IMG/VR virus record: IMGVR_UViG_3300046808_001241
Span: 1 to 64,000 of that record
Direction: 5' to 3' (one strand)
DNA length: 64,000 nt
Part shown: positions 1-64,000 of the stretch, in pieces
Numbering within the stretch: position 1 is the stretch's first letter
How the letters are laid out: the number at the start of each line of letters is the position of its first letter
The notes under the pieces: model-generated
Seen by the model: only the letters and a program-made list of their open reading frames with translations
Database searches by the model: none
What the model was told of the DNA's origin: nothing
Position numbers and translations under genes: made by a program

Positions 1-223
1 AGAACAACCTCCTCTAATAGAAAGAATTGTATATGAAAGTAAATAGCCTAATCCTCCTAGCACTAATGCTTCCACTCGTTGGCTGTTCGACTGTTGATCA
101 AGCCAAGAAGGATTTCAAGAACTTTAAAGCCACTGTCCAATACAATGCAAAGGTCAAGCACTTTCCTGTAGTTGTTTTTAGGGATTGACCTGTCCAACCC
201 TCAACCCTATACTCAATACTGTT

Positions 224-403
224 ATGAATAAAACAACTACATACACAATCCAAGAACTTCTTAACAAGTACCCAGCTAATAAAGAGCTGAAAACTCTTGA
301 TTGGTCTAAGGATAAAGACGATCTTGAATTTGATATCAGTTCAATAATTGGTGGAGATTGGATTGTCGATCGTCAGAACAACACTGTCACAAATCTTCAT
401 TGA
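224..403 (+). CDS. early hypothetical protein
   Basis: ATG 39 nt after promoter 185; stop is the TGA of motif 400. Confidence 0.8.
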   Translation: MNKTTTYTIQELLNKYPANKELKTLDWSKDKDDLEFDISSIIGGDWIVDRQNNTVTNLH

Positions 404-435
404 CCTGTCCAACAACAATCTCTAGAATTAAAACC

Positions 436-618
436 ATGAAAGAACACGAACTTGTAAACTATTTGATTGAAGTCCTGGATTGGGCTTCGAATGAAGACAA
501 TATGGTCGTTGGTGTGGATACTTTTGAGAGTGCAGGACTTATGACTAACAACGAAGGTCTTGTAATCAAGATGAAGACTGGAGAAGTCTTTCAGCTGACG
601 GTCAAACAATCCCGTTGA
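436..618 (+). CDS. early hypothetical protein
   Basis: ATG after promoter 400; stop is the TGA of motif 615. Confidence 0.8.
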   Translation: MKEHELVNYLIEVLDWASNEDNMVVGVDTFESAGLMTNNEGLVIKMKTGEVFQLTVKQSR

Positions 619-652
619 CCTGTCCAACCCAAACTCCGATAGTAATACTGTT

Positions 653-913
653 ATGAACAACTACTACACTGACTACTCCAATATTGATCTCAACAGCGGA
701 TATCAAAAGGATTTGAACATCATTGATCCTCTTTCGTTTGCAGATCTTCTTTTAGAGATCAATTGCAACATTCCAAAGATCAACGAGCAGACCGTTCGTC
801 GTCAGTTCGAAGAAGATCTACAACGTACGATCGATTCTGCTCGAGAAGTCTTTGAAGCTAACTTGTCAAACATCGTCAAGCATGCAAACGACTATCGCAA
901 AGAATTAGTTTGA
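653..913 (+). CDS. early hypothetical protein
   Basis: ATG after promoter 615; stop is the TGA of motif 910. Confidence 0.8.
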   Translation: MNNYYTDYSNIDLNSGYQKDLNIIDPLSFADLLLEINCNIPKINEQTVRRQFEEDLQRTIDSAREVFEANLSNIVKHANDYRKELV

Positions 914-945
914 CCTGTCCAATCTAAATCTCTACAATCTTTCTC

Positions 946-1305
946 ATGATCAAATCGACACAAAAACACACAATTACCGTCAATGCAACAGATCTCAAAA
1001 AGAATCTGTGTGCTTCCTATCTGCAACTGCTTCAAGATGAACTGGATGCAAAGGAGATTGACTTCGAGTATTTCAAAATGGATCTCGATCGTTTCCAAGA
1101 CGAGCTGGATTCTGTTGTGAAGAGCGGGTTTGCACAATCGTTTCGCGACGGAAATACTATGATTTTATTGAACGGTGAAGACTTCGAATTCGTCGAGAAC
1201 TGGTTCGATAAGAACAAGAACCTCTCCGAAGAGCTTGTTGTGCGTATCCTCGATGATGAAGGTAATCAGATGGAAGTAGTTCAGCACGTTGATCTAAGCT
1301 ACTAA
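946..1305 (+). CDS. acidic early hypothetical protein
   Basis: 119 aa ORF after promoter 910. Confidence 0.8.
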   Translation: MIKSTQKHTITVNATDLKKNLCASYLQLLQDELDAKEIDFEYFKMDLDRFQDELDSVVKSGFAQSFRDGNTMILLNGEDFEFVENWFDKNKNLSEELVVRILDDEGNQMEVVQHVDLSY

Positions 1306-1319
1306 GAGGTTGGGTCGCT

Positions 1320-1361
1320 AAAAAAGGGGAGCTGGCAAGAATGCCTGGCGGCCAGCTCCCC
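1320..1361. terminator. GC-rich hairpin, probable terminator
   Basis: 11-bp stem GGGGAGCTGGC (1326-1336) / GCCAGCTCCCC (1351-1361); the A-tract before it gives a U-tract on the minus strand. Confidence 0.55.
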
Positions 1362-1418
1362 CCACGCGTGGGATTAATGTTGAGCAGTCCAGGCAAGTTG
1401 TTGAAGATTCTTTCTGTT

Positions 1419-2336
1419 ATGCAAGCTATTCAATCGAACAACACCACCAATAAAAACTTCACTCGTGTACGAGACGTTCAAGTTCCAGAGATCTTCTTTC
1501 GGAAGTTCAAGACTGGTATTGAAGATCTGGACGAAGCATTTGGTGGACAAGGATTTCTTCCTGGTTCTGTAATCACTCTTGCTGCTCCGGCTGGTGTTGG
1601 CAAGAGCTCGATTGCTTTGCAACTCCTTCAGTCATTGGAAGATATTGGTAAGAAGACTGCCTACATTTCTGGAGAAGAGACTTTGGAACAAGTTTCGTTT
1701 GCTGCTAAACGGTTGAGAGCTGAGTCTGTTCCTGTTGCCAATCTTGTTTATATTGAAGACATTGAAGAAGCTGTTGTTGAGTACGGCTTTAATTTTATTG
1801 TGTTGGATAGCTTTCCAACGATTGCAACTAAGCGGAAAGGAATGAGCTCCAGGGAGAAAGAAAGCTATGTTATTGGCAAGCTTGTTAATCTCGCAAAAGA
1901 ACGAGAGTGTTGCATGCTTATCATCCAACACTTTACGAAGAGTGGCAAATACAAAGGAGGTACGGAATTGATTCATGCTGCAGATGCTTTGTTCACTCTT
2001 GAGAAAAACCCTGACGATCACAATCTTAGAGATCTGATTTGTCACAAGAATCGTTTCGGTCAGTGCTCGTTCACTACCTTTCCTTTTGGGGCACAAGGAT
2101 ATACTTTCGAAGCCGTTGCTGCAGATAACAATCCAGAGCGCAAGTCTAGTGCAAAGAAAGAATCCAAAGCGGATCTCGTTCTTGACAGTCTTAGTGAACC
2201 AAAGAACGTTGCGCAAATTGTTCAAGAGACAGGCATTTCTGGACCATATCTTAACATGGTTCTTCGGCAGCTTGTTACAGAAGGCAAGATCAACAAAGAT
2301 GGTCGGGGAGCAGATGCACTGTACAAGAAGATCTGA
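1419..2336 (+). CDS. RadA/Sms-like RecA-fold ATPase with probable C-terminal winged helix
   Basis: TGIEDLDEAFGG, Walker A APAGVGKSS, Walker B IVLDS, ELIHAADA, KNRFG; start taken at the ATG after promoter variant 1380. Confidence 0.85.
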   Translation: MQAIQSNNTTNKNFTRVRDVQVPEIFFRKFKTGIEDLDEAFGGQGFLPGSVITLAAPAGVGKSSIALQLLQSLEDIGKKTAYISGEETLEQVSFAAKRLRAESVPVANLVYIEDIEEAVVEYGFNFIVLDSFPTIATKRKGMSSREKESYVIGKLVNLAKERECCMLIIQHFTKSGKYKGGTELIHAADALFTLEKNPDDHNLRDLICHKNRFGQCSFTTFPFGAQGYTFEAVAADNNPERKSSAKKESKADLVLDSLSEPKNVAQIVQETGISGPYLNMVLRQLVTEGKINKDGRGADALYKKI

Positions 2337-2357
2337 GTCGATATGCTCTTGAATCAT

Positions 2358-2391
2358 CAAAACGATTTTAAACGCATTCTAGAGCCAAGAA
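2358..2391 (+). repeat. 34-bp intergenic repeat, copy 1
   Basis: CAAAACGATTTTAAACGCATTCTAGAGCCAAGAA; matches 7281-7314 with 2 mismatches. Confidence 0.85.
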
Positions 2392-2478
2392 TCAGTGGAT
2401 ATGTGCACGGGCTCTGAAGCATTCTTTGAAAGATAATTGTTGAGCTGTCCAGGATCTGTCTCGAGAATAATAACTGTT

Positions 2479-2676
2479 ATGAACAACACCAATCACATCA
2501 TCAACGACTACTTGGAAGCACTAACCGAGCGAGCTGAAATGGCTGGAGACGATCGGTTAGCATATGCTATGGGCTTCCTGCTAGGATCCCTGAAGACTCT
2601 TGGCCTTCAAGGCTATGAGCTCGAAGTGCTTCAACGAGACACAGCTAACCTTCGCAACCTCATTGCTGGAAAGTAA
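2479..2676 (+). CDS. early hypothetical protein
   Basis: ATG 39 nt after promoter 2440. Confidence 0.75.
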   Translation: MNNTNHIINDYLEALTERAEMAGDDRLAYAMGFLLGSLKTLGLQGYELEVLQRDTANLRNLIAGK

Positions 2677-2679
2677 TTT

Positions 2680-2949
2680 ATGACCACTCAACAAAACACT
2701 ATCAACCTTGTTCGATCGATCATGCGAGCAGGCGGCAAGACTCAAGTCTGGAACAACAAGTACGAAGACGGAGTCCGTACAGTGAAGTGCTACAGGGACA
2801 AAGACACATGCAAGGACTTACAACTCAAGGACATCATTGTTCAGACTCTTGGAGACTTGCACATTGATCATAAGATCAATTTCACATTGCCTTCAGGTGG
2901 TCCTTTCAATCCAGGCACGGGAGGATTTATTGTCAGGCTTCCTGCTTGA
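2680..2949 (+). CDS. early hypothetical protein
   Basis: 89 aa; stop is the TGA of motif 2946. Confidence 0.75.
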   Translation: MTTQQNTINLVRSIMRAGGKTQVWNNKYEDGVRTVKCYRDKDTCKDLQLKDIIVQTLGDLHIDHKINFTLPSGGPFNPGTGGFIVRLPA

Positions 2950-2990
2950 CCTGTCCGAGATCTGTCCCGAGAATAATAACTGTTATGAAC
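2946..2990 (+). repeat. 45-bp exact direct repeat (promoter plus start codon), also at 3239-3283
   Basis: TTGACCTGTCCGAGATCTGTCCCGAGAATAATAACTGTTATGAAC is identical at both sites; a near copy lies at 2440. Confidence 0.9.
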
Positions 2991-3242
2991 GACTCCAAAT
3001 CACTAATCCAAGAAGGCAAAGAACTCGAACAAGAGCTGAAGGCTCTGCACAAGAGGCTCAAGGCTGAGACTAAAGAGCTGAAGAAGAGGTACAGGGCACA
3101 CGTTAAGAGTGTCGACAAGTTCTGTGACAAGAACCAAGAGGATACAGATCTCTGTCTCAAAGTAGGAGCTCCTTTCGATCGTTGTGAGAGTGCTCTTTAT
3201 TACATCCCAGAAGTCTTCGAAGGCTGGAATAGTTTTAATTGA
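2985..3242 (+). CDS. early coiled-coil hypothetical protein
   Basis: after promoter 2946; stop in motif 3239. Confidence 0.75.
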   Translation: MNDSKSLIQEGKELEQELKALHKRLKAETKELKKRYRAHVKSVDKFCDKNQEDTDLCLKVGAPFDRCESALYYIPEVFEGWNSFN

Positions 3243-3277
3243 CCTGTCCGAGATCTGTCCCGAGAATAATAACTGTT

Positions 3278-3475
3278 ATGAACAACACTACCAAATTAGT
3301 CAAAATCCTCGAAGACGCTGGCAAATCGACCCACTACATCATTGGGAATTTGCAAGCAGTTCTGCAACTTCTCGAACGGGAATCTCCTGCTAATGCTAAG
3401 ATCCTCCAAGACTCTGTGAAGTATGCAGAGCAACTAATTCAAATGAACAAAGAAGAAGAAGCTAAACTCAAATGA
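3278..3475 (+). CDS. early hypothetical protein
   Basis: after promoter 3239. Confidence 0.75.
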   Translation: MNNTTKLVKILEDAGKSTHYIIGNLQAVLQLLERESPANAKILQDSVKYAEQLIQMNKEEEAKLK

Positions 3476-3618
3476 AAAAACTGATCCTATTAACACTCCT
3501 CATCAGCTCTGCAACGGGATGCTCTACAGTAAAGCAAGCCCAGGCAGACTTCAGACACTTCCAAAATACAATCAAGTATCACCACAGCCAACCAGTAGTC
3601 CGCAACATTTACTTCTAA
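3472..3618 (+). CDS. small lipoprotein (48 aa, not in ORF track)
   Basis: MKKLILLTLLISSATGC signal with lipobox-like Cys; ATGA overlap with the upstream stop. Confidence 0.7.
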   Translation: MKKLILLTLLISSATGCSTVKQAQADFRHFQNTIKYHHSQPVVRNIYF

Positions 3619-3619
3619 A

Positions 3620-3766
3620 ATGAAACAATACATCAACACCATCCTGTCATTCCTGTTCCCATTCCAAGAACTTAACAGCAAGGTTTCCGTCCTATCAGAA
3701 CAAAGTTGGCTAGAGAAGATTATGACATCTCCTCAAGTTAAAGACTATCTGTGGACTGCTAAATGA
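3620..3766 (+). CDS. small hypothetical protein (48 aa)
   Basis: ATG directly after the previous stop, ends just before a tRNA. Confidence 0.5.
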   Translation: MKQYINTILSFLFPFQELNSKVSVLSEQSWLEKIMTSPQVKDYLWTAK

Positions 3767-3773
3767 TTTTTAA

Positions 3774-3846
3774 GGGCTTGTAGCTCAAAGGTTAGAGCGT
3801 GTTTCTCATAAAAACTTGGTTGGGGGTTCGAATCCCTCCAGGCCCA
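3774..3846 (+). tRNA. tRNA with CAT anticodon (Met or Ile2)
   Basis: GGGCTTG/CAGGCCC acceptor stem, CTCATAA anticodon loop, TTCGAAT T-loop; CCA not encoded. Confidence 0.85.
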
Positions 3847-3851
3847 TTAAC

Positions 3852-3937
3852 TTCATAACACGTCTGATGCGTACGGAACGCATCTTTTCATAACAAAAGA
3901 GAAGAGCTGCTGGATCTAGACTGGCAGCTCTTTTTCT
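3852..3937 (+). terminator. TTCATAACA - hairpin - TTTTCATAACA - terminator hairpin
   Basis: GATGCGT/ACGCATC stem (3866-3884), then GAAGAGCTGC/GCAGCTCTTT followed by a T tract. Confidence 0.75.
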
Positions 3938-3977
3938 TGTTGTCTTGTCCTCAGCTCTTCTCGAAGGTATTTGCATT

Positions 3978-4217
3978 ATGAAAAAGATCTACAAATACAA
4001 AAACCTCGGATATGCTCTTGCAGTCTTCTTCTATGTGGATCTGTCTGTGGCAGCCTTTGCGTACGTTGGCAAAGATGTTGTCAGAGACTATCAACTCAAA
4101 CGGGATGCAGAGAACATTCTGAACACTCCAGATCTCACTACTGGATTGGAAGAGCTTGAGCATGCCGTGCAGATGGACCTTGCCGACCTGGAGAAGACCT
4201 TCCAAAAGAATTCTTGA
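3978..4217 (+). CDS. early membrane-anchored hypothetical protein
   Basis: one hydrophobic segment; follows promoter variant 3940. Confidence 0.7.
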   Translation: MKKIYKYKNLGYALAVFFYVDLSVAAFAYVGKDVVRDYQLKRDAENILNTPDLTTGLEELEHAVQMDLADLEKTFQKNS

Positions 4218-4252
4218 TCTGTCCTAAAAGAATCCTGAATATAAAGACTGTT

Positions 4253-4468
4253 ATGGAAATCAAAAATCAAAGCCAGCTCCGAGAATTCTTTTGGGATGTT
4301 ATGTATCCTCGTTATACGCCAAAGAGGTTTTCCTCTTCTAAAAAATTCTATAGACAGAACGACTATTGTGCAGAGGTTCGAATGAACTGGGTTGACTTTG
4401 TCGATGTAATGCAACGAGAGGGACGAATCTCTGACAATCTAGCTCACACTGCTACTCTTCGAGCTTGA
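4253..4468 (+). CDS. early hypothetical protein
   Basis: after promoter 4214; stop in motif 4465. Confidence 0.75.
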   Translation: MEIKNQSQLREFFWDVMYPRYTPKRFSSSKKFYRQNDYCAEVRMNWVDFVDVMQREGRISDNLAHTATLRA

Positions 4469-4503
4469 CCTGTCCACCAACACTCTCTAAGATTATTACC
4501 GTT

Positions 4504-4707
4504 ATGAATACAACAACCCAACAATTCAATCGATCGTTTGTAGACAAGCTGAAAGGAAAAGGCTCGAAGTGGCTTACAGAGAGCATCCAAGTCGAAGAGC
4601 GCATGCTTAAGTTCTGCCCAGAGAGCGAACTTCCCAAGTACGAGCTTTACATTCAGGTCATGAAAAAAGCTCTCAATGAGCTTGACCTGTCCACAGCTGC
4701 TGCCTAA
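4504..4707 (+). CDS. early hypothetical protein
   Basis: after promoter 4465. Confidence 0.75.
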   Translation: MNTTTQQFNRSFVDKLKGKGSKWLTESIQVEERMLKFCPESELPKYELYIQVMKKALNELDLSTAAA

Positions 4708-4717
4708 GATTATCAAC

Positions 4718-4879
4718 ATGGACAAAGAAGTAAATCAAGCAGACTATCTTTTGCACGACTTGATTATCCCTACTGTTAATGAACACTTCAATGAAGACGA
4801 TCACTACGGAGTGTCTCGAATTGAAGACGATCGCAAAGAAGAAGATAGTCAACAAATGAACTTTTGGGGGAAGTGGTAG
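4718..4879 (+). CDS. early hypothetical protein
   Basis: after promoter 4682. Confidence 0.65.
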   Translation: MDKEVNQADYLLHDLIIPTVNEHFNEDDHYGVSRIEDDRKEEDSQQMNFWGKW

Positions 4880-4880
4880 A

Positions 4881-5078
4881 GTGAAAGTTACCAGGAAGTC
4901 TTTGCTGACTGGTAGGCTGAATACCTTGGAGCTTGATATCACTCCGCAAGAAATGGAATGGTTCGAGCAAGGGGAAGCAAAGATCCAAGAGCTCTGGCCC
5001 CATCTTACTCCCGAACAACACGACTTTATTAAGACAGGTATAACAGAACAAGAAATCAATGAAAGGATTAAACAATAA
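4881..5078 (+). CDS. small phage hypothetical protein
   Basis: GTG start, tightly packed; RKSLLTG...FIKTGIT pattern resembles small phage proteins. Confidence 0.7.
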   Translation: MKVTRKSLLTGRLNTLELDITPQEMEWFEQGEAKIQELWPHLTPEQHDFIKTGITEQEINERIKQ

Positions 5079-5079
5079 C

Positions 5080-5274
5080 ATGACTGCACGAGACCATCAA
5101 TTTGAAGTAGGGACTTGCCTGGAAGAGATCAAGCAGTTCCAAGACCGAGTCCTGGATGTCTATGATCCCAAGGACCAGAAGAAGATTGCTTTGCTGAAGG
5201 AACTGGTCTCCTTGCAAGCAGAACTGGAAGAATTGGATAAAGAGTTCGAGAACTATATCAAAGAGAATTGTTGA
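5080..5274 (+). CDS. coiled-coil hypothetical protein
   Basis: stop is the TGA of motif 5271. Confidence 0.7.
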   Translation: MTARDHQFEVGTCLEEIKQFQDRVLDVYDPKDQKKIALLKELVSLQAELEELDKEFENYIKENC

Positions 5275-5305
5275 CCTCTCCAAAGAGATTGACGAAGGTT
5301 ATTAC

Positions 5306-5620
5306 ATGAACAAAATATCTTTGATCCTTCTGGCAGCAGTGGCGATGACTCTCCAGGCTTGTTCCACCGGTGGATCTTATCAAGTAGGTTACTCCCGTGG
5401 TTATGTAAACAACTATTCTCCAACACGTACCTATTACAATCCTTATAACTCTTACAATCCTTACCAAACCTATTCCGTTGGCCCTCAATACTATAAGACA
5501 CGCGTTCCTTACTTCGGCCAACAAGTTCGGAACTATACTGGAACCCCAATCGCGATGCCCTCTTATAGTCCTTGTGGACAGCAGAGGTCTTCAATGATCA
5601 TCCCCAACAGCTGGAACTAA
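5306..5620 (+). CDS. Tyr/Asn/Pro-rich lipoprotein
   Basis: MNKISLILLAAVAMTLQAC lipobox; YNPY repeats; own promoter at 5271. Confidence 0.75.
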   Translation: MNKISLILLAAVAMTLQACSTGGSYQVGYSRGYVNNYSPTRTYYNPYNSYNPYQTYSVGPQYYKTRVPYFGQQVRNYTGTPIAMPSYSPCGQQRSSMIIPNSWN

Positions 5621-5628
5621 ACAACATA

Positions 5629-5790
5629 ATGAAATACGAAATCCTCAAAAATACTATCGGCGGTCTCATAATCTCTGCAACACTCATCGGAATGGCAATC
5701 CCAAAAGAATCCGGAATGCTTGATGTGGTACTCTTTGCAGCAATGATGACGACCTTCCTCTACGTCGTGCTGCCGACTCAAAAGAGTTGA
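5629..5790 (+). CDS. small two-TM membrane protein
   Basis: two hydrophobic segments; stop in motif 5787. Confidence 0.65.
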   Translation: MKYEILKNTIGGLIISATLIGMAIPKESGMLDVVLFAAMMTTFLYVVLPTQKS

Positions 5791-5825
5791 CCTGTCCAAG
5801 AAGAATATAGATTATAAAGACTGTT

Positions 5826-5993
5826 ATGAACGATCTATTCCTTAAAGCAATCGCACAAGACATTACCTTCGCAGCCCACGTGATGGCAAAGATTATGGGA
5901 GGACTTTTCCTCAGCCCTGACGCAATTGCCATCTGTGTGGTCTTCGGTCTTGGGTTCTTGGCCTTCTGGCTCAAAGCTAAATTGAACGCTTAA
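5826..5993 (+). CDS. small membrane protein (55 aa, not in ORF track)
   Basis: ATG 39 nt after promoter 5787; hydrophobic C-terminal half. Confidence 0.7.
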   Translation: MNDLFLKAIAQDITFAAHVMAKIMGGLFLSPDAIAICVVFGLGFLAFWLKAKLNA

Positions 5994-5994
5994 T

Positions 5995-6198
5995 ATGACA
6001 ATCCCTGAACTGATTGCACAAACCAAGAACCAAGTCTCCCTGCTGCGGGCTCTAGTCGATAGTCACGCAAATGATATAAAGGACTATCCTAAAGGCAATT
6101 ACGATCTTGCTTCTCTAAGTCAGCTCGAGCATTGTTACAATACTTTGTTGACTCTGAACGATTTACTAGCTAAACCTATAACGGAAGAACTTTCATAA
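5995..6198 (+). CDS. hypothetical protein
   Basis: 67 aa; its TAA lies inside a TTTCATAAC motif. Confidence 0.7.
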   Translation: MTIPELIAQTKNQVSLLRALVDSHANDIKDYPKGNYDLASLSQLEHCYNTLLTLNDLLAKPITEELS

Positions 6199-6314
6199 CA
6201 GACCCTCCGTGGCCAGGGAACAAGGCCACCTTTTCATAACTAGGACAGAGCTTCTGCCGAATCAAGCTCAAAAAGAAAGACTCAGAGATCAGACTCTGGG
6301 TCTTTTTTCTTTTT
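6191..6314 (+). terminator. TTTCATAAC - hairpin - TTTTCATAAC - hairpin - terminator
   Basis: GTGGCC/GGCCAC, GAGCTT/AAGCTC and AAAGACTCAGAG/CTCTGGGTCTTT stems, then a long T tract. Confidence 0.75.
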
Positions 6315-6351
6315 GTTGACATGTCCAACAACATAGCTGACTCTATTAAAG

Positions 6352-7218
6352 ATGACACAAAGAAAAATTACCTCCGTGATGGTTACTGAAGGACGACTGG
6401 TTGCTTATGATGGCAGCGAAAAGGTCAAAGAGTTCGGGCAAAACTTCGTTGCAGCTGCTACAGCTTCCCCGGAGAAGGTTATTACCGTTAACAAGTACGG
6501 CCATGTAGAAGAGTGGAAGTTTGATCCAAAGTTCCCTTCTCTAGATAAAGTTCGCATGTGGGGCACTTCTGATAGTCCTGTGAGCATTAGCGCTAGTGGA
6601 AACAATTGCAACGTCACGAGGTCTAATGGCCAGACTGACATGTATATCAACGGACAGAAGTCTCGTACTGTTGGTACTGCTAATACTCCCAAGACCTCTA
6701 GCGAACCTTCTTCTAGTAAGGACTATCAACCAGAACAGCCTTATCAACAATCGGATACTTCATATGCTGACATTCCGGATGGGTTTATGGCAGGAATGGG
6801 TCACAGGTGTAAGGTATTGATCACTGAGCCAATTCCAGGACCTTGGGCAAAGATTGTTGTGTGGTTTACAGCGATCTCCTCTGCTGTGGCAGCTGGCGTT
6901 GTTTTGTATAATACTGGCGAAGCAGATCCAAGTCTTATTGTCTCGGCGCTTGGCCTCGTAGTAGTTAATGCTGGACTTAGCTACTGGCTTCGACATGCAA
7001 TTGCTAAGGTTCTAGTACGGTCTTGGTACGGAGCTCCTCTTGTCATTCTTGGAGCTCTGATCAGCCAAACGTATCCAGACATCGGAGGGATTATTATAGC
7101 GGCAGGAGCAATTGCGTGGTTGTGGCCCATTTGGCCAATTGCATTGATTGTGATTTGTGTAGTGTTTGTAGTGATGGCAGCAGTAGGCAAATCTGTTCCT
7201 ACAATGGATCGTCGGTAA
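6352..7218 (+). CDS. membrane protein with soluble N-terminal domain and multi-TM C-terminus
   Basis: 288 aa; about 4-5 hydrophobic segments at the C-terminus; own promoter at 6316. Confidence 0.8.
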   Translation: MTQRKITSVMVTEGRLVAYDGSEKVKEFGQNFVAAATASPEKVITVNKYGHVEEWKFDPKFPSLDKVRMWGTSDSPVSISASGNNCNVTRSNGQTDMYINGQKSRTVGTANTPKTSSEPSSSKDYQPEQPYQQSDTSYADIPDGFMAGMGHRCKVLITEPIPGPWAKIVVWFTAISSAVAAGVVLYNTGEADPSLIVSALGLVVVNAGLSYWLRHAIAKVLVRSWYGAPLVILGALISQTYPDIGGIIIAAGAIAWLWPIWPIALIVICVVFVVMAAVGKSVPTMDRR

Positions 7219-7275
7219 TTTTTCATAACAGAGAAGAAGGGCCTTGGATTCGTTTCTGAGGCCCTTTTGCTTTTT
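7219..7275 (+). terminator. TTTTTCATAACAG followed by terminator hairpin
   Basis: AAGGGCCT/AGGCCCTT stem followed by T-rich sequence. Confidence 0.7.
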
Positions 7276-7280
7276 ATAGA

Positions 7281-7314
7281 CAAAACGATTTTAAACGCAT
7301 CCTAGTGCCAAGAA
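7281..7314 (+). repeat. 34-bp intergenic repeat, copy 2
   Basis: CAAAACGATTTTAAACGCATCCTAGTGCCAAGAA. Confidence 0.85.
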
Positions 7315-7512
7315 CAATGGGAATTACCCTGCAGAAGATTCTCGTTGAGGTCATCAAGGAAAGACTTGAATGTGTCTGCATGATATTTAGAGCACAACTA
7401 CACATCCTTTGCATGATCAAGAATCCTTCGAAGTGGAGATTCTATTTGAAGGGAATCTTGAGAGAGTTTGGGATTGACCTGTCCAAGAACTGACAGGACT
7501 ATAGAGACTGTT

Positions 7513-7761
7513 ATGAACGCTACATCTACTACACCACAACACAAATCATTCACACGAGTCGTCCCCCACAAGTACTTCATGGACCTTGTCAAGGAGGCTC
7601 GTAGGGTCAAGTACATCATCAAGCAAGAGGGTCAGCACCTGTACGATGTGCGGGACGACGAGACTGGGGAGAAGGTCTTCTTTGGCATGAAGCACTCTTC
7701 AGGCAAGTGGATTGCTTCCTTCTCTACAGCATATTGGCAAGAGCCTGCACTGCCAGCTTGA
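7513..7761 (+). CDS. early hypothetical protein
   Basis: after promoter 7474. Confidence 0.8.
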   Translation: MNATSTTPQHKSFTRVVPHKYFMDLVKEARRVKYIIKQEGQHLYDVRDDETGEKVFFGMKHSSGKWIASFSTAYWQEPALPA

Positions 7762-7763
7762 TC

Positions 7764-7937
7764 ATGAACACATTCAATCCCAAAGACTATATCGTGACGC
7801 TTGATGGCTTCCGAGGCTATGTCGTGAAGCGTCTGGACTATTGCCACAACATGTACGAGATCAGACTCGCATCGGGCTTGACAGTACGGGGCGGAGAAGA
7901 GCTGAAGCTGGATGAGCTGATGTATCAAGAAGCTTGA
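7764..7937 (+). CDS. early hypothetical protein
   Basis: stop in motif 7934. Confidence 0.7.
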   Translation: MNTFNPKDYIVTLDGFRGYVVKRLDYCHNMYEIRLASGLTVRGGEELKLDELMYQEA

Positions 7938-7972
7938 CCTGTCCTGAAGACTCCCTGACAATCTTTAATGTT

Positions 7973-8230
7973 ATGACGATCGATTCAAAAAACACTGCAA
8001 CCTTTATCGGCAATGAGATCTCAGTCCGTCACTCGGTACGGCCAGACGTCCGGAGGGAGTTCCTAGCCTTCTCTATCGACAACGGATGGGACGATGTGAA
8101 GAAGGTCCATAAGAAGGTCCTGAAGTTCCAAGACCGCAAGTTCGTCTTCAGTGGCTGGAACTCAGACACTAACGAGTGCTACTTCTTCCGTCCCTTGAAT
8201 CAAGACCCAGACACTGCTACGATCCTTTAA
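7973..8230 (+). CDS. early hypothetical protein
   Basis: after promoter 7934. Confidence 0.75.
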   Translation: MTIDSKNTATFIGNEISVRHSVRPDVRREFLAFSIDNGWDDVKKVHKKVLKFQDRKFVFSGWNSDTNECYFFRPLNQDPDTATIL

Positions 8231-8254
8231 GAGGGTTTGATTAAATAAAATAGT

Positions 8255-8620
8255 ATGAAGAATAAAGATACTCAATTACTAGAAGAAGCTTACGAGAAAG
8301 TCATGGAACAATCCTTTCCTGTTGGCATGAAAGAGAAGATCGAAAGGTATGCAGAGCTTTCAGACCCTGATGCCGAATTAGATACAGAGGAAGAAATGGA
8401 ATTGAGCGATCTACAAAAGTGGGCTGAACAACATGGAGTAATTGACCATTTCGAGAAGCATGCAGAGAGCGCTCATTTTGGAAGAGGTATGTCAGGACAA
8501 GCTTCTGATCCTCTAGCATTCAGACAAAAAATGATGAATCCTCTGAGAGTTACTAAAGCCGGCAAAGCTTATTCCCAAGACATTCAAGGCAGAAAGAATT
8601 TGATGCGAAACATCAAATAA
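8255..8620 (+). CDS. putative late internal head protein
   Basis: TAAATA at 8242; N-terminus MKNKDTQLLEEAY is shared with 14378. Confidence 0.7.
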   Translation: MKNKDTQLLEEAYEKVMEQSFPVGMKEKIERYAELSDPDAELDTEEEMELSDLQKWAEQHGVIDHFEKHAESAHFGRGMSGQASDPLAFRQKMMNPLRVTKAGKAYSQDIQGRKNLMRNIK

Positions 8621-8631
8621 CTTAAAGAAAA

Positions 8632-8678
8632 TTTCATAACAGTATAGAGAGAGGTCTTCGGGCCTCTCTTTCTTTTTG
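8632..8678 (+). terminator. TTTCATAACAGTAT followed by UUCG terminator hairpin
   Basis: GAGAGGTC-TTCG-GGCCTCTC then a T tract. Confidence 0.8.
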
Positions 8679-8713
8679 TTGACCTGTCTTGCAGACTCTC
8701 TGACTATAGACAT

Positions 8714-8941
8714 ATGAGCACACACAACTATAGGCAAGACATGGAGCGGATGGAAGCCAAGGAGAAGATCGAGCGGCTTGAATGGGAGCTAGCTTGTGAG
8801 AAGGAGTGGACTGAGAAGCTGCAGAAGATAGCACGGGAGCATTATAAAAGTGCAGAGACAGCTAGACAAGAGCGAGACGAGGCTCGCAAAGATGCAGAGT
8901 ACCACAAAGCCCGCTACGACGTACTGAGGGAGAGCTGGTAA
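8714..8941 (+). CDS. early coiled-coil hypothetical protein
   Basis: after promoter 8679. Confidence 0.75.
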   Translation: MSTHNYRQDMERMEAKEKIERLEWELACEKEWTEKLQKIAREHYKSAETARQERDEARKDAEYHKARYDVLRESW

Positions 8942-9202
8942 CATCTTATAACTAAACGACTTATCAATATTGTGGAATGTGTCTTCGCTGGGGGAGTGTT
9001 CGAGGGCCAGTGGGTGGGACTGGATGAAGTGGAAGTAGTGGAGAGCTTCCAGAAGCAATTGGTTCCCAATAATAGGTTTATAACTTCTCCCTTCTGTACG
9101 TTCTTTTATAGGGGCAACAAGTACACGTCTCAGGTGACAAAGAGGCCGACATGGGTCTTTGAATAGTTGACCTGTCCTATAGTCTCCCTGAAAGTCTTTC
9201 TC

Positions 9203-9430
9203 ATGCACACAACCCAAACTCTCATCAATCAACTGATCAAGACTCTCGCCGAACAACTCCGGGCAGTTGATAATGCTACTCTGGGACTGAAGAGTACCTA
9301 CAAGAAGATCGCTCAGTGTTCCAAGACAGTGGCACAGCTTGAGAAGCTCGGAGTGGATCACAACACAGCATACGACAGGGCTGACTTGATCAATGGAGTA
9401 GCGGATCGCGAGACTCTTGGAATGGCTTAA
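9203..9430 (+). CDS. early hypothetical protein
   Basis: after promoter 9167. Confidence 0.75.
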   Translation: MHTTQTLINQLIKTLAEQLRAVDNATLGLKSTYKKIAQCSKTVAQLEKLGVDHNTAYDRADLINGVADRETLGMA

Positions 9431-9434
9431 TACT

Positions 9435-9698
9435 ATGATACTCAATCTATTCCCTCACCTTAAAGGCTACAAAGTACTTCATGGATCTCCGGGGTGCGAG
9501 ACTCCAGAGACTATCAAATCGATTCGGACTGATAGGATTAAGAAGAGCTTCCTGACTCTAGAGTTCGACAGTGGAGTCTTCACCTACATTAACAAAGAAG
9601 ACTTTGATCGGTTCCTGGAAGAAGGAAAGGTATACTTCCAGCGAGCGGCAGGCAGGATGGGCTTCGAAGCTCCAGAGAGTTTGGTTGACCTGTCCTGA
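9435..9698 (+). CDS. hypothetical protein
   Basis: ends inside motif 9685; start uncertain. Confidence 0.65.
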   Translation: MILNLFPHLKGYKVLHGSPGCETPETIKSIRTDRIKKSFLTLEFDSGVFTYINKEDFDRFLEEGKVYFQRAAGRMGFEAPESLVDLS

Positions 9699-9723
9699 GA
9701 CTTTATAGAATATCAATATCGTT

Positions 9724-10062
9724 ATGAGAATAAATACTCCATTCACAATCACTAGCCGTATTGCAGAAGCTCTTGGACTTCCTGACAGCCATATGGCGGA
9801 TGCTCTTCTGATCACTCGGTACAAAGCTGTTGCAGAGATTGTCTCCAGCTTCCTGAACTATACAGATAACAAGATCGCTTCTCAGCAAGGGTTCTTTGCT
9901 TCTATGATCATTCGGATCCTTCTCCCTAATGACAAGGCCGTGCACTTCTCTGATATGCAGACGGTTATCAATATCATCATGAATGGGGAGAAGGCTATAC
10001 AGGAAGAGATGAAGCAGGAGAGGGAAGACTGGAGAGCGGCGCGGGAACTTGCTACTGCTTAA
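9724..10062 (+). CDS. early hypothetical protein
   Basis: after promoter 9685. Confidence 0.75.
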   Translation: MRINTPFTITSRIAEALGLPDSHMADALLITRYKAVAEIVSSFLNYTDNKIASQQGFFASMIIRILLPNDKAVHFSDMQTVINIIMNGEKAIQEEMKQEREDWRAARELATA

Positions 10063-10068
10063 GACTTT

Positions 10069-10239
10069 ATGGAAGACACTACTCCTTCTTATGAACAGCT
10101 TTACATGGAACACCAGAGAGTCCTGGCTGAGTACTATAGAGACTCTGTAGACTTCCATAAGCAGATCATACAGCTTAAGGACGAGCTAGCAGAAGCAAAG
10201 CTAGCCCTACAAAACCAATCCTCAAAAGAAAGAAAGTGA
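10069..10239 (+). CDS. small coiled-coil protein (56 aa, not in ORF track)
   Basis: open frame filling the gap before promoter 10249. Confidence 0.55.
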   Translation: MEDTTPSYEQLYMEHQRVLAEYYRDSVDFHKQIIQLKDELAEAKLALQNQSSKERK

Positions 10240-10283
10240 TCTTATCTATTGACTTGTCCAACGATTGGTCTTAATATTATCTC

Positions 10284-10856
10284 ATGATTAAAACAGCTAA
10301 GAAGAAAAAAGCAGCGAAGGGCAAAGGGTTCAAGATTAAACCAATCCCGTTGAGTGAAGAGCAGATCACAATGTTTGTTAGTCATTATAAACAGTTTAAG
10401 TCTTTTCCTGGCTCAAAGATCCCTTGCACTATTACTGGAAAGCTAACTACTTGTGTAGGGCCTTGGATGCAGAAGAAGATCAAGGAGTTCGGTTCAGCGG
10501 AGTCCTTGTTGCGCAACTACCAATGCAGGGGAGCTCTTAAAGACCAAAGGATTAAAGCAAAGCCTCAGAAGGTTAAACGGAAGAGTAAAGTAAAGGATCT
10601 TATTGAAAAGGAAGAGGGTAAGTATAACATTCCTTCCATGGATAGTTTTGTAAAGCCCACACCATATGATCCCGCAAAAGAATCTGAGTCCGTCTGCTTG
10701 CGGCCCGATATCTTTCTGTCGAACGATCGGCATTGTGATGGATGTCACCACTTTAAGATCTGCCGCAGCCGTCTCAAGAATCTTCCAAAGCATGTTTCAT
10801 TTGATGGAAACAGCTTTGTGTACGATGAAGGTTACAAGACAAAGAAAAAGAAATGA
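10284..10856 (+). CDS. Lys-rich early protein with Cys/His cluster, possible nucleic-acid binder
   Basis: very basic; C-x9-H-C-x2-C-HH-x3-C; promoter at 10249. Confidence 0.75.
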   Translation: MIKTAKKKKAAKGKGFKIKPIPLSEEQITMFVSHYKQFKSFPGSKIPCTITGKLTTCVGPWMQKKIKEFGSAESLLRNYQCRGALKDQRIKAKPQKVKRKSKVKDLIEKEEGKYNIPSMDSFVKPTPYDPAKESESVCLRPDIFLSNDRHCDGCHHFKICRSRLKNLPKHVSFDGNSFVYDEGYKTKKKK

Positions 10857-10969
10857 TCTGGTACATCTATATAGCCTTCATGTCAATACTGATTACTGTC
10901 AACCTCTATGAGTGGTACAAAAAGGTAAAGTAGTTGACGTGTCCGAAGCCTTTCCGGAATATAGACAAC

Positions 10970-11482
10970 ATGACACAGAAGAAGATCTCAATGAATAGGC
11001 GGAAGCTTTCTTCGCCGTACTTCTCAATAAGAAAGGAGAAGGTCAAGTGGCCAACTATCCGCGGAGCATATATGACGGATAGCAATGTGCCTGTACTCAA
11101 AGACTTTGTAACGAAGAAGGGTCGTTCGATTATCTTTCTGGATGGGAAGTATGATACTACTCTGAATCGTTATAAGAATCTTCCATCCGAAGAGCGAGCG
11201 ATCGCTTGGGAGTTCATGTGCAGAGAGAATGGAGTCAAAGGAGGGATCTTCATGCTGTGCTGGCTTGGGAACTTCCACAATGGGTGCATCTTCCATGCCT
11301 CTCCTCAGTTCCCACAGATTCAATGCTGGTATGAACAGATGGGAGTAGAGAGGGCTAATGCGTTCTTCGAGAGGCAAGCATTCAAGATCTATAACGAAGT
11401 GGTAAAGATTGTACACAATGGTGGTTCGATTGTGGATAAAGAAGTGCAAGAGTTTATAACTAATGGCACCAACAAAGTTTAA
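10970..11482 (+). CDS. early hypothetical protein
   Basis: after promoter 10934. Confidence 0.75.
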   Translation: MTQKKISMNRRKLSSPYFSIRKEKVKWPTIRGAYMTDSNVPVLKDFVTKKGRSIIFLDGKYDTTLNRYKNLPSEERAIAWEFMCRENGVKGGIFMLCWLGNFHNGCIFHASPQFPQIQCWYEQMGVERANAFFERQAFKIYNEVVKIVHNGGSIVDKEVQEFITNGTNKV

Positions 11483-11483
11483 T

Positions 11484-11681
11484 ATGACAAAAGAACGACA
11501 AAAACAATTAGAAGATTGCGAGCTTATGCTAGGAAGGATTGCCAACCTGGTGCAAGAGTTCTGTGAAGAGGATGAGACTACCTTGCAAGGAGTTGCAAAG
11601 CTTGTTGCAACCTATAGAGATTATCAAGCACAAGAAGCTTGGGACTTTGTATACTCCTTGCATCTGAAGAAGAAGATATGA
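11484..11681 (+). CDS. hypothetical protein
   Basis: tightly packed ORF. Confidence 0.6.
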   Translation: MTKERQKQLEDCELMLGRIANLVQEFCEEDETTLQGVAKLVATYRDYQAQEAWDFVYSLHLKKKI

Positions 11682-11875
11682 AGATCGTAAAAGTCCCTAT
11701 AGAACTATCCTTGATGAGCTACTTTGATGAAGCACACAGTTCTCTTGTAATGGCTGCTGAGGTTGCTCATTTCGAAAAGCATCCAGAAGCTCAGAACATT
11801 TCTGAACTAATCGATACATTGGAAGAAATTATTCTAAAGGTTTGTGACGAGACATCTTTAACACAAAAAACATGA
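11678..11875 (+). CDS. hypothetical protein
   Basis: ATGA overlap. Confidence 0.6.
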   Translation: MKIVKVPIELSLMSYFDEAHSSLVMAAEVAHFEKHPEAQNISELIDTLEEIILKVCDETSLTQKT

Positions 11876-12054
11876 CAATGCCACTACACATTCAAAGGTC
11901 CCTTGTGACAGCTCTCTATACTACTATAAGTGTTTATTATCCGTTGCGAAATAAGCAGCTTGCGGCGCGCGAGTACGTTAAGCAATCTATTGAGGCTCTG
12001 AGGTATATTCAAATGAATACTCCGGGCGAGGACTGGATAGCGGTAATGATGTAG
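11872..12054 (+). CDS. hypothetical protein
   Basis: ATGA overlap. Confidence 0.55.
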   Translation: MTMPLHIQRSLVTALYTTISVYYPLRNKQLAAREYVKQSIEALRYIQMNTPGEDWIAVMM

Positions 12055-12078
12055 GGGAGTTGTAGTTTAAATAAGTTT

Positions 12079-12684
12079 ATGAAATTTGATGAGGCAATAG
12101 ACACCTATCTAGCTACATCATTCTTTGTGGAGAGTCCGATGTATTATGATGGGTTGTTTAATGAGCAGATGAATGACATTGAACACAATAAACAAATTGC
12201 TCAGAACATCATATCTAGCAACAAACCTTTTGATAGATTTGAAAGTTGGGTTGTATATAGAGTCGTTGATGGCTTTGATGAAGACATACGGACGTTTTGT
12301 TTAATTAAAGATGGGTTAGTTGATGCTTTTATGGAGATAGCAACTAGTAAAGACAACTACTTCAGCAGAGGAGTGTGGCAGAGAAACACGGCTGATAATA
12401 AAGGTTTAATTAGAAACTTTATTCTTAATTTTTTACCAAAGCACTATACTTCATTAATCTCCGACAAAACAGCTAACAAACTGGGCATTAAATTTTATAA
12501 AAAACTTCTAGATGTTTGCATACAAAAAGGATTAAAAGTGACCGTTCTTAAAGGATCTCTTAAAAACGAAATTCCTTATCATGCAAATCAGTTTGAAAGC
12601 TATTGGCACAATGTCAATAGAGATGTTCCTACGCATCCTACATTCGTAACAACAAAGGATGATTTGTTTAAGATTTATTTTTGA
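12079..12684 (+). CDS. ESP-family paralog 1 (possible GNAT-like fold)
   Basis: TAAATA at 12068; VESP, SDKTANKLGIKFYKKLL, FESYWH, LFKIYF match 61397 and 13782. Confidence 0.75.
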   Translation: MKFDEAIDTYLATSFFVESPMYYDGLFNEQMNDIEHNKQIAQNIISSNKPFDRFESWVVYRVVDGFDEDIRTFCLIKDGLVDAFMEIATSKDNYFSRGVWQRNTADNKGLIRNFILNFLPKHYTSLISDKTANKLGIKFYKKLLDVCIQKGLKVTVLKGSLKNEIPYHANQFESYWHNVNRDVPTHPTFVTTKDDLFKIYF

Positions 12685-12704
12685 AACGATAAATAACGGT
12701 TGTC

Positions 12705-13073
12705 ATGAAGGTCGTTAAGCTTTTATTGTTGTCTGTTGTTATAAGTGCTTGCACGAGCAATCCACCCACAAATGTTCCGGAATGGGTCGGTAAGATGAAG
12801 AATGCATGCTTGCCGGAAGCAATTGTAATGACACAAGGGTTGAAGGCTAGCGGTATACAAGCAAAGGTGTTGTCAATTCACACAAAAGATTGGGGACATG
12901 CTACATGTGTTTATATGTATCCTCCGGGCCGGAACAAATTGTGGGTATGGGATAGCCATTGGCAATCTGTTCCTCTGAGAGCTTTTTGGAATGATCCAAA
13001 CTCTGTTGCAAGAGCATGGATGAAATGGAGATATGACGAAACTCCGTTAACAAACGTTTACTTTCAAGAATAG
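12705..13073 (+). CDS. lipoprotein with putative Cys-His-Asp (papain/transglutaminase-like) triad
   Basis: lipobox ISAC; NACLP, WGHATC, VWDS; TAAATA at 12690. Confidence 0.65.
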   Translation: MKVVKLLLLSVVISACTSNPPTNVPEWVGKMKNACLPEAIVMTQGLKASGIQAKVLSIHTKDWGHATCVYMYPPGRNKLWVWDSHWQSVPLRAFWNDPNSVARAWMKWRYDETPLTNVYFQE

Positions 13074-13108
13074 TTGACATGTCCGATAAGGCAACTGACT
13101 ATTATTGA

Positions 13109-13291
13109 ATGAAGACAGACGAATATTTTGTAGAGACTGTTCCGTGCGTCCATGTAGGTGATGAGGAATGGATTCCTACAGATAAAGTTGAATTTGTAGA
13201 TATCTGTGAGGATTTCTGCGGTTATGATCTAATGACGTTTATTTATAAAGGCAAACAAATGCAATCTAAAATTACCACTAGGCCAGTATAA
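13109..13291 (+). CDS. early hypothetical protein
   Basis: ATG 35 nt after promoter 13074. Confidence 0.75.
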   Translation: MKTDEYFVETVPCVHVGDEEWIPTDKVEFVDICEDFCGYDLMTFIYKGKQMQSKITTRPV

Positions 13292-13503
13292 TGGACACGT
13301 ACGTCAAGCTTATTCCAAATGCTGAGGTAAAAGGCTTTATAAAACAAGCGCAAACCGCTGGAAGAGACATTGAAGTAAGTGCTGCAGATACGTTTTTTAT
13401 ACGAGACAAAAAGACTAATGCGATGATTCTCAAAGGTATGAGAATTAGACAAGACTTATGGGGATTGACATTCACTAAAACATATTATCCAGAACCAACA
13501 TAA
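13291..13503 (+). CDS. hypothetical protein, distant paralog of 7513
   Basis: RD..T, GM, W..F..Y.EP pattern shared. Confidence 0.7.
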   Translation: MDTYVKLIPNAEVKGFIKQAQTAGRDIEVSAADTFFIRDKKTNAMILKGMRIRQDLWGLTFTKTYYPEPT

Positions 13504-13508
13504 TTTAT

Positions 13509-13766
13509 ATGGACGACATTCACATTATTGAACAGAAGGACCGAGTTGTTATTCAATCTTATTTTAAACTCAGACACAATCATAACAACTATACGTTTGT
13601 TGATTATATTTACGAAGATAGTGGAGAGCCGCTCGAGTGTGGGGAGTTCAACTCAATCTTCAATATTAGCGGCAAGCTGGTGGATAACGAAGAACTTAAG
13701 GATACAATTGGTCAGTTTTGTAATCTGGTACGGACTTGTAGAAAGGTTGTGGTAGTTGATAAATAA
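13509..13766 (+). CDS. hypothetical protein
   Basis: 85 aa ORF. Confidence 0.65.
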   Translation: MDDIHIIEQKDRVVIQSYFKLRHNHNNYTFVDYIYEDSGEPLECGEFNSIFNISGKLVDNEELKDTIGQFCNLVRTCRKVVVVDK

Positions 13767-13781
13767 CTTCTCTGAGAAGAA

Positions 13782-14369
13782 ATGACTTTAAAATTTGAAA
13801 AGTTTCTAAATTACTATAACAGACACGAAAGAATTCTAAATGAATCTCCGGTTAGATTAGGAAGACAATACAGCGAAGAGTTAGACAACAACTGGTTTAA
13901 TGTTGAAACGGCTAAGGAAACTTTAGAAGATTCCTCGTTTGAGAAAGTTCTTTCGAAAGAAGTATTTGACGTTAATTTAAACTTATTTAGAGATGTTTAC
14001 GAAGAAGATAAGTTTCAAGATTATTGGATGACTGATCAGCCGTTTATAAGTTGTTATTTTCTTTTTCAAAAGTCTGGAAAAGGTTTACAATCACTGAGAG
14101 TTTGGAACCATAAAGCATTTAAAGGAACTGCAAAAGATTTGTTTTTTTCTTATTATTTGCAAAATTTTGATTTTATTATAAGTGATAACAAACATTCTGA
14201 TCAAGGAGAATCATACTGGAAGAAGATTGTTAAAATTGCTCGAACTAACGGAAACGCAGTTACAGTTATTGCCAGAGACGGAATCGAAAGCGATCTAAAA
14301 AATTTAGATGGTCTTTGGGGAAGTTCTGAAGAGTTCTCAAAATTTAGAATTAAAGTTTTTAAAAGATAA
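13782..14369 (+). CDS. ESP-family paralog 2 (possible GNAT-like fold)
   Basis: TAAATA at 13760; LNESP, SDNKHSDQGESYWKKIV. Confidence 0.75.
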   Translation: MTLKFEKFLNYYNRHERILNESPVRLGRQYSEELDNNWFNVETAKETLEDSSFEKVLSKEVFDVNLNLFRDVYEEDKFQDYWMTDQPFISCYFLFQKSGKGLQSLRVWNHKAFKGTAKDLFFSYYLQNFDFIISDNKHSDQGESYWKKIVKIARTNGNAVTVIARDGIESDLKNLDGLWGSSEEFSKFRIKVFKR

Positions 14370-14377
14370 ATAACTTC

Positions 14378-14668
14378 ATGAAATCCAAAGACCAACAACT
14401 CCTAGAAGAAGCTTATACTAAAATCAACGAACAAGAAGAGCAAGGCTTTAGTTACTACTCCGGTCCCTCGGAAGATGTAATGTTCTTAGAAGATTTGGAT
14501 GTAGACAACTTTAAAAGAAAAGTTCAAGAGGGACAGCACTTTAAAACAGCTTATGTTGCTCATAAAGCTGATGCTGTGAACTACGGATATCCGGACGAAG
14601 GAGCTCATGAGTTTTATGTTTTTTACGACAAACAAGACTTTGCTCATCCTGCGTTGATTCCTGTCTAA
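14378..14668 (+). CDS. putative late internal head protein
   Basis: TAAATA at 14367; MKSKDQQLLEEAY. Confidence 0.7.
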   Translation: MKSKDQQLLEEAYTKINEQEEQGFSYYSGPSEDVMFLEDLDVDNFKRKVQEGQHFKTAYVAHKADAVNYGYPDEGAHEFYVFYDKQDFAHPALIPV

Positions 14669-14702
14669 CGAATATTTTCCCGTCGGGAGAATAAGTAATT
14701 AA

Positions 14703-15005
14703 ATGAAGAAACAAATTACTCTTAAGCAGGCACATGACTTGCTTCAAATATCACCAGTTATCGGTTTAGAAGGTAGATATATTGTTCCTTCATTGTTTGA
14801 GTTAGAAGGAGAAGAGGGATCTGAATTCTGTGTATTGTACTGGACGGAGATTTATAAAGAAGATCCTGTCGATTTTACAGTCGTGTTTGAAGAGGGAGAT
14901 AACAAAAAATGCGAACTTGATGGTTGTGAGCTTGTGCTCGTAAACAACGAAGGAGAAGAAGAAGTTCTTCAATTATTAGTTCCTCATTATCCTGAATTTG
15001 ATTAA
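14703..15005 (+). CDS. acidic hypothetical protein
   Basis: 100 aa ORF. Confidence 0.65.
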   Translation: MKKQITLKQAHDLLQISPVIGLEGRYIVPSLFELEGEEGSEFCVLYWTEIYKEDPVDFTVVFEEGDNKKCELDGCELVLVNNEGEEEVLQLLVPHYPEFD

Positions 15006-15013
15006 ATAATTTT

Positions 15014-15106
15014 ATGACAGGATTTCTAATCCTACACGGCGCAGTGACATTGGTTTGTTTTATTATTGCAATTATAGGAATTAGAGAAGATATAAAAAGA
15101 CGTTGA
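15014..15106 (+). CDS. 30-aa hydrophobic peptide
   Basis: TAAATA at 15003; single TM; stop is the TGA of motif 15103. Confidence 0.45.
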   Translation: MTGFLILHGAVTLVCFIIAIIGIREDIKRR

Positions 15107-15137
15107 CCTACCCAAACAACGATAGGATTATGTCTTA

Positions 15138-15455
15138 ATGACCGCTGCTAAAACCTACGCTGTTAATTCTAATTCAACTTCTATTAACGGAACTCAATAT
15201 TTGGGTTATGTAACCATCACTTACGACGAGCTCGTAAAAACGCTTGGCCAACCAAAGGAAGGCAGTGCTGATGGAAAAACTACATGCGAATGGCATGTAG
15301 AATTCGAAGATGGGTCAGTAGCTACAGTGTATGACTGGAAGGTTGGATATACGCCTAAAAATTTGCATGATTGGCATGTCGGAGGAAGGTCAGGGATTGC
15401 TCTCGATTATCTAGAAGAAGTTTTAGAAAAACAAATCACTCGTTCAAAATACTAA
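15138..15455 (+). CDS. phage hypothetical protein
   Basis: GKTTCEW...ATVYDWK pattern; promoter at 15103. Confidence 0.8.
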   Translation: MTAAKTYAVNSNSTSINGTQYLGYVTITYDELVKTLGQPKEGSADGKTTCEWHVEFEDGSVATVYDWKVGYTPKNLHDWHVGGRSGIALDYLEEVLEKQITRSKY

Positions 15456-15461
15456 TTTATT

Positions 15462-15752
15462 ATGACTCAACACACTACTATTAATGATTTAGTTTCAGCG
15501 ACAAAACGGAAAATCAGCGACATAAACAGCATTGTTGATGTATTGCTTTCTGGATATCGTACAGCTTCAGAATTGCTAGATGATCAAATTGATCACAGAA
15601 AGACATACGTCGACCAGTTACAAGAATTAAACAAAGAGCTCTCAGCAATTACTGATGGTCACCCAGCGCTTAAAACAGAAAAACTTGCTCAAGACGTTTT
15701 TGCTAGTTTGGTTAATATAGCATGCGGTGACAGCTTTTCAGCTAAAATATAA
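15462..15752 (+). CDS. coiled-coil hypothetical protein
   Basis: 96 aa ORF. Confidence 0.65.
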   Translation: MTQHTTINDLVSATKRKISDINSIVDVLLSGYRTASELLDDQIDHRKTYVDQLQELNKELSAITDGHPALKTEKLAQDVFASLVNIACGDSFSAKI

Positions 15753-15762
15753 AACACTGATA

Positions 15763-15942
15763 ATGAAGGGATATTGGGATCATAAAACAAAGCCTTCTAC
15801 GTTTGTTGTTGTAAAAGATGGACAGGAAATTTATAGAGGACCGTTTGAAGGTGGATATAAATTAATTTCTCTTAACAGGTGTTATAAAACAGAGGTAGCA
15901 AAATATTTCAAGGAGCCTGAATGTCTCACTCCTAAAAAATAA
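15763..15942 (+). CDS. hypothetical protein
   Basis: ends just before promoter 15944. Confidence 0.55.
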   Translation: MKGYWDHKTKPSTFVVVKDGQEIYRGPFEGGYKLISLNRCYKTEVAKYFKEPECLTPKK

Positions 15943-15978
15943 GTTGTCTTGTCCGTTTACAGAATGGACTATAGTTCT

Positions 15979-16341
15979 ATGATTAAATCAAATGTAACTG
16001 TATATCGAGCTCCGTGGATTACTCTTTTGCGTTTCGATGATCGAGAAAATTGGTTTATAGCAAGAGAGCCTGGGTTCTCTTATCAAAGTAAGCTGAAAGG
16101 AGAAGAAGCAGCAGAGGAGGCTTTTCATCTTACAAATGCTCCAGAAGATTGTTTGGAAGACGATCATAAAGAAATTCTTGCAGAACAACAATTTAAAGGA
16201 CCTTCTTTGTCCGTGGGAGATATAGTAAGAGTTGAACCTATTGTAAAAGGGTCTAAAATGCCAGAATACTATCTGTGTAAGTCTTTTGGTTGGGAGAAGT
16301 ACGGAGGAGATGTAATTCAATTGTTAAAACACTTACTATGA
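15979..16341 (+). CDS. hypothetical protein with SLSVGDIV motif
   Basis: ATG 35 nt after promoter 15944. Confidence 0.75.
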   Translation: MIKSNVTVYRAPWITLLRFDDRENWFIAREPGFSYQSKLKGEEAAEEAFHLTNAPEDCLEDDHKEILAEQQFKGPSLSVGDIVRVEPIVKGSKMPEYYLCKSFGWEKYGGDVIQLLKHLL

Positions 16342-16604
16342 AAACAAAATATAAATTTGTAGAAACTACTGGATGTACAGCGTTTGATTTTAGTGCTAAT
16401 GATGAGTCTCTTTCAGAGCTTACTGACGAAGAACGAAACAAAATATTAGATTATCTTCTTTTAAAGATAAAAGAAGGAGTACAAGAACAAGCAATACTTT
16501 TAGAAAACGTTGTTCAATTGTTTCAATATGATGACTACGAACATGATCCAAACGTATGTGAACAATGTGGAGATACAGTAAGCACGACAACTTGGAATAT
16601 ATGA
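16338..16604 (+). CDS. hypothetical protein with C-terminal CxxC
   Basis: ATGA overlap; CEQCGD. Confidence 0.7.
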   Translation: MKTKYKFVETTGCTAFDFSANDESLSELTDEERNKILDYLLLKIKEGVQEQAILLENVVQLFQYDDYEHDPNVCEQCGDTVSTTTWNI

Positions 16605-16906
16605 AAACACCAACACTTGCGGAAAAAGTTATACAGTATGAAAAATTTCTTCATAAAATTAATTCTTTGGTAACAGCTTGTAATCACGAAGGAGTAAGAG
16701 AACTCGTGCAGAATGCAGATAGTTGGTCGTATTCCCATCGAGTCGGAAATGGAGAAATGTCGGATAGAAAACAACAACAACTAATTGATGTTGCGTTTAG
16801 AAAATTACTTGATACCCCAAAGGCAGATAAAGAAACCGAAGAAAGACAAAAGGCTTGGCAGGAAGTGTCAAAAGAAAAAGAAAAAGCTTTCATGAAAAAT
16901 ATATGA
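16601..16906 (+). CDS. hypothetical protein
   Basis: ATGA overlap. Confidence 0.7.
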   Translation: MKTPTLAEKVIQYEKFLHKINSLVTACNHEGVRELVQNADSWSYSHRVGNGEMSDRKQQQLIDVAFRKLLDTPKADKETEERQKAWQEVSKEKEKAFMKNI

Positions 16907-17100
16907 TTAACAAAGTGCATCAAATCAAAGCAACTCCTATAGTTTCTCCCATTATAGACGAACCAATTAACCAATCCAGAGTTGGTATTGTTAACACATA
17001 CACAAAAGGCGTTGAAGAAAATGGAGTTCTGGTGTGGTATTTGTATCTCGTTAACTATGACGAACAAGTATTCAAATATAGGTTAGACTTTTATGAATAA
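16903..17100 (+). CDS. hypothetical protein, paralog of 18985
   Basis: GVLVWYLYLVNYDEQVF identical in both. Confidence 0.75.
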   Translation: MINKVHQIKATPIVSPIIDEPINQSRVGIVNTYTKGVEENGVLVWYLYLVNYDEQVFKYRLDFYE

Positions 17101-17290
17101 TAACGAAGACAAAAACCTCGATCTACTAACATACATGTTATTTGCTGTTTTTATAACAATTATATTAGCTGCTTCTTGGGAGTCATATTTAAATTATCTA
17201 AACAGAAAACTTATTATTGAAGCAGTTAAAACCGACAGCCCTAATATGTCCGTCGAGCAAATCCAAGGACTAATCAATTCTAAAAGATGA
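17093..17290 (+). CDS. single-TM hypothetical protein
   Basis: hydrophobic N-terminal segment. Confidence 0.6.
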   Translation: MNNNEDKNLDLLTYMLFAVFITIILAASWESYLNYLNRKLIIEAVKTDSPNMSVEQIQGLINSKR

Positions 17291-17565
17291 GAGAGCTAAT
17301 TGACGAAGTTACAAAGCTAACCGAACAATGGTATAAATTAATTGGATCAGAACACCACAAGGACAGGGATTGTCATTGGTATATTGAAACCAAATGGAGT
17401 TATGGCAGCTATCCAACATATACTATTTTGCATCATGGTTACGTTCTTGATAAAATTGAAGAAAATTGGTCAACATATGATGTAGCTCTAAAAAGATTAA
17501 AAGAAATCTTAGAAGAAAAAATAAAAGAAGAAAAAGAATGGCAAGAAAAACACGATGAGTGGTAA
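17287..17565 (+). CDS. hypothetical protein
   Basis: ATGA overlap. Confidence 0.7.
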   Translation: MRELIDEVTKLTEQWYKLIGSEHHKDRDCHWYIETKWSYGSYPTYTILHHGYVLDKIEENWSTYDVALKRLKEILEEKIKEEKEWQEKHDEW

Positions 17566-17896
17566 AAACAAATTTAAATTCTTTTGTACGGCTGCTAATG
17601 GATTTATACAAGATTATAAATATAATGGATACGTCGAAGAACTATTTGACGATGCTATACTAATTCCTTGCCAATTTACTGGATTGCAAGATAAGAATGG
17701 AAAAGACGTATACGAAAATGATCTTATAGGAATCGATAAAAATGGATTTGGAGAAATTCGTACTGGCAAAATAGGGTTTAAATTTGGAGCATTTTGTGTT
17801 GAATATCTAGAACCAACCGGTACAATGAATTTTAACTTTATGCATCAACTTGGACCATTTGATGTTATTGGATGCGCTTTAGAAAAAAATGAGTAA
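17555..17896 (+). CDS. YopX-family protein
   Basis: QFTGLQDKNGKDVYENDLI. Confidence 0.8.
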   Translation: MSGKNKFKFFCTAANGFIQDYKYNGYVEELFDDAILIPCQFTGLQDKNGKDVYENDLIGIDKNGFGEIRTGKIGFKFGAFCVEYLEPTGTMNFNFMHQLGPFDVIGCALEKNE

Positions 17897-18158
17897 CGAA
17901 ACATTCACAGAACACAAATACGCAATATATCATAAGCCTACTCAAACCTGGGTACAGTTTGGAAATGATGATTTAGAATTAACAGTAACTATTATAGAAC
18001 TAGTTGATTTCAAAGATTGCTTTATTAACGGAAATAAAGATTTTATGGAAACGTTTTTAAAGAGAAGTGTCTTTAATAAAACTCCAAATTATGGTAGCGA
18101 CAATTTTTTAGAATTTGAATTCGTAATAATCAAAGCCACATATACAACAGAATTATGA
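17889..18158 (+). CDS. hypothetical protein
   Basis: overlapping packed ORF. Confidence 0.65.
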   Translation: MSNETFTEHKYAIYHKPTQTWVQFGNDDLELTVTIIELVDFKDCFINGNKDFMETFLKRSVFNKTPNYGSDNFLEFEFVIIKATYTTEL

Positions 18159-18619
18159 ATACGGAAATAGAAACACTAAAACAAGAATTCGAGGAAATTC
18201 AAACCACCTTTCTTCATAAAGAAGAAACAAAACCAGAAGAAGCATTCTATACAAAAAATGTAGAAGAATGGCTAGAATTTATAAAAGAACCCAAAGTTGA
18301 TCTTATAGGTGAATATGTTTTTGATTATGAAATTATCAAAAATGCCGAAGCATTTGCATTGGGTCCAGTATTTTGTTATAACGGAAAAACGGAAGCTTGT
18401 TCTTCCGTGGAATATGGTTCTTTGAATGATCTGAAAAACTCTTTAAAAGCAAAAAAATACTTAGTTTATTACATTCTTTGTAGAGTTGTTTCTGAACCTG
18501 TTGGTCCAATTGAATCAGAAGATTTTATTATTACCTATAAAGATAAATTTGTAAGAAAAGACAGAATTGGGAAAAATCCGAAAACAAGGTACACATTTAA
18601 AGGACATATATTAGAATGA
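18155..18619 (+). CDS. hypothetical protein
   Basis: 154 aa, ATGA overlaps. Confidence 0.7.
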   Translation: MNTEIETLKQEFEEIQTTFLHKEETKPEEAFYTKNVEEWLEFIKEPKVDLIGEYVFDYEIIKNAEAFALGPVFCYNGKTEACSSVEYGSLNDLKNSLKAKKYLVYYILCRVVSEPVGPIESEDFIITYKDKFVRKDRIGKNPKTRYTFKGHILE

Positions 18620-18951
18620 ATGATTACATACCAGACAAATGGATAGTAGTTAAGATTGAAGGGGGAGAATTTCCTTTGACCTATAAAGTATTTGCTTGCT
18701 GGTATGGTGGTTATTTGGGTTCTAATTCTTGGAAGATGAACAGCGGAATAAGAATTGCATCAGAAGGAAGAGATTCTTATTTGTTTGAAGGCTATTCTGG
18801 TTCTATATATAAGTGTTTTGAAGGAAACTACGGAACTCATATGTATGGTCATGGGGTGTTAGAGGATATTATACAGAGATCCAAAGAAGCTGGAATGAAT
18901 GTAGAAATAATGCCAGAAGATACAAATTGGCTTGACTTGTCCTACGAATAG
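18616..18951 (+). CDS. phage hypothetical protein
   Basis: WYGGYLGSNSWKMNSGI pattern familiar from large phages. Confidence 0.75.
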   Translation: MNDYIPDKWIVVKIEGGEFPLTYKVFACWYGGYLGSNSWKMNSGIRIASEGRDSYLFEGYSGSIYKCFEGNYGTHMYGHGVLEDIIQRSKEAGMNVEIMPEDTNWLDLSYE

Positions 18952-18960
18952 TTCTATATT
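18932..18960 (+). promoter_or_regulatory. early-type promoter
   Basis: TTGACTTGTCC then TATATT at 17-bp spacing. Confidence 0.7.
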
Positions 18961-18984
18961 GATTATGCGAAAGAAAACGTAGTT

Positions 18985-19185
18985 ATGATTAATAAAATAC
19001 ATCAAGTTAAAGCATCCGCTCCTATAGTTTCTCCTATTATGGATGAACCAGTTAACCAACCCAGTGTTAGTATTGTTAACACATATACCAAAAGCTTCGA
19101 AGAAGACGGTGTTCTGGTGTGGTATTTGTATCTTGTTAACTATGACGAACAGGTTTTTAGATACAGACTAGATTTTAGTTTATGA
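18985..19185 (+). CDS. hypothetical protein, paralog of 16903
   Basis: clearly homologous 66-aa sequence. Confidence 0.75.
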   Translation: MINKIHQVKASAPIVSPIMDEPVNQPSVSIVNTYTKSFEEDGVLVWYLYLVNYDEQVFRYRLDFSL

Positions 19186-19418
19186 AAAATAAAAAGACTA
19201 CACAATTACCGAATAAAGTCTATTATCCAGAAATTGACGACACATATTCTATTATTTCTTATTATGAAAAGCCAGACGATGGAAATGTAAAAAAAATTAA
19301 AATTCCAAATTGGTTAGCAGAAATGATATCATATGAAGTAGTGAACGAATCCGAAAAAGCCGTAGAAGAATTTAAGCAAGAAGTTTTTGAGATGTTCAAG
19401 CCATTACAAATGATTTAA
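19182..19418 (+). CDS. hypothetical protein
   Basis: ATGA overlap. Confidence 0.6.
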   Translation: MKNKKTTQLPNKVYYPEIDDTYSIISYYEKPDDGNVKKIKIPNWLAEMISYEVVNESEKAVEEFKQEVFEMFKPLQMI

Positions 19419-19420
19419 AT

Positions 19421-19621
19421 ATGAAAGAAAAACGATACTTTATCGAAATTGTAATTAAAGACTCTGATACTTTGGAACCAGTTCGTTCTATTTCTACAAG
19501 TTCAGATTATCCAGAGAGTGTTTTAACTTACCCACATGTAAAGTTATTGAAAGAGGTTCATGCATGTGTAGATATTCTTTGTTCAATTCATTTTGGGAAT
19601 GATAAGCAATTCAAACTTTAA
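19421..19621 (+). CDS. hypothetical protein
   Basis: packed ORF. Confidence 0.6.
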   Translation: MKEKRYFIEIVIKDSDTLEPVRSISTSSDYPESVLTYPHVKLLKEVHACVDILCSIHFGNDKQFKL

Positions 19622-19891
19622 ATGAATAAACCGAAGATTAGTTTAGGCGGAAAGAACAACCATGGACGCATGAGTGGCGCACGTTCGAGTCGTGCATCTT
19701 CGACCATTTTCAAAAAATTGCAAAAGTTGGATAGAGAAATTTCTTTTCTTAAAGCTCGTTGTAATTTGTCAAATTATTATATTTTAGGAAAAGCATTTAT
19801 AAAAAAGACAGAAGAAAGAATAGAAAAACTTGACTTGAAGAGAAAACAAGTTAGACTTGAAAGAAAGAAATATAAAAATGAAAACAAATAA
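19622..19891 (+). CDS. basic hypothetical protein
   Basis: packed ORF. Confidence 0.55.
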   Translation: MNKPKISLGGKNNHGRMSGARSSRASSTIFKKLQKLDREISFLKARCNLSNYYILGKAFIKKTEERIEKLDLKRKQVRLERKKYKNENK

Positions 19892-20057
19892 ACTAGTACT
19901 TGTAGCAGATGCAGTAGAGCGCATTTCAGACATCACTGGAACTGATGATATTGAAGCAGTCGTTAATGCCTTGATTGGCGTTGCTTGGGATGAGGAAGAG
20001 GCTTCGGAAATTAAACAATATCATTCAAACGATGAAGATTGGGATTGGGAATTATGA
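19878..20057 (+). CDS. acidic hypothetical protein
   Basis: packed ORF. Confidence 0.55.
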   Translation: MKTNKLVLVADAVERISDITGTDDIEAVVNALIGVAWDEEEASEIKQYHSNDEDWDWEL

Positions 20058-20536
20058 ATAACAGACCACTTAAATTTCGTGTTTGGGATAAACTAGCAAA
20101 ACAATTCACATATCCAGATAAAGGATATCAAGGACATTATGTTCTTTATTTGAATGGACAATTTCAAAACCTTCAGAATGGTTCTGGTGGTGATGAATAT
20201 GTTGTTCAGCAATTTACTGGACTAAAAGATTCCGAACGTAACGACATTTATGAAGGTGATTATGTTGAGTATTATAAAGATGAAAAAAACTACTTAGGCA
20301 CTGTTAGTTTTTTTGATGGAGCCTTTACGGTTATAGGAGAACATTATCACAATAATAATGAATTAACAATCTTCAAATATCAATTATATGATCTTTACAA
20401 ATACATTTATGAATATAAAGTAAAAGTAGTTGGCAACACATTTCAATCACCATGCAATCCAGATCATAATGGAGAATGTTTAGTTTGTGATTCTTGGTTG
20501 AGTGATTGTCCTTTTAATAAAAATGAACAAAAATAA
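20054..20536 (+). CDS. YopX-family protein with C-terminal Cys/His cluster
   Basis: LKFRVWDK, QQFTGLKD...IYEGDYV; C-x3-H-x3-C-x2-C-x6-C tail. Confidence 0.85.
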   Translation: MNNRPLKFRVWDKLAKQFTYPDKGYQGHYVLYLNGQFQNLQNGSGGDEYVVQQFTGLKDSERNDIYEGDYVEYYKDEKNYLGTVSFFDGAFTVIGEHYHNNNELTIFKYQLYDLYKYIYEYKVKVVGNTFQSPCNPDHNGECLVCDSWLSDCPFNKNEQK

Positions 20537-20843
20537 ATTCAGAATTTGGAGCAGAAGTGGAAAGAGTTTTCAAGACCTCGATCTATCACAAAGTCATCAG
20601 CAATTCATTGGAATCTTGGATAAAAATTTGCGAGAGATATACGAAAGAGATGTCGTAAAATTCTTTACCCTCAATGGTGAAGAACTTGGAGAAGTTTTAT
20701 ATAGTACAGACTCTTGTGCATATTATATCAATGATTACCCAATTATGAATTTAGATCTTGCTTCTTTAGAAATTGTTGGTAATATGGTTGAAGATTATAT
20801 GTGGGATGAAAGTGGAGAAAGACTGGTGAAAACAAATTTATGA
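20523..20843 (+). CDS. YopX-family protein
   Basis: KFRIW, QQFIGILDKNLREIYERDVV, LEIVGN. Confidence 0.8.
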   Translation: MNKNKFRIWSRSGKSFQDLDLSQSHQQFIGILDKNLREIYERDVVKFFTLNGEELGEVLYSTDSCAYYINDYPIMNLDLASLEIVGNMVEDYMWDESGERLVKTNL

Positions 20844-21118
20844 AATATAAAGACATCGCTACAATTAACGGTCTCTTGGATGGAATTTCTGTTCTTGAGA
20901 ATAATAAAGATGAACAACCAGCTCTGCAGACAGACGTTCTTTACAATGACAAAGAACCGTTTGATTTTGATTTGAAAGGACTGTATTATGATGAAGGATC
21001 TACGGTTTCGAATTATCGAGTAGAAGATTTTGGGGAACCTGTTACGCTCTTGAGTACAATAACTATGAAAGAAGCTTTGGTAGGAACAGACGATGCTCTT
21101 CAATGCTCTGGAAGCTAA
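20840..21118 (+). CDS. acidic hypothetical protein
   Basis: 3' end overlaps tRNA-Cys by a few nt. Confidence 0.55.
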   Translation: MKYKDIATINGLLDGISVLENNKDEQPALQTDVLYNDKEPFDFDLKGLYYDEGSTVSNYRVEDFGEPVTLLSTITMKEALVGTDDALQCSGS

Positions 21119-21176
21119 CCGGTTAGGCAAGGGTCTGCAAAACCCTTTATAGTCAGTTCGATTCTGACCCAGAGCT
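21105..21176 (+). tRNA. tRNA-Cys(GCA)
   Basis: GCTCTGG/CCAGAGC, AGGGT-CTGCAAA-ACCCT, U73 discriminator. Confidence 0.9.
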
Positions 21177-21200
21177 CACATAATAATAAGTAATTATGTT

Positions 21201-21383
21201 ATGAAAAAGTTGCTCTATAAAGAAGAAGAGTTATTGAATTCTATTGACCATTGGTGTAACGAATTGAACAAAGCTCTGTATAACTCCGAACAATATATTA
21301 ATGCTCTAACTGAGCTAAATTATTACAAATTCTTATTGCAGAAAGTAGTAAGAAAAAGAGCTAAAAAAAGAGCCAAACAGTAA
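21201..21383 (+). CDS. hypothetical protein
   Basis: 60 aa ORF. Confidence 0.55.
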   Translation: MKKLLYKEEELLNSIDHWCNELNKALYNSEQYINALTELNYYKFLLQKVVRKRAKKRAKQ

Positions 21384-21450
21384 GTTTAAAAAAGTATTAA
21401 AAGTGTTGTTGAAAGTTTGAATAAAAATATGAGAATGTTTATTCAAATTT

Positions 21451-21783
21451 ATGAAAAACGAAAAACGTCTCATTGCAAAACTAAAAAAAGAAGCTCATGA
21501 TATTTTTTGTGAAGCAATTGACTTAAGAGAACAATCATACAGTTTGGAAGAAGAAGCAAAACTTCTGCTGGATGAAGTAAAGCAAATAGAGGAGCATATT
21601 AAAGGAAGAGATTCTACTGCTTCTTGCGTTATAGCAAAAGATATTTTAAAAGCTTCGAGTGAAAAACTTGGAGGGTTTGCGTTGAAGACTTTATATGATG
21701 TCTTGGACGGCAAACGACTAGAGCAAGAACAGAAAGAACGCTTTTCTTTGTTAGCTCGAGAATATTTGCATGTAATTGTATGA
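21451..21783 (+). CDS. coiled-coil hypothetical protein
   Basis: 110 aa ORF. Confidence 0.7.
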   Translation: MKNEKRLIAKLKKEAHDIFCEAIDLREQSYSLEEEAKLLLDEVKQIEEHIKGRDSTASCVIAKDILKASSEKLGGFALKTLYDVLDGKRLEQEQKERFSLLAREYLHVIV

Positions 21784-22418
21784 TTTCTAAACAAACAAGT
21801 TTGGAAGCGCTGTACGAGCATAGTCAAACTCAATATACAGACTACCTTCTTAAAGAATGTGTTGATGGGTTTGATTGGAGTAATTTCTGGAAGTTTTATG
21901 TATTTTGCGAACAGAACTATTCTTGCTTATACGAAGCATTTGAACTTAAAAACAAAACAAAAACTACGGACGAGTACAAGGTAATTGCTACAAATGGCAT
22001 GGAGTTTGAAGTTTATGTAAATTATATGAACTCCCATCAGTTAGATGATAGAATTCTTAACGCTCTTTATTCAGACCCTAATAACAAAACAACTATTCAC
22101 AAACTTCAGAAATGTATATCTGACACTAAAGCTCCGGTGTTAAACGTAAACTTCATAGATTCGAATAAAAATACTCACGTCACAGGAAAATTAGGAAACT
22201 ATTCATTTTCTGTAATTAGCGGAATCAAGAAAGCGATTATCAATAGTATACATGCAAGAAATGATGCTGTTCCAGATGTGATGTTTTTTATAGCAAACAA
22301 AAACGAACAAAAGAAAATACAATTTTTCGTTAACGGATTTCATAATATGTTTGGCTTGAATAACGCATATATAGATTCAACATACCCTCATCATAGTTCG
22401 GTGTTTTTATTTCGTTAG
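21780..22418 (+). CDS. hypothetical protein
   Basis: 212 aa, ATGA overlap. Confidence 0.75.
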   Translation: MISKQTSLEALYEHSQTQYTDYLLKECVDGFDWSNFWKFYVFCEQNYSCLYEAFELKNKTKTTDEYKVIATNGMEFEVYVNYMNSHQLDDRILNALYSDPNNKTTIHKLQKCISDTKAPVLNVNFIDSNKNTHVTGKLGNYSFSVISGIKKAIINSIHARNDAVPDVMFFIANKNEQKKIQFFVNGFHNMFGLNNAYIDSTYPHHSSVFLFR

Positions 22419-22420
22419 TG

Positions 22421-22449
22421 TTGACTAGTCCAAAATTTTGATAGAAATT
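22421..22449 (+). promoter_or_regulatory. early-type promoter variant
   Basis: TTGACTAGTCC directly after a stop and before a lipoprotein ATG. Confidence 0.55.
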
Positions 22450-22457
22450 AATTGCAA

Positions 22458-22796
22458 ATGAAAATAACAAATATGTTACTGTTAGCTTCTGTGTCATTGA
22501 CACTAATTGGGTGCACGACTTATCCAAAGACTTATACATACAGTCCGACCGTTACCATTAACGGAGACAACAATTCGTCAACTCCTTTGGTTCTTCCGAA
22601 TCCGTTTGCTAAAACTCCTCGAGCTAAAACAGAACACAATATAAATACTACCCAACGAATTTATAGTTATCAAGAACAACCAAGTCCTCTGACTGCCCGT
22701 ATTCCTGAGCCACCTGTTTCAGCAAATTATTATCCAACTTATAATCGTGAAGAAACGTACGTATTTGTTGGTCCAGAATACCTCCAAGCTAACTGA
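22458..22796 (+). CDS. Thr/Pro/Tyr-rich lipoprotein
   Basis: LLLASVSLTLIGC lipobox. Confidence 0.75.
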   Translation: MKITNMLLLASVSLTLIGCTTYPKTYTYSPTVTINGDNNSSTPLVLPNPFAKTPRAKTEHNINTTQRIYSYQEQPSPLTARIPEPPVSANYYPTYNREETYVFVGPEYLQAN

Positions 22797-22937
22797 GTTT
22801 ATGCTTTACTTTGTAATACTTGTATGGAATATGTTCGTAATAGGAGGATGTGCATATCTGGTTTTTTGGAAGGCAGCCTCCGCTTGGTGGTTCGTTCTTG
22901 CTATGATGTTGATTTTTAGAATTGGAAAATAAAGAAA

Positions 22938-23222
22938 GTGAGAAGAATTTATACACATCCTCAAGTTCCAAAAAAATTCATTCTTAGTATCCAGTACGGA
23001 GGGCTAGTGAGTAGTCTAATAATTTTTTGGTTAGGCATAACGTTTCCCTCCCAAATTAAAGATTTGTTAAGACAAACAACAACTAAATTTTTCAACGCAC
23101 CCTTGAAACACAACAACAAATTGAATTATGGACCATATTCTGATGCTCTTGCAAGAAATTTTATTAAAAATTTAAAAATAAACGTTGATGAGTCCAAATT
23201 AACAAATGAATATAATAAATAA
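22938..23222 (+). CDS. single-TM hypothetical protein
   Basis: hydrophobic segment; GTG start. Confidence 0.5.
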   Translation: MRRIYTHPQVPKKFILSIQYGGLVSSLIIFWLGITFPSQIKDLLRQTTTKFFNAPLKHNNKLNYGPYSDALARNFIKNLKINVDESKLTNEYNK

Positions 23223-23721
23223 TATGAACGAAGAAAAAACATATCACATTGATGTAACGCCAGAAGAGGATGCCCTATTTAACTCGGACGTAAAATCGAA
23301 AAACAAAACCCATAAACAACCACTTTCTTTTACAAAAGTAGTTTGTGTAGTTGCAGCGGTTCATGCAGTAATTGGAGCAGGTGTCTTGTCTATGACAAAT
23401 TCAGCTCACGCAAAACCAAAGGACGACATTGACTTGACGCAACCAGTAGCCGAAATTCCAAAGCAATATCAAGAACCAACTCCAACTCCATCTCCAACTC
23501 CTTCTCCTACTCCAATCAAAATTACTCAAAAAATAACTTCCGTAACAACTCTTCAATCAAAGACAAACGACAAGTATATAAAAGAATATGTAGTAAAACA
23601 AGGAGACACTCTATACAGTATTTCAAAAAAATATAAACTGAATACAGAACGTCTTATTAAAATAAATAACATTAAAGACACCAACAAATTAGTTGTCGGA
23701 CAAAAACTCAAATTTTTGTAA
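23206..23721 (+). CDS. membrane-anchored LysM-domain protein
   Basis: TM, PTPTPSPTPSPTP linker, YVVKQGDTLYSISKKY...N...L.VGQKL. Confidence 0.9.
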   Translation: MNIINNMNEEKTYHIDVTPEEDALFNSDVKSKNKTHKQPLSFTKVVCVVAAVHAVIGAGVLSMTNSAHAKPKDDIDLTQPVAEIPKQYQEPTPTPSPTPSPTPIKITQKITSVTTLQSKTNDKYIKEYVVKQGDTLYSISKKYKLNTERLIKINNIKDTNKLVVGQKLKFL

Positions 23722-23724
23722 TTC

Positions 23725-24336
23725 ATGAAAAAACCAATAACATTTAAACAAGCTGGTATGATCGTAATCGTTCTGCATGTAGCTGGATTTATTGGTTTTA
23801 CTCAATATGCAAGTTATAGAGCAGCCATAGCTAAACAATTGAGAGAGTCTAAAAAGACGGAACTGTTGTCAGAAATTCGTTCACAACAAGATTGGAATAA
23901 CGTCAACATAAAGCCTAGAATTGTTGCAGTAGCGACTCCCAAAAAACCCTCTTCTCCTAGTAATAAGGAAAACCAAAAAGGGGACATGCTACGAACCGTA
24001 CAAAATTTTGCAGTACAAACAACTGACAAAATCAAACAAGAGCTGAAGGAGGTTAACGTCTCTTCAACAAACCAGCAGCAACCAGCTAGAACAAAACCGG
24101 TCACCTCTACTGTTTGGAAGGTAGAAGTAAAACAACCGTCTCCGACACCATCAATAGTTGCTTCGAAGCAACAAGCCCAAAAAAGAAAAATAGATATAGC
24201 CTCGATTAAACAAAATGTAAATAAACTTAAATCTGAAATACAAACCATCAAAACGGTCAGTTTCAGCAACGGACTTGTTACGCAAACTACGGAAGAAATT
24301 CAACAAAGGATGTCTTCTCACATAGTGCTGAGATAA
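23725..24336 (+). CDS. membrane-anchored low-complexity protein
   Basis: N-terminal TM; K/Q/P/S/T-rich. Confidence 0.7.
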   Translation: MKKPITFKQAGMIVIVLHVAGFIGFTQYASYRAAIAKQLRESKKTELLSEIRSQQDWNNVNIKPRIVAVATPKKPSSPSNKENQKGDMLRTVQNFAVQTTDKIKQELKEVNVSSTNQQQPARTKPVTSTVWKVEVKQPSPTPSIVASKQQAQKRKIDIASIKQNVNKLKSEIQTIKTVSFSNGLVTQTTEEIQQRMSSHIVLR

Positions 24337-24344
24337 TTATACTT

Positions 24345-24590
24345 GGGCTAAGCATGAAAACGAGCCGCGACCCGCTGATAAAGGGTGCTTAGTCCTAAGA
24401 CGTCGCGGGTAAACGTCTCATTTGCCAGACCCGATTAGGCAGGGAGTGATAAGTAACCTTCGTCCAGCGTGTTAAAAACACGGTAGCCAATGAAGAGCTT
24501 TCTGGTATAATTACATTTGATCTCTGCCAAAGGCAGGAATCCTACAGAGGCTTGACCGCTGAGCCAGCAATGCGAATTAGCGGTAACGAT
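24345..24590 (+). ncRNA. candidate structured RNA with 5' nested pseudoknot, unassigned
   Basis: GGCTAAGCA/TGCTTAGTC, CCGCGA/TCGCGG and CCC/GGG pairings plus downstream helices; no credible ORF. Confidence 0.5.
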
Positions 24591-24602
24591 CTTTGAAATT
24601 TT

Positions 24603-25036
24603 GGGGGTGTACTGGTTTCGACACATAGTTGAACCTAAGAGTGCATGCAGAGGTTAATCGATGGCCTCTTTAAAAATCGATTAAAAACCTAAACGCAGAA
24701 GACAACACTTCTGACCTCTTAGCTGAGGCCGAATACATCTTCAACAATGCTGACGAGTTCCTCGCCGGCGTTGAAGAGTACGAACTCGCAGCCTAAGAGC
24801 CTAATAGAGGATCCTCTAAATCTATTTTGAAACGTAGAGGAAAAGATAACAGTGTAAGCTTGTAAAAAATTACCACTGAGAAATATATGATCTTCGCATA
24901 TATAGGCAGACACAAAAAGTTAGGCCGATGAGCCACGACAGCCTTTTGTCAATCAAATGTCAAATCCATCCAAGCATGTGAAGAGCTTTTAGCATAAATT
25001 ATTTGGACAGGGGTTCGAATCCCCTCACCTCCACCA
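24603..25036 (+). ncRNA. ssrA: tmRNA
   Basis: 5' GGGGGTGTACTGGTTTCGAC, 3' GGGGTTCGAATCCCCTCACCTCCACCA with G3:U; tag ORF 24695-24796 ending YELAA*. Confidence 0.95.
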
Positions 25037-25053
25037 TAAATATATTAACTAAC

Positions 25054-25141
25054 GGACAGGTGGCAGAGTGGTCGATTGCGCTGGTCTTGAAAACCAGAGG
25101 ACCGAAAGGTTCCGTGGGTTCGAATCCTACCCTGTCCGCCA
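25054..25141 (+). tRNA. tRNA-Ser(TGA)
   Basis: GGACAGG/CCTGTCC, CTTGAAA loop, long variable arm, CCA. Confidence 0.95.
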
Positions 25142-25161
25142 CTTTCTCATTGCGAACGAAA

Positions 25162-25233
25162 GGGGGTGTGGTGCTAATGGTAACACATGGCCTTTGCAAG
25201 GCTGGGTTAAGAGTTCGATTCTCTTCACCTCCA
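25162..25233 (+). tRNA. tRNA-Ala(TGC)
   Basis: GGGGGTG/CACCTCC with G3:U70 (same stem as the tmRNA), TTTGCAA loop. Confidence 0.85.
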
Positions 25234-25405
25234 CGTTCTTACTTTTTCTTTTTATTAGCTCCTTTTTGAGATGATTTAGAACCAGCTTGCTTTGGTTTTT
25301 TCTTTTCTTTACGTTGGGAGTTGTTTCCTTTTGCCATAGTAAAATTACTTATTATTTTTTGTTAATTTTCTTGAATGTCCAAACATTTCGTGTATTATAT
25401 AAAGC

Positions 25406-25672
25406 ATGCAACCGACTATTAAAGATCTACGACGGCAAGGGTACAAGGTACGAGTAATGCACACTCGGGAATATTGGATTAAAGCTAGGGTAACCGGGCA
25501 CTCAAAAGAACTGCATGCAAGAGGAGGTTCTACTAAAATTGAACTAACCACACCCGATAAACAACACACAGTTGCAGGAGAAGCAGTTTGTTCGCTTGAA
25601 GATAACTTTAATAGGAAATTAGGCAATTCAATTGCTCTTGGACGAGCTCTTACAGCGTTAGAACACAAATAA
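25406..25672 (+). CDS. phage hypothetical protein
   Basis: ARGGST...AVCSLEDNFNRKLGNSIALGRA pattern. Confidence 0.75.
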   Translation: MQPTIKDLRRQGYKVRVMHTREYWIKARVTGHSKELHARGGSTKIELTTPDKQHTVAGEAVCSLEDNFNRKLGNSIALGRALTALEHK

Positions 25673-25680
25673 TTTAAAAA

Positions 25681-25767
25681 GCTCGAGTGGCGAAATGGCG
25701 AAACGCAAAGGACTTAAAATCCTTTACATTAGAAACACTGTGGGTTCGAGTCCCACCTCGAGTACCA
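25681..25767 (+). tRNA. tRNA-Leu(TAA)
   Basis: GCTCGAG/CTCGAGT, CTTAAAA loop, variable arm, CCA. Confidence 0.95.
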
Positions 25768-25778
25768 AATTTTAAAAT

Positions 25779-25863
25779 GGGTAGTTCGTATAGCGGCAAT
25801 TACTGAAGACTGTAAATCTTCTGCCTTCGGGCTTCGCAGGTTCGAGTCCTGCACTACCCACCA
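25779..25863 (+). tRNA. tRNA-Tyr(GTA)
   Basis: GGGTAGT/ACTACCC, CTGTAAA loop, CCA. Confidence 0.95.
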
Positions 25864-25873
25864 CTTTCAAAAT

Positions 25874-26041
25874 ATGACACAAAACACAACACAAGAAAAA
25901 GTATTCCAACTCTGTCAGGAATTGGAAGAGATGAAGCAACGCAAAAAGTCGTTCGTTAGGGCTTATAACGAAGAAATCAAGCGTTTGCAAGCAGAGATTA
26001 AAGACCTTATCAATCCCGAAGAAGCAGTTGAACTTCCTTAA
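25874..26041 (+). CDS. small coiled-coil protein (55 aa, not in ORF track)
   Basis: MTQNTTQEKVFQLCQELEEMKQRKK... Confidence 0.6.
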   Translation: MTQNTTQEKVFQLCQELEEMKQRKKSFVRAYNEEIKRLQAEIKDLINPEEAVELP

Positions 26042-26093
26042 TATTCAAAAGAACCGGCTTAGTTAGTTCGATCCCAATTAAGCATATTATTAC

Positions 26094-26360
26094 ATGAAGG
26101 ATCTCATAAGAGAGTCAGCAGGAATATTAATGGCTTTGTGCTTTATGTTCTGTTATGTACCTCAAATAGTCAAAATAGCAAAAACAAAATCTTCAAAAGA
26201 CGTTTCTCTGTCTTTAATCTTTATGTGCATGGGAGGATACACATTTGGTTTGCTTTATATGTTTTTGACGAATTTTGCTTTGTGGATATTTTTAAACTAC
26301 ACTTTTGGGCTTGTCATGTCATCGGTTCTGATATATACTTGCTTTAAATATAAAAAATAG
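26094..26360 (+). CDS. PQ-loop / SemiSWEET-family transporter
   Basis: 88 aa, three TM segments, YVPQIVKIAKTKSSKDVSL signature. Confidence 0.85.
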   Translation: MKDLIRESAGILMALCFMFCYVPQIVKIAKTKSSKDVSLSLIFMCMGGYTFGLLYMFLTNFALWIFLNYTFGLVMSSVLIYTCFKYKK

Positions 26361-26435
26361 ACTTGTAGCTCAGCTAGTCAGAGCACATCATTGATAATGA
26401 TGGGGTCGTTGGTGCAAATCCAACCAGGTCTACCA
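26359..26435 (+). tRNA. tRNA-Ile(GAT)
   Basis: AGACTTG/CAGGTCT, CATCA-TTGATAA-TGATG; atypical T-loop TGCAAAT; CCA. Confidence 0.85.
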
Positions 26436-26438
26436 AAC

Positions 26439-26516
26439 GCTCCTATGGTGTAATTGGTTAACACATCTCCCTTTCACGGAGAAGACTTGCGGGTTCGAGC
26501 CCCGCTGGGAGTGCCA
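26439..26516 (+). tRNA. tRNA-Glu(TTC)
   Basis: TCTCC-CTTTCAC-GGAGA, CCA. Confidence 0.9.
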
Positions 26517-26687
26517 TAAATACTACAAATGAAGGTAGAAAAAATAACACGAATTTACTTGCCTTTCAAAGACCATTTCAAAAAACAAAAAGACGATAAA
26601 AAACAACAACGGAAGAAAAAAACCGTTGAGCAGTCCAAAGAGAAAAAAGATAGTCATTTTATTGGATGGGCATAATTAATTTTATAA

Positions 26688-26759
26688 TGCGGGTTACAAT
26701 TCTGGGAATTGGGATGTCTCATAAGCATCTTCAGGAGGGTTCGATTCCCTCACCCGCTA
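26688..26759 (+). tRNA. tRNA with CAT anticodon (Met or Ile2)
   Basis: GATGT-CTCATAA-GCATC, GAGGG-TTCGATT-CCCTC; mismatched first acceptor pair, short D arm. Confidence 0.75.
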
Positions 26760-26762
26760 TTA

Positions 26763-26837
26763 GCCGGCATAGCTCAGTGGTAGAGCAACGGTTTTGTAAA
26801 CCGTCGGTCCTCGGTTCGAATCCGAGTGTCGGCTCCA
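26763..26837 (+). tRNA. tRNA-Thr(TGT)
   Basis: canonical cloverleaf, TTTGTAA loop, CCA. Confidence 0.95.
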
Positions 26838-26843
26838 TTTTTT

Positions 26844-26918
26844 TGGCGAGTAGCTCAGTGGTAGAGCGGTCGGCTGTTAACCGATTGGTCGTAGGTTCGA
26901 ATCCTACCTCGCCAGCCA
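26844..26918 (+). tRNA. tRNA-Asn(GTT)
   Basis: TGGCGAG/CTCGCCA, CTGTTAA loop, CCA. Confidence 0.95.
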
Positions 26919-26970
26919 TTTTAAGTGGACTTGTCCACTATTTGATAGTATCTTTATTTCACAATAAAAC

Positions 26971-27047
26971 GTACCTGTAGCTCAGTTGGATAGAGCAATA
27001 GCCTTCTAAGCTATTGGTCGCTGGTTCGAGCCCAGCCAGGTACGCCA
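26971..27047 (+). tRNA. tRNA-Arg(TCT)
   Basis: GTACCTG/CAGGTAC, CTTCTAA loop, CCA. Confidence 0.95.
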
Positions 27048-27058
27048 CTTTTACACAC

Positions 27059-28159
27059 ATGACATTACCTACTTTATACGCAAGAACCAATACAGGAGCT
27101 GTTCAACAATGGTCCGTAGAGACATCTGCAAACTCATTCAGAACAATATTTGGTCAAGTTGGTGGAAAGCTTCAAACTACAAATTGGACAGAATGTTACG
27201 AAACTAATTCTGGACGTTCTAATCAAAGAACCCCAGAACAACAAGCCGAGTTTGAGGCTAAAGCTCTTTGGAAGAAAAAGAAAGACTCTGGATATTTTGA
27301 ATCAGTTGATGAAATCGACAAACCGACCTTTGTGGAGCCAATGCTTGCAAAGAATTATGACGATTTTAGAGACAAAATTTCCTTTCCTGTTTTTGCTCAG
27401 CCAAAGCTAGATGGCATTCGTTGCATTGTCACTCAGCACGGAATGTTTACGAGAAACGGAAAGCATATAGAATCTTGTCCTCATATTTTAAAACAACTGC
27501 AAAGGTTTTTTGAAGAGCAACCAAATATAATTTTTGATGGAGAGCTCTACAATCACGATCTTAAACACGATTTTAATAAAATTGCTTCTTTAGTTAAGAA
27601 AATAAAGCCAACTATTGCGGATATCAACGAGTCAAAAAGTCTTGTTGAGTATTGGATATATGATATCGTTGACTCAACTAAAGCTTTTAAACAAAGATTA
27701 GAGTGGATTGAAGAACATATTTTTAACAAAGATTGCGATGCGATTAAATTCGTTCCTACCGCATATCTCCTAACCCAACAAGAACTAGACGCTCATTATG
27801 AAACTTGTACTGAACACGGTTATGAAGGACAGATGGTCCGTTTAAACACAAAGTACGAAAATAAGCGTTCTAAAAATCTCCTTAAGCGTAAAGACTTTCA
27901 AGACAAAGAATATACAATCCTAGACATTATTGAGGGAGAGGGAAACAAATCCGGAATGGCTGGAGCAATGGTGTTTGAAAACGAGACAGGCGTTCGGTTT
28001 AACAGCAACATTAAAGGATCTAGAGATTTTTTAAAAGAAATTTGGAAAGATAAAAACCAGTTGATTGGAGAACAAGCTACTGTAAAATATTTTAATCTGA
28101 CACCAGAGAATAAAGTGCCGCGTTTTCCCTATGTAATTGCTATCAGAAATTATGATTAA
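27059..28159 (+). CDS. ATP-dependent DNA ligase (gp30-like)
   Basis: QPKLDGIR, FDGELY, EGQMVR, LLKRK, PRFP; start moved to ATG 27059 because the track start lies inside tRNA-Arg. Confidence 0.95.
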   Translation: MTLPTLYARTNTGAVQQWSVETSANSFRTIFGQVGGKLQTTNWTECYETNSGRSNQRTPEQQAEFEAKALWKKKKDSGYFESVDEIDKPTFVEPMLAKNYDDFRDKISFPVFAQPKLDGIRCIVTQHGMFTRNGKHIESCPHILKQLQRFFEEQPNIIFDGELYNHDLKHDFNKIASLVKKIKPTIADINESKSLVEYWIYDIVDSTKAFKQRLEWIEEHIFNKDCDAIKFVPTAYLLTQQELDAHYETCTEHGYEGQMVRLNTKYENKRSKNLLKRKDFQDKEYTILDIIEGEGNKSGMAGAMVFENETGVRFNSNIKGSRDFLKEIWKDKNQLIGEQATVKYFNLTPENKVPRFPYVIAIRNYD

Positions 28160-28442
28160 AACGTCCATATCTATTAGAAATCCGTTCGCAAAAGACGAAA
28201 ATTGTTTGATAAGTTGGTGCAAAACAATTGCTTTAACTGAAAATAAAACGTTTGAAATAGAGCTTTGTTCAGCCTCTATGTATAATTTAATTTCAATTAG
28301 CTTGGACTTAGGCTGGAGAGGACAAGATCATGCTGGACCGGAATTACATGTTGAGCTGTTTGGATTTGAGGCTAGAATTAAAATATATGACAACAGACAC
28401 TGGAACTACACCAATGGAACATGGGAACGATATGATGTTTAA
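28137..28442 (+). CDS. hypothetical protein
   Basis: 101 aa; probable start at the ATG near 28152. Confidence 0.7.
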   Translation: MLSEIMIKTSISIRNPFAKDENCLISWCKTIALTENKTFEIELCSASMYNLISISLDLGWRGQDHAGPELHVELFGFEARIKIYDNRHWNYTNGTWERYDV

Positions 28443-28578
28443 GGTAGAACGTTCGACCGGACCAGGTTGGTACGAGGTAATGCTTTCACCGTTTAAAACT
28501 CTGTTAGACGCAACTACTTACATCGAAAAGTATAAACAATATTATCCTGTAGAGGACAGAGTGTATAAAATTACAGAA

Positions 28579-28968
28579 TTAAATGTAACCTAAGTGGTGC
28601 ATTCTGCGATGGCGTTCACGTCCAGACTCTGTGCCACGATCATACACATCAAACGGTTTAACTGTATCTTCTGCGACGCTTGAGAGCTCAATGTTTCCTG
28701 AGGACACAACTGCTTGAGAAACTCCTGCTGATAAAGCAGAAACCGAAACAGAATATGCTCCCAACGTTGTTGATAAAGCATCGAACGTATAAACGGAATT
28801 AGTAGCATCTGAAATAGCAATGCTGTCTTTTTTCCATTGATACTCATATGTCGCAGTAGAAAAATCAGCAGAAGCTACTACCGAAAATGTTGTATCTTGT
28901 CCAAAAGGAACATTAGAGAGAATAGTACCAGCGTTTGGAGTTAAAGATGTGATGATAATGGATGCCAT
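28579..28968 (-). CDS. Ig-like domain virion protein
   Basis: FSVVA...YQWKKD..AISDAT.S.YT...GAYSVSV; TAAATA upstream on the minus strand (28975-28980). Confidence 0.8.
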   Translation of the reverse strand: MASIIITSLTPNAGTILSNVPFGQDTTFSVVASADFSTATYEYQWKKDSIAISDATNSVYTFDALSTTLGAYSVSVSALSAGVSQAVVSSGNIELSSVAEDTVKPFDVYDRGTESGRERHRRMHHLGYI

Positions 28969-29149
28969 ATCTTTTATTTATCTATTTTGGAAGAAAAATT
29001 TGTCGTTCTTCGTTCAAACAAATTAAAAACAAATTGTTTTCAGGTTCAAAAATTCTTTGCGCTGTACTCTAGAAGCTGACTATTCAATCGTTCTTGTTAG
29101 TCTTCTTTGCGTTTAGAATATTTTTAAGCGTTTGTCCTTAAATATTATT

Positions 29150-29758
29150 ATGAACCGAACAATATTAATTGCGTGCATTGCAATATTGTTGCTTCCGTCC
29201 TGCACTGTATATACAGAGAAGCAATCAGAAGTTTTGTCACAATCAGCCTATTTAGCAGATGATTCGTTTGAGGCCGGTCGTTTTGATGTAACCGACTCTG
29301 CCTTAGATAATGTAATCCGGATCGTCAAACCTCCAAAACAAAGACTGCAAATTAAAGCAATCGAAACACCAACCTCTTTAACTTCTTCTTCTGAAGGTTC
29401 AACGCAAAAAAATACAAACACTGCTGCTAATCAAAAAATTGTAATAGTTCCTGAAAAATTCAAAAACCAACAAATAGTGGTCGTGAATTCTGAAGAGTTT
29501 CAACAGTTAATAAAAGACAAAAAAATACTCGAGCAATTACAGGGTGATCATAAAATTCTTAATAAATTAAAAGTAGATATTGAACAGGAGCTTGCAAAGC
29601 AAATAGCTTACAACAATAAAATGGTCGAGGACTTAAACAAACTACAAAAAGAATTGTTATCAAAAAAACTTCTTATCTTAAAATTGTACATAATTATAGC
29701 AATAATGGTATTGGTAATGGGGGGAGGAGTCTATCTTAGATTGAAAGGAATTTTATGA
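29150..29758 (+). CDS. lipoprotein with coiled coil and C-terminal TM, putative unimolecular spanin
   Basis: lipobox LLLPSC; C-terminal IIIAIMVLVMGGGVYL; TAAATA at 29139. Confidence 0.65.
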   Translation: MNRTILIACIAILLLPSCTVYTEKQSEVLSQSAYLADDSFEAGRFDVTDSALDNVIRIVKPPKQRLQIKAIETPTSLTSSSEGSTQKNTNTAANQKIVIVPEKFKNQQIVVVNSEEFQQLIKDKKILEQLQGDHKILNKLKVDIEQELAKQIAYNNKMVEDLNKLQKELLSKKLLILKLYIIIAIMVLVMGGGVYLRLKGIL

Positions 29759-29874
29759 AAAACATATTGCAACTTGTCTTAGAAAATATTAAAATGTTTT
29801 ATAAAAAACATCCTATCTTGGCTGTTTTTATATCCGGAATATTATTTGGTTTGTTTTTATCGTTTATTTTTTAG
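29755..29874 (+). CDS. 39-aa TM peptide (not in ORF track)
   Basis: ATGA overlap; ILAVFISGILFGLFLSFIF. Confidence 0.55.
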   Translation: MKNILQLVLENIKMFYKKHPILAVFISGILFGLFLSFIF

Positions 29875-29875
29875 T

Positions 29876-30349
29876 ATGTGGAGAGGAATAACAGATTTAA
29901 TAAAAGCTGCAGCATCAATGTTGCATAGCGGATCTGTGCCTCCAAACACCCCTGTAAGATATAAAGAAGATTTAAGTAAAGTAAATTTTTTAGCTTCTAA
30001 AAAATTTTATGTAGTATTCTGGTCGGTTGTCATACTAGCAATATTTTATGTTGCTAGTATTGTGGTATTGTTTTTAACAGCAAATGCTCCTTCCTTAACA
30101 GTTCCGTTTGTTTCAATTTTTACAGAAACTATTAAAATACTAGCTATTATAATTGCTAGTTATCTTGGTGTACAAACAGTATTGGATTACAAAATGCAGT
30201 CTAACACAAATATTGATTTGCAAGGTTCAAATTCTTTTACTAGTGAAGTTGTTGATGAAAACGTAGTTCAAAAATTTGCAGAGAAACATAAAACAGATCT
30301 TTCATACGCACCTTTAGAGTGGATTCAAGAAAGGAGCTTTGAAGTATGA
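29876..30349 (+). CDS. two-TM holin-like protein
   Basis: two long hydrophobic segments, directly before the endolysin. Confidence 0.6.
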   Translation: MWRGITDLIKAAASMLHSGSVPPNTPVRYKEDLSKVNFLASKKFYVVFWSVVILAIFYVASIVVLFLTANAPSLTVPFVSIFTETIKILAIIIASYLGVQTVLDYKMQSNTNIDLQGSNSFTSEVVDENVVQKFAEKHKTDLSYAPLEWIQERSFEV

Positions 30350-30822
30350 ATCTTTGGCCAAAGCAAAATTATTCATCCATGGTAGAATACTACGGTCTAG
30401 TAGGAGAGAATCAAACAACTCTCATTCTTCCATATACTTTAAAGTTGGCTTGGGATTCGTCCTCCGTAGTTAAAAGAATGACATGTCATTTAAAAGTTGC
30501 TGAATCGTTACACAGCATATTTGAAAATGTTTTAAAAACTTACGGTGAAAAAGAATTGCGAAAACTGAACTTAGATGTGTTTGGAGGCTGTTTAAACGTA
30601 AGAAAAATGAGAGGGAGTAAAAATACGTGGTCTATACATTCTTGGGGAGCGGCTGTAGATTTGGATCCGAATAACAATCAGCTAAAATGGAATAATAACA
30701 AAGCAACGTTTGCAAAAAGGGAATACGAACCTTTTTGGAAAATAATCGAATCAGAGGGCTGGGTTAGTTTAGGAAAACAAAGAAATTATGACTGGATGCA
30801 CTTTCAAGCAGCAACACTCTAA
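30346..30822 (+). CDS. endolysin, M15-family Zn peptidase
   Basis: RKMRG, SIHSWGAAVD, DWMHFQ. Confidence 0.9.
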   Translation: MNLWPKQNYSSMVEYYGLVGENQTTLILPYTLKLAWDSSSVVKRMTCHLKVAESLHSIFENVLKTYGEKELRKLNLDVFGGCLNVRKMRGSKNTWSIHSWGAAVDLDPNNNQLKWNNNKATFAKREYEPFWKIIESEGWVSLGKQRNYDWMHFQAATL

Positions 30823-31729
30823 TCTTAAAAGTAAAAGACGGACAGAAGTTGGAGAAACGGAACGTCTTTTATTAAACATTACAAACAGACAAGCAAACTT
30901 AAAAGAACTGTCGTCGTATTTATCAGAATTAGAGAGCCAACTGGCTTTAATTTTTGCAGCATCTCCTGATATTATTGTGTTGTTGGACAAAACAGCCAAA
31001 ATTTTGAAAATCAGCGAGGCTGCTTATTCTGCTTTAGAATATAGAAAAGAAGAATTGGTAGGTAAGTGTCTTTGGGATTTTATTTCTTTGGACGATTTAG
31101 ATAAGACAAAAGAAACGTTTTTAAGTTTGCAACAAGGAACAGAAACGATTGAGACAAAAGCTTTGATAAATCGTTGGATTTCAAAAAGTGGCAAATTAGT
31201 AAAATTAGTTTGGAGATTTTCTTTGTTCAATTCAGAAAAAAACTATACTGTCGGAATTGCTTCTGATGTGTCTGTTTTTGGAGAAAACGAAAAGTACGAT
31301 CTCAAAACGCTTCAAAAAGCAGTAGACTTATCTGCAGATGGAGTAATTGTAACAGACTCTTTTAGTAAACACAATACAATAGTGTATGTGAACGAAGCGT
31401 TTTGCAATATGACTGGTTATACACAAGCGGAACTTGTTGGAAAAAATGCAAAATTTTTGCAAAGCGAAGAATGCAAGCATTCTAGAGCAATTAATACATT
31501 AAGAGAATGCATAAAAACAGGAAAAGGGTGCGACATACTTTTACAAAACATCAAAAAAAACGGAGAGATATTTTATAATAAATTGATGGTGTCTGCTGTT
31601 AAAGAAGGAGATGAGGTAATAAATCATATCTGGATATCTAAAGACGTGACAGATGAGATTGGGATCAAATATGAATGGTCTCCAAATACAGAAAGGGGGT
31701 TTTGGATTTTAAATGAGCAGAAACTCTGA
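30788..31729 (+). CDS. tandem PAS-domain protein, second domain LOV-like, no output domain
   Basis: PDIIVLLD...EELVGK; DGVIVTD...IVYVNEAFCNMTGY..AELVGKNAKFLQ...NIKKNG..FYN. Confidence 0.9.
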   Translation: MTGCTFKQQHSNLKSKRRTEVGETERLLLNITNRQANLKELSSYLSELESQLALIFAASPDIIVLLDKTAKILKISEAAYSALEYRKEELVGKCLWDFISLDDLDKTKETFLSLQQGTETIETKALINRWISKSGKLVKLVWRFSLFNSEKNYTVGIASDVSVFGENEKYDLKTLQKAVDLSADGVIVTDSFSKHNTIVYVNEAFCNMTGYTQAELVGKNAKFLQSEECKHSRAINTLRECIKTGKGCDILLQNIKKNGEIFYNKLMVSAVKEGDEVINHIWISKDVTDEIGIKYEWSPNTERGFWILNEQKL

Positions 31730-32114
31730 TGCCCTACAAAAAAACAATTACGAAGGAAATGGTTGGTCAAAATACCAAATCATGGTATTGCAGCAACTTG
31801 AGGATCATAATGCTGTTTTACAAAATTTAAATAAAGAACTAATCGAACTTAAGCAAAACATGGCTGTGTCTGAAACCGAGTTAAAAATGTGGAGAGCTCA
31901 GACCATGTTGTCCATTGAAAAGCTTACTGAAGAAGTTGACGAAATACTTTATGACGAAAGCGGACTAAGCTACAAAATTAGAGCTCTTGAGAGGAATAAC
32001 GAAGTCGACGAAAAAGTTAGTTTAAAAACAAAAGCCATTTGGGCTATGTTGGGAGCTATATTGACTTTTTTAGCAAGTTTTGGAGCTAAGGTAGTAGAAA
32101 TTTTTTTAAAATAG
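31713..32114 (+). CDS. coiled-coil protein with C-terminal TM
   Basis: heptad pattern; AIWAMLGAILTFLASFGA. Confidence 0.75.
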   Translation: MSRNSDALQKNNYEGNGWSKYQIMVLQQLEDHNAVLQNLNKELIELKQNMAVSETELKMWRAQTMLSIEKLTEEVDEILYDESGLSYKIRALERNNEVDEKVSLKTKAIWAMLGAILTFLASFGAKVVEIFLK

Positions 32115-32130
32115 CTTGGTAACTTTAGTG

Positions 32131-32159
32131 TTGCCTTGTCCGTTTAACTCTTGTATGGT
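32131..32159 (+). promoter_or_regulatory. early-type promoter variant
   Basis: TTGCCTTGTCC then TATGGT at 17-bp spacing. Confidence 0.65.
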
Positions 32160-32181
32160 AGTTCTTGTAACAATCAAACAT

Positions 32182-33063
32182 ATGACTGACACACTACAAG
32201 TACTAACCTTAGACGAAGCAATCAGCCGAGTTCCTGCTATTGGAGCTACAGGCCCATCGGAGCGCGTTTCTGACAGCTATCAATTCGTTTCCACTCGCGA
32301 CATTCTTGAGCGCGTTCAACAAGACGGCTGGCTTATTACAGGCGTAAATGCTCAAAGCCGAATGCCTTATGCTCAGCATCGTGTAACTCTTGTTCATGAA
32401 AATAGCCTCGAGAAGGCACGCCAAGCTGTCGGAAATTTGACAAATCAACCAGATGAAGGAATTCCTCGAATTGAGATGTTCAATTCACATAATTTGACCA
32501 AACGTCTTATGTTTGCAATTGGATATTTTAAATTTGTTTGCTCTAACGGACTTATTGTGGCTAGCGGTCCTGCTGAGACCATTCGTACTAAACATCGCTT
32601 TTCAGGAGATCGCCTCAACGAAATCATGGAACAAGTCTCCTCAATTTCAGAACGCTTTCCGGTTATCAATCAAACCATCAACGACTTCCGTTCTCGTCAA
32701 ATGACAGAAGAGGAACAAGTTGCTTATGCACAGTTTGCAATTAAAGGTCGCTTTAACTATCGTCCTGAAATGCCGAAGCGTTTCCGTGATATGGGTCGCA
32801 CCGTAGAAAAGCTTCTTGCTCATCGCCGAGAAGAGGACAACGGCAACACGACATGGCAAGTATTTAATCGAGTACAAGAAAATCTTATGATGGGCATGGA
32901 AGGGTTTTCCCGGCCAATTCGTGGATACTCTGATTCTGTTCGTGTTAACCAGCTTCTTTGGAAAGGCGCTGAGACAACCTTGAAATTTGATTCACAAGCA
33001 CTGAATACAGCTCTGATGAATTTGATTGTCAAGGATGGCAAAAAAGGCAAAGTCTCTGTCTAA
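32182..33063 (+). CDS. DUF932-family protein
   Basis: EMFNSHN, FVCSNGL, WQVFNRVQEN. Confidence 0.85.
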   Translation: MTDTLQVLTLDEAISRVPAIGATGPSERVSDSYQFVSTRDILERVQQDGWLITGVNAQSRMPYAQHRVTLVHENSLEKARQAVGNLTNQPDEGIPRIEMFNSHNLTKRLMFAIGYFKFVCSNGLIVASGPAETIRTKHRFSGDRLNEIMEQVSSISERFPVINQTINDFRSRQMTEEEQVAYAQFAIKGRFNYRPEMPKRFRDMGRTVEKLLAHRREEDNGNTTWQVFNRVQENLMMGMEGFSRPIRGYSDSVRVNQLLWKGAETTLKFDSQALNTALMNLIVKDGKKGKVSV

Positions 33064-33072
33064 TTAATACAT

Positions 33073-33110
33073 GGGGAGAAGAGTAAAATCCTTCTCCCCT
33101 TCCATTTTTT
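33073..33110 (+). terminator. intrinsic terminator
   Basis: GGGGAGAAG/CTTCTCCCC then a T tract. Confidence 0.75.
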
Positions 33111-33368
33111 GTGATATCTTTTATAACAAAACCAAACGGAACAATTCAAGTGAAGCAAAAAGGAACCATCTACTACAAATTTAAGGGAATGTCGATGCAT
33201 CCTGAACCAGCAACTGTCGTCGAGCAAGATGGAGACGTTCTTGTAGTTGACCGAGAAATTGACAAACAATTAGTTGAATTTATTAAGTCTAATTCATCCT
33301 GGCTTCTTAAAGGAAATGAAACTCCAAATAGTCTATTGTATGGGACGTGTTTCAGGTTCGACTCATGA
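33111..33368 (+). CDS. hypothetical protein
   Basis: 85 aa, GTG start. Confidence 0.6.
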   Translation: MISFITKPNGTIQVKQKGTIYYKFKGMSMHPEPATVVEQDGDVLVVDREIDKQLVEFIKSNSSWLLKGNETPNSLLYGTCFRFDS

Positions 33369-33796
33369 AGGTGTTCTTTACAAAAAAATTAAACAAAAAA
33401 CAGCTCAGAGAATTAATCTGTGAAACAGCTGGAAAAGTTGGAGTAAACAAAGTTGTATTCAACAATAAAGCAAAATATGTAAGAGGAACATATAATGCAT
33501 TCACAGGCATTTTATATTTGAGTTTAAAACAAACTAAAAAAGATTTACTGAATGCATTTTTTCACGAATTAGGACATCACTTTGCAGTAAAGAACAATCG
33601 CTGGAAGGTTTATCATTTTAATTTAGTGCCGTCTATGACGGTCGAACGGATGTTTAGAATTGAAAACAAAATTGACAGAAAAGCCAAAAAGCTTTGGAAT
33701 AAATACGTTGACTTGACCCAGTGGGGTAAGTATAATTTCGCTTATCCAAAAGCAAGAAAAAAACAAATTATGAATCATATTATTAATACGCTATAA
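33365..33796 (+). CDS. HExxH Zn metallopeptidase-like protein (ImmA/IrrE-like)
   Basis: AFFHELGHHFA. Confidence 0.65.
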   Translation: MKVFFTKKLNKKQLRELICETAGKVGVNKVVFNNKAKYVRGTYNAFTGILYLSLKQTKKDLLNAFFHELGHHFAVKNNRWKVYHFNLVPSMTVERMFRIENKIDRKAKKLWNKYVDLTQWGKYNFAYPKARKKQIMNHIINTL

Positions 33797-33797
33797 A

Positions 33798-34010
33798 ATG
33801 AGTGACGCTACATTGCACATCTACATGGAGGGAGACAAATTTTGTTTTGACTCTGAAATTTATACACAAGACGGACCCAAAAAAACTCTCGATTACGAAG
33901 ACGGGGACATGATTAAATGGAGTTGGGAAGGCAAAAAAATGACAGGCACGTTAAGGCAAAAGAATATAGATCTTGGACTTTTCTCCATCGAAAACGTAGT
34001 GGCATATTAA
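33798..34010 (+). CDS. hypothetical protein
   Basis: packed ORF. Confidence 0.65.
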   Translation: MSDATLHIYMEGDKFCFDSEIYTQDGPKKTLDYEDGDMIKWSWEGKKMTGTLRQKNIDLGLFSIENVVAY

Positions 34011-34804
34011 TGAACGTTTTTAAAGAGCTGTCTATATTCAACCGGATAACGTTTGTAGAAAAAACACATACTTATTTGTTGGATGGATTACCAACAAATA
34101 GCCCGTCGGTTACAAGACTATTAAAAAGATACAAGAAAGAATTCGAAAAAGACAAGATTGCTGCACGAGTAGCCAAAAAACAAAAAACTACAGTTGCTCA
34201 TATTTTGGCTGAGTGGGAAATGAATAATTTGTATTCCACTACGCTCGGTTCAATGTTGCACAAATACATTGAAAATTTTTACTGTAACAAAAGAATCGAA
34301 TTTGATGGCAATTTTGCTGGTCTAGGTTTTGATGAGAAAAAGAAAATATCTGAAACTCTTCCAAAATTGATTGAATACTTTCAGAATTTTTACAATGATA
34401 ACAAACATTTAGTCTGCGTAAAAAATGAAATGGTTCTAGGGGATATAGAAGATACCAAGGTATGTGGTATGATGGACATGCTTTGCTACAACACTCAGAC
34501 AGAGTGTTTGGAAATATTGGATTTCAAAACCAATAAAAAGATGGAAAAAACAAGTCCGTGGGGCAATCTTTTTTGTCCTTTTGATGATATGACTGAAGGA
34601 GAAATAAACGAATATACAATTCAGTTAAATTGTTACAAACATTTTTTAGAAAAGTACACATCTTGCAAGATTAACAAACTAAAGCTGGTTTGGTTTAACA
34701 TTAACAATCCAAACTATGAAGTAATTGAGCTTGGAGATCTGCAGCCAAAAATTAAACTGATGTTAGATCAATTCAAATCATCTTCTTTATTTGCAGGAGT
34801 GTAA
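34010..34804 (+). CDS. PD-(D/E)XK exonuclease
   Basis: PSVTRLL, GSMLH, CGMMD...ILDFKT, YTIQLNCY. Confidence 0.85.
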   Translation: MNVFKELSIFNRITFVEKTHTYLLDGLPTNSPSVTRLLKRYKKEFEKDKIAARVAKKQKTTVAHILAEWEMNNLYSTTLGSMLHKYIENFYCNKRIEFDGNFAGLGFDEKKKISETLPKLIEYFQNFYNDNKHLVCVKNEMVLGDIEDTKVCGMMDMLCYNTQTECLEILDFKTNKKMEKTSPWGNLFCPFDDMTEGEINEYTIQLNCYKHFLEKYTSCKINKLKLVWFNINNPNYEVIELGDLQPKIKLMLDQFKSSSLFAGV

Positions 34805-35135
34805 ACAAAGACAGTACATAAACTGGAGCTACAATAATTATTTCCCCACAAATAAAACCAGCCACCAAAGCTAGCCAAAAGTTTAAGCAAAACGGACAGC
34901 TAACTAACTTTAATAAAAATTTTAAAAATTTGTTTGTGTTTTTTAATGATTTTTTATACAAAAAGTCTGGAAGAAAATCGTTTTTATTTTCTGATATATG
35001 CGATGTATATTGCAGTCTTAGATTTTCCCAAATACCAAATAGCTGACTATAGTGAACAAACCAATCTGTACAAAACCAAATAATAGAAATCGCTGAAATC
35101 CAAAATGTAGAGTAAAAAATTTGTTCGATTAGCAT
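34773..35135 (-). CDS. membrane protein with CPFC motif
   Basis: LVSCPFCLNFW between hydrophobic segments; probable start a few codons inside. Confidence 0.65.
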   Translation of the reverse strand: MLIEQIFYSTFWISAISIIWFCTDWFVHYSQLFGIWENLRLQYTSHISENKNDFLPDFLYKKSLKNTNKFLKFLLKLVSCPFCLNFWLALVAGFICGEIIIVAPVYVLSLFTLLQIKKMI

Positions 35136-35153
35136 AAATAAGTATAACTAATT

Positions 35154-35549
35154 ATGAAATTTGATGATTTGTACAATAAGGTTTTTATTTGTGAGCAAGA
35201 CAATACAGAGGTTGCTGATCCTGCAGATTTTAACGACGTAGAACCAGCTCCACTTCCTGAACCAACTCCTGCTTTAGAGGCTCCTTCAGAGGAAACGCCA
35301 GCTCCTGTTGCAGCTGAGTCTGCTTCTTCTTTGACTGACTATATTACGCAAATCGAAGATTTTGCTAATAAGCTCAACGGCACAGACGGGTCATCCCTTC
35401 AATCATTAGTATCCAAACTTGATAGAGTTGAAACTCCTTTTGAAGGAATTTACGGACGTACGAGTTCTGAAATCGTTGATGCTGCAAAGACTCTTCGTTC
35501 GGTTTCTGAAAAGCTTAAGAATTTTATTATTCACGCTGCTAAAAAGTAA
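35154..35549 (+). CDS. putative late internal head protein
   Basis: TAAATA at 35135; MKFDDLYNKVFICE; acidic Pro/Ala linker. Confidence 0.7.
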   Translation: MKFDDLYNKVFICEQDNTEVADPADFNDVEPAPLPEPTPALEAPSEETPAPVAAESASSLTDYITQIEDFANKLNGTDGSSLQSLVSKLDRVETPFEGIYGRTSSEIVDAAKTLRSVSEKLKNFIIHAAKK

Positions 35550-35583
35550 TTTGAATTTTTCTTTTTAGTAGTATAATAAACTC

Positions 35584-36591
35584 GTGGAGCTAAACCAAGA
35601 GTTTTTAATCGAGACGTTTTATTCGTACTGTAGAAGACCGATACATAAAAAGTATCAAAACGTTTTTAATGCGGAATGTCCTGTATGCAAGGAGGGCAAA
35701 TCAGCCGGACGTACGAGAAGATTGTTTTACTTTCCACACAAGCAATATTTTTATTGTCACAATTGCGTAAAATCTTGGAGACCATTTGAGTGGGTTAAAG
35801 ACATAACCGGTTGGACGTTTCCTGAAATTGTTAGAAAGAACAACGAGAAAGAAGGACTAGTACAAACTAAAAAGCTTGTATATCCTATAGTGCAAGCTCA
35901 AAAGGTCATAGAAATACCAGATCTGCCTGAGAACTCGATCGATCTCACAGATAAAACTCAAATTGAGTATTACAATGACAACAAATTTGTTAAACTGGCT
36001 TTAAATTATTGTCAAAAAAGACGATTATGGACTGCTACTAATAGTTGCAAACGATTTTATTTGTCGCTAGAAGACAGAGTGCATAAAAATAGGTTGGTCA
36101 TACCATTTATTTCAGATAATGGTAAAACGAATTGTTACCAAACACGAGCATTGACAGAAAATCAGTTTCCAAAGTATTTGACAAAGTTTGGGGAAAAGGA
36201 AATGTTTGGAATCAATAATATCAATGAAGAAATTCCTTATGTGTTTATCTTCGAAGGTCCGATTGATTCAATGTTTGTAAAGAATGGGGTTGCAATGGCT
36301 TCTTTGGCTCCTACGGAGCATCAACTACAGCAACTAACCAACTTAATCGGATACGAACAAATTTGGGTGTTCGATAACGATAAAAATAATAAACAAACAT
36401 CAAGAAAGATCGAGAAATATATTAAAGAAGGCAAAAAAATATTTGTATGGCCTAAAGAATTTCAAAAATTTAAAGACTTTAATGAAATTTGCTGCAGCTT
36501 AGAACTCGATGAAATTCCTTGGAATTTTGTAGTAAAAAATTCAGCAGCAGGACAAGAAGCTCAGCTTAAACAAAAGTTATTGAGAGTTTAG
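35584..36591 (+). CDS. DNA primase (gp61-like)
   Basis: CPVC..CHNC zinc finger; EGPIDSMF TOPRIM; KDFNE. Confidence 0.92.
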   Translation: MELNQEFLIETFYSYCRRPIHKKYQNVFNAECPVCKEGKSAGRTRRLFYFPHKQYFYCHNCVKSWRPFEWVKDITGWTFPEIVRKNNEKEGLVQTKKLVYPIVQAQKVIEIPDLPENSIDLTDKTQIEYYNDNKFVKLALNYCQKRRLWTATNSCKRFYLSLEDRVHKNRLVIPFISDNGKTNCYQTRALTENQFPKYLTKFGEKEMFGINNINEEIPYVFIFEGPIDSMFVKNGVAMASLAPTEHQLQQLTNLIGYEQIWVFDNDKNNKQTSRKIEKYIKEGKKIFVWPKEFQKFKDFNEICCSLELDEIPWNFVVKNSAAGQEAQLKQKLLRV

Positions 36592-37952
36592 CGACCCATT
36601 GTGGGAACGCCTAAGCTGAGTCCTTTTGCAATTTGAGTTGCGCCGCTCAAACCTCCGCTTATTTTGTCCATCCAATCCACAGAACCTTCTTTTTGAATAT
36701 AATTTGCAAGATTCATTAGTTGATTATATAGATTAGCAACTTGAGGAATTTCGTTTTGATAATTTTTAAGACTGGCTAGATCATAAACGAATTGGCCTTC
36801 CTGTTTTTCGAAAGGTTTTAAATTTGTTTGTTTGTCGTCTGGGGTTTTAGATTTATTTTCTTCAGAAGATTGAGTTGAGCTCGATTGGGCTGAATCAGAG
36901 GTCACCACTCCAGGACCACTCGTAGCTGTAGTCCTGCTACCCGTAGAAGTATATGTAGTACGAGAAGTCGGTTTGATTTCATTCAGCATTTGTTTATTGA
37001 ACAATTCAAAGCTTTGATTAAAAGACGCGTTTTGTGGAGTAAGATTCTGAGGAGAGGTCTCTTCCGTTTTTTTATGAATCATCCAATCCATAGGTTTTGT
37101 AGGAACTAAGGCTCCACTTCCTAAAAATTCTGCATATGCTCTCCGTTCGTCTTTAAAGTTTGGTTTTTGCGTTTTTGAATCGATTCCTAAATTGTTTGTC
37201 GCTTGTTGTATAAACAATTCATGAGCAGCGTTGGAAATTTTAAGAAGATCTTCTACTGCTACATCGTTGTACAGAGCTTTAATTTTTTGATCGGGTAATG
37301 GTTTTTTCCCACTCAAATAAACCTGAGGATTGAAAAATATATCCTTAACAAAATTGTCAGCTGGCGGAATCTTATCCACAGGAATTTTTGGTTTAAGCGC
37401 TTGTTTTCTAATTGCAAGTAAGTACAAAACAACAGAATAAATGCTTAAGTTTGGATTAATAATATCAAGACGAGCTTTTCCTAAATCTTGGCGGGTGGAA
37501 GAATAATGTTCTTTTTTTACATCTTTGGCCCATACAGTTTTTGTTGGAAACTCCATAGGAATATCGCTAACGTTTGGATCTTTTAATTGTTTTATAAAGT
37601 TTTCTGTAATTGCTTTTGCATCTACTGGATTTCCCGAACCGCCTTTTTTGTATACCTGATACAACTGAGCGAACAAATCCAAAAGAGGATACACAGCAAT
37701 CAAATTTTGATAACGTTTGGGATCTTTTATAGACCGAGGAAAAGATGTTACTACTGTTTGGGCTATGTTGTTCAAATCTCCAATACTTGTAGGAAAAGGA
37801 AATAACTCTTTGTTTGCGTATTTTGTTTCATACGCAGCTTTTAGAGTAGAGTACACTTCAGGCGTTAAAAACCCAGCCATGCCTTTTTTGGTATCTTCGT
37901 CAGCGTCCTGCTCAAGCAAAAAGCTTTCAACCAATTCCTCAAACTTAATCAT
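36588..37952 (-). CDS. large putative late internal/virion protein
   Basis: TAAATA on the minus strand (37958-37963); MIKFEELVESFLLEQ. Confidence 0.75.
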   Translation of the reverse strand: MIKFEELVESFLLEQDADEDTKKGMAGFLTPEVYSTLKAAYETKYANKELFPFPTSIGDLNNIAQTVVTSFPRSIKDPKRYQNLIAVYPLLDLFAQLYQVYKKGGSGNPVDAKAITENFIKQLKDPNVSDIPMEFPTKTVWAKDVKKEHYSSTRQDLGKARLDIINPNLSIYSVVLYLLAIRKQALKPKIPVDKIPPADNFVKDIFFNPQVYLSGKKPLPDQKIKALYNDVAVEDLLKISNAAHELFIQQATNNLGIDSKTQKPNFKDERRAYAEFLGSGALVPTKPMDWMIHKKTEETSPQNLTPQNASFNQSFELFNKQMLNEIKPTSRTTYTSTGSRTTATSGPGVVTSDSAQSSSTQSSEENKSKTPDDKQTNLKPFEKQEGQFVYDLASLKNYQNEIPQVANLYNQLMNLANYIQKEGSVDWMDKISGGLSGATQIAKGLSLGVPTMGR

Positions 37953-37993
37953 TCAATTATTTATCATTAAATAGAGAAAAAGTCTTTGATTAG

Positions 37994-38001
37994 TATAAAT
38001 A
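37994..38001 (+). promoter_or_regulatory. T4-type late promoter TATAAATA
   Basis: exact T4 gp55 consensus. The core TAAATA also precedes genes at 8242, 12068, 12690, 13760, 14367, 15003, 25037, 29139, 35135 and 53899, and on the minus strand at 28975, 37958 and 42552. Confidence 0.8.
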
Positions 38002-38006
38002 ACACT

Positions 38007-38282
38007 ATGAAGAAATCTTTTGATCAATTGTTTAGTGAAATTGTTGGAGAAACACTCATGGCCCCAACACAACCCAACCAGCCACAACAAAATCAACCGG
38101 TTCCTACTGCTAACCAACAAGTTGGAGAGCTTCCTGATGAAATTGCTAAATTGTTCGTTGCTGCAAAGACTCCTCAAGAAGTAAATGCAGCATATGCTAA
38201 GCTTCAACAAATGAAACAGCAGCAACCTCAAGCCAATCAGCAAAACCAGCAGCAACAGAATGCAGTCAACAAACCAGCGTAA
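38007..38282 (+). CDS. Gln-rich putative internal head protein
   Basis: late promoter; MKKSFDQLFSEIVGE. Confidence 0.7.
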   Translation: MKKSFDQLFSEIVGETLMAPTQPNQPQQNQPVPTANQQVGELPDEIAKLFVAAKTPQEVNAAYAKLQQMKQQQPQANQQNQQQQNAVNKPA

Positions 38283-38880
38283 ACCTCAAAAAAGTAGGTG
38301 TATGTACTGTGGATCGGCTGACCACGGCAAAGGCTGTAGGTTTGGTCCACACGGGGTTCATTTTCATCCAGACGATTCCACAAAGTGTGGCTTTTGCGGT
38401 TCGACGAGTTACGGAAGAGGTTGTAGGTTGAATCCAACGTCTGATTTACATGTGCACGGTTCAAGCTTTAATTCTATGTACAAAGAGTCCGTGCAAAGCT
38501 TTTTAGATAATGAAATTCTTTTAAAAGAACTCAAAAAAGACTTCAGACAATTTCAATGTTATAAGCTTGGTATTATTGACAAAGACGGCAATAAAGTTAA
38601 AAATCCAATTACCGAACAAGAAAAACTTTCATTTACTCCGTTTGTAAAAACCGTTTTAAAGCTCAAAAAATATTTAGGTTCAAAACTTGATTTATTAGAA
38701 GCTCAAAACGACTTATCCCTTTCTTCATTGCAGCTAAACGAAAACATTGAACACTACAAAAAAGTTTTGGACTACCAAGACAAAGTAAAAACAATAGTTA
38801 ATGAACTGTATAAAACCTTAGATGAGGCAACGGAAGAAGGTCTTTGTTTAGAGGATATACAAAAATTATTAAAGGCTTGA
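38260..38880 (+). CDS. protein with two Cys/His zinc-binding repeats
   Basis: CxxCGS-x4-GxGC-x3-P...HxH twice, then KLGIIDKDG domain. Confidence 0.75.
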   Translation: MQSTNQRKPQKSRCMYCGSADHGKGCRFGPHGVHFHPDDSTKCGFCGSTSYGRGCRLNPTSDLHVHGSSFNSMYKESVQSFLDNEILLKELKKDFRQFQCYKLGIIDKDGNKVKNPITEQEKLSFTPFVKTVLKLKKYLGSKLDLLEAQNDLSLSSLQLNENIEHYKKVLDYQDKVKTIVNELYKTLDEATEEGLCLEDIQKLLKA

Positions 38881-38910
38881 CATGACACTGAAGTGTGGTA
38901 AACTTCTTTC

Positions 38911-39186
38911 ATGTCTAATATAAATGTAGCACTAACTGAAAAGGAACTTCAAACAGCAATTTCCGGATTGCTTTTTTCGTGTTCTGTAAATGTTGTATCA
39001 AATACAAACCTTGAGTATCAAACTGAACTTCTTCAACTTGCTAAAAAGTTGAAAGATCTAAAACCTGACATCAAACTTACTGAAATCCAATTCGTAAAAG
39101 AAGATGACTACGAGGATGAAACATCTCCGTTGATTTTGGAAGCATTTAAAAGTAATATTGAAATTACATCATTTGATTGCGTATGA
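38911..39186 (+). CDS. hypothetical protein
   Basis: 91 aa; TTGACA at 38877 upstream. Confidence 0.7.
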   Translation: MSNINVALTEKELQTAISGLLFSCSVNVVSNTNLEYQTELLQLAKKLKDLKPDIKLTEIQFVKEDDYEDETSPLILEAFKSNIEITSFDCV

Positions 39187-39617
39187 GTTATGTTTCTACA
39201 AAAATTATTGAATTAGGTTCTTGTGCTTTTCGTCAATGGCGAGCTGAGGATACCCACTGCAAGTACGTACATGGGTACCAGCTAAAAGCTAAATTTTGGT
39301 TTGAAGGAGAGCTGGACGAACGAAATTGGGTTGTTAATTTTGGAGGATTGAAAGAACTTAAATACCAACTCCAACAGCAATTTGACCATACTCTGTGTAT
39401 AGCTGTTGATGATCCTTTGGTGTCATTATTTCAACAGTTGCATGAAGCTGGAGGTTGTGATCTTCGAATCATGGGAGATGTTGGTATAGAAAAAACAGCA
39501 GAATGGTGTTTTAAGAAAGCAAACAATTACGTTAAAAACCAGACTGACGGACGTTGCAAAGTGACCAAAGTAGAAGTTTGGGAACACGATTTGAATAGTG
39601 CAATTTATACAGAATAA
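39183..39617 (+). CDS. queD: 6-carboxy-5,6,7,8-tetrahydropterin synthase
   Basis: HCKYVHGY, FDHTLC, TAE, VEVWE. Confidence 0.9.
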   Translation: MSYVSTKIIELGSCAFRQWRAEDTHCKYVHGYQLKAKFWFEGELDERNWVVNFGGLKELKYQLQQQFDHTLCIAVDDPLVSLFQQLHEAGGCDLRIMGDVGIEKTAEWCFKKANNYVKNQTDGRCKVTKVEVWEHDLNSAIYTE

Positions 39618-39621
39618 CATT

Positions 39622-40380
39622 ATGATTGATATTAATACAGAAACATTGTTCTTATCTGATGATAAGATTTTTTATACAGTAGAAGGAGAAGGGGAATATG
39701 TTGGACAGCCTTCTGTCTTTATGCGTATGTCTATGTGTAACCTTACCTGTAAAGGATTTGCTTCAGCTGATAGTCCAAATGGATGTGATTCATTTATTTC
39801 TTGGTCGATTAAAAATAAAATGACCTTTAAAGAAATTTTCGAAATGATGGAAGAAAAAAATTATGTAGAGCATCTTCGAAATAGAGCTATTTTTAAATTA
39901 ACAGGAGGGGAACCTTTCATTCAGCAGAAACAGCTTCTTAAGTTTATGGAGGCTTTTAATGAGCGTTATAATTTTAATCCTCGAATTGATTTTGAGACAA
40001 ACGCCACTTTGATTCCTGACGAGCGCTGGGTGACTGATTTTTGTGCTACCTTCACTACCTCTCCAAAGTTAACAACAAACGGAGATCCAGAAGAAAGGAC
40101 ATACAAGCCAGATGTTTTGAGATGGCACGTGGACCACAAATCTGGTTTTAAATTTGTTATTAATTCTGACAGAGATATTGAAGAAATTTGGAGAAAGTAT
40201 ATTGATGATCACGAAGGAATTAACGTGCCTCTCCAACGAGTCTGGTTTATGCCTTGTTGTGGATCTAGACAAGAACATATTGAGCGAGCTCAAGCTGTTG
40301 TAGAATATGCAAAAGCAATGCATGTAAATTTTAGTCCGAGATTACACTTGCTGGTGTTTGATATGGCACTTAAAGTTTGA
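39622..40380 (+). CDS. queE: 7-carboxy-7-deazaguanine synthase (radical SAM)
   Basis: YTVEGEG, CNLTC...CDS, TGGEP, ETN, TSPK, SPRLH. Confidence 0.9.
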   Translation: MIDINTETLFLSDDKIFYTVEGEGEYVGQPSVFMRMSMCNLTCKGFASADSPNGCDSFISWSIKNKMTFKEIFEMMEEKNYVEHLRNRAIFKLTGGEPFIQQKQLLKFMEAFNERYNFNPRIDFETNATLIPDERWVTDFCATFTTSPKLTTNGDPEERTYKPDVLRWHVDHKSGFKFVINSDRDIEEIWRKYIDDHEGINVPLQRVWFMPCCGSRQEHIERAQAVVEYAKAMHVNFSPRLHLLVFDMALKV

Positions 40381-40410
40381 TTTATTTTGAAACAACTTTA
40401 ATTAAACTTC

Positions 40411-41082
40411 ATGCGTATTGCACTAATAGGAGCTCACAGTGTAGGAAAATCTACTTTAGTTGAACAATTTCTTAAAGAGTGGCCAATGTATAAAAGGCCG
40501 GAAAAGACTTATAGAGATATCATTAAGGAAAAAAACCTTAATATCAATATGCAAGGAGACAAAGAGTCTCAAAGAGCAATTCTTAATGCGTTAGTTGATG
40601 AAGTCCAGCTTGCAAGTACTTCGGATGACAAACATATTATTTTTGATAGATGTCCGGTAGATAATATGGCTTACACTCTTTGGCACTATGCAAAAGATAC
40701 AGAAGGATTTACTTCAGAGTTTGTAATGACATGTAAAGATATTGCTGCTCTTTCATTAAAACATATTGATCTTATTTTTTACGTTCCAGCTCGAAAGGAA
40801 ATTCCTCTTACTCCAAGAGAAGGACGAGAAACAGACGAAGTTTTTAGGGAAGAGATCGACAATATTTTTGATTCGCTAGTCAATTCTTATGAAAAGAACA
40901 CAGGAGCATTTTTCCCTTCAGAAGACTGTCCTGCTGTTATTCGTCTGGAGGGTCCTCCAGACATGCGTATCCCTCAAATTAAGCTGTATATTAAAGAAAA
41001 CGGTAATTACTTTGGAGAAGAAGACGGCTCTTTAATTGATGCTTCTAAGGTAGTGTTGGACGGAGAACAACAGCCGTTTTAA
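40411..41082 (+). CDS. P-loop nucleotide kinase (dNMP kinase / AAA_28-like)
   Basis: GAHSVGKST, FDRCPVD. Confidence 0.8.
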   Translation: MRIALIGAHSVGKSTLVEQFLKEWPMYKRPEKTYRDIIKEKNLNINMQGDKESQRAILNALVDEVQLASTSDDKHIIFDRCPVDNMAYTLWHYAKDTEGFTSEFVMTCKDIAALSLKHIDLIFYVPARKEIPLTPREGRETDEVFREEIDNIFDSLVNSYEKNTGAFFPSEDCPAVIRLEGPPDMRIPQIKLYIKENGNYFGEEDGSLIDASKVVLDGEQQPF

Positions 41083-41090
41083 ACGTGTGA

Positions 41091-41501
41091 ATAAGAAGCG
41101 AAATAGATTTTAGTGAAGCTCCGTTTTGCGCTATTGGAAAATCTACTATTTGTGACGGACAAGGATTATTTGCTCTAAAACGATTTGAAATAGGAGATAT
41201 AATAGCTGATTATAACATTAGCTCTAACAAGTGGATTGAATGTGATTTTAAACGTATACCAAAAGAATATAAAGAATCTTGTTGGTGGGTAGGCAAAACA
41301 ACTGAAGTTTGTTTACTAGCTTTACCAGAAAGTCTTTTTATGAGGGCAAATCACAGTAGTGACCCAAATACAGATTGGTATCCTGAACAAAAAGTATTGA
41401 GGGCAAACTCCGTTATTCTTCCTGGGGAAGAAATTACATACGAATATACAAAAGAAGTAGCTCCTTCTTATATAAAAGAATGCCCTCCTAGTTGGATTTA
41501 A
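41091..41501 (+). CDS. SET-domain lysine methyltransferase-like protein (missed by ORF track; start atypical)
   Basis: open frame IGKSTICDGQGLFALKRFEIGDIIADY...RANHSSDPN...LPGEEITYEY; an in-frame GTG at 41085 is followed directly by TGA. Confidence 0.8.
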   Translation: MRSEIDFSEAPFCAIGKSTICDGQGLFALKRFEIGDIIADYNISSNKWIECDFKRIPKEYKESCWWVGKTTEVCLLALPESLFMRANHSSDPNTDWYPEQKVLRANSVILPGEEITYEYTKEVAPSYIKECPPSWI

Positions 41502-41907
41502 GCTTTATCTTACTTGAAAATTCGTTAAACTTTCTTTGAGGCTTCTGTTGTTTTAAACTATTTTCAGCAGCACTCTCTAAGTCTGGAGAAGTCAAATCAA
41601 ACTTACCGCAATAAGGTATTGGAAGCTGGTTCATCATTCCATCAAAATAATTGTCTATAAAGTTGCTTATTTTTTGAGTGATGGCCTTCTTTGATATGCA
41701 CATCACTTTCGGAAAAGCGCTCTGTGTACTTTTATAAGTGGCTTCTATACTTTTGAAGCAAAATCCTAACAAAATGCGTCTTCCGTCTGCACTATTAAGT
41801 CTGATGTTGTTTTTGTTAGCAAAATCAGTCGCAGCTCTTAATCCTTTTTCGAAAGAAGGATATGCATCAATAACACAAATTCGGGACTTAGGAAAGGTTT
41901 TTGTCAT
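41488..41907 (-). CDS. hypothetical protein
   Basis: 139 aa, overlaps the denA-like stop. Confidence 0.7.
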   Translation of the reverse strand: MTKTFPKSRICVIDAYPSFEKGLRAATDFANKNNIRLNSADGRRILLGFCFKSIEATYKSTQSAFPKVMCISKKAITQKISNFIDNYFDGMMNQLPIPYCGKFDLTSPDLESAAENSLKQQKPQRKFNEFSSKIKLKSN

Positions 41908-42317
41908 TTTAGGAAATTTTTAGGTGGCTTACCGATACGAACATTTATTATGCCATTGTAGAATTGTTCATTCAAGAGCACGTCATATTCCAGCTGTTTC
42001 TTTATTTCTTTATACCCCAATTCCCATTTTGATCCACCCCATTCTAAAATTTCAAAAGTAAAGTTTTCCTTGCCATGCTTTGCAATGTCTTCATTCAACT
42101 CTTTTGATGAGCCGGTATAGGTCTTCCAATCGCTTTCTTTATGGTCTATGCGGTTTCTTGTCTTTCCTTTTAATGGTTTTCGTTTGACTCGAGAAACACA
42201 TTGCTTTTTTCCAATATACTGGCGACCGTTAACATTATTGGTAATCATGTAAATGAAACCAAAAGGATTTTCGGTTGTATAAAGACTTTCCTTGATTGTC
42301 CAGTGACCGAGATCCAT
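41904..42317 (-). CDS. denA: GIY-YIG endonuclease II-like
   Basis: GFIYMITN...RQYIGKK, ESDW.TYTGSS; 137 aa, the size of T4 EndoII. Confidence 0.8.
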   Translation of the reverse strand: MDLGHWTIKESLYTTENPFGFIYMITNNVNGRQYIGKKQCVSRVKRKPLKGKTRNRIDHKESDWKTYTGSSKELNEDIAKHGKENFTFEILEWGGSKWELGYKEIKKQLEYDVLLNEQFYNGIINVRIGKPPKNFLK

Positions 42318-42318
42318 T

Positions 42319-42546
42319 TTAAGACTTTTTCTTTTTTCTAGTTTTTTTCTTTTTGGGCTTGCGCATTCCAGACCGAGTCATAACTCCCTTGTAACTTCCG
42401 TACAAGTTACGTGCATCTCCAGGAGCATAATTGTCTCCACTGAATGCTGTAGCTGTTGCTCCAACATTTGGTCCAAAGGCAGATCCTTCTCCTCCAGACA
42501 TTACGTCTTCAACAAGGACTTCTTCTACAATTTTTTGAAATTCCAT
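42319..42546 (-). CDS. small late protein with basic tail
   Basis: TAAATA on the minus strand (42552-42557); MEFQKIVEEVLVED; KKKK tail. Confidence 0.75.
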   Translation of the reverse strand: MEFQKIVEEVLVEDVMSGGEGSAFGPNVGATATAFSGDNYAPGDARNLYGSYKGVMTRSGMRKPKKKKTRKKKKS

Positions 42547-42597
42547 AATAGTATTTAAGAAAATTTGTTGACATTAATACTAAGTAAACGACATTGA

Positions 42598-42950
42598 TGC
42601 ATCGTCTGTTAGCCCTAGCCAAAGCGTTATAGCAGGTCTCAGTAGTGAGATAAACAACAAGGATCAGCGATTAATAAATTAAAAACACATCTCGAAGTGC
42701 GCTATTGCGTGACCGTTGTTTAGCATTTTTTGCTAGGACCACTCAAGCCAGCCCTTATAGGACAACCGAGGGGGCATATTAATCATGGGATTTTTTGAAG
42801 CTTGTTACAACCCGACTGAGACTCGTTTTATACGGAGTATTAAAGAAAGGGAGGTTTTCCCAATAATGGGGGACCTCCCCTCCTTCGATCTGAATTGCCG
42901 GAATATTAAAGATACTTTAAAAGGGGCGGGAGTAGATTTTTTAATTTTTT
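42598..42950 (+). ncRNA. candidate structured ncRNA or origin upstream of uvsY
   Basis: TTGACA at 42568; several hairpins including GGGAGGT...ACCTCCC (42849-42879); no convincing ORF. Confidence 0.4.
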
Positions 42951-42966
42951 GTTTTATTGTTAATTT

Positions 42967-43380
42967 GTGAGTGAAAAAACTACATCTGATCTTTTTTTAG
43001 AATATCATCAAAAGATTGAAGAATTTCTTAAAATTGATGAATTGAATCTCAAGGATGCTCAAATGTCTTTGCCTTCTGTAAGACATTATTGGGTTGGTCG
43101 TTTGATGTTCCATAAACAGCAAATAGGTAAGTTTAAAAAAGCTAGAGAAAAGGCCACTAAAGCTCTTAGACAAAAGTTAGAACACGAGTCTCCAGTCGGT
43201 CTTACATCAAAAACAATAACTGAATCGATTACCCAAAATGATATTGTTCTTAAGATTGATGATGAAATTGCAAACCATGAAATTTTAGTAGAGTACCTTA
43301 CAAAAGTAGAAAATAATTTTAGAGATGCTCAGCATGGTTTATCAAACTTGACTAAGATTATAACTTTAGAAACAACATAA
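42967..43380 (+). CDS. uvsY: recombination mediator UvsY
   Basis: 137 aa helical protein directly before uvsW; IDELNL, T4 synteny. Confidence 0.75.
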   Translation: MSEKTTSDLFLEYHQKIEEFLKIDELNLKDAQMSLPSVRHYWVGRLMFHKQQIGKFKKAREKATKALRQKLEHESPVGLTSKTITESITQNDIVLKIDDEIANHEILVEYLTKVENNFRDAQHGLSNLTKIITLETT

Positions 43381-44819
43381 TGGAAGTTTTGTTTGATTTT
43401 GATACAGTTTCCAGAAAGCCAAAAATTATTTCTGAGTTTTTAGATCAAATCCGTGAACATTTTTCCGTAGAAGATAAAGCGCTAGTCTTTATGAGAAAGC
43501 GATATGGACGCAATATGCCGGTTCGCAAATACGCAATCGCTAATAAAGGAAATTTTGATTTGCCGTTTTATCAAGAAATTTGTAAAGAAATAACTGAAAC
43601 ATTTCCCAGTCTTATACTTAAAAAAACAAACAAATTCGATCAGCTTGTACGAGACAAACAAATTGCAAAAGAGTTGGTCAAACTAAAATTAGAACCAAGA
43701 GACTACCAGAAAGAATCTGCAAAACTAGCCTTACAAAAAGGAAACGGAATTATTGTTCTTCCTACATCAGCTGGGAAGACATTTACAATGGCGTTAATAT
43801 CAGCAACGGCTATTAAAGAAAAGAGCTATAATATTTTTATAATTGTTCCAAATATTCAACTTGTTCAGCAAACATATCAAGATTTTTTGGATTACGGAAT
43901 TGATGAGAATTTAGTTTCCAAATGGACGGGGAATAACGAATATAGAGGCACAAAGATTGTCATTTCAAACAGTCAAATACTACTATCTGAAAAACAAGAT
44001 ACGACTGTGCTCAAAGACTTTCAATGTGTAATTGTAGATGAGTGCCATAAAATTGCTACGGCTACTGAGATTACAAAGCTAGTTAAAAAGTTGAACTCTG
44101 ATCATATTTTTGGTTTGACTGGTTCATTGCCTGAAAACAAATTTGATATTTGGTCTTTAAATAGAATTTTTGGTTCTGTAATTTATCATAAAAAATCTAT
44201 AGAATTGAGACAGGATCAATACATATCAAGAGTCAGAGTCGTAGGATTAGAAATTCAATACTCAAACGTACCAAACTTTACGAGACCTTCTATGTCTGAA
44301 CCAACTGCTGGATACGAAGAGGAAACGACTTGGTTACACACTAATAAGTTTAGAAATGAATTAATAGGAAATTTAATCGATAAACTAGACACTAATACAC
44401 TTGTCCTTGTCGATAGAATTGTTCATGGAGAAATTTTGTTAGAGCATTTAAAACAAAAAACGTCAAAACAAATTTACTTTATTCAAGGTTCTGTAGATGT
44501 AGAAGAACGAGAAAAGCTCAGACAGTTAATGGAAGAAACGCATGGAATCGTTTGTGTTGCTATTTCTAAAATTTTTTCTACTGGCATTTCAATAAAAAAC
44601 CTACACAACGTTGTTTTCGCGGCTATCGGAAAAGCGAGGATTAAGATCATTCAATCAATTGGAAGAAGTTTGAGATTGCATCAAACAAAAGAAATAGCAA
44701 CAATCTTTGATGTAGCTGATGTTAATTTAACATACGGTTATAAACATTTTGAAGAAAGAAAACGTTTATATGAATCCGAAAAAATTCCTATCGTATGCAA
44801 ACAGTTTGTTGAAAAGTAA
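43380..44819 (+). CDS. uvsW: SF2 helicase UvsW
   Basis: PRDYQ, PTSAGKT, VDECH, TGS, STGISIK, QSIGR.LR. Confidence 0.92.
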   Translation: MEVLFDFDTVSRKPKIISEFLDQIREHFSVEDKALVFMRKRYGRNMPVRKYAIANKGNFDLPFYQEICKEITETFPSLILKKTNKFDQLVRDKQIAKELVKLKLEPRDYQKESAKLALQKGNGIIVLPTSAGKTFTMALISATAIKEKSYNIFIIVPNIQLVQQTYQDFLDYGIDENLVSKWTGNNEYRGTKIVISNSQILLSEKQDTTVLKDFQCVIVDECHKIATATEITKLVKKLNSDHIFGLTGSLPENKFDIWSLNRIFGSVIYHKKSIELRQDQYISRVRVVGLEIQYSNVPNFTRPSMSEPTAGYEEETTWLHTNKFRNELIGNLIDKLDTNTLVLVDRIVHGEILLEHLKQKTSKQIYFIQGSVDVEEREKLRQLMEETHGIVCVAISKIFSTGISIKNLHNVVFAAIGKARIKIIQSIGRSLRLHQTKEIATIFDVADVNLTYGYKHFEERKRLYESEKIPIVCKQFVEK

Positions 44820-44848
44820 TTTATATAACGTATACTGCAAAAAGTTTT

Positions 44849-45382
44849 ATGAGTCAAGTTCTAAAAAAACCCAAAAAGAAAAAAGTTGAAGCAATTTCAA
44901 CAGCAAAAGAAAATCAACCAAAGCGAGTTAGGAGAACTAAAGAGGAACTCAAGGATGTATATATAGATCCAATTGCAATGGAAGCTTTAATTGAAGAATA
45001 TTACGCTTCGGACATCATCTCAAATCGCTTAGCTGAAATGGTTCAAATGATCGCCGTACGATTGGGGTTAGCTCGTAACTTTTACTCTTACAGCTTCAAG
45101 ACCGAAATGCAGGGAGATGCGATTGTAAAAATGATGACGGCTTTGAGAAGAAAGCGTTTTAAATGTGGATCTGGTTATAATCCCTTTTCCTACTTTACAA
45201 AAGTGGCTTATCACGCTTTTCAAAATTGTATTAAAAAATCCAAAAAAGATTTTGAAACGTTGAAGCGCTATCAGGAGGAAATTTACGAAGATCACGTTTG
45301 TACGGGTCAAATACCTTCACGTAAAAACACACGTTATGGTGGCTCTGATGACTACACACAAAATGGACACTTCGAAGATTAA
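44849..45382 (+). CDS. 55: late-transcription sigma factor gp55
   Basis: NF.SY..K.EM..DA, NPFSYFT...Y.AF...IKK.K; synteny between uvsW and 47. Confidence 0.85.
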   Translation: MSQVLKKPKKKKVEAISTAKENQPKRVRRTKEELKDVYIDPIAMEALIEEYYASDIISNRLAEMVQMIAVRLGLARNFYSYSFKTEMQGDAIVKMMTALRRKRFKCGSGYNPFSYFTKVAYHAFQNCIKKSKKDFETLKRYQEEIYEDHVCTGQIPSRKNTRYGGSDDYTQNGHFED

Positions 45383-46427
45383 TCCAAAAAATAACAAAGT
45401 TCTTTTCTTTTCCGATTTGCATTTGGGAGTTCATCAAAATTCCCAAACTTGGCACAAAATTGCTTTGGATCTAGCCGAGTGGATTAACCAAGTCATGAAA
45501 GACAATAAGTTGAATACTATCTTTTTTGCAGGGGATGTGTTTCATGATCGTCATGAAATTGGAGTAAATACATTACACGTTGCTAAAAAGTTCTTTAATA
45601 TTCTAAAAGATTATAATATTCACATCGTGCCTGGCAACCACGATGCCTTTCTTTCATCGACCGTTGAAATTAATTCTGTAGAAATTCTGGAATCGGAAAA
45701 TATTTGCGTTTATACAAATCCGACTACACTAACGGTTGGAGAAAAATTAGTCACCTTTTGTCCGTGGAAAACTATAGTTAAAGATCTACAAAAAGTAGAC
45801 ATGTTGGTTGGCCATTTTGAAATAGCCAACTTTAAAATGAACGCAACAAAAATTTGCGATCACGGAGACAGTTCTACTGATTTGCTTGAAAAAGCTGAAG
45901 CAGTGGTTACAGGTCATTTTCATTACAGAGAACAAAGAAACTACGATGACAAGTTTGTTTTGTATTTGGGGTCGCCTTATGAAATGGATTTTGGAGATAG
46001 AAACCAACAAAAAGGAGTTTCTATTATTGACTTCGATGACAAGTTTAATGTCGAGTTTATTGAAAACGATTTAACACCAAAACATTTCCGATTAAAAATT
46101 TCTGAGCTAATACAAAAACAATATACAGATCTCCCCAATATTGTTAAAAATAATATTATAAGCGTATATGTTGATACTAAAATTGATACATTGACCTTAG
46201 ATTTATTAAACACCAAACTTACCCAATATAGTCCTCTTCAGTTTAGAACAGAATTTAACGTTTTAGATAGTGCACAAGTGGATACTAAAGATGTTAAAAA
46301 ATTATCAATTGATATAGAAACCGCTTTTCAGGAGTTTGTTGAGCACGTTGAAACTAGAGCTACTAAAAAAGAAGTGCTTGATAAATGCATAGAACTTTAT
46401 AAGTTATGTCAAACTTCCCATGAGTAA
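45363..46427 (+). CDS. 47: recombination endonuclease gp47 (Mre11/SbcD-like)
   Basis: SDLHLG, GDVFH, GNHD, GHFE, GHFH. Confidence 0.92.
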   Translation: MDTSKINPKNNKVLFFSDLHLGVHQNSQTWHKIALDLAEWINQVMKDNKLNTIFFAGDVFHDRHEIGVNTLHVAKKFFNILKDYNIHIVPGNHDAFLSSTVEINSVEILESENICVYTNPTTLTVGEKLVTFCPWKTIVKDLQKVDMLVGHFEIANFKMNATKICDHGDSSTDLLEKAEAVVTGHFHYREQRNYDDKFVLYLGSPYEMDFGDRNQQKGVSIIDFDDKFNVEFIENDLTPKHFRLKISELIQKQYTDLPNIVKNNIISVYVDTKIDTLTLDLLNTKLTQYSPLQFRTEFNVLDSAQVDTKDVKKLSIDIETAFQEFVEHVETRATKKEVLDKCIELYKLCQTSHE

Positions 46428-47271
46428 AAAAGAAAAAATAGGTGTTGGAATTATTACTTGTAATAGATTAAACTATCTAAAAGGATTAGTTGATACGCTA
46501 GTTTCTTGCGAGAATTTTATTGATTGTTTAGTTGTCGTAAATGATGGAACGGATCAGCCAGACTGGAAGTTACCTTATGGTGAGTGGGTCAATAACGAGC
46601 AAAACTTAGGTGTAGCTAAATCAAAAAATAAAGCTCTAAAGCATTTACTTGACGCTCAGTGCGATTTTTTCTTTTTAATTGAGGATGACATGCTCATTAA
46701 AGATCCAACCGTATTTGAGCAATATATTAATGCATTTAAGGTAAGTGGAATTCAGCATTTTAATTACGGACCTGGATCGCCTTTTAATCGCAAGCAAGCT
46801 ATAGTTAATTATGATTTGCACAACAGACATCTTCTTGACGAAAAGTCAGAGCCAAATCCTAAACTTATTGTTGATTATAAAATATGTAAGATCGCTCTAT
46901 ATGAGCATACGGTTGCAATGTTTTCGTTTTTCACTAGAGAGTTGTTAGAAAAAGGACTGGGCTTCATGCCAGAAGAATATGACAGGTGTTGGGAGCATGT
47001 AGATAGCACTTACCAAATCATCAAAGCTGGCTATCATCCGCCATTTTGGTGGTTTGCAGATATTGCAAACAGTCACGAACTTGTTGCGGAAGCTCCAGGA
47101 GCAATTGAGAATTCTTCGATTGCTAAAAACAAGGATGAATGGATGCAGCGTGTAATGGAAGGAAGGGAAATTTATAAACGTAAGCACGGACACTATCCAA
47201 ATCAACCGCCTCAACACACCAAAGAGGAGGTCATTGAAATTTTAAAACAAATTAAAACAAATGGTAAATGA
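46420..47271 (+). CDS. GT-A (family 2-like) glycosyltransferase
   Basis: IITCNR, VVNDG, N.GVAKSKN, IEDD, WEH. Confidence 0.85.
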   Translation: MSKKEKIGVGIITCNRLNYLKGLVDTLVSCENFIDCLVVVNDGTDQPDWKLPYGEWVNNEQNLGVAKSKNKALKHLLDAQCDFFFLIEDDMLIKDPTVFEQYINAFKVSGIQHFNYGPGSPFNRKQAIVNYDLHNRHLLDEKSEPNPKLIVDYKICKIALYEHTVAMFSFFTRELLEKGLGFMPEEYDRCWEHVDSTYQIIKAGYHPPFWWFADIANSHELVAEAPGAIENSSIAKNKDEWMQRVMEGREIYKRKHGHYPNQPPQHTKEEVIEILKQIKTNGK

Positions 47272-48040
47272 AATTATAACTTTTGGACAAGGATATAAAC
47301 TAAGTCCTGGAATTAAAGTGTTTGTGCAAAGCGCTAAAAAAATTTGCAATAACGTGACTATTATTTGTTCTGGGCTGTCAAAAGATCTGACTGATTATCT
47401 CGAAAATAATAAAGTCAATTTAATTGATGCTAAAGAATTAGCTTTAAAGCACAATGTACAAACCAACATTTCGCCTTATACATTAAAAGTAATTTATTTT
47501 TATTTATATGTTAAAAATTACTCTTCCGCTTCCAATGTATATCTTTGTGATTTTACTGACATATATTTTCAAAAAAGTCCTTTTGATTTAATACAAAATA
47601 TAAGACCTTATGTCACTAGTGAGAATCACTTTATTTGCAATTGCGAAACTAATACAACATGGATAAAACTTTGTTATAACAATGACATTTATAACTTGCT
47701 TAAAAAATATCAAATTATAAACGGAGGCAGTATACTAGGAAACAGAGAAACTGTAGTAAATCTTCTTAAGGAAATGTGTGCTGATATGACTCAAATAATT
47801 TCAAGAATTGGAAATTATCAAAACATTGATCAAGCGTCTTTAAATAAAACCATTTATTTTGATCAGCATCGTTACAATGTGTTAAACGATTTTGAAATTA
47901 TAAATATGGCTCATTTTGGAAACGCCAAGGTGGATTTGAATAAAGAATTTATTACAATTAATGGCAATGTTCCGCATATCATTCATCAATATGACGTCAT
48001 TAAAACATTAGAAAATAATCTGTATGTCAATCATCAATAA
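47261..48040 (+). CDS. GT-A-like glycosyltransferase
   Basis: CDFTDIYFQKSPF, INGGSILG, DQASLN, HQYD. Confidence 0.75.
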   Translation: MVNEIITFGQGYKLSPGIKVFVQSAKKICNNVTIICSGLSKDLTDYLENNKVNLIDAKELALKHNVQTNISPYTLKVIYFYLYVKNYSSASNVYLCDFTDIYFQKSPFDLIQNIRPYVTSENHFICNCETNTTWIKLCYNNDIYNLLKKYQIINGGSILGNRETVVNLLKEMCADMTQIISRIGNYQNIDQASLNKTIYFDQHRYNVLNDFEIINMAHFGNAKVDLNKEFITINGNVPHIIHQYDVIKTLENNLYVNHQ

Positions 48041-48770
48041 TAAATTCGACGTCATTATACTTTCTTTAGCTTTAGATGATGAAAGTTTTAATACCACTAA
48101 AACATGCATAGAATCTTACATTGTCACTGCTAATGAACTGATTAATAAAATTTTTGTAGTAGAAACAAATATCGAGTTTAATCGAGATTATAAACAACCA
48201 AAAGTAGAAATCATAAAGCCCGGCAAACGATTTAACTATAACGAATTTTATAATATTGCTTTGAGTAAATGTGAAGCAGAATTTGTTATAGGACCGAACA
48301 ATGATCTTGTAATTCAACCAAATTGCATTCAAACATTGCTGAGAGAATTTCAAGCAAACAGCTGTATAAGTTCGATATCGCCAATCGATAGAGAATGGCA
48401 CAGACATACAAAGATGTATTTGCCGTTAGACAACAAACTCTATCATGGTTATGAAGTGTCGTTACATATGTTTGGATGCATTTTTGCATGCCGGCGTTCT
48501 GTTTTTAGTGAAATAGGCTTCTTAGATGAAAAGTTTTATTTCTTTTATCAAGACAATGATTATGCGATGTCTTTAGAAAGATGTGGTATTTTGCACGGAG
48601 CTCATACGGGAGCGTTAGTTAAACACCAATCTGGAAATTCTAATAAAAATGCAGAAGATAGACTCAAATATACTCCTAAAAATATGAACGAGCAGGGAGA
48701 TCTTTTAGCAAGTAAATGGTCATCAGAACCTTTTGTATCAGGAGGTTTTAAAAAATTTAAAGATTATTAA
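48024..48770 (+). CDS. GT-A (family 2-like) glycosyltransferase
   Basis: FNYNEFYN, NNDL, IGFLDE.F.F.YQDNDY. Confidence 0.85.
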   Translation: MSIINNKFDVIILSLALDDESFNTTKTCIESYIVTANELINKIFVVETNIEFNRDYKQPKVEIIKPGKRFNYNEFYNIALSKCEAEFVIGPNNDLVIQPNCIQTLLREFQANSCISSISPIDREWHRHTKMYLPLDNKLYHGYEVSLHMFGCIFACRRSVFSEIGFLDEKFYFFYQDNDYAMSLERCGILHGAHTGALVKHQSGNSNKNAEDRLKYTPKNMNEQGDLLASKWSSEPFVSGGFKKFKDY

Positions 48771-49711
48771 TGAAAAACGTAGCATTCCACTCGAATCAAC
48801 TAGGTATACGAGGAACAGAGGTTGCTTTGTATGATTACGCTTTGTATAATGAAATAATTTTGGGAAACAAATCTTTTATTTTATCAGACAAACATAAAGA
48901 TTTACAAGCACTTAAAAAGTTTCAAGACAAGTTTAGTGTGTTCTTATACGATTCATTTGAAGACACTTTTAAATTTACTAAAGACAGAGATATAACACAT
49001 GTTTACTTTATTAAAGGCGGGGACAATGACCGTAAAGTAATCCCCAACACTAAAAATGCTATCCACGCAGTCTTTCAAGAAAAGGACTTACATGGAGATT
49101 CATACGCATACGTTTCTAAGTGGCTTGCTGAAAAGATGGACTCTCCAGAGAAGTATGTTCCGCACATCGTCACATTACCTCCTCCACTCAAAAATTATAG
49201 AAATAAGCTCGGCTTAACAGACGAACAACTTATTATAGGCCGATATGGAGGCTTAAATGAATTTGATCTGCCATTTGCTAAACAAGCCGTAATAAATGCT
49301 GCTAAAAGCCGACCTGATATCGTATTTTTATTCATGAATACAGCTGCGTTTTGCAATCAAGCAAACATTATTTTTATTGAAGGCACGTGCAATTTGCAAA
49401 ATAAATCGGATTATATTAATACTTGCGATTACATGCTTCACGCAAGACATAGAGGAGAAAGTTTTGGACTAGCTATATCCGAATTTTTGTTTCACGACAA
49501 ACCGGTTATAAGTTGGAAAAATGGTTTAGATAGAAATCATATAGAAATATTGGGAGACAAAGGTATTTGGTACGATAGTGAATATCAGCTAAATAATTTG
49601 CTTTTAAATTTAAACAAAAACGACAAACCTCGAGGTTATTACAAATCTATCGTAGATCAATTTTGTCCGGAAGTTGTAATGAAGAGATTTGATCAAGTCT
49701 TTCTTCGATGA
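48770..49711 (+). CDS. GT-B (family 4-like) glycosyltransferase
   Basis: RGTEVALYDYA, GESFGLAISE. Confidence 0.85.
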   Translation: MKNVAFHSNQLGIRGTEVALYDYALYNEIILGNKSFILSDKHKDLQALKKFQDKFSVFLYDSFEDTFKFTKDRDITHVYFIKGGDNDRKVIPNTKNAIHAVFQEKDLHGDSYAYVSKWLAEKMDSPEKYVPHIVTLPPPLKNYRNKLGLTDEQLIIGRYGGLNEFDLPFAKQAVINAAKSRPDIVFLFMNTAAFCNQANIIFIEGTCNLQNKSDYINTCDYMLHARHRGESFGLAISEFLFHDKPVISWKNGLDRNHIEILGDKGIWYDSEYQLNNLLLNLNKNDKPRGYYKSIVDQFCPEVVMKRFDQVFLR

Positions 49712-50622
49712 AAACCATATCAATTATTGCTCCATATCGAAAGGGAGACGTATGGTCCGTTCCTTTAAGTTATTACTATGAGTTTAAACGTTTGGGGTAC
49801 AATGTTAAAATTTTTAATAACTTAAACGAGGACCAGCCTGGCATTACGCAAATGGATCCAAGAGCTTGGAACGAAGAAGGGCTACAACAATTATTAAAGG
49901 AAGCAAACGATGGAATTTTTGTACCAAATTTAATATTTCATTTTGATTTTGGCTTATATAAATCTCCTTTCCTTAACAAAAAACATTTTCCAAAAGCTTT
50001 GTGGATTTATGAATCTGGGGACGATCCGCAATGTTTTTCGTATAACTTTGAAAAAGTAAAATCGGGCAATTTTGATTTAATTATGTCTCCTGACATTAGA
50101 GCAGTAAATGAGTACAACAAGAGAGGGTTTAAAGCCGTATGGTCTCCGCACTTTGCTGACCCGCTTTTTTTAGGAGAAGAAATCGAACCAGCATATGACG
50201 CGATTACATCTAGACATTTTAGCGAACCTTTTTTTAAAGAATTAAAAGGCAGATTAGGGGAACGTTTTTTTGCCAGAGATCAATTTATAAACGAAAAAGA
50301 CCATTTACAGTTTTTAAAACAAGGCAAGATTATTGTACAGAACAGCAAGTACAAAGAAATAACCAGGAGAATATTTGAGGGTATGCTAGCCAACAGGCTC
50401 GTAATAACCGATCGTCCGGATCCAGCCACAAAAATCGATCTTATTTTTAAAGAAAATGTTGATATAGTTTATTTTGATAATATTGACGATTGTGTAAAAA
50501 AAATTAAATATTTTTCCTCAAATCAAAAAGAACTGGAGCGGATATCTAAAACTGGATACAACAAAGTTCTTAAAAACCACACTATACAAAAAAGAATCCA
50601 ACACTTAATAAAAATATTATGA
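49708..50622 (+). CDS. GT-B glycosyltransferase (CgeB/YkvP-like)
   Basis: GDDPQ, RRIFEGM, I.K.GY.KVL.NHT. Confidence 0.75.
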   Translation: MKTISIIAPYRKGDVWSVPLSYYYEFKRLGYNVKIFNNLNEDQPGITQMDPRAWNEEGLQQLLKEANDGIFVPNLIFHFDFGLYKSPFLNKKHFPKALWIYESGDDPQCFSYNFEKVKSGNFDLIMSPDIRAVNEYNKRGFKAVWSPHFADPLFLGEEIEPAYDAITSRHFSEPFFKELKGRLGERFFARDQFINEKDHLQFLKQGKIIVQNSKYKEITRRIFEGMLANRLVITDRPDPATKIDLIFKENVDIVYFDNIDDCVKKIKYFSSNQKELERISKTGYNKVLKNHTIQKRIQHLIKIL

Positions 50623-51470
50623 AAATTTTATATCTAACCAAGGGAGATCACGTAGACTACCAAAACGATTGCTTGTTAATTGGTTTAAAAGAGCTGTTTG
50701 GTACGAGCGTTGTAGACTTTAACAAACAAGAACATAACTACACAACATATAGTGAACAAAGTGCTAGAAAATTATATGGAAAAGGAATGTCTGTTACGAA
50801 AGTTTTGCCAGATTTAGAAGTAGATAGAACTGACATTACAAGCAAGATTAAAAATCGTTATTTTGATTATATTGTTTACGGCTCAATATGGCGTTGCAAC
50901 GACTATCTTGATAAGATCTTACAATATTATCCTAAAAATCAAGTAATAGCTGTAGACGGAGAAGACGAAACAAATATACACAAGTGTTTCGATCTCGGAA
51001 TCTTGTACTTTAAAAGAGAATTACGTTTGAAGCACGAACGTCTGTTTCCTATTTCTTTTGCTATGCCTACAAACAAAGGGGTCTTTAATAAAGATAAAAT
51101 TAAACAGTTTTCGTTTATTACTCCCTTGAATAGACAAACATACATTTACGATAACGAACAAGATTATTATAAAGATTATCAAGAAGCAATGTTTGGTATT
51201 ACGCTTAAAAAAGCAGGATGGGATTGCATGAGACACTATGAGATTTTATCGAATGGTTGTATTCCGTTTTTTATAGACGTAGAAAAATGTCCGGAACTTA
51301 CAATGACTCACTTTCCTAAAACCTTATGCAAAGAAGTAAATCAAAACTTCAAAAGCTTGACGGCAGACCAAATTTATGATAAGTTTATTAATCAGTTTGA
51401 GGAACACTTTAAACAAAACAACACTACTAAGGCTCTAGCAAATTATTTTATTAACTCGATTAAATTATGA
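50619..51470 (+). CDS. glycosyltransferase-like protein
   Basis: GWDCMRHYEIL..GCIP. Confidence 0.7.
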   Translation: MKILYLTKGDHVDYQNDCLLIGLKELFGTSVVDFNKQEHNYTTYSEQSARKLYGKGMSVTKVLPDLEVDRTDITSKIKNRYFDYIVYGSIWRCNDYLDKILQYYPKNQVIAVDGEDETNIHKCFDLGILYFKRELRLKHERLFPISFAMPTNKGVFNKDKIKQFSFITPLNRQTYIYDNEQDYYKDYQEAMFGITLKKAGWDCMRHYEILSNGCIPFFIDVEKCPELTMTHFPKTLCKEVNQNFKSLTADQIYDKFINQFEEHFKQNNTTKALANYFINSIKL

Positions 51471-52042
51471 AAAGATTCGATATTATTAACCATTTAATTA
51501 AAAAATACAATTACAAAACATATCTTGAAATCGGAACTCAATTTGGAGATTGTTTTAGCAACATTGATATCGAACGCAAAGTTTGCGTAGACCCAGAAAA
51601 GAGATATGACGAACTTACTCATGAAATGACATCAGACGAATTCTTTAATCAAAATTCAGAGACGTTCGACATTGTTTTTGTTGATGGCTTGCATTTAGAA
51701 GAGCAATCCACTAAGGACATTCATAATTCATTAAAATGTTTAAACGACGGAGGAGCAATAGTAATTCACGATTGTTTGCCCCATTGCGAAGAATTTATTA
51801 AAGTATGCTGGAATGGTACGGTTTTCCGTTCAATTATCGATCTTCGTTATAATAATCCTGAGCTAAGTTTACATGTAGTTGATACAGATTGTGGATGCGG
51901 AGTTATAACTAAACAACCTCCTCTTCAAGCAGTGTACAATAAAGTACCCATCGATTTAGCAAAAACGTATTACTATTACGACACGAATAAACAAGAATTA
52001 ATGAACGTAATTTCTATCGATCAGTTCGTTTCCATGCATTGA
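51467..52042 (+). CDS. class I SAM-dependent methyltransferase
   Basis: YLEIG, VDP, FDIVFVDGLH, GGAIVIHD. Confidence 0.85.
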   Translation: MKRFDIINHLIKKYNYKTYLEIGTQFGDCFSNIDIERKVCVDPEKRYDELTHEMTSDEFFNQNSETFDIVFVDGLHLEEQSTKDIHNSLKCLNDGGAIVIHDCLPHCEEFIKVCWNGTVFRSIIDLRYNNPELSLHVVDTDCGCGVITKQPPLQAVYNKVPIDLAKTYYYYDTNKQELMNVISIDQFVSMH

Positions 52043-52081
52043 AGGTTGAAAAACTTTTCTAATGGCTTATACTTGCTTTAG

Positions 52082-53878
52082 ATGCGGTTTATAACATTTA
52101 AAACTCTTGAAGGGAAAAATTTTCTTTCCTTTGGAGATTCCACAGTACAGATAGAGTTAAGGCCTGGTGTTAATGCAATAATTGGCACAAACTATGACAA
52201 AGAAGACTCGAAAAACGGAGCAGGCAAATCAAGCGTAACTGAACTATTATACTATTCCTTGTATGGAACTACTCTTCGAGAAATTTCAAAGGATCATATA
52301 CAAAACAGTCTGACCAAAAAACGATGCGAGGTGTCTCTAGAGTTTGAAATTACTTCAAACAATACGGTTGATGTATATAAAATTATCAGAAAATTAAACC
52401 CAACTAAATGCACTTTAATTAAAAACGGACAAGATGTAACGAGATCTACGTTAGCTAAAACCAATGCTTTGATTCAAGAGCTGATTCACACACCAGCTAC
52501 TGTATTTCAAAATTCTGTAATAATGTCAGCAAACAACGCTTTACCATTCATGGCGTTACCAAAGACAGATAAAAGAAAGTTTATTGAGAGCGTTTTAGGT
52601 TTAGAAGTTTTTACACAAATGGTGTTAAAAGCTAGAGATGATTACAGTATTGCTAAAAAGGACTATGAAGTTGCGTATACTAAATTTGAGCAAATACAAA
52701 ACGAACTTAGCTTTAATCAAACACAATTTGATAACTACGAAAATTTAAAAATTGAAAGATTGAATAAGCTTAACGAAAAGAAAAAAACACTAACGTCGGA
52801 TATACAAAGCATCGAAACAAAAATCGTTAAGTCCAAAACGCTAACAAACGAAAAGGACAAAACTCAGCTAGAACATACCGAACAACAACTACAAAGTTTT
52901 ACCGACAAAAAAAGCAAACTACAAACAAAAATTAACACGATTCAAGCTGAGATTAATTCTGTCAATAAACAAATTAAGCAATTACAGACAAACAAAGATA
53001 ACTGTCCGACATGTTCTAGAGAATACTCCGAGGAGCATGTAGGTCATGTTTCTGAATTAATTGCAAAACACCAAGCGGATATTAAAAAATTTTTAGAAGC
53101 AGAGAATAAAATTAAAAATTCTGTACAAGATATAGATAAAGAGATCATTAGTCTTCAAGCTGTTAAAAAGATTTGCACGGAAAATATAGCAAATATAAAT
53201 CAAATTATTAACGATAATAAAACATACGAGCTTAGCATTAAACACTTGAAGTCAAATCTAAAAGATGTTGAAGAAGAAATAGAAGTTGTACATAAAGAAC
53301 AAAATAACGATCTCAAAGGAAAAATACTAACCCTTAAAACATCTGCAGAACACCTGCAACAAAAAGTAGACAAGTTGAATAACGAATTAAACGTGTTAGA
53401 AACGGTTAAATTTGTTATTTCCGAAGAAGGAATTAAATCTTTTATTGTCAAGAAAGTTCTTAAAGTTCTTAACTCAAGACTAGCATTTTATTTGAAAAAA
53501 CTTGAAGCAAATTGTTTGTGCAGATTCAACGAATTTTTTGATGAGGAAATAATTGACGAAAATACTAATCAAAAATCATACTTTAATTTTTCTGGAGGAG
53601 AACGTAAACGTATTGACTTGGCTTGTTTATTTGCGTTTGCTGATATTCGTAGATTACAAGGAGATGTTAATTTTAGTACAGTTTTTTATGACGAACTTCT
53701 TGATTCCTCGCTTGATGATAAAGGAGTGATGCTTACTCTTAGATTACTCAGAGAGCGCTTTAATGAAAATAATGAGACCTGTTATATTATTACACACAGA
53801 GGACCAGAAGTGCTGTGTAAAGCAGAGCATGTAATTCATGTCGTTAAACGCAACGGCGTTTCTACGATTCAATCATAG
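52082..53878 (+). CDS. 46: recombination ATPase gp46 (Rad50/SbcC-like)
   Basis: KNFLSFG, NGAGKS, CPTC hook, FSGGE, DELLD, ITH. Confidence 0.95.
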   Translation: MRFITFKTLEGKNFLSFGDSTVQIELRPGVNAIIGTNYDKEDSKNGAGKSSVTELLYYSLYGTTLREISKDHIQNSLTKKRCEVSLEFEITSNNTVDVYKIIRKLNPTKCTLIKNGQDVTRSTLAKTNALIQELIHTPATVFQNSVIMSANNALPFMALPKTDKRKFIESVLGLEVFTQMVLKARDDYSIAKKDYEVAYTKFEQIQNELSFNQTQFDNYENLKIERLNKLNEKKKTLTSDIQSIETKIVKSKTLTNEKDKTQLEHTEQQLQSFTDKKSKLQTKINTIQAEINSVNKQIKQLQTNKDNCPTCSREYSEEHVGHVSELIAKHQADIKKFLEAENKIKNSVQDIDKEIISLQAVKKICTENIANINQIINDNKTYELSIKHLKSNLKDVEEEIEVVHKEQNNDLKGKILTLKTSAEHLQQKVDKLNNELNVLETVKFVISEEGIKSFIVKKVLKVLNSRLAFYLKKLEANCLCRFNEFFDEEIIDENTNQKSYFNFSGGERKRIDLACLFAFADIRRLQGDVNFSTVFYDELLDSSLDDKGVMLTLRLLRERFNENNETCYIITHRGPEVLCKAEHVIHVVKRNGVSTIQS

Positions 53879-53913
53879 ACAAATATCAATCTATCCTTTA
53901 AATAAACTTTTAT

Positions 53914-55140
53914 ATGACTGTTACTCCTGTACAAATAGGGCTTCAAACACTGCCAGGTGCTCCTTTAGGAATTCCTTTTGGAGCTCCAATGCAAACATAC
54001 TTACATAAGTCAGAGACAGTAAGCTTGCCTCCTCCAGAGGTTCCAGGTTCTGGACTAAAAAGGGCAATAAATTATTTAGCTGATTATGGAGGTTGTGGTT
54101 ATTATCGTTGCATGGCTCCTAATCTTTTGCTAAATCTTTATCAAAAATCTGTTGTAATTGAATCGACTGCAATGATCTTAGACCCTAAGTTTTATCAAAC
54201 AGTTGAGGCAGTTAAGTTGCAAAGACAAGCAACTCCTCAGCAATTGCAATTCGTGAAAGTTCTTAAACAAATTTCACAACAAAAGCCTCTCAAACTAATT
54301 TATGAAGTAGACGACGTGGTTTTTGCTGAAGACATTCCGTTGTACAACCGAAACAGAGATGCATTCACAGCTCCTGAGATTCAAAATTCCATTAAAGAAA
54401 TTTTATCAATGATGGATGAAATTACAGTTACATGCGATTACTTTAAGGATTACATTATAGAAAAAAGTGGTAATAAAAAAGTCTCTGTAATTCCAAACTA
54501 CTTGATGAAGTGGTGGTTTGATAGGTATTATAATCTAGCAGATTTAGTTAAAAAATACGATAAGAACAAAAAGAAGCCAGTGGTAGCTATCTTTGCATCA
54601 GGAACTCACGTTGATGTAGCAAATAGGGTAAATCAGCAAGATGACTTTGCAACCGTGGTGCAGCACATAATTAAAACGCGCACCGAATTTCAGTGGCACT
54701 TTTACGGCTCATATCCGTTAGGATTAAAACCGTTTATAGACAAAGGAGAAATTAAGTTTTTTCCGTGGGTGCAACTTCCGGATTTTCCTCAAGCCATGGC
54801 CAACTCCGGAGCACAAGTAACTTTTGCTGCTCTTCAAGACAATAACTTCAACCGTTGCAAGTCAAACATTAAGCTTATTGAAGCAGGAGCTTTAGGCATT
54901 CCCTGCGTATGTCCTGATATGGTGACATACAAGGACGCGTTTCTAAAATATAAAACCGGAAATGAATTTATTGATTGTTTAAAGAGCACTCTAAAAAACC
55001 AATCAACATATGTAGAGCAATGCAAAAAAGCTAGAGCTCATGCCGAAAAATTTTGGCTGGACGATGAGAAAAACCTCATGAAACATCATGAAGCTTATTT
55101 CACTCCGTTCGGCTCAAAAGATAGAAAATTTTTAGTTTGA
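53914..55140 (+). CDS. GT-B glycosyltransferase
   Basis: YEVDD, N.FNRCKSNIKLIEAGALGIP; TAAATA at 53899. Confidence 0.85.
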   Translation: MTVTPVQIGLQTLPGAPLGIPFGAPMQTYLHKSETVSLPPPEVPGSGLKRAINYLADYGGCGYYRCMAPNLLLNLYQKSVVIESTAMILDPKFYQTVEAVKLQRQATPQQLQFVKVLKQISQQKPLKLIYEVDDVVFAEDIPLYNRNRDAFTAPEIQNSIKEILSMMDEITVTCDYFKDYIIEKSGNKKVSVIPNYLMKWWFDRYYNLADLVKKYDKNKKKPVVAIFASGTHVDVANRVNQQDDFATVVQHIIKTRTEFQWHFYGSYPLGLKPFIDKGEIKFFPWVQLPDFPQAMANSGAQVTFAALQDNNFNRCKSNIKLIEAGALGIPCVCPDMVTYKDAFLKYKTGNEFIDCLKSTLKNQSTYVEQCKKARAHAEKFWLDDEKNLMKHHEAYFTPFGSKDRKFLV

Positions 55141-55171
55141 TCTTTATACCTTTTGTTGTACATTATTTTCA

Positions 55172-57727
55172 ATGTACCGTTCTGCTAGCTATAATCCGTT
55201 CAACGAATCTGTTTTTCTTCGCACATGGTCCGAAGAAGGAGTTCGTATAGAAACCGAAATTCCGTTTCGTCCTTATTTGTTCTTAGAAAAGGAAGGAGCT
55301 GATGATGCCACTTCTATCTTTAAAACGTCCTTGGTTAAAAAGCAGTTTAAAAACTCAATGGAGAGAAAGAGGTTTGTAGACTCAACTGCAAACAAACGAA
55401 TTTTTCATAATTTAGCTCCAGAGCAGCAATTTTTGATCGAAATGTATAAAGATCAAAACAGCAAGCCAGAGTTTTCTGCACATCCCTTGAAAGTATTTTT
55501 GCTCGACATCGAAGTCGATACTACAGTAGATTCAGCTTTTCCGACTCCAGAAAAGGCAGCCGTTCCAATTAATCTAATTACCGTTTATGATACTTTAACT
55601 AAATCGACTCACACATGGGGGTTGAAACAGAGATATACTCCAACTTTACCTGATTGTATATATCATTATTGCAAAGATGAAGAAGAGTTAATTTTACAAT
55701 TTGTAGAATTTTGGAAAGCTGATTATCCAGATATTGCTAGTGGCTGGAATTCTAGTGGATTTGACTTTCCTTACATTATTAATCGTTTTATGAGAATTTT
55801 TGGAGACGATTTTGTTCGTCGGCTTTCTCCAACTGGAAACGTTAGAGGCCGAAAAGTTTTCACCGACATGGGAAAAGAGGTTACTATATGGTCGATTCAA
55901 GGCGTATCTTTGTTAGATTACATGGACTTATATAAAACATTTTCTCCAGGAGAAAAAGAATCCTTTAGCTTGAATTATATTGCTGAGCTGGAACTCGGTG
56001 AAGGAAAAATCGCATATAATGCTGTTAGTCTCGGAGAGCTTGCTGCAAGTGACTGGAAAACATTTGTTGACTATAACATTCAAGACGTTCATTTGCTTGT
56101 TAGGCTAGAAGAGAAGTTAAAATTTTTGGAAATTGCGCGAATGCTTGCATACAAAGGGTGTACCAATTTTGAAGCTGCTCTTGGAAAGGTAGCCATTGTA
56201 ACTGGAGCAGTAGCTATCCAAGCCTCTAAGCAGGGATATGTAATCCCAACTTTTCCAAATAACATGGAGAGAGAGTCATATGAGGGTGGCTTTGTCAGAG
56301 ACCCAGAAAAAGGCATACAAAAAGCAGTAGTTAGCTTCGACGTAAATTCGCTGTATCCTAATACAATTATTACTTTAAACATTTCCCCAGAAACTAAAAT
56401 TGGAAAAGTAATATCAGGTGATTATGAGAATTTCACAGGAGAGATGTCAATCCGTTTGATTAACGGAAAAACGCATAGGTTGACTGCTGATAAATTTAAA
56501 ATGTTTTTGGCCAAAGAACAGATTTCTTTATCAAAAGCAGGAGTTTTATATTCTCAAAAAACCAAAGGAGTGATTCCAAACTTGATTGATGAAATTTACA
56601 GCGATCGTGTCAAAACCAAGCAAGAGCTGACAAAGCTTAAAAAATCTAAAAGCAAAGACGATAGAGCGCACCAATTAAAAATTACGTATTGTGATACTCT
56701 TCAATATACATTAAAGATTTTATTGAACTCAATATACGGCACTTTTGCGAACAAACACTCATCATTGATGGATATTGATCATGCAACATCAATTACTGTT
56801 ACTGGTCAAAACGTTTCGAAAGCTGGAGGTCACATTATTGATAATTTTGTTAAAGTAAAATATGGTGTTGAACATTCGATAACCAAATACGGCGACACGG
56901 ATTCTTTGTATGTTTCCATCCAGCCAATACTAGATAAATTACAAATTCCTTTGTTAGTAGAAGGTGAAATAAATCCAAAAGTTCATGAAATTGTAGACAA
57001 ACTAGATAAGCACGTAAATACTGAAATCTTGGAGTGGGCAAGAAAAGAGCTATTTTCCATAGATCCAAGATACGTCTTTAAAAGAGAAGTTATTGCAGAC
57101 GTAGGAATCTTTCTTCAAAAGAAAAGATACATCTTGCATGTTCTTGATGAAGAAGGCGTTGCTGTAGATAAATTTAAATATACTGGCATTGAACTAGCAC
57201 GTTCGACGACTCCAAAAAAGGTCAAAAAGTTTATTGAGGATATTATTAAAACAGCCTTGCTAACACAAAATTTTAAACAAACCAACGATGTCTATAGAGT
57301 GAGTTATGCTTCTTTTCAAAAGTTAGATCCAAACGATATTGCAGCCAGAACTTCAATCAACAATCTCGAGAAATATTCTGAAGGATCCTCGTTATATAAA
57401 TTTCAAAACAAAACTCCGTCTCATGTTAAAGGAGCAATTGCCTATAACATTTTGATTAAAGAGCTTAAAATAGACGACAAATATGAATCCATACAAGCAG
57501 GTCAGAAAGTCAAAAAACTGTACTGTGCAAAAAATAAATACGGACTGGACGCGATAACTTATGTTTCAACTCTTCCAGAAGAGTTTGCGATTAGGATTGA
57601 CTGGGATAAAATGTTTTCTAAGCTAGTAACGCAACCAACTGAAAGACTATACAATGCGATCGGTTGGGTTTTGCCGGAAATTGGAAAAGAAGTTCAAACA
57701 GATCTTTTTGAAATGTTTGCAAGTTAG
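55172..57727 (+). CDS. 43: family B DNA polymerase gp43
   Basis: DIE, SFDVNSLYP, KILLNSIYG, YGDTDS, KKRY. Confidence 0.97.
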   Translation: MYRSASYNPFNESVFLRTWSEEGVRIETEIPFRPYLFLEKEGADDATSIFKTSLVKKQFKNSMERKRFVDSTANKRIFHNLAPEQQFLIEMYKDQNSKPEFSAHPLKVFLLDIEVDTTVDSAFPTPEKAAVPINLITVYDTLTKSTHTWGLKQRYTPTLPDCIYHYCKDEEELILQFVEFWKADYPDIASGWNSSGFDFPYIINRFMRIFGDDFVRRLSPTGNVRGRKVFTDMGKEVTIWSIQGVSLLDYMDLYKTFSPGEKESFSLNYIAELELGEGKIAYNAVSLGELAASDWKTFVDYNIQDVHLLVRLEEKLKFLEIARMLAYKGCTNFEAALGKVAIVTGAVAIQASKQGYVIPTFPNNMERESYEGGFVRDPEKGIQKAVVSFDVNSLYPNTIITLNISPETKIGKVISGDYENFTGEMSIRLINGKTHRLTADKFKMFLAKEQISLSKAGVLYSQKTKGVIPNLIDEIYSDRVKTKQELTKLKKSKSKDDRAHQLKITYCDTLQYTLKILLNSIYGTFANKHSSLMDIDHATSITVTGQNVSKAGGHIIDNFVKVKYGVEHSITKYGDTDSLYVSIQPILDKLQIPLLVEGEINPKVHEIVDKLDKHVNTEILEWARKELFSIDPRYVFKREVIADVGIFLQKKRYILHVLDEEGVAVDKFKYTGIELARSTTPKKVKKFIEDIIKTALLTQNFKQTNDVYRVSYASFQKLDPNDIAARTSINNLEKYSEGSSLYKFQNKTPSHVKGAIAYNILIKELKIDDKYESIQAGQKVKKLYCAKNKYGLDAITYVSTLPEEFAIRIDWDKMFSKLVTQPTERLYNAIGWVLPEIGKEVQTDLFEMFAS

Positions 57728-57739
57728 TTAATTACAAAT

Positions 57740-58018
57740 ATGTATGCAGCAGAACAATTGTTTCAGGCATTGACGTACGAAGAGTTGTATTACACACTTA
57801 AAAGTATAGTTGAAAACGATTGTTATATAGATGAGTTTTTAGACAGTGAAATACTCGAAGATTTTTTATACATGCTGGATACATATGACATTACATATAT
57901 TGCATCGGATGACAGAGTGTTGCTAACAAGCAAAGGTGAGAAAGTTTTGCAATATATATCAACGATCGTTGAACTAGAAGATTTTTCCAATAAAGTAAAA
58001 AGAAAGAAAAAATTATGA
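57740..58018 (+). CDS. acidic hypothetical protein
   Basis: 92 aa; LTSKG wing-like motif. Confidence 0.65.
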   Translation: MYAAEQLFQALTYEELYYTLKSIVENDCYIDEFLDSEILEDFLYMLDTYDITYIASDDRVLLTSKGEKVLQYISTIVELEDFSNKVKRKKKL

Positions 58019-58374
58019 GTAACACAAATAAGCAACTAACAGTATTCTTGGATAATATCGGAAGAACTATTATCGGCAAAATTGCCAAAGAAAATAATGA
58101 TATTCTTTCAATTGAAAATCCAGCACTTGTTCACGTACAAGCGAATCCGCAAACGAGCCAACTACAGCTCCAAATTTTGCCTCTATTTTTTAGGGAGTTT
58201 CAAGCGGACAAAACTCAACCAACCGTTTGGAATTATAAAAAATCAAACATCACAACTTCGGAAGAAATTCCATTTGCAATTCAATTTACTGCTCAATATG
58301 AACAGATGTTTAAAGCAGCTGAGTCAGCTGCTCCTAAACAAACCGAAGTTATCAAACTTTTTGATGACGAATAA
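58015..58374 (+). CDS. hypothetical protein between gp43 and uvsX
   Basis: 119 aa, ATGA overlap. Confidence 0.75.
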   Translation: MSNTNKQLTVFLDNIGRTIIGKIAKENNDILSIENPALVHVQANPQTSQLQLQILPLFFREFQADKTQPTVWNYKKSNITTSEEIPFAIQFTAQYEQMFKAAESAAPKQTEVIKLFDDE

Positions 58375-58397
58375 TCTTTAGTCTAAGAGTCAACTGC

Positions 58398-58426
58398 AAA
58401 AAGGCCTCTTCGGAGGCCTTTTTTTT
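58398..58426 (+). terminator. intrinsic terminator with UUCG loop
   Basis: AAAAAGGCCTC-TTCG-GAGGCCTTTTTTTT. Confidence 0.9.
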
Positions 58427-58464
58427 GGTTGAAAAAAATTAATTTTAAAGGATATTAATCTTAT

Positions 58465-59604
58465 ATGGCTAAATCCAAAAAAACAAACGAAGAATCAAAT
58501 AGCAGTGGCTCCATCGAAGATGCTTTTGCAGTACTTGATAACTTGAATTCGAGTTCATCATTTCTAGATTCAAACAGTCTTTCGACGGTAACAGAGTGGA
58601 TTGATACCGGCTCATATGCTCTGAATGCTATTGTTTCTGGTTCTCTTTATGGAGGTGTTCCAATGGGCAGATTAACAGCTTTTATTGGAGCTGAATCATG
58701 TGGTAAGACATTGATGGCTAATAAAATTATGGCTAACGCTCAGAAGAAAGGAATGTACGTTGCTTATTTTGATACAGAAGGAGCGCTCGATCAAGCTACA
58801 GCAACACGACTTGGATGTGACCCTTCAAAAGTTAAGCACGTGCCTTCAGAAATTACAGAGCAATGTCGTAACGAAATTGTTCAATTTTTAAACACAATTA
58901 TAGAAAATAATTTGCAAGGAAAAGTCTTGATTGTGATTGACTCCCTCGGAAATTTAATTACAGCTCAAGAGAAAAAGAAAATCGAAGAAGGCTCCGATAC
59001 GGTTGATATGGGAAACAGAGCTCGACAACTTAAAAGTTTGATGAGAGCCGTTACTCATGCGGCAGCTAAGGCAAACTGTCCAGTGATTTTTACTAATCAT
59101 GTGTATGAAGATCCTTCACAACTCCATCCTTCCGCAATTAAAAAACAAGCAGGTGGTTCTGGTCCTCTTTACATGTCATCTGTGATTGTTCAGATGGCAA
59201 AGAAAACGGAACGTGCTGAAGATTCAAAAAATAAAGATGCGAATTCGGAAACTACACTAATTTCAAAAGGAATTAATGGGGTTACTTTGAGAGCTTTGAC
59301 TACTAAAAACCGCTTCGTTACTCCTTTCCTTGAAATTGAAATGTATTTGAACTTCCGAACCGGGTTGAATAAATTTTCAGGTCTTCTTGAGATGGCTGAG
59401 GGGTATGGGGTGATTGAACGGAGAGGTCATCAATTTGCATTTCAAGGAGAACTTCTTGGTTACTACAAGGACTGGAAAGAGGATGAAGAAGTGTGGAACA
59501 AAATTCTTCCTGAGCTTGAAAAGAAACTCCAGACTGAACTTTGCTTTAAGAACGAATGCCAAGTTGAACAAGAACAAGGTTTGGATGACGATTCTGCAGA
59601 ATGA
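58465..59604 (+). CDS. uvsX: RecA-like recombinase UvsX
   Basis: IDTGS..LN, GAESCGKT, DTEGA, IDSLG, GGSG. Confidence 0.92.
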   Translation: MAKSKKTNEESNSSGSIEDAFAVLDNLNSSSSFLDSNSLSTVTEWIDTGSYALNAIVSGSLYGGVPMGRLTAFIGAESCGKTLMANKIMANAQKKGMYVAYFDTEGALDQATATRLGCDPSKVKHVPSEITEQCRNEIVQFLNTIIENNLQGKVLIVIDSLGNLITAQEKKKIEEGSDTVDMGNRARQLKSLMRAVTHAAAKANCPVIFTNHVYEDPSQLHPSAIKKQAGGSGPLYMSSVIVQMAKKTERAEDSKNKDANSETTLISKGINGVTLRALTTKNRFVTPFLEIEMYLNFRTGLNKFSGLLEMAEGYGVIERRGHQFAFQGELLGYYKDWKEDEEVWNKILPELEKKLQTELCFKNECQVEQEQGLDDDSAE

Positions 59605-60962
59605 GTAAAGCTCAAGCCTCGAATAAACTAGATTTAGATTTCTTTGAAACAATTCTTTTATATAATGCATTAGGAGATTCGGAATATCTAAGCTCTATTA
59701 TATCATATATAGAGCCTTCCTTTTTCAATGATAAAAACATTGGTAGAGTTGTAGGAAGCATTAGTCAGTTTTTTAATGAACGAGGCTCTGTACCATCTCT
59801 TACAGAGATTAAGGCTCGTCTTACTTCTGAAGAAGATAAAAAGGCTTTATCTGATGTTAAAGCAAAATTGACAGCATTGCAAGGACCTTTTAACAAAGAG
59901 GAATTAATATCTAATACTGAAAAGTTTCTTAAAGAACGGTTCATATACAAAACAATATTGAACGTTGCTGATAAGTTTTCGGATCAAACATTTTCAATCG
60001 AAGAAACGCTAGTAGACTTTGAGAAAGCTTACAATATCACTCTTAAGGAAAATCTCGGCCATTGGTATTTTGAAGACATCGACAAACACATCAAAGATCT
60101 AGTTGCAATATACAACCCAGTTCCAACCGGCTGGAAATTCTTTGATGATAAAACAGAAGGAGGCTTGTATCCTAAAACCCTTACGGTTTTTGCAGGTCAA
60201 GTAAATGTAGGCAAATCGATTGTACTGGGAAATATTGCAACAAACATGCTATTGGCGGACAAAAACGTTTTGCTTATTTCTTTAGAAATGTCAGAGTTTA
60301 TGTACGCAAAGCGTATTAGTACTCAGCTTACTCAAATTCCTCATAACGATCTGAAAACATTTACAGAAGAGTTAAAGGAGCAAGTCAAACACATTCAAAG
60401 GAATATTAATGGCAAATTGATCGTAAAAGAATATCCTCCAAAAACAGTTACGGTTAGACAAATAGACGGATATATAACTAAACTGCAACACAAAGGATTT
60501 AAGCCAGATATTGTTGTAGTGGATTACATCAACCTCATTCAACCTATTTCAAAAAACTTAAACTCATATGAATATGTAAAAGAAATTGCAGAACAGCTAA
60601 GAGCACTGGCATTCAAATACAAAATCCCATTTGTTTCAGCAACACAATTGAACCGTGGAGCATTCAACACTGCTTCGCCAGGTATGGAAGGAATTTCTGA
60701 AAGCATAGGTCTTGCTGCAACTTGTGATGTAATTTGCTCTTTATGGCAAGAGGATGAAGATAGAGAGCTTGGAGTCATTAATATGGGGATGCAAAAGAAT
60801 CGTTTTGGTCCAAATTTTGGCAACGCTGCTTTTAGATGTAACTACAACACGCTAACCTTAAAAGAGACTTCTACTGATTATTTTGCACAAGATGGAGACT
60901 CTACAGAAGACAATGTGCAGAACGCTAACGGCACTCTAAATAAGTTGATCAATGAAGAATGA
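59601..60962 (+). CDS. 41: replicative helicase gp41 (DnaB-like)
   Basis: GQVNVGKS, SLEMSE, VVDYI, ATQLNR, KNRFG. Confidence 0.92.
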   Translation: MSKAQASNKLDLDFFETILLYNALGDSEYLSSIISYIEPSFFNDKNIGRVVGSISQFFNERGSVPSLTEIKARLTSEEDKKALSDVKAKLTALQGPFNKEELISNTEKFLKERFIYKTILNVADKFSDQTFSIEETLVDFEKAYNITLKENLGHWYFEDIDKHIKDLVAIYNPVPTGWKFFDDKTEGGLYPKTLTVFAGQVNVGKSIVLGNIATNMLLADKNVLLISLEMSEFMYAKRISTQLTQIPHNDLKTFTEELKEQVKHIQRNINGKLIVKEYPPKTVTVRQIDGYITKLQHKGFKPDIVVVDYINLIQPISKNLNSYEYVKEIAEQLRALAFKYKIPFVSATQLNRGAFNTASPGMEGISESIGLAATCDVICSLWQEDEDRELGVINMGMQKNRFGPNFGNAAFRCNYNTLTLKETSTDYFAQDGDSTEDNVQNANGTLNKLINEE

Positions 60963-61413
60963 CTCAGAAATTCAATTTCTAAATGAAGAAAATAAAGTAT
61001 ATGCCAGCCTATACAAGAAAACTTCTTGGGAAACAATTCGTTGTCTTCTTTATTACACAGAAGAGTCTTTAGTAGAAACTGAATTTTTTGAAAATTTTAT
61101 TAAAGAAACAGAAATTCCAGAAATACATATTTTATTCTTTGACTCTATAGAAAATTTTGACACAGAAAAATTCTTGCAAGATTTTAAAATAATTGATTTA
61201 AACATCAAAGATCTTTTTATTATTTTTAACAAAAGTTCACAACAAAAAAACGTTAAGTATCAACTTGTTGGATATTTTAAAAATTGCTTAGTTACCGAGA
61301 CAAATAATCCATTTATTAATAATACATTAAACACAAATATAAAATACGACGTTGTAAAGCTAATTACAAACCCTGGGTTAATTAACCTATTCAAAAATGA
61401 AAAACTTCAATGA
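60952..61413 (+). CDS. hypothetical protein
   Basis: 153 aa packed ORF. Confidence 0.65.
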   Translation: MKNDSEIQFLNEENKVYASLYKKTSWETIRCLLYYTEESLVETEFFENFIKETEIPEIHILFFDSIENFDTEKFLQDFKIIDLNIKDLFIIFNKSSQQKNVKYQLVGYFKNCLVTETNNPFINNTLNTNIKYDVVKLITNPGLINLFKNEKLQ

Positions 61414-61999
61414 TTTGATTAAAAGTCTAACAGACCAATTTTTGTTGGAGTCTCCCTTTTATGTTGGCAAAAAGCCACTATATATTAATTTAGATGATCC
61501 TGAGTTTAATAAAAATAAATTTGATGAAGTCGTACAAAATAATCCAAATAAGCTAGACACATTTAATGGTTACGATGTATTCCGTTCTTTAGATAAACAA
61601 ACAAGACACGACACTTTTTACTTTGTTAACAAAAATACAATCGAAGGACTAGTTGGAGTAGAAGATAAAGACGGAATTGCTTACAGCAAAGCTGTAGCAA
61701 AGAGAAACATTTCAGAAAATAAAACTCTTATACAGGATATATTTTTAAATTACTTTCCAACCATTTACTATTCTGTTGTTTCAGATGAATATATGAATGA
61801 CTTAGGAAAAACTTTTTGGAAAAAATTATTAGAACTATCTTTGACTAAAGGGTACTCTAATAGAGTATTAATTTCCAATACAGGAGAAGAAAAAGATTAC
61901 TTTCCAGAAAAGTTCGAGTCTTATTGGAACCACGAGTCAGATCCGGTAATTAGAAGACCTTCTCCTACAAGGATGTTATTTAAAATTTATTACAGATGA
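61397..61999 (+). CDS. ESP-family paralog 3 (possible GNAT-like fold)
   Basis: LLESP, SDEYMNDLGKTFWKKLL, FESYWN, LFKIY. Confidence 0.75.
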   Translation: MKNFNDLIKSLTDQFLLESPFYVGKKPLYINLDDPEFNKNKFDEVVQNNPNKLDTFNGYDVFRSLDKQTRHDTFYFVNKNTIEGLVGVEDKDGIAYSKAVAKRNISENKTLIQDIFLNYFPTIYYSVVSDEYMNDLGKTFWKKLLELSLTKGYSNRVLISNTGEEKDYFPEKFESYWNHESDPVIRRPSPTRMLFKIYYR

Positions 62000-62877
62000 A
62001 CAATCAAAACGTACACGTGTTTACTCATTCGGACTTAGATGGTGTTGTTAGCTATCTTGTTCTGTGTTGGGTTTACAATAAAAAATTGAGTGTTACTCCA
62101 ACAACACCAATGAAACTAGACCAAGATTACAACAAATTTGTTCAATCCAACAAACAATATGACAAACTTTATTTTCTGGATTTAGACGTTTCAAAAATTG
62201 GAGAAAACATTGATAACAAAAATACAGTTGTTTTAGATCACCATAAAACAAACCTTTATCCTTTTAAAAACGCAATTACTCGAATTTACAACGAAACTTC
62301 TTGCGCAAAGCTAATTTATGATACGTTTTTTAAAACGTCAGAAAAAAAGCTTTCAGCTGCTCAGAAAACACTATTAGCTCTTGCAGACGATTGGGACTCA
62401 GCTACGAAAGCAACTCCATTATCTGAGGGGTTAAACATTGTATACCATTCAATGTCCGACAAGTTCAATTCGTTCGTTGAAGATTATTATAACGGATTCG
62501 AACAATTTGATAAGTTCAAACAAAATACAATTACTTTATACAAAAAGCACAGAAAAGAATATTTAGATACATTGACTCCGTTTTTTGGTAAAGTAGAATT
62601 TGAAGGCCAAAAAGACATTAAAGTTGGAGCAGTGTTTTGTGATAAATTTGTTCAAGAGTGTTGTGATTGGATGTTTGCTATTCACAACGTAGACGTAGCA
62701 ATTGCTGTTTTGATTGATCAAAAGCGAATAGCTGTAAGAAGAAACATTAATTGTGACAAAGTAGATGTTTCTAAATTTGTTCAACGGATTGCTTCTGGTG
62801 GCGGACACGAAGCTGCAGCTGGTGGTAATTTAACAGACGAATTTGTAGAATTTACTAAAATGTTGAAACCATTGTAA
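61996..62877 (+). CDS. DHH-family phosphoesterase
   Basis: HSDLDG, LDHH, SGGGHEAAAG. Confidence 0.9.
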   Translation: MNNQNVHVFTHSDLDGVVSYLVLCWVYNKKLSVTPTTPMKLDQDYNKFVQSNKQYDKLYFLDLDVSKIGENIDNKNTVVLDHHKTNLYPFKNAITRIYNETSCAKLIYDTFFKTSEKKLSAAQKTLLALADDWDSATKATPLSEGLNIVYHSMSDKFNSFVEDYYNGFEQFDKFKQNTITLYKKHRKEYLDTLTPFFGKVEFEGQKDIKVGAVFCDKFVQECCDWMFAIHNVDVAIAVLIDQKRIAVRRNINCDKVDVSKFVQRIASGGGHEAAAGGNLTDEFVEFTKMLKPL

Positions 62878-62897
62878 TACGGGCTAAGTAGCTCATA

Positions 62898-63311
62898 ATG
62901 TTACAGCACATATTTGCAGAACTAGAAAGATCTAATTCAGCTCCTTCTGATCACATTAACTCAAGAGAATTTATAGAGGGAGTTTTAAAAGCTGGTTCGT
63001 TGATATCAATGCTCGAAAACAAAAAAATTAATACAACTATGCTTTTTTCATTGCTCTTAGAAAAGAGAGACTATCAAGAGTTTTTTACACATATTACGTC
63101 TTCAGATAATTTTAAAGAATCTATACTTTCGCTGTTGTATCTTCACCCATCACTTGTAAAGTCTAAAGTTACAAAATCTGTTATTAGAAAGCTGAATGCA
63201 AAACGATCTCACAAGTCTAGAAAAGTGCCTTTACAACAAGCATTTAATTGTTTCGAGGAGTCAGAAGAACAAACCTTTCAAGATAAAAAAGGACTTCGGG
63301 GACGTTGTTGA
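62898..63311 (+). CDS. hypothetical protein
   Basis: ORF overlaps the next gene; extent uncertain. Confidence 0.55.
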   Translation: MLQHIFAELERSNSAPSDHINSREFIEGVLKAGSLISMLENKKINTTMLFSLLLEKRDYQEFFTHITSSDNFKESILSLLYLHPSLVKSKVTKSVIRKLNAKRSHKSRKVPLQQAFNCFEESEEQTFQDKKGLRGRC

Positions 63312-63876
63312 AACAGAAAAACACAAGTTTTTAAAACGTATTTCAACTCTTTTTACTAAGCATCCGGAAATTGATCCCGATAGCTTTTTTCGTGCTCCCT
63401 ATGTTTTATATCCAGATGTGGAATATTTTGGTTTGGATTACTTTTCTACCATGCGTGCCGTTAAATCTTACACCATGTATCGTAAGCATATGTTTCTTCG
63501 AGATCCAGACGAGCAATTAAAACAAGTACAAGATTCATTAAACTTTATAGCAAAGTTCTGTATTCAGGAAAAAATCCAATTTTATCAATATCCGTACCAC
63601 AGAACAGCTGATCTTTTTACATGGATGAAGCATTACAAGGAAAATAAGATCAATATATATTCTATGTTTGAATTTTCTAATATATGTTCGTCTGTTAAAG
63701 AACTAGCAGAAGATGTACAAAGGTTTTTTGTATCTGATTTTGTTGACCAATTTCAAAAATTATATTTAAATTACATGAATTCTATGCAAGTAAAGCCTTA
63801 TGTCAGAAAAGCCTTTCCGCTGCTTTCAAATTTTGTTGAAAAGCAGTTGAACCAATTCAAAAAGCCAGTAAACTAA
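63196..63876 (+). CDS. hypothetical replication-region protein
   Basis: 226 aa, directly before the gp32-like start. Confidence 0.7.
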   Translation: MQNDLTSLEKCLYNKHLIVSRSQKNKPFKIKKDFGDVVETEKHKFLKRISTLFTKHPEIDPDSFFRAPYVLYPDVEYFGLDYFSTMRAVKSYTMYRKHMFLRDPDEQLKQVQDSLNFIAKFCIQEKIQFYQYPYHRTADLFTWMKHYKENKINIYSMFEFSNICSSVKELAEDVQRFFVSDFVDQFQKLYLNYMNSMQVKPYVRKAFPLLSNFVEKQLNQFKKPVN

Positions 63877-63882
63877 AAAAGT

Positions 63883-64000
63883 ATGAGTAATATTAATATC
63901 AAATCCATGTTCGATCAAATTAAACAGTCGCTTTCTTCTTCTGACAAGAAAGAAGGAGGCAATGGTCTGTATAAAGAAATTCTTAAATTTTCTGCTGGCA
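63883..64000 (+). CDS. probable ssDNA-binding protein gp32 (5' partial)
   Basis: MSNINIKSMFDQIKQSL...LYKEILKF; assignment mainly from T4 synteny. Confidence 0.45.
   Translation, partial: MSNINIKSMFDQIKQSLSSSDKKEGGNGLYKEILKFSAG

What the first reader, a model, noticed from the sequence alone, without database searches (positions are those of the whole stretch)
29139..32114. A stand-alone PAS/LOV-like sensor gene sits inside the lysis cassette
Seen: after a late TAAATA promoter come a lipoprotein with C-terminal TM, a 39-aa TM peptide, a two-TM holin-like gene, an M15 endolysin, a 313-aa protein of coiled coil plus two PAS domains with no kinase, GGDEF or HTH output, and a coiled coil with C-terminal TM. 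All overlap or abut. The second PAS follows the LOV pattern (GKNAKFLQ for GxNCRFLQ, with the downstream Asn residues kept) but lacks the photoadduct Cys and the signalling Gln. Established: PAS/LOV domains sense flavin redox, light, oxygen or small ligands, and T4 lysis inhibition acts through holin regulators. Inference: a sensor that links light, redox or metabolic state to lysis timing through coiled-coil contact with the holin or the adjacent membrane protein.
Basis: partly seen in the sequence, partly recalled or inferred. Interest (0 to 1): 0.82.

Follow-up and report, generated by a model that had tools for sequence, protein, structure and literature searches.

The report
Phage lysis cassette with LOV-derived sensor
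A 217-kb freshwater T4-like phage carries, right after its cell-bursting genes, a sensor protein descended from blue-light (LOV) receptors and always paired with a small membrane protein, which suggests, without proving, that some phages time host lysis by light or flavin redox state.

Summary
Window 29150-32114 (+) encodes six overlapping or abutting genes. They are a lipoprotein with a C-terminal TM (u-spanin-like), a 39-aa TM peptide, a 2-TM holin-like protein, an M15 endolysin, a 313-aa helix-PAS-PAS protein and a tail-anchored helical protein.

PAS2 is a LOV domain by sequence: all best PDB matches are LOV domains. It has Ala for the adduct Cys and Ser for the active-site Gln.

New findings:
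- The sensor belongs to a virus-specific family of at least 120 clusters. Of 114 full-length members, 48 keep a canonical GxNCRFLQ pocket, on both sides of the deepest split in a midpoint-rooted tree.
- The window's Cys-less state is therefore most simply derived (codons TGT, GGA, GCA).
- 44 members have a degenerate pocket, and three loci have lost the LOV domain entirely.
- The tail-anchored, weakly XhlA-like gene follows the sensor in 34 of 34 informative loci.
- An endolysin lies directly upstream in 28 of 38 loci and switches between M15 and GH24. One distant locus has a convergent holin-GH108 pair.
- Related phages carry the same spanin-holin-endolysin set without this pair, so the pair is an optional add-on.

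Best reading: an accessory, flavin-sensing regulator of lysis timing. This is inferred, not shown. The window's copy cannot form the classical photoadduct.

The parts
29139..29144 (+). TAAATA, a promoter-like motif 5 nt before ATG 29150, within cTTAAATAtt
   Evidence: TAARTA lies within 30 nt upstream of the ATG of 74/299 crude genes of the 217-kb genome, against about 5 expected, mostly 5-9 nt from the ATG. CTAAATA, CTAAGTA or ATAAGTA sits at the same position upstream of the orthologous gene in 8/8 relatives. The exact T4 TATAAATA is not here.
29150..29758 (+). u-spanin-like protein (202 aa): lipoprotein signal with Cys18, helical middle, C-terminal TM
   Evidence: Hydropathy spans at residues 1-23 and 168-202. 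The Cys and the C-terminal ...GGGVYLRIKGIL end are kept in homologues (38-74% identity) at the head of the cassette in relatives. No Pfam or PHROG hit.
29755..29874 (+). 39-aa single-TM peptide
   Evidence: TM at residues 18-39. Homologous small ORF (41-54% identity) in the same slot in L021, L023, L027, L030 and L044, and a look-alike in L005. Absent in several other relatives.
29876..30349 (+). 2-TM holin-like protein (157 aa)
   Evidence: Two hydrophobic spans. Homologues lie immediately upstream of M15, GH24 and GH108 endolysins. 256 homologues, none with a Pfam family. Atlas look-alikes are viral hypothetical proteins.
30346..30822 (+). M15 peptidase endolysin (158 aa), no TM or signal
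   Evidence: Pfam Peptidase_M15_4 3.1e-8, above cut-off. phrog_17001 endolysin 1.4e-69. No hydrophobic span.
30788..31729 (+). 313-aa cytoplasmic helix-PAS1-LOV-type PAS2 protein with a conserved C-terminal tail
   Evidence: Pfam PAS_9 4.6e-26 in two stretches, no output domain. AlphaFold model pLDDT 76. At least 120 homologue clusters.
30836..30961 (+). N-terminal long helix (residues 17-58), the most conserved part of the family together with the start of PAS1
   Evidence: Helix 17-58 in the model. Invariant R34, Y44, L45, E49, S50, Q51. Lowest column entropy of all regions.
30962..31267 (+). PAS1 (residues 59-160), not LOV-like
   Evidence: Pfam PAS_11 and PAS stretches; model. This part, with the N-helix, is what remains in the LOV-deleted variants L017, L039 and L047.
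31340..31657 (+). PAS2, a LOV-type domain (residues 185-290)
   Evidence: phmmer against PDB: residues 171-291 match LOV domains as all 60 listed hits. The best is the short-LOV 7a6p at 1.4e-18, followed by YtvA, aureochrome and phototropin.
31439..31462 (+). GKNAKFLQ, the LOV GxNCRFLQ motif with Cys to Ala (codon GCA, 31448-31450) and Arg to Lys
   Evidence: Relatives have TGT/TGC (Cys) or GGA (Gly) at this codon.
31637..31639 (+). Ser284 at the position of the LOV active-site Gln
   Evidence: Alignment to PDB LOV domains. No family member has Gln here; they have S, V, I, C, L or A.
31658..31726 (+). Conserved C-terminal tail (KYEWSPNxExGF; W297, G304, F305 invariant), in place of a J-alpha helix
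   Evidence: Conserved also in members with a degenerate pocket. Predicted as short strands.
31713..32114 (+). 133-aa tail-anchored helical membrane protein, the obligate neighbour of the sensor; weakly XhlA-like
   Evidence: Follows the PAS gene in 34/34 informative loci. Invariant Y13, G15-N-G-W-S19, Y21, Q22, H32. Two helices, 17-80 and 86-132. phrog_1193/937 'hemolysin' (XhlA) at 8.6e-5 and 2.8e-4, and 14/40 members hit. Pfam XhlA only 4/40 at E about 0.08. Atlas look-alikes include XhlA and DUF2951 clusters.

Best explanation
**What it is.** The region is the lysis cassette of a freshwater T4-like jumbo phage. It encodes a u-spanin-like protein, a small TM peptide, a 2-TM holin, an M15 endolysin and a two-gene accessory module.

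**The module.** It consists of a cytoplasmic helix-PAS-LOV protein and a tail-anchored, XhlA-like membrane protein.

**Proposed mechanism.**
- The soluble protein docks on the cytoplasmic helical part of the membrane protein. It would do so through its invariant N-terminal helix/PAS1 and its C-terminal tail.
- This docking tunes when the holin opens the membrane. The pair would thus act as a cytoplasm-facing lysis-timing regulator, working like an antiholin or holin cofactor.
- In the ancestral and many present forms, the LOV domain binds a flavin and makes the interaction depend on blue light.
- In the window's phage the adduct Cys has been replaced (Cys to Gly to Ala) while the other flavin contacts are kept. 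This copy probably still binds flavin. It can respond at most to flavin reduction (redox state or photoreduction), or it is fixed in one state.

**Shown:**
- gene order and overlaps;
- LOV-type sequence and which residues are kept or lost;
- the family-wide distribution of Cys;
- the strict gene pairing;
- adjacency to three endolysin families;
- optional presence of the module.

**Inferred:**
- flavin binding;
- the protein-protein contact;
- any effect on lysis;
- the light response.
For: **LOV identity**
- All 60 listed PDB matches of PAS2 are LOV domains.
- A canonical relative matches short-LOV proteins at 6e-29.
- N220, F223, L224, Q225, R239, N254 and N264 are kept.

**Family pattern**
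- Of 114 full-length members, 48 have an intact pocket with Cys, 22 are intact without Cys and 44 are degenerate.
- Cys-bearing forms lie on both sides of the midpoint root.
- The codon path is TGT, GGA, GCA.

**Pairing**
- The 133-aa gene follows in 34/34 informative loci. It usually overlaps or lies within a few nt.
- Two loci fetched through the 133-aa protein both have a PAS gene upstream.

**Link to lysis**
- An endolysin is directly upstream in 28/38 loci. M15 and GH24 swap even between loci whose sensors are 80% identical.
- L037, in the distant clade, has an independent convergent arrangement with a homologous 2-TM protein plus a GH108 endolysin.
- The partner has XhlA-like architecture and weak XhlA hits.
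- In SPP1 and PBSX, a C-terminal-TM protein and a 2-TM holin cooperate and flank the endolysin (PMC6316719).

**Accessory nature**
- L048-L050 have the same spanin, holin (67-76% identical) and endolysin but no PAS or partner within 3.5 kb.

**Signalling without Cys or without Gln is established**
- PMC4682037 and PMC9098866.

**Expression**
- Perfect-match fragments of every cassette gene occur in a freshwater metatranscriptome. This is weak evidence.
Against: - No experiment or complex prediction links the two proteins or links either to lysis.
- In 10/38 loci the pair stands alone among opposite-strand genes with no endolysin directly upstream. One of these, L037, has a convergent holin-endolysin pair downstream.
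- Adjacency within the main clade may be largely inherited rather than selected.
- 39% of members have a degenerate pocket and three loci lack the LOV domain, so sensing is dispensable for the core role.
- The window's copy lacks both Cys and Gln. The cited papers each address the loss of only one of these, and I found no test of the double loss.
- The XhlA similarity is below Pfam's threshold and could reflect coiled-coil composition.
- Transcript boundaries are unknown. No further TAARTA-ATG pair occurs before 35154, so non-lysis genes (DUF932, exonuclease) may share the transcript.
- The RNA library may contain DNA.
Confidence: 0.5

Rival explanations
1. The PAS protein and its membrane partner form a self-contained membrane-associated module with a role other than lysis timing. 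Candidates are superinfection exclusion, control of another late process, or anchoring some activity at the membrane. Under this reading, its position after the endolysin in one clade is inherited gene order.
For: - The pair is a stand-alone two-gene island in 10/38 loci.
- The same lysis cassette exists without it, and in other genome neighbourhoods, in related phages.
- In the window the cassette lies among replication genes: ligase, DUF932, exonuclease, primase.
Against: - Overlapping reading frames join it to the endolysin in most loci.
- The link is kept through M15/GH24 exchanges.
- There is an independent convergent juxtaposition with a holin-GH108 pair in L037.
- The partner resembles the lysis-cassette protein XhlA.
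Confidence: 0.25
2. The 133-aa protein is a second holin component of the XhlA/gp24.1 type, and the PAS protein is merely its structural partner or chaperone. In this phage the LOV domain would be an evolutionary relic that binds nothing and senses nothing.
For: - The SPP1/PBSX precedent of a C-terminal-TM protein cooperating with a 2-TM holin.
- Loss of Cys and Gln in the window.
- 44/114 degenerate pockets and LOV-deleted variants, which still keep the N-helix, PAS1 and the partner.
Against: - In the window's 23-member clade the non-Cys flavin contacts (N, F, L, Q, R/K, N, N) stay conserved at 60-99% overall identity, whereas degenerate lineages scramble them.
- The holin functions without this partner in relatives, judging by its absence in L048-L050, so it is not an obligate co-holin.
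Confidence: 0.15
3. The gene is a host-derived 'moron'. It would be a copy of a proteobacterial short-LOV protein used to interfere with the host's own light or stress signalling, and unrelated to the neighbouring membrane protein.
For: - The closest solved relatives are stand-alone short-LOV proteins labelled 'sensory box protein' in the PDB. From my own knowledge these are Pseudomonas short-LOV proteins; the tool output gives no organism.
- One source labels a relative as RsbU-like.
Against: - The family is virus-specific. Only 1 hit was found in 185,579 species genomes, on a 5-kb MAG contig.
- It has its own architecture (N-helix, extra PAS1, conserved tail) and an invariant partner gene.
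- Similarity to cellular LOV domains is limited to PAS2, at 36.8% tblastn identity to the nearest cellular-type sequences, or about 45% counted by eye in the alignment of a canonical relative.
Confidence: 0.07

Closest known systems
Bacterial short-LOV proteins (PDB 7a6p, 7yx0, 7r5n, 3sw1; PpSB1-LOV type by my own knowledge) and YtvA
   Same: - Stand-alone LOV domain without an enzymatic or DNA-binding output.
- Best sequence matches: 1.4e-18 for the window, 6e-29 for a Cys-bearing relative.
- Same flavin-contact pattern GxN(C)RFLQ...R...N...N.
   Different: - The window has Ala for Cys and Lys for Arg in the motif.
- The whole phage family lacks the active-site Gln.
- There is an extra N-terminal helix and a first PAS domain.
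- A conserved beta-type C-terminal tail replaces the J-alpha helix.
- The gene is encoded by phages next to lysis genes.
Natural Cys-less LOV-like proteins (PMC4682037) and Gln-less LOV receptors (PMC9098866)
   Same: Both papers show that LOV domains lacking the adduct Cys, or the active-site Gln, can still signal. Natural examples have Ala at the Cys site or Ser/Ile/Leu at the Gln site. 24/114 family members pass the 8-of-9 residue filter used for Gln-less LOVs.
   Different: The window's protein lacks both residues at once and scores 7 of 9. None of the described examples, as far as these papers and my searches show, is phage-encoded or tied to lysis.
XhlA/XhlB/XlyA of PBSX and gp24.1/gp25/gp26 of phage SPP1
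   Same: A protein with a single C-terminal TM and a 2-TM holin flank an endolysin. The 133-aa protein has that topology and weak XhlA-family hits.
   Different: - The hosts there are Gram-positive.
- There is no sensor gene in those cassettes.
- Here the C-terminal-TM protein is optional for the cassette.
- Homology is below Pfam's threshold.
T4 antiholins RI and RIII (lysis inhibition)
   Same: Accessory proteins that set holin timing in a T4-type phage. RIII acts from the cytoplasm. This is established knowledge, not tested here.
   Different: - No sequence similarity turned up in PHROG or Pfam scans.
- The T4 signal is superinfection, not a cofactor state.
- T4's holin and spanins differ in type from those here.
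Unimolecular spanin gp11 of phage T1
   Same: N-terminal lipoprotein signal plus a C-terminal TM in one chain, encoded in the lysis cassette.
   Different: - No detectable sequence similarity.
- It is longer (202 aa) with a helical middle part.
- Pro at position -2 of the lipobox is unusual.

Membership tests
LOV domain (flavin-binding PAS subfamily) | PAS fold, with LOV domains as the closest relatives by sequence | tested here: met
   Pfam PAS_9 4.6e-26. The model shows the PAS fold at residues 185-286. All 60 listed PDB hits are LOV domains.
LOV domain (flavin-binding PAS subfamily) | Adduct-forming Cys in GxNCRFLQ | tested here: not met
   The window has Ala221, codon GCA. 48/114 relatives have Cys with an intact pocket.
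LOV domain (flavin-binding PAS subfamily) | Other conserved flavin contacts (YtvA N61, R63, F64, L65, Q66, N94, N104, and the second Arg) | tested here: met
   N220, F223, L224, Q225, R239, N254 and N264 are kept. R63 is replaced by Lys222.
LOV domain (flavin-binding PAS subfamily) | Active-site Gln on strand I-beta | tested here: not met
   Ser284. No family member has Gln.
LOV domain (flavin-binding PAS subfamily) | At least 8 of 9 conserved residues (the filter of PMC9098866) | tested here: not met
   Window 7/9. 24/114 relatives reach 8 or more.
LOV domain (flavin-binding PAS subfamily) | Binds FMN/FAD and shows a blue-light photocycle | not testable with these tools
   Needs purified protein and absorbance spectroscopy.
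Class II-type holin | Small membrane protein with two TM segments | tested here: met
   157 aa with two hydrophobic spans. This is hydropathy only.
Class II-type holin | Encoded next to the endolysin | tested here: met
   Immediately upstream of M15, GH24 or GH108 endolysins in all cassettes seen.
Class II-type holin | Forms lethal membrane lesions that release endolysin | not testable with these tools
   No holin HMM matched. Needs expression tests.
XhlA / SPP1 gp24.1 holin-like proteins | Membership by profile (Pfam PF10779; PHROG 937/1193) | tested here: inconclusive
   phrog_1193 8.6e-5, and 14/40 members hit with a best value of 1.2e-5. Pfam XhlA hits only 4/40 at E about 0.08, below cut-off. 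Atlas feature score 0.93.
XhlA / SPP1 gp24.1 holin-like proteins | Helical cytoplasmic part plus a single C-terminal TM, in a lysis cassette with a 2-TM holin | tested here: met
   The description of the family comes from PMC6316719.
XhlA / SPP1 gp24.1 holin-like proteins | Needed together with the 2-TM holin for lysis | tested here: not met
   By co-occurrence only: L048-L050 have the holin and endolysin without it. Function itself was not tested.
Unimolecular spanin (T1 gp11 type) | Lipoprotein signal with lipobox Cys, and a C-terminal TM, in one protein of the lysis cassette | tested here: met
   The Cys is invariant and the C-terminal TM conserved in all homologues. The lipobox is atypical (Pro at -2). 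Outer-membrane fusion activity is not testable here.
Peptidase M15 endolysin | Profile match above the curated cut-off | tested here: met
   PF13539 34.5 bits against 25. phrog_17001 1.4e-69.
T4 RI/RIII antiholins | Sequence homology | tested here: not met
   No such PHROG or Pfam family appears among the hits of any cassette protein. The resemblance is functional analogy only.

The most novel reading that the evidence does not exclude
A whole family of phage-encoded blue-light photoreceptors exists in freshwater T4-like jumbo phages. The Cys-bearing members would gate host lysis by light through their tail-anchored partner, for example by releasing progeny at a favourable time of day. The window's Cys-less form would be a derived variant that reads flavin redox state instead of light. 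If so, this would be the first natural light switch for phage lysis.
Probability: 0.3. Interest if true: 0.92.

Novelty: new variant of a known kind. Interest (0 to 1): 0.78.

Why it matters
Lysis timing sets burst size and phage fitness. The known regulators (antiholins, T4 lysis inhibition) respond to phage-internal or superinfection cues.

A flavin/LOV sensor wired into a lysis cassette would let a virus read light or host redox state directly. That would give a molecular handle on day-night patterns of viral lysis in lakes.

It would also supply a natural, compact light-dependent protein pair for use as a tool. It would extend LOV biology in two ways: a new output, a tail-anchored membrane partner, and a large natural series of Gln-less, Cys-less and pocket-degenerate variants.

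The claim is directly testable with standard expression, spectroscopy and lysis assays in E. coli.

Tried and rejected
- **DNA similarity to deposited phages:** blastn of the cassette against 50,697 phage records found nothing.
- **Protein search in those records:** tblastn of the sensor found only four unannotated Listeria 'phage' fragments, matching PAS2 alone at 36-37% identity. These are likely the host's own LOV gene and were not followed.
- **First locus search:** the single-protein search of viral contigs found none. The alignment-based searches worked.
- **Exact T4 late promoter:** TATAAATA occurs at chance frequency in the window and not at the cassette.
- **Generic scans:** sigma-70 and terminator scans were at shuffle level.
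- **Foldseek on the whole model:** it returned generic tandem-PAS proteins (DosP, PpsR, HIF/ARNT) with TM-scores of 0.3-0.4. This confirms the PAS folds but says nothing specific about LOV.
- **Cyanophage idea:** prompted by a relative that carries heme oxygenase and bilin reductase. The complete 217-kb genome has no psbA, hli or bilin reductase and only PhoH. The host remains unknown.
- **Obligate XhlA-type co-holin:** weakened, because the holin occurs without the partner.
- **Pfam on the 133-aa family:** mostly coiled-coil noise.
- **Metatranscriptome evidence:** too thin to define a transcript.
- **Not attempted:** no complex prediction of sensor plus partner was possible with the tools, and no fold search was run on the two-helix partner model, which would be uninformative.


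Full report
**Context.** The window is the first 64 kb of a 217,182-bp virus record with direct terminal repeats, rated complete. It encodes T4-type replication and recombination proteins: family B DNA polymerase, UvsX, a gp41-like helicase, gp46/47-like nuclease and primase. It also carries a cluster of tRNA genes and a tmRNA. It is found in freshwater metagenomes. No deposited phage resembles the region at the DNA level.

**Observation check.**
- The first protein is best read from ATG 29150. It has a signal peptide ending in a Cys and a C-terminal transmembrane span. Both are conserved in all homologues. This is the architecture of a unimolecular spanin.
- A 39-aa single-TM peptide follows. 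It recurs in at least six relatives.
- Next comes a 157-aa protein with two hydrophobic spans.
- Then an M15 peptidase endolysin (Pfam above cut-off; phrog_17001 1.4e-69).
- Then a 313-aa protein with two PAS domains and no output domain.
- Last is a 133-aa helical protein with a hydrophobic C-terminus.
- The genes overlap by 4, 4, 35 and 17 nt or abut.

**The promoter claim.** The 'late TAAATA promoter' is not the exact T4 octamer.
- TAARTA lies within 30 nt upstream of the ATG of 74 of 299 crudely called genes of this genome, against about 5 expected. It mostly ends 5-9 nt before the ATG and precedes many large genes.
- The same motif sits at the same place in front of the orthologous gene in eight relatives.
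- So the motif is real. It implies very short or absent leaders.

**The second PAS domain is a LOV domain by descent.**
- A phmmer search of the PDB gives LOV domains as all 60 listed hits over residues 171-291. These include short-LOV 'sensory box' proteins, YtvA, aureochromes and phototropins, with a best E-value of 1.4e-18.
- The motif is GKNAKFLQ, with Ala (GCA) for the adduct Cys and Lys for the following Arg.
- The second Arg and both Asn residues are kept. Ser stands where LOV domains have the active-site Gln.
- By the nine-residue filter used in PMC9098866, the window scores 7 of 9.

**The family changes the picture.**
- A protein search returned at least 120 clusters of about 300-aa homologues (39-99% identity). 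Many lie on contigs of 70-230 kb.
- Only one hit exists in one genome each of 185,579 prokaryote species, on a 5-kb MAG contig. The family is therefore essentially viral.
- The 114 near-full-length members split as follows:

| Pocket state | Members |
|---|---|
| Intact pocket with Cys (GxNC[RK]xxQ...[RK]...N) | 48 |
| Intact pocket, Cys replaced by Ala, Gly or Thr | 22 |
| Degenerate pocket | 44 |

- None has the Gln.
- On a maximum-likelihood tree, Cys-bearing forms lie on both sides of the midpoint root and in several subclades. A canonical Cys-bearing LOV is therefore the most economical ancestral state. The tree has no outgroup, so this rests on the midpoint root.
- Loss of Cys needs at least 3-4 events and pocket decay 4-5 events.
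- The window sits in a 23-member clade where Cys is mostly lost but three members keep it. The codons read TGT, then GGA, then GCA.
- A canonical relative matches short-LOV structures at 6e-29.
- Conservation is highest in the N-terminal helix, the start of PAS1 and a C-terminal tail (KYEWSPNxExGF). This holds in all three pocket classes. Only the pocket region relaxes in the degenerate class.
- Three loci (L017, L039, L047) have cleanly lost the LOV domain. They keep helix+PAS1 followed by the partner gene.

**Gene neighbourhood.** I collected 50 related loci. The counts below come from the 43 loci fetched through the sensor protein, several of which are near-duplicates.
- The 133-aa gene follows the sensor gene in all 34 loci with enough downstream DNA.
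- Two further loci fetched through the 133-aa protein both have a PAS gene upstream.
- An endolysin lies directly upstream of the sensor in 28 of 38 informative loci. It is an M15 peptidase in 9 and a GH24 lysozyme in 19. The type differs even between loci whose sensors are 80% identical (L021/L023 against L026/L035).
- In the deepest clade (38-43% identity) the pair is a two-gene island among opposite-strand genes.
- One such locus, L037, has a homologue of the 2-TM protein (E = 5e-9) followed by a GH108 endolysin. This pair converges on the end of the partner gene.
- Conversely, three related phages carry the same spanin-like gene, a 2-TM protein 67-76% identical to the window's, and an M15 or GH24 endolysin. 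They have no sensor or partner within 3.5 kb.
- The 2-TM protein is thus tied to three endolysin families, which supports calling it the holin. The sensor pair is an optional addition.

**The partner.**
- Its N-terminus carries an invariant Y-x-G-N-G-W-S-x-Y-Q motif, followed by two long helices. The second helix ends in the hydrophobic span.
- It gives weak but recurrent hits to the PHROG families annotated 'hemolysin' (XhlA): 14 of 40 members, best 1.2e-5.
- It gives sub-threshold hits to Pfam XhlA. Its Atlas look-alikes include XhlA and DUF2951 clusters.
- In SPP1 and PBSX, a protein with a C-terminal TM and a 2-TM holin cooperate and flank the endolysin (PMC6316719).
- The similarity may partly be coiled-coil composition, so I treat homology as inconclusive.

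**Mechanism.** The best-supported reading is an accessory regulator of lysis.
- A soluble, probably dimeric sensor binds the cytoplasmic part of a tail-anchored membrane protein and thereby adjusts holin triggering.
- In canonical family members the interaction would depend on blue light through a flavin.
- The literature shows that LOV domains can still signal without the Gln (PMC9098866) or without the Cys, through flavin reduction (PMC4682037).
- The window's copy lacks both. It cannot form the photoadduct. The otherwise conserved pocket argues that it still binds flavin and may read redox state, or that it is fixed in one state.
- Everything beyond sequence, conservation and gene order is inference.
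- Fragments of all cassette genes occur with perfect identity in one freshwater metatranscriptome, but depth is low and DNA carry-over cannot be excluded.

**Rivals.**
- A module with a non-lysis role whose position is inherited.
- A sensor-dead scaffold for an XhlA-type second holin.
- A host-derived short-LOV mimic.

The first rival is the most serious, because of the stand-alone loci and the sensor-free cassettes.

**Novelty.** Five full-text searches for natural phage LOV or PAS proteins linked to lysis found nothing relevant. LOV domains, holin regulators and XhlA-like proteins are each known. Their combination in a virus-specific family is not, as far as this library shows. I rate it a new variant of a known kind.

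**Limits.**
- The host is unknown. The complete genome has no psbA, hli or bilin reductase.
- Transcript boundaries are unknown.
- TM calls rest on hydropathy.
- Helices come from AlphaFold models with pLDDT 76 and 82.
- Several loci are near-duplicates, so locus counts overstate independence.

Noticed in passing
window 24603-25036 (+), with tRNA genes 25054-27047: The phage encodes a tmRNA (Rfam RF00023, 125.7 bits; ARAGORN tag peptide ending ...YELAA). It sits next to a cluster of at least 10 tRNA genes.
   Followed up: partly
whole genome G000; for example window 12079, 14378, 36588(-), 38007: A (G/A)ATAAATAA-like motif (TAARTA) ends 5-9 nt before the ATG of about a quarter of all genes (74/299, about 5 expected). 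This implies leaderless or near-leaderless mRNAs from a T4-late-type promoter. Internal cassette genes instead have AGGA/GGGGG Shine-Dalgarno-like sequences.
   Followed up: partly
window 19632-19706 (+): ARAGORN calls a tRNA with a four-base anticodon (gacg). Rfam's tRNA model did not reach its gathering score there, so it is unconfirmed.
   Followed up: partly
window 28579-28968 (-): A divergently oriented 129-aa ORF has weak Ig-like / Hoc-like head-decoration hits (phrog_4069 7e-5). It has its own ATAAATA motif 6 nt before the ATG. It is also conserved upstream of the cassette in L008.
   Followed up: no
window 1-12000 and 24000-26000: G+C is 41-46% in the first 12 kb and 42% in the tRNA region, against 32-36% elsewhere. 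GC skew changes sign near 22-24 kb.
   Followed up: no
window 27014-27058: The longest ORF of the ATP-dependent DNA ligase starts at TTG 27014, inside tRNA-Arg (26971-27047). The real start is probably the ATG at about 27059, since the profile match begins at residue 20.
   Followed up: no
L017:2836-3315, L039:1191-1700, L047:3438-3947: These are natural variants of the sensor that end cleanly after PAS1 (160-169 aa, no LOV domain). They are still followed by the 133-aa partner gene.
   Followed up: yes
L037:4769-5772 (-): In a distant relative, a homologous 2-TM protein and a GH108 + PG_binding_3 endolysin converge on the 3' end of the partner gene. This is a third endolysin family next to the module.
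   Followed up: yes
L049:4430-5640 (-): A related phage with the sensor-free cassette carries heme oxygenase and a ferredoxin-dependent bilin reductase directly after the endolysin.
   Followed up: partly
window 32188-33063 (+): The DUF932 protein (7e-22) follows the module in many relatives after a gap of 70-250 nt. The ORF listing start at TTG 32116 is probably too early.
   Followed up: no

Follow-up and report, generated by a model that had tools for sequence, protein, structure and literature searches.

A SET-domain frame behind an AAA_28 gene

Between a gene for an AAA_28 P-loop ATPase/kinase-like protein and a convergent gene of 139 amino acids, the window (the whole stretch of DNA analysed here, the first 64 kb of a 217,182-bp IMG/VR record) contains an open frame of 136 codons with the features of a SET domain, preceded by a start codon and an immediate opal stop (Table 1). 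The initial annotation had described this frame as a hidden gene, missing from the list of open reading frames and carrying SET hallmarks. Both descriptions hold: only the part from ATG 41340 onward is listed, and the motifs GQGLFA (41157-41174), RANHSSDPN (41343-41369) and GEEITYEY (41424-41447, with an invariant last Tyr) all lie in the same frame.

Table 1. Features of the SET locus in the window, and cargo found in the same slot on related contigs.
Feature	Position	Strand	Description and evidence
AAA_28 P-loop ATPase/kinase-like gene	40411..41082	+	223 aa; Pfam AAA_28, E-value 1.9e-13; 'thymidylate kinase'-labelled PHROG, E-value 5.7e-17
Hypervariable cargo slot	41083..41487		From the AAA_28 stop to the stop of the convergent 139-aa gene; holds SET in the window; relatives compared
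GTG start with opal stop TGA as codon 2 (lesion)	41085..41090	+	Sequence; homologous codons in relatives
SET-domain frame	41091..41501	+	136 codons and TAA (41499-41501); Pfam, homologues, alignment
SET catalytic core	41157..41447	+	Pfam match, invariant columns, AF2, Foldseek
Convergent 139-aa gene	41488..41907	-	Borders the slot on the right; overlaps the SET end by its last 14 nt; ORF list
SegE-like GIY-YIG homing endonuclease	41904..42317	-	Pfam SegE_GIY-YIG, E-value 5.7e-31; conserved in relatives
Slot of contig L016	3669-4277 (own contig)		202-aa gene
Slot of contig L019	1788-3379 (own contig)		Leucine-rich-repeat-like 309-aa gene and 206-aa gene
Slot of contig L026	3664-4413 (own contig)		249-aa gene

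The source genome is that of a freshwater T4-like phage of 217 kb, with terminal repeats and a GC content of 36.7%. It encodes 15 tRNAs plus a tmRNA. The tmRNA gene is full-length (24603-25036, plus strand; Rfam RF00023, 125.7 bits, E-value 1e-48, model positions 1-374) and is directly followed by ten tRNA genes clustered at 25054-27047; the tag predicted by ARAGORN is unusually long, with 33 residues and an ELAA end. ARAGORN also made a tRNA-like call with a four-base anticodon (gacg) at 19632-19706 on the plus strand, which lacks an Rfam tRNA match at the gathering score and could be either spurious or an unusual tRNA.

Searching the 136-codon frame against Pfam, a check that had been proposed with the initial annotation, identified the SET family (PF00856) at 32.7 bits versus a cut-off of 22.4 (E-value 1e-7). 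Residues 23-119 of the frame aligned with profile positions 1-104 of 105, i.e. with the whole domain, and a genome-wide Pfam search agreed (32.4 bits). The match is far above chance, because 11 homologues of 136-170 residues were found at E-values of 3e-76 to 3e-38 (84-51% identity) and the alignment of all 12 sequences has 38 invariant columns. These include both glycines of the GxG motif (G23 and G25), N87, H88, P92, N93 and the catalytic Tyr (Y119). The subfamily is small, comprising 9 clusters at E-values of at most 1e-30 and 30 at E-values of at most 1e-10 among 1.84 billion representatives.

Structural comparisons agreed with this assignment. Compared with the PDB, the alignment profile matched the SET domains of MLL1, MLL2-4, SETD8 and NSD (E-values of 4.5e-7 and weaker). 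An AF2 model built from the alignment (pLDDT 88.3, pTM 0.79) has a predicted SET beta-fold, and a Foldseek search of the PDB returned 167 matches at E-values of at most 0.001, of which the best 50 were SET or SET-like PR domains (probability 1.0). The top PDB matches among those listed were vSET of chlorella virus (3kma, E-value 2.9e-6, TM 0.70 on the target), MLL1 and SETD8, while fold matches among viral models were to SET proteins of uncultured tailed phages and giant viruses. As judged from its sequence, 41091-41501 is a genuine SET-domain gene, of the protein-lysine-methyltransferase type by family. Its product, if made, would be a minimal SAM-dependent SET enzyme of 136 residues with all SAM-binding and catalytic motifs.

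The protein belongs to no PHROG family, and neither its DNA nor its protein sequence had a match among GenBank phages. An IMG/VR search with the single SET protein gave no match, a pattern scan of GTDB genomes found no cellular homologue, and a literature search returned no paper describing what a phage SET protein does. The earlier statement that SET domains are rare in phages is roughly borne out by PHROGs and GenBank, but uncultured tailed phages already have proteins annotated in this way, as does Stenotrophomonas phage Ps15, where ORF62 is annotated as SET domain-containing (PMC9025141).

Among known systems, vSET (PBCV-1 A612L; PDB 3kma and 1n3j) is a minimal viral SET protein and histone H3K27 methyltransferase. 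Like the phage protein, it is virus-encoded, measures about 120-136 residues and is reduced to the SET core, lacking pre-SET and post-SET zinc modules, and NHSxxPN and ELxYxY motifs occur in both. Nevertheless, the two are only 24% identical, their sequence-profile match is partial (E-value 0.0053), and a conserved N-terminal segment (RxxIxFxEAP) and a C-terminal PPxW tail are particular to the phage protein. As the host of the phage is a bacterium without histones, the target must also differ. The SET domains of MLL/KMT2 and SETD8/KMT5A gave the best PDB sequence-profile matches (E-values of 4.5e-7 to 1e-5, TM about 0.6), with alignments spanning the GxG, NHS and EELTYDY motifs; they reside within large multidomain chromatin proteins that need partner subunits, whereas the phage protein stands alone with 136 residues. 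It resembles the SET proteins of uncultured tailed phages (BFVD A0A6J5L8Y2, A0A6J5P3I3 and others; fold match E-value 2.3e-6) in being small, phage-borne and uncharacterised, although identity to this set and to the Ps15 protein is about 20% or less. Considering its closest sequence and fold relatives, a protein-lysine target would be the default expectation. The host nucleoid or ribosomal proteins and the phage proteins that the initial annotation put forward as targets are speculative candidates.

A freshwater metatranscriptome run (X4) yielded a contig with a stretch of 168 nt identical to 41292-41459 of the SET gene. After 41459, this contig diverges into a short other C-terminus without the conserved PPxW tail, and it may represent a recombinant variant or a chimeric contig. 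The match is a weak hint that SET relatives are transcribed, with DNA carry-over as another possible source.

The cargo slot and its neighbours

We compared the neighbourhood of the SET gene with that of 19 IMG/VR contigs found through the AAA_28 protein (58-97% identity). In 17 of these, the gene order is kept: PTPS/QueD-like, QueE-like, AAA_28, slot, the 139-aa gene, the SegE-like gene and a 75-aa gene (all three on the minus strand), and UvsY-like. In the other two (L033 and L034), the upstream genes alone match. The QueD-like (PTPS) and QueE-like radical-SAM genes, located at 39177-40380 in the window, are conserved across the phage group. The 139-aa gene had no Pfam or PHROG match, and is present in 17 of the 19 SET-less relatives as well as in all SET-bearing ones.

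None of the 19 contigs contained a SET relative. Their slot measures about 10 nt in most cases and holds unrelated genes in L016, L019, L026 and L027 (Table 1). The genes flanking the slot of L016 are 92-97% identical to those of the window while the slot cargo differs, and therefore the closest known neighbourhood carries other cargo. The same slot holds SET in L002, L003, L006, L007 and the contig of P0005, and SET genes of the distant clade sit in other neighbourhoods. Because 19 related contigs keep the neighbourhood without SET, the gene is, on this comparative evidence, optional and dispensable cargo of the slot. A loss-of-function allele should thus be tolerated, which makes a simple null allele more plausible a priori.

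The SegE-like homing endonuclease always lies two genes from the slot. In two freshwater metagenome runs (X1 and X2), a second contig, about 85% alike, was found from 42008 onward (42008-42771), covering the SegE-like gene and sequence downstream of it. The two contigs had depths of 25.8 versus 30.6 in X1 and 41.1 versus 48.6 in X2, and their joints skip about 200 nt. Each sample therefore contains two coexisting strains that differ in the homing-endonuclease region.

The start region and the state of the gene

The TAA stop of the AAA_28 gene (41080-41082) ends 2 nt before GTG 41085, such that the sequence reads TAA, AC, GTG (41085), TGA (41088), ATA (41091), AGA. GTG 41085 is the sole upstream in-frame start of the SET frame and TGA follows it directly. 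In the ORF list, the first canonical start in the SET frame is ATG 41340, and therefore no in-frame ATG, GTG or TTG occurs between 41091 and 41340. A start at ATG 41340 would cost residues 1-83, including the GxG motif. The complete SET frame thus cannot be reached from a canonical start in the window, as that of a functional protein-coding gene would be. In these respects, the initial annotation had read the sequence correctly: the only upstream GTG is blocked, and the internal ATG would remove much of the domain.

The homologues clarify how this arrangement arose. All of them have exactly 136 codons counted from the conserved N-terminal segment x-R-x-x-I-x-F-x-E-A-P. In the distant clade (L008-L010, L013, L014 and P0005-P0010), ATG or GTG occupies the position of ATA 41091 of the window. 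In the close clade, this ancestral start codon is now ATA, and a canonical in-frame start lies one or two codons upstream: L003, L006 and L007 read GTG ATA, while L002, whose protein is 84% identical, reads ATG GGA ATA. The nearest relatives, from runs X3, X5 and X7, are 95-99% alike over 41030-41180 and read GTG AGG ATA, differing from GTG TGA ATA in the window by T>A at 41088 and A>G at 41090. Only the window has a stop at this variable second codon, which is Gly, Arg or absent across the relatives and is therefore not conserved. TGA, AGG and GGA would each be one step away from a shared ancestral AGA.

Wherever a relative carries SET, its start follows the AAA_28 stop at a distance of 1-4 nt. 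The window has no Shine-Dalgarno-like motif at a useful distance, the nearest GGAG being 25 nt upstream of ATA 41091. Together, these observations point to termination-reinitiation coupling, and we consider it most likely that SET is translated in this way from the AAA_28 gene. As for signals of independent SET transcription, promoter-like sites were no commoner than in shuffled sequences and terminators were absent.

Apart from the TGA, the gene does not look like a decaying pseudogene. The TGA is its single lesion, 136 codons are open, and pairwise dN/dS between the window and its close relatives is 0.16-0.27, as in intact relatives (0.13-0.21 among intact genes), although a very recent inactivation would look alike. 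That the remainder of the SET gene is untouched suggests that the change to TGA is recent; either this is so or the gene is still used, and dN/dS mostly mirrors the history before the mutation. The start codons of the homologues, another check that had been proposed, were canonical ATG or GTG in every relative with DNA, with no stop in frame. With AGG, GGA or no codon in the nearest relatives and no other decay, the suggestion of a fresh nonsense allele gains support.

Taken together, we think that the window probably carries an opal allele of recent origin, by which a dispensable accessory SET gene is silenced or strongly weakened, rather than an exotic start. In the phage group, the usual state would be a GTG or ATG start for SET just past the AAA_28 stop, with coupled translation. 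In the window strain, the poorly conserved second codon would have mutated to opal TGA. Ribosomes ending AAA_28 would then reinitiate at GTG 41085 and terminate after one codon at UGA 41088, and the outcome would be a null or strongly weakened allele. Residual output, via UGA readthrough or initiation at AUA 41091, would not exceed a few percent of the normal level. Initiation at AUA in E. coli reporters amounts to 0.02-3% of that at AUG (bioRxiv 10.1101/063800), although reinitiation at AUA 41091 after two close terminations might be better than in these reporters. The TGA allele is dominant in two samples and is at least not strongly counter-selected, which fits neutral loss and a functional gene alike.

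An alternative that we regard as unlikely is that the SET gene is still expressed, through reinitiation at the near-cognate AUA 41091 or UGA readthrough, with the start-stop serving as an attenuator for a deliberately low dose. Expression from ATA 41091 or by readthrough had been among the options of the initial annotation. ATA 41091 is indeed exactly where the distant homologues begin with ATG or GTG, but the arrangement is not conserved, as each relative examined was found to start canonically in frame, with no stop. Likewise, the frame is intact and has been under purifying selection over its history, but pairwise selection mirrors the time before the mutation. The dominance of the TGA allele would suit continued expression, and so would the low-level AUA initiation known from E. 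coli, although its reported efficiency is low, the placement of the nearest Shine-Dalgarno-like motif is unfavourable and RNA structure around the start was not above that of shuffled sequences (z 0.70).

Minimal start-stop frames and near-cognate AUU or AUA starts serve translational control in bacteria, and the window resembles such systems in having a start and an immediate stop directly upstream of a near-cognate-led frame. Known regulatory start-stop cases are conserved, whereas this arrangement occurs in one strain alone, whose relatives have plain canonical starts. We accordingly regard it as quite doubtful that the GUG-UGA mini-frame and the AUA at the ancestral start form a working attenuator, in which two terminations within nine nt and AUA reinitiation would supply a low, tolerated dose of SET that methylates a host protein (e.g. 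a nucleoid or ribosomal protein) during takeover. If this were true, the locus would represent a natural AUA-initiated phage gene and provide the first functional hint for the SET subfamily of freshwater phages.

Other readings and significance

A different question is what the protein would act on. We consider it improbable that the SET-fold protein methylates small molecules or nucleobases, working with the QueD-/QueE-like genes in a 7-deazaguanine-type pathway, rather than protein lysine. The SET gene does adjoin the PTPS/QueD-like and QueE-like radical-SAM genes, but the 19 SET-less relatives keep the QueE-like and AAA_28 genes, and most of them the PTPS/QueD-like gene too, which argues against an obligatory link; distant SET homologues, moreover, occur elsewhere. 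BurB (9l4v), a SET-fold protein with the small molecule SMM, is among the lowest-rmsd structural matches listed (2.4), whereas protein-lysine methyltransferases lead the matches by both sequence and fold. In addition, Pfam TGT identified no DpdA-type transglycosylase gene in the 217-kb genome.

The initial annotation had also considered a sequencing error, and the possibility that the TGA arose during sequencing or assembly, with a sense codon at 41088-41090 in the real phage, might seem attractive since TGA differs by a single base from GGA in L002. We inspected the Logan assemblies of X1 and X2, runs that differ in both sample and study; these assemblies had been made with a different assembler. 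A 9817-nt contig was present in both, at depths of 33 and 54, with 0 differences to the window over 39500-42033, TGA included. X1 and X2 may include the window's own source sample; even so, the same TGA in independent assemblies of two runs makes a random read or assembly error very unlikely, and the artefact as a whole is hard to credit. Neither assembly had an alternative contig at 41088. Such contigs drop rare variants, and a minority intact allele may exist in these samples.

This genome uses TGA as an ordinary terminator. Among its stop-to-stop frames, 118 of the 319 with at least 100 codons (37%) and 39 of the 127 with at least 200 codons end in TGA, and the longest frames become no longer when it is read as sense. 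Moreover, TGA serves as the AAA_28 stop in L003, at a site occupied by TAA in the window and in the other near-clade relatives. No suppressor tRNA (anticodon TCA) was found among the 15 phage tRNAs, and no SECIS or other Rfam family in 40900-41700. It is thus barely conceivable that, after a normal start at GTG 41085, an amino acid is inserted at the TGA through code 4 or 25, as selenocysteine or by a suppressor tRNA of the phage, even though the alignment of GGA (Gly) in L002 with the TGA of the window first suggested code 25 and the phage has many tRNAs and a tmRNA, since the codon itself varies among relatives.

Several specific routes around the stop were also tried and rejected. An alternative code with TGA as Gly or Trp, prompted by the GGA of L002, is contradicted by stop usage and the homologous TGA terminator of L003, and selenocysteine or a structured recoding signal by the lack of an Rfam match or unusual fold. 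Ribosomes slipping by -1 out of AAA_28 would join the SET frame ahead of TGA 41088 and still meet this stop. The third frame, opened by GTG 41087, closes after 8 codons, and shifting by +1 behind GTG 41085 leads through GAA to a TAA.

What is new here is a member of a small SET subfamily of freshwater T4-like phages with a strain-specific opal at codon 2; the annotation of SET proteins in phages was itself already known. The blocked start is probably an ordinary mutational loss of a dispensable gene. The locus provides an example of a gene missed by gene callers after one base change removed its usable start, and of how relatives and independent assemblies can tell a real nonsense allele from an artefact, recoding or a conserved odd start. 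In addition, freshwater T4-like phages are seen to carry a small SET-methyltransferase subfamily, so far uncharacterised, as exchangeable cargo in a defined slot close to a SegE-type endonuclease. The intact SET relatives, rather than the allele in the window, are the more useful lead and reasonable candidates for biochemistry.

What the first reader, a model, noticed from the sequence alone, without database searches (positions are those of the whole stretch)
46420..55140. Six glycosyltransferase-like genes and a methyltransferase split gp47 from gp46; another glycosyltransferase precedes gp43
Seen: a 5.6-kb block of overlapping genes (three GT-A, two GT-B, one GT-like, one SAM methyltransferase) lies between gp47 and gp46, and a further GT-B with its own late promoter follows gp46. 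Established: gp46 and gp47 are near neighbours in T4, and T4 glucosylates hmC DNA with only two enzymes. Inference: this many transferases plus a methyltransferase suggest assembly of a defined, methylated oligosaccharide on DNA bases, on virion proteins, or on the host surface receptor.
Basis: partly seen in the sequence, partly recalled or inferred. Interest (0 to 1): 0.65.

Follow-up and report, generated by a model that had tools for sequence, protein, structure and literature searches.

The report
Swappable sugar-building gene cassette in phage
An uncultured freshwater T4-like phage carries seven soluble sugar-transferase and methyltransferase genes in a slot between two DNA-repair genes; related phages fill that slot with other sugar genes, so the phages probably build different sugar coats, most likely on their own particles and probably not on their DNA.

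Summary
Window 46420-52042 contains seven abutting or overlapping + strand genes between gp47 (SbcD) and gp46 (SbcC). They are three GT-A enzymes (A, B, C), three GT-B-type enzymes (D, E, F) and a small O-methyltransferase-like enzyme (G). An eighth gene, the GT-B enzyme H (53914-55140), lies between gp46 and gp43 behind a late-promoter-like motif.

Three results are new. First, in 64 related IMG/VR loci the gp47|gp46 slot is hypervariable: 0 to more than 10 kb and 122 protein families, nearly all for glycan synthesis. Second, H is a core gene and the best conserved protein of the region. Third, the complete 217-kb genome has no thymidylate-synthase homologue, ThyX, TET/JBP or C5-methyltransferase, so every known route to glycosylated DNA lacks its precursor step. 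The genome does encode a dTDP-glucose 4,6-dehydratase, which lies inside the island in some relatives. No island protein in any relative is a polytopic membrane protein.

Best reading: a cytoplasmic, exchangeable glycan-assembly cassette that builds a methylated oligosaccharide, probably containing 6-deoxyhexose. The acceptor is most likely a virion protein; the main rival is host envelope glycan. Sugar-transferase islands are already described in pelagimyophages and cyanomyophages, so this is a new variant of a known, functionally untested kind.

The parts
44809..44836 (+). sigma-70-like promoter candidate (TTGAAA-N16-TATACT) in front of gp55; it probably drives gp55, gp47 and A-G
   Evidence: There are two exact copies in the window, both intergenic; the other copy lies in front of gp46. 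Sigma-70-like hits as a whole are not enriched over shuffles, so this is only a lead.
44849..45382 (+). gp55-like late sigma factor (context)
   Evidence: phmmer with T4 gp55 gives E 4e-5. The order UvsY-UvsW-gp55-gp47-gp46 is the same as in cyanomyovirus ACG-2014f.
45336..46427 (+). gp47 / SbcD-Mre11-like nuclease; conserved left flank of the island
   Evidence: phrog_100 1.5e-61 and Metallophos. T4 gp47 matches at 1.5e-20.
46420..47271 (+). A: GT-A (GT2-like) glycosyltransferase; the commonest island family and usually the first gene after gp47
   Evidence: phrog_2456 5.5e-25. Invariant E88-D89-D90 DXD motif in 17 homologues. Profile hits GT2 structures 5tze (3e-4) and 5hea. The family has 27 members in 22 loci.
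47261..48040 (+). B: GT-A fold transferase resembling retaining GT6/GT8 enzymes
   Evidence: AlphaFold model with pLDDT 90. Foldseek matches alpha-1,3-GalT, LARGE1 and LgtC at E 2e-8, TM 0.55-0.63. D97 and D100 are invariant. phrog_1579 3.6e-8.
48024..48770 (+). C: GT2-family (GT-A) glycosyltransferase
   Evidence: PF00535 at 27.5 bits, above the 23.3-bit cut-off. phrog_22332 2.9e-8.
48770..49711 (+). D: GT-B, GT4-like glycosyltransferase
   Evidence: EX7E motif GESFGLAISE, invariant in 8 homologues. Weak PF00534 hit. Profile hits the GT4 enzyme HepE 4xso (0.0085) and chlorovirus B736L (0.087).
49708..50622 (+). E: GT-B C-terminal-domain family (Glyco_trans_1_2); the least conserved and sometimes absent member of this cassette
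   Evidence: PF13524 7e-20. Absent in L012, L013 and L018; only 49-53% identical in near relatives.
50619..51470 (+). F: GT-B-like protein with no sequence family; its relatives are overwhelmingly viral
   Evidence: The Atlas model has pTM 0.93. Its structure neighbour carries PF13524, with TM 0.80. The nearest clusters are 90-98% viral.
51467..52042 (+). G: small class-I SAM methyltransferase, O-methyltransferase-like
   Evidence: PF13578 at 38 bits, above the 26.3-bit cut-off. The profile hits cation-dependent O-methyltransferases (3ntv 1e-5, 6g7d 7e-3, caffeoyl-CoA OMTs). It gave no hit to a DNA methyltransferase family apart from a loosely named PHROG.
52046..52073 (+). second copy of the TTGAAA-N16-TATACT promoter-like site, in the 39-nt gap before gp46
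52082..53878 (+). gp46 / SbcC-Rad50-like ATPase; conserved right flank of the island
   Evidence: phrog_77 3.4e-97, SMC_N and the Rad50 zinc hook.
53898..53905 (+). late-promoter-like motif TTAAATAA, 16 nt before the start codon of H
   Evidence: [A/T]TAAATAA lies at -12 to -25 of 33 genes, mostly in the structural region. ATAAATAA is 16-fold enriched upstream of ORFs. TTTAAATAA or a close variant is conserved in several near relatives.
53914..55140 (+). H: core GT-B glycosyltransferase, present in every relative whose locus reaches past gp46 and the best conserved protein of the region
   Evidence: 58-85% identity in all such loci, against 40-48% for gp46 and 54-60% for gp43 in the distant clades. 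121 invariant columns, including E323 in KLIEAGALGIP. Foldseek matches GT4 enzymes at E 7e-10. phrog_7162 2.6e-25.
55172..57727 (+). gp43 DNA polymerase (context)
   Evidence: tblastn to T4-like polymerases, about 32% identity. T4 gp43 matches at 1.5e-64.

Best explanation
Genes A-G are one allele of a hypervariable, exchangeable glycan-synthesis cassette. It sits in the small plastic slot between gp47 and gp46 in a clade of uncultured freshwater T4-like phages. All the enzymes are soluble, so they should act in the cytoplasm of the infected cell.

Proposed mechanism (inferred):
- The phage dTDP-glucose 4,6-dehydratase, at genome 202547-203599, diverts host dTDP-glucose towards a 6-deoxyhexose.
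- The conserved enzymes place the first sugars on an acceptor shared across the clade. These enzymes are the core GT-B enzyme H and the nearly ubiquitous GT-A enzyme A.
- The variable transferases B-F extend the chain.
- G O-methylates a sugar.

The most likely acceptor is one or more virion proteins. That would give each phage lineage its own 'glycotype', as in mycobacteriophages and chloroviruses.

Shown: the folds and motifs, the variability of the slot, the conservation of H, the lack of membrane steps and the lack of DNA-precursor enzymes. Inferred: the order of action, the donor sugars and the acceptor.

Confidence by level: about 0.85 that this is a functional, exchangeable glycan-assembly cassette; about 0.4 that the acceptor is virion protein. 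The figure given below is for the whole statement.
For: 1. Seven GT folds and one O-methyltransferase-like enzyme, with conserved catalytic motifs.
2. The slot ranges from 0 to more than 10 kb in 45 relatives and holds 122 families. These are dominated by methyltransferases (including FkbM and TylF types), GT2/11/25/31/32/47, epimerases/dehydratases, RmlD and nucleotidyltransferases.
3. Equally close relatives carry either the same cassette (L004, L010) or a wholly different one (L006, L026).
4. H is present in every locus that reaches past gp46. It is more conserved than gp46, gp47 or gp43 and is preceded by the phage's late-type motif.
5. RmlB scores 411 bits against a 365-bit cut-off in this genome. 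Its homologues lie inside the island in 14 relatives.
6. A-H have no hydrophobic transmembrane-like segment. None of 415 island proteins is polytopic.
7. The families of B and F are mostly viral, which argues against recent capture from host O-antigen loci.
8. 35 of the 39 listed differences inside A-F in a ~94% identical lake relative fall on third codon positions (my count), which indicates purifying selection.
9. Short contigs 100% identical to B, C, D and G occur in a freshwater metatranscriptome library.
10. The genome has no TS homologue, ThyX, TET/JBP or C5-methyltransferase. T4 gp42, a-gt and b-gt find nothing at E<=10. 11 relatives also have no TS homologue.
Against: - No acceptor was identified, and there are no glycoproteomic data.
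- A-G have no late promoter. They appear co-transcribed with gp55 and gp47, in a replication/recombination module rather than among structural genes.
- Peripheral soluble GTs could still act on host undecaprenyl-linked intermediates using host flippases.
- Authors of the closest described systems favoured host O-chain modification (PMC7029224; PMC12801897).
- The H model is only moderately confident (pLDDT 66).
- The RNA-library contigs may be carried-over DNA.
Confidence: 0.4

Rival explanations
1. The cassette remodels a host envelope glycan (LPS O-chain, capsule or S-layer glycan) during infection. The phage transferases would act as peripheral enzymes on host lipid-linked intermediates and use the host's own flippase and ligase. 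The result would block superinfection or alter recognition of the infected cell.
For: This is the interpretation published for GT-rich islands of pelagimyophages (PMC7029224) and for the 'cell wall synthesis/modification' genes of cyanomyophages (PMC12801897). The families found in relatives' islands (GT25, GT11, Caps_synth, RmlD, nucleotidyltransferases) are typical of LPS and capsule loci. Hypervariability would follow host strain diversity. Expression with early or middle genes would suit host takeover.
Against: No island in 45 relatives encodes an initiating phosphoglycosyltransferase, flippase, polymerase, ligase or any polytopic membrane protein. The families of B and F are overwhelmingly viral rather than host-like. 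A core, extremely conserved GT (H) with a late-type motif fits a conserved phage acceptor better than a variable host glycan. The idea has not been tested experimentally in any of the cited systems.
Confidence: 0.3
2. The transferases hypermodify phage DNA with an oligosaccharide, as in T4, RB69 and the TET-dependent metavirome pathways, to evade restriction.
For: The genes sit in the replication/recombination module, as T4 a-gt lies next to gene 47 and b-gt next to gene 42. DNA GTs of both GT-A and GT-B fold exist, and some build multi-sugar chains (bioRxiv 10.1101/2023.12.21.572611; PMC13326640).
Against: Known pathways need a TS-family enzyme (for hmC, hmU or 5hoC) or a C5-methyltransferase plus TET/JBP. 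The complete, DTR-bounded genome has none of these, nor ThyX. 11 relatives, including a second complete genome, have no TS homologue. T4 gp42, a-gt and b-gt find nothing. H matches GT4 enzymes first; a cyanophage protein annotated 'DNA alpha-GT' ranks only 36th. G resembles O-methyltransferases, not DNA methyltransferases.
Confidence: 0.07
3. The enzymes glycosylate something else in the cytoplasm, such as a host protein or a small molecule or signal. Alternatively they only redirect nucleotide-sugar pools, or the cassette is a selfish, exchangeable moron with no role in the virion.
For: All the enzymes are soluble. GT-B enzymes nearest to H (BshA, MshA) act on small molecules. The slot lies between recombination nuclease genes and also holds small ORFs of unknown role in T4 and cyanophages.
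Against: Six or seven consecutive transferases plus a sugar-type methyltransferase and a deoxysugar enzyme point to an oligosaccharide product. There are no PADLOC hits. Purifying selection and a clade-wide core GT argue against neutral cargo.
Confidence: 0.15

Closest known systems
Hypervariable glycosyltransferase-rich islands of aquatic T4-like myophages: the pelagimyophage 'host recognition cluster' (PMC7029224) and the cyanomyovirus LPS/'cell wall synthesis and modification' genes of P-SSM2, S-SCSM1 and S-SCSM2R (PMC12801897)
   Same: Large aquatic T4-like genomes with clusters of up to 13 GTs, sugar epimerases/dehydratases and deoxysugar enzymes. Gene content is non-syntenic between conserved modules. 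Function has not been tested.
   Different: Here the island sits in the replication/recombination module, exactly between gp47 and gp46, and not between VrlC and gp14 among tail-fibre genes. It is partnered by a clade-wide core GT-B enzyme (H). The lineage is far from both groups: the DNA polymerase is about 32% identical.
Mycobacteriophage virion glycosylation (Freeman et al. 2023, as summarised in PMC12619734)
   Same: Phage-encoded soluble GTs. Glycans are attached in the cytoplasm to capsid and tail-tube subunits and act as a surface shield.
   Different: Those phages carry few GTs, have Gram-positive-type hosts, and their acceptors have been shown by experiment. Here there are eight GTs, a methyltransferase and RmlB. 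No acceptor is known and there is no sequence relationship.
Chlorovirus PBCV-1 capsid glycosylation machinery: A064R with two GT domains and a methyltransferase domain, plus virus-encoded nucleotide-sugar 4,6-dehydratases
   Same: Virus-encoded, cytoplasmic, ER-independent assembly of a methylated glycan containing 6-deoxyhexose on the major capsid protein. The gene inventory is the same: GT-A, GT-B, a methyltransferase and a 4,6-dehydratase. The profile of D weakly hits chlorovirus GT B736L (E 0.087).
   Different: It is a eukaryotic giant virus. The genes are dispersed and are not in a swappable cassette. Homology is at best remote.
T4 a-/b-glucosyltransferases, RB69/DLP3 arabinosyl-5hoC and TET-dependent DNA glycan pathways
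   Same: Phage GTs lie next to replication genes, and in some cases sugars are added one after another.
   Different: All of these depend on a TS homologue or on a methyltransferase plus TET, which are absent here. There is no similarity to a-gt or b-gt.
Bacterial O-antigen/capsule loci and phage Gtr serotype-conversion modules
   Same: Cassette-like allelic diversity between conserved flanking genes, and the same enzyme families.
   Different: There is no initiating transferase, flippase, polymerase or membrane Gtr protein in any allele.

Membership tests
GT-A fold nucleotide-sugar glycosyltransferases (proteins A, B, C) | Single Rossmann-like GT-A fold with a DXD-type metal/nucleotide-binding motif | tested here: met
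   A has an invariant EDD motif, and its profile hits GT2 structures. B has a pLDDT-90 model that matches GT6/GT8 structures at E 2e-8, with D97 and D100 invariant. C matches PF00535 above its cut-off; its DXD motif was not examined.
GT-B fold glycosyltransferases (D, E, F, H) | Two Rossmann-like domains, with the C-terminal domain binding the nucleotide (the EX7E or related Glu) | tested here: met
   D has an invariant EX7E motif. E matches PF13524 at 7e-20. F's Atlas model has TM 0.80 to a PF13524 cluster. H matches GT4 structures in Foldseek at E 7e-10 and has invariant E323, but the model's pLDDT is only 66. F's catalytic residues were not examined.
Class I SAM-dependent O-methyltransferase (G) | Rossmann methyltransferase domain above the family threshold, with nearest relatives that methylate hydroxyl groups | tested here: met
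   PF13578 at 38.2 bits against a 26.3-bit cut-off. The profile hits cation-dependent O-methyltransferases. The substrate cannot be tested here.
T4-type DNA glucosylation | A phage dCMP hydroxymethylase (TS family) to supply hmC | tested here: not met
   PF00303 finds nothing in the complete genome. T4 gp42 finds nothing at E<=10. None in 11 relatives.
T4-type DNA glucosylation | A transferase homologous to a-gt or b-gt | tested here: not met
   phmmer of T4 a-gt and b-gt against all six-frame ORFs found no hit at E<=10.
Post-replicative DNA glycan pathways (C5-methyltransferase + 5mYOX/TET + GT) | A C5-cytosine methyltransferase and a TET/JBP dioxygenase in the genome | tested here: not met
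   PF00145 and PF12851 both have no match.
Wzx/Wzy- or ABC-dependent O-antigen/capsule gene cluster | An initiating phosphoglycosyltransferase, flippase or transporter, and polymerase or ligase (polytopic membrane proteins) | tested here: not met
   A hydropathy scan found no transmembrane-like segment in A-H. Only 14 of 415 island proteins have 1-2 marginal hydrophobic segments, and none is polytopic. This is a crude scan, not a dedicated predictor.
dTDP-6-deoxyhexose supply (Rml pathway) | RmlA, RmlB, RmlC and RmlD | tested here: inconclusive
   Only RmlB is present, with TIGR01181 at 411 bits against a 365-bit cut-off. There is no RmlA, RmlC or RmlD. The remaining steps would have to come from the host or from unrecognised enzymes.
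Hypervariable GT island of aquatic T4-like phages (pelagimyophage HRC type) | Non-syntenic, GT-rich content between conserved flanks across related genomes | tested here: met
Hypervariable GT island of aquatic T4-like phages (pelagimyophage HRC type) | Location between VrlC and gp14, together with tail-fibre genes | tested here: not met
   The island lies between gp47 and gp46 in the replication module. No fibre-like genes were seen in it.
Virion protein glycosylation systems (mycobacteriophage or chlorovirus type) | Glycans covalently attached to capsid or tail proteins | not testable with these tools
   This needs virions and mass spectrometry.

The most novel reading that the evidence does not exclude
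A whole clade of freshwater T4-like phages has an O-antigen-like 'serotype locus' of its own. In this reading, gp47 and gp46 (Mre11/Rad50-type recombination genes) flank a hot spot where glycan cassettes are swapped. A universally conserved priming GT-B enzyme (H) then lets each lineage coat its virion with a different methylated deoxyhexose oligosaccharide, giving a phage glycocalyx under diversifying selection.
Probability: 0.3. Interest if true: 0.8.

Novelty: new variant of a known kind. Interest (0 to 1): 0.5.

Why it matters
Glycosyltransferase islands are common in large aquatic phages, yet none has an experimentally known target. This clade offers a clean case to test:
- a fixed insertion slot with many alleles;
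- one allele-free lineage (L058, L059);
- a core transferase;
- no machinery for DNA-base precursors;
- no membrane steps.

If the target is the virion, phage particles in lakes would carry lineage-specific glycans. That would affect adsorption, particle stability and loss to grazers or to sticking on particles, and it would affect how viral 'species' are defined. If the target is the host envelope, the locus would be a portable superinfection-exclusion module. In either case the cassette is a source of compact soluble GTs and sugar O-methyltransferases.

Tried and rejected
- Megablast of the island against 50,697 phage records found no match.
- Profiles of H against PDB sequences found nothing meaningful. 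E and F show no pairwise similarity.
- T4 gp42, a-gt and b-gt against the genome found nothing.
- PADLOC models against A-H found nothing.
- Canonical TATAAATA is not enriched in the window (6 found, 5.4 expected), so I derived the phage's own upstream motif instead.
- Sigma-70-like sites are not enriched (62 found, 61.6 expected).
- Host assignment: the ClpB/C-like protein points to Verrucomicrobiota (56-63% identity). However, the phage tmRNA matched those MAGs only over 32 nt. A late protein next to RmlB is about 50% identical to hypothetical proteins of Synechococcus phages. The host therefore remains only a lead.
- 'Moraphages' (PMC12619734) were considered as the lineage and rejected, because they fall outside the T4 group.
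- A search for S/T-rich acceptor tails gave candidates, for example window 36588-37952 on the - strand, but no test was possible.
- The structure-atlas library was not available. The Freeman 2023 paper is not held.
- No complex prediction was run, because I make no binding claim.
- The costly large protein searches were not used.

Full report
**What is there**

The window is the first 64 kb of a complete 217,182-bp IMG/VR virus record with direct terminal repeats. The region is a T4-type replication/recombination module on the + strand. It reads:
- UvsY-like (42967-43380);
- UvsW-type helicase (43380-44819);
- gp55-like late sigma factor (44849-45382);
- gp47 (45336-46427);
- seven genes A-G (46420-52042);
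- gp46 (52082-53878);
- H (53914-55140);
- gp43 (55172-57727);
- then UvsX and gp41.

The order UvsY-UvsW-gp55-gp47-gp46 is that of cyanomyoviruses. In those phages one 97-aa ORF separates gp47 from gp46. In T4 two small ORFs, 46.1 and 46.2, do so. The phage itself is remote from cultured T4-likes: its polymerase is about 32% identical to theirs. Metagenome runs that hold the sequence are from freshwater and lakes.

**Checking the observation**

The seven genes abut or overlap by 1-17 nt and span 5,623 bp.

- A is a GT-A enzyme. It matches phrog_2456 at 5.5e-25. An EDD (DXD) motif is invariant in 17 homologues, and the profile hits GT2 structures.
- B gave a confident model (pLDDT 90). Its best structural matches are retaining GT-A enzymes of families GT6 and GT8.
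- C passes the Pfam GT2 threshold.
- D carries an invariant GT4-type EX7E motif.
- E matches Glyco_trans_1_2 at 7e-20.
- F has no sequence family, but its Atlas model superposes on a Glyco_trans_1_2 cluster with TM 0.80.
- G passes Methyltransf_24, and its profile finds cation-dependent O-methyltransferases in the PDB.
- H has a GT-B fold. Foldseek matches the GT4 enzymes BshA, MshA, PglA and WaaG at E 7e-10, although the model is only moderately confident (pLDDT 66).

The 'late promoter' needs a qualification. Canonical TATAAATA is not enriched in the window. The phage's own upstream motif is [A/T]TAAATAA, found at -12 to -25 of 33 genes, mostly in the structural region. H has TTAAATAA at -16, and this is conserved in several near relatives. 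A-G have no such motif. They probably share a transcript with gp55 and gp47, starting from a TTGAAA-N16-TATACT site. A second exact copy of that site precedes gp46.

**Evidence from relatives**

A scan of IMG/VR with gp46 returned 64 related loci. Mapping the window's proteins onto them gave two results.

First, H is present in every locus that reaches past gp46, at 58-85% identity. In the distant clades, where gp46 is about 46% and gp43 about 59% identical, H is still 66-69% identical. H has 121 invariant columns in 15 diverse sequences. It is therefore a core gene under very strong constraint.

Second, the gp47|gp46 interval is hypervariable:
- It is empty in L058 and L059, where the gap is 14 nt.
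- It is 3.5 kb in L049 and L050.
- It is 5-9 kb in many loci, and more than 10 kb where gp47 lies beyond the fetched flank.

The 415 island proteins fall into 122 families, 53 of them seen in a single locus. Relatives at the same distance carry either the window's cassette (L004, L010) or an entirely different one (L006, L026). Within the window's cassette type, single genes come and go: E is missing in L012, L013 and L018, and L003 has extra genes.

A Pfam tally of one representative per family shows that almost everything recognisable belongs to glycan synthesis. It found:
- many methyltransferases, including the FkbM and TylF types;
- GT2, GT11, GT25, GT31, GT32 and GT47;
- Caps_synth;
- epimerases/dehydratases, RmlD and GDP-mannose dehydratase;
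- nucleotidyltransferases;
- HAD phosphatases.

Family A is the most frequent family and is usually the first gene after gp47.

**Evidence from the rest of the genome**

The only other sugar gene is a dTDP-glucose 4,6-dehydratase at genome 202547-203599 (TIGR01181, 411 bits against a 365-bit cut-off). Its homologues lie inside the island in 14 relatives, which ties it functionally to the cassette. RmlA, RmlC and RmlD are absent. There are no further GT-B genes of the Glyco_trans_1_2 family.

The genome has no thymidylate-synthase-family gene, no ThyX, no TET/JBP and no C5-cytosine methyltransferase. T4 gp42, a-gt and b-gt find nothing, even at E<=10. Eleven relatives, including a second complete 218-kb genome, also lack a TS homologue.

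The literature read here says that known glycosylated bases start from one of three precursors. These are hmC or hmU, 5hoC made by a TS homologue (PMC13326640), and 5hmC made by a C5-methyltransferase plus a TET-type dioxygenase (bioRxiv 10.1101/2023.12.21.572611). The DNA option therefore lacks its first step.

**Where the enzymes work**

None of A-H has a hydrophobic stretch that could span a membrane. None of the 415 island proteins is polytopic. The islands therefore never supply an initiating lipid-carrier transferase, a flippase, a polymerase or a ligase. The families of B and F are overwhelmingly viral in the ESM Atlas.

A lake relative about 94% identical carries the same cassette in one contig. 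Of the 39 best-supported differences inside A-F, 35 lie on third codon positions (my count from table 3), so the genes are under purifying selection. A freshwater metatranscriptome library holds short contigs 100% identical to parts of B, C, D and G. This hints at expression, although carried-over DNA cannot be excluded.

**Interpretation**

The data support a cytoplasmic, exchangeable assembly line for a methylated oligosaccharide that probably contains a 6-deoxyhexose. A conserved enzyme (H, and perhaps A) acts on an acceptor common to the clade, and variable enzymes define the rest.

I favour virion proteins as the acceptor (about 0.4) for five reasons:
- the core transferase carries the late-type motif;
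- all steps are soluble;
- no DNA precursor exists;
- the families are virus-specific;
- precedents exist in mycobacteriophages and, from my own knowledge, in chloroviruses, which have the same inventory of enzymes.

The main rival (about 0.3) is remodelling of a host envelope glycan using the host's export machinery. This is what the authors of the closest described systems proposed, without tests. DNA hypermodification is unlikely (about 0.07). Other cytoplasmic acceptors, or neutral cargo, take the remainder.

**Novelty**

GT-rich hypervariable islands are already described in pelagimyophages, in a 'host recognition cluster' between VrlC and gp14. Cyanomyophages carry up to 13 GTs. So the kind is known.

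What differs here:
- the lineage;
- the fixed slot between the two recombination-nuclease genes;
- the partnership with a clade-wide core GT-B enzyme;
- the clean exclusion, in a complete genome, of the DNA route and of phage-encoded membrane steps.

I rate it a new variant of a known kind, with moderate interest (0.5).

**Limits**

- The hydropathy scan is crude.
- The H model is of moderate quality.
- The host is only a lead. The ClpB/C-like gene is nearest to Verrucomicrobiota, and this was not confirmed by the tmRNA.
- No acceptor, donor sugar or expression timing has been shown.
- No alternative genetic code was used.

Noticed in passing
window 24603-25036 (+), with tRNAs at 3774-27047: The phage carries a full-length tmRNA (Rfam RF00023, 125.7 bits against a gathering score of 47) inside an array of 13 tRNA genes. 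ARAGORN's tag peptide is unusually long and ends in ...ELAA.
   Followed up: partly
window 19632-19706 (+): ARAGORN calls a tRNA of undetermined identity with a four-base anticodon (gacg). It could be a frameshift-suppressor-like or otherwise odd tRNA, or an artefact.
   Followed up: no
genome 195658-198147 (-), = L068:5659-8148: An 829-aa ClpB/ClpC-type double-AAA chaperone (Clp_N, AAA_2, ClpB_D2-small), unusual for a T4-like phage. Its nearest bacterial homologues are Verrucomicrobiota/Opitutaceae MAGs at 56-63% identity, which is a possible clue to the host.
   Followed up: partly
genome 202547-203599 (+), = L068:12548-13600: A dTDP-glucose 4,6-dehydratase (RmlB) lies about 150 kb from the island in this genome, but inside the gp47|gp46 island in 14 relatives. 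The true start is probably about 20 codons downstream of the longest ORF, which overlaps the divergent neighbour.
   Followed up: yes
genome 201726-202553 (-) and 207588-208418 (-): Two paralogous 275-aa proteins (phrog_17104, unknown function) have late-type motifs and S/T-rich stretches, and one is divergent from RmlB. They are about 50% identical to hypothetical proteins of Synechococcus siphoviruses, podoviruses and myoviruses.
   Followed up: partly
window 36588-37952 (-): A 454-aa ORF lies on the opposite strand inside the early region, with GATAAATAA at -12 and the most S/T-rich 30-residue stretch in the genome (57% S+T). It has no PHROG match. It is a possible late structural or glycan-acceptor protein.
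   Followed up: partly
window 46420-48040: A matches positions 19-249 of the 482-position profile phrog_1579, and B matches positions 306-430. The two adjacent genes therefore look like the two halves of a protein that is a single two-domain transferase in other phages.
   Followed up: no
window 53914-55140 (protein H): Cysteines C61, C331, C333 and C370 are invariant and C66 is nearly invariant, in the motifs YGGCxxYRC and PCVCPD. They suggest a metal site or disulfides that are not typical of GT4 enzymes.
   Followed up: no
L023-L055, about 20-45 nt upstream of the H homologue: In the distant clade the gp46-H spacer has a conserved TTTAC-N-TAT(T/A)TATTA element instead of TTTAAATAA. TATTTATT is the reverse complement of the late-type motif.
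   Followed up: no
genome upstream of 113138 (+) and of 178501 (-): Two genes 65 kb apart share an almost identical 45-nt upstream sequence that ends in GAATAAATAACATC. This is probably a duplicated promoter or 5' region of structural genes.
   Followed up: no
L070 (Escherichia phage PaulScherrer, MZ501100.1 47580-50756): The nearest cultured-phage relatives of H, at about 28% identity, are paired 'disaccharide synthase' genes in a four-gene GT cluster next to the primase/helicase and DNA polymerase of Justusliebigvirus/Phapecoctavirus phages. The role of that cluster also seems to be unstudied.
   Followed up: partly
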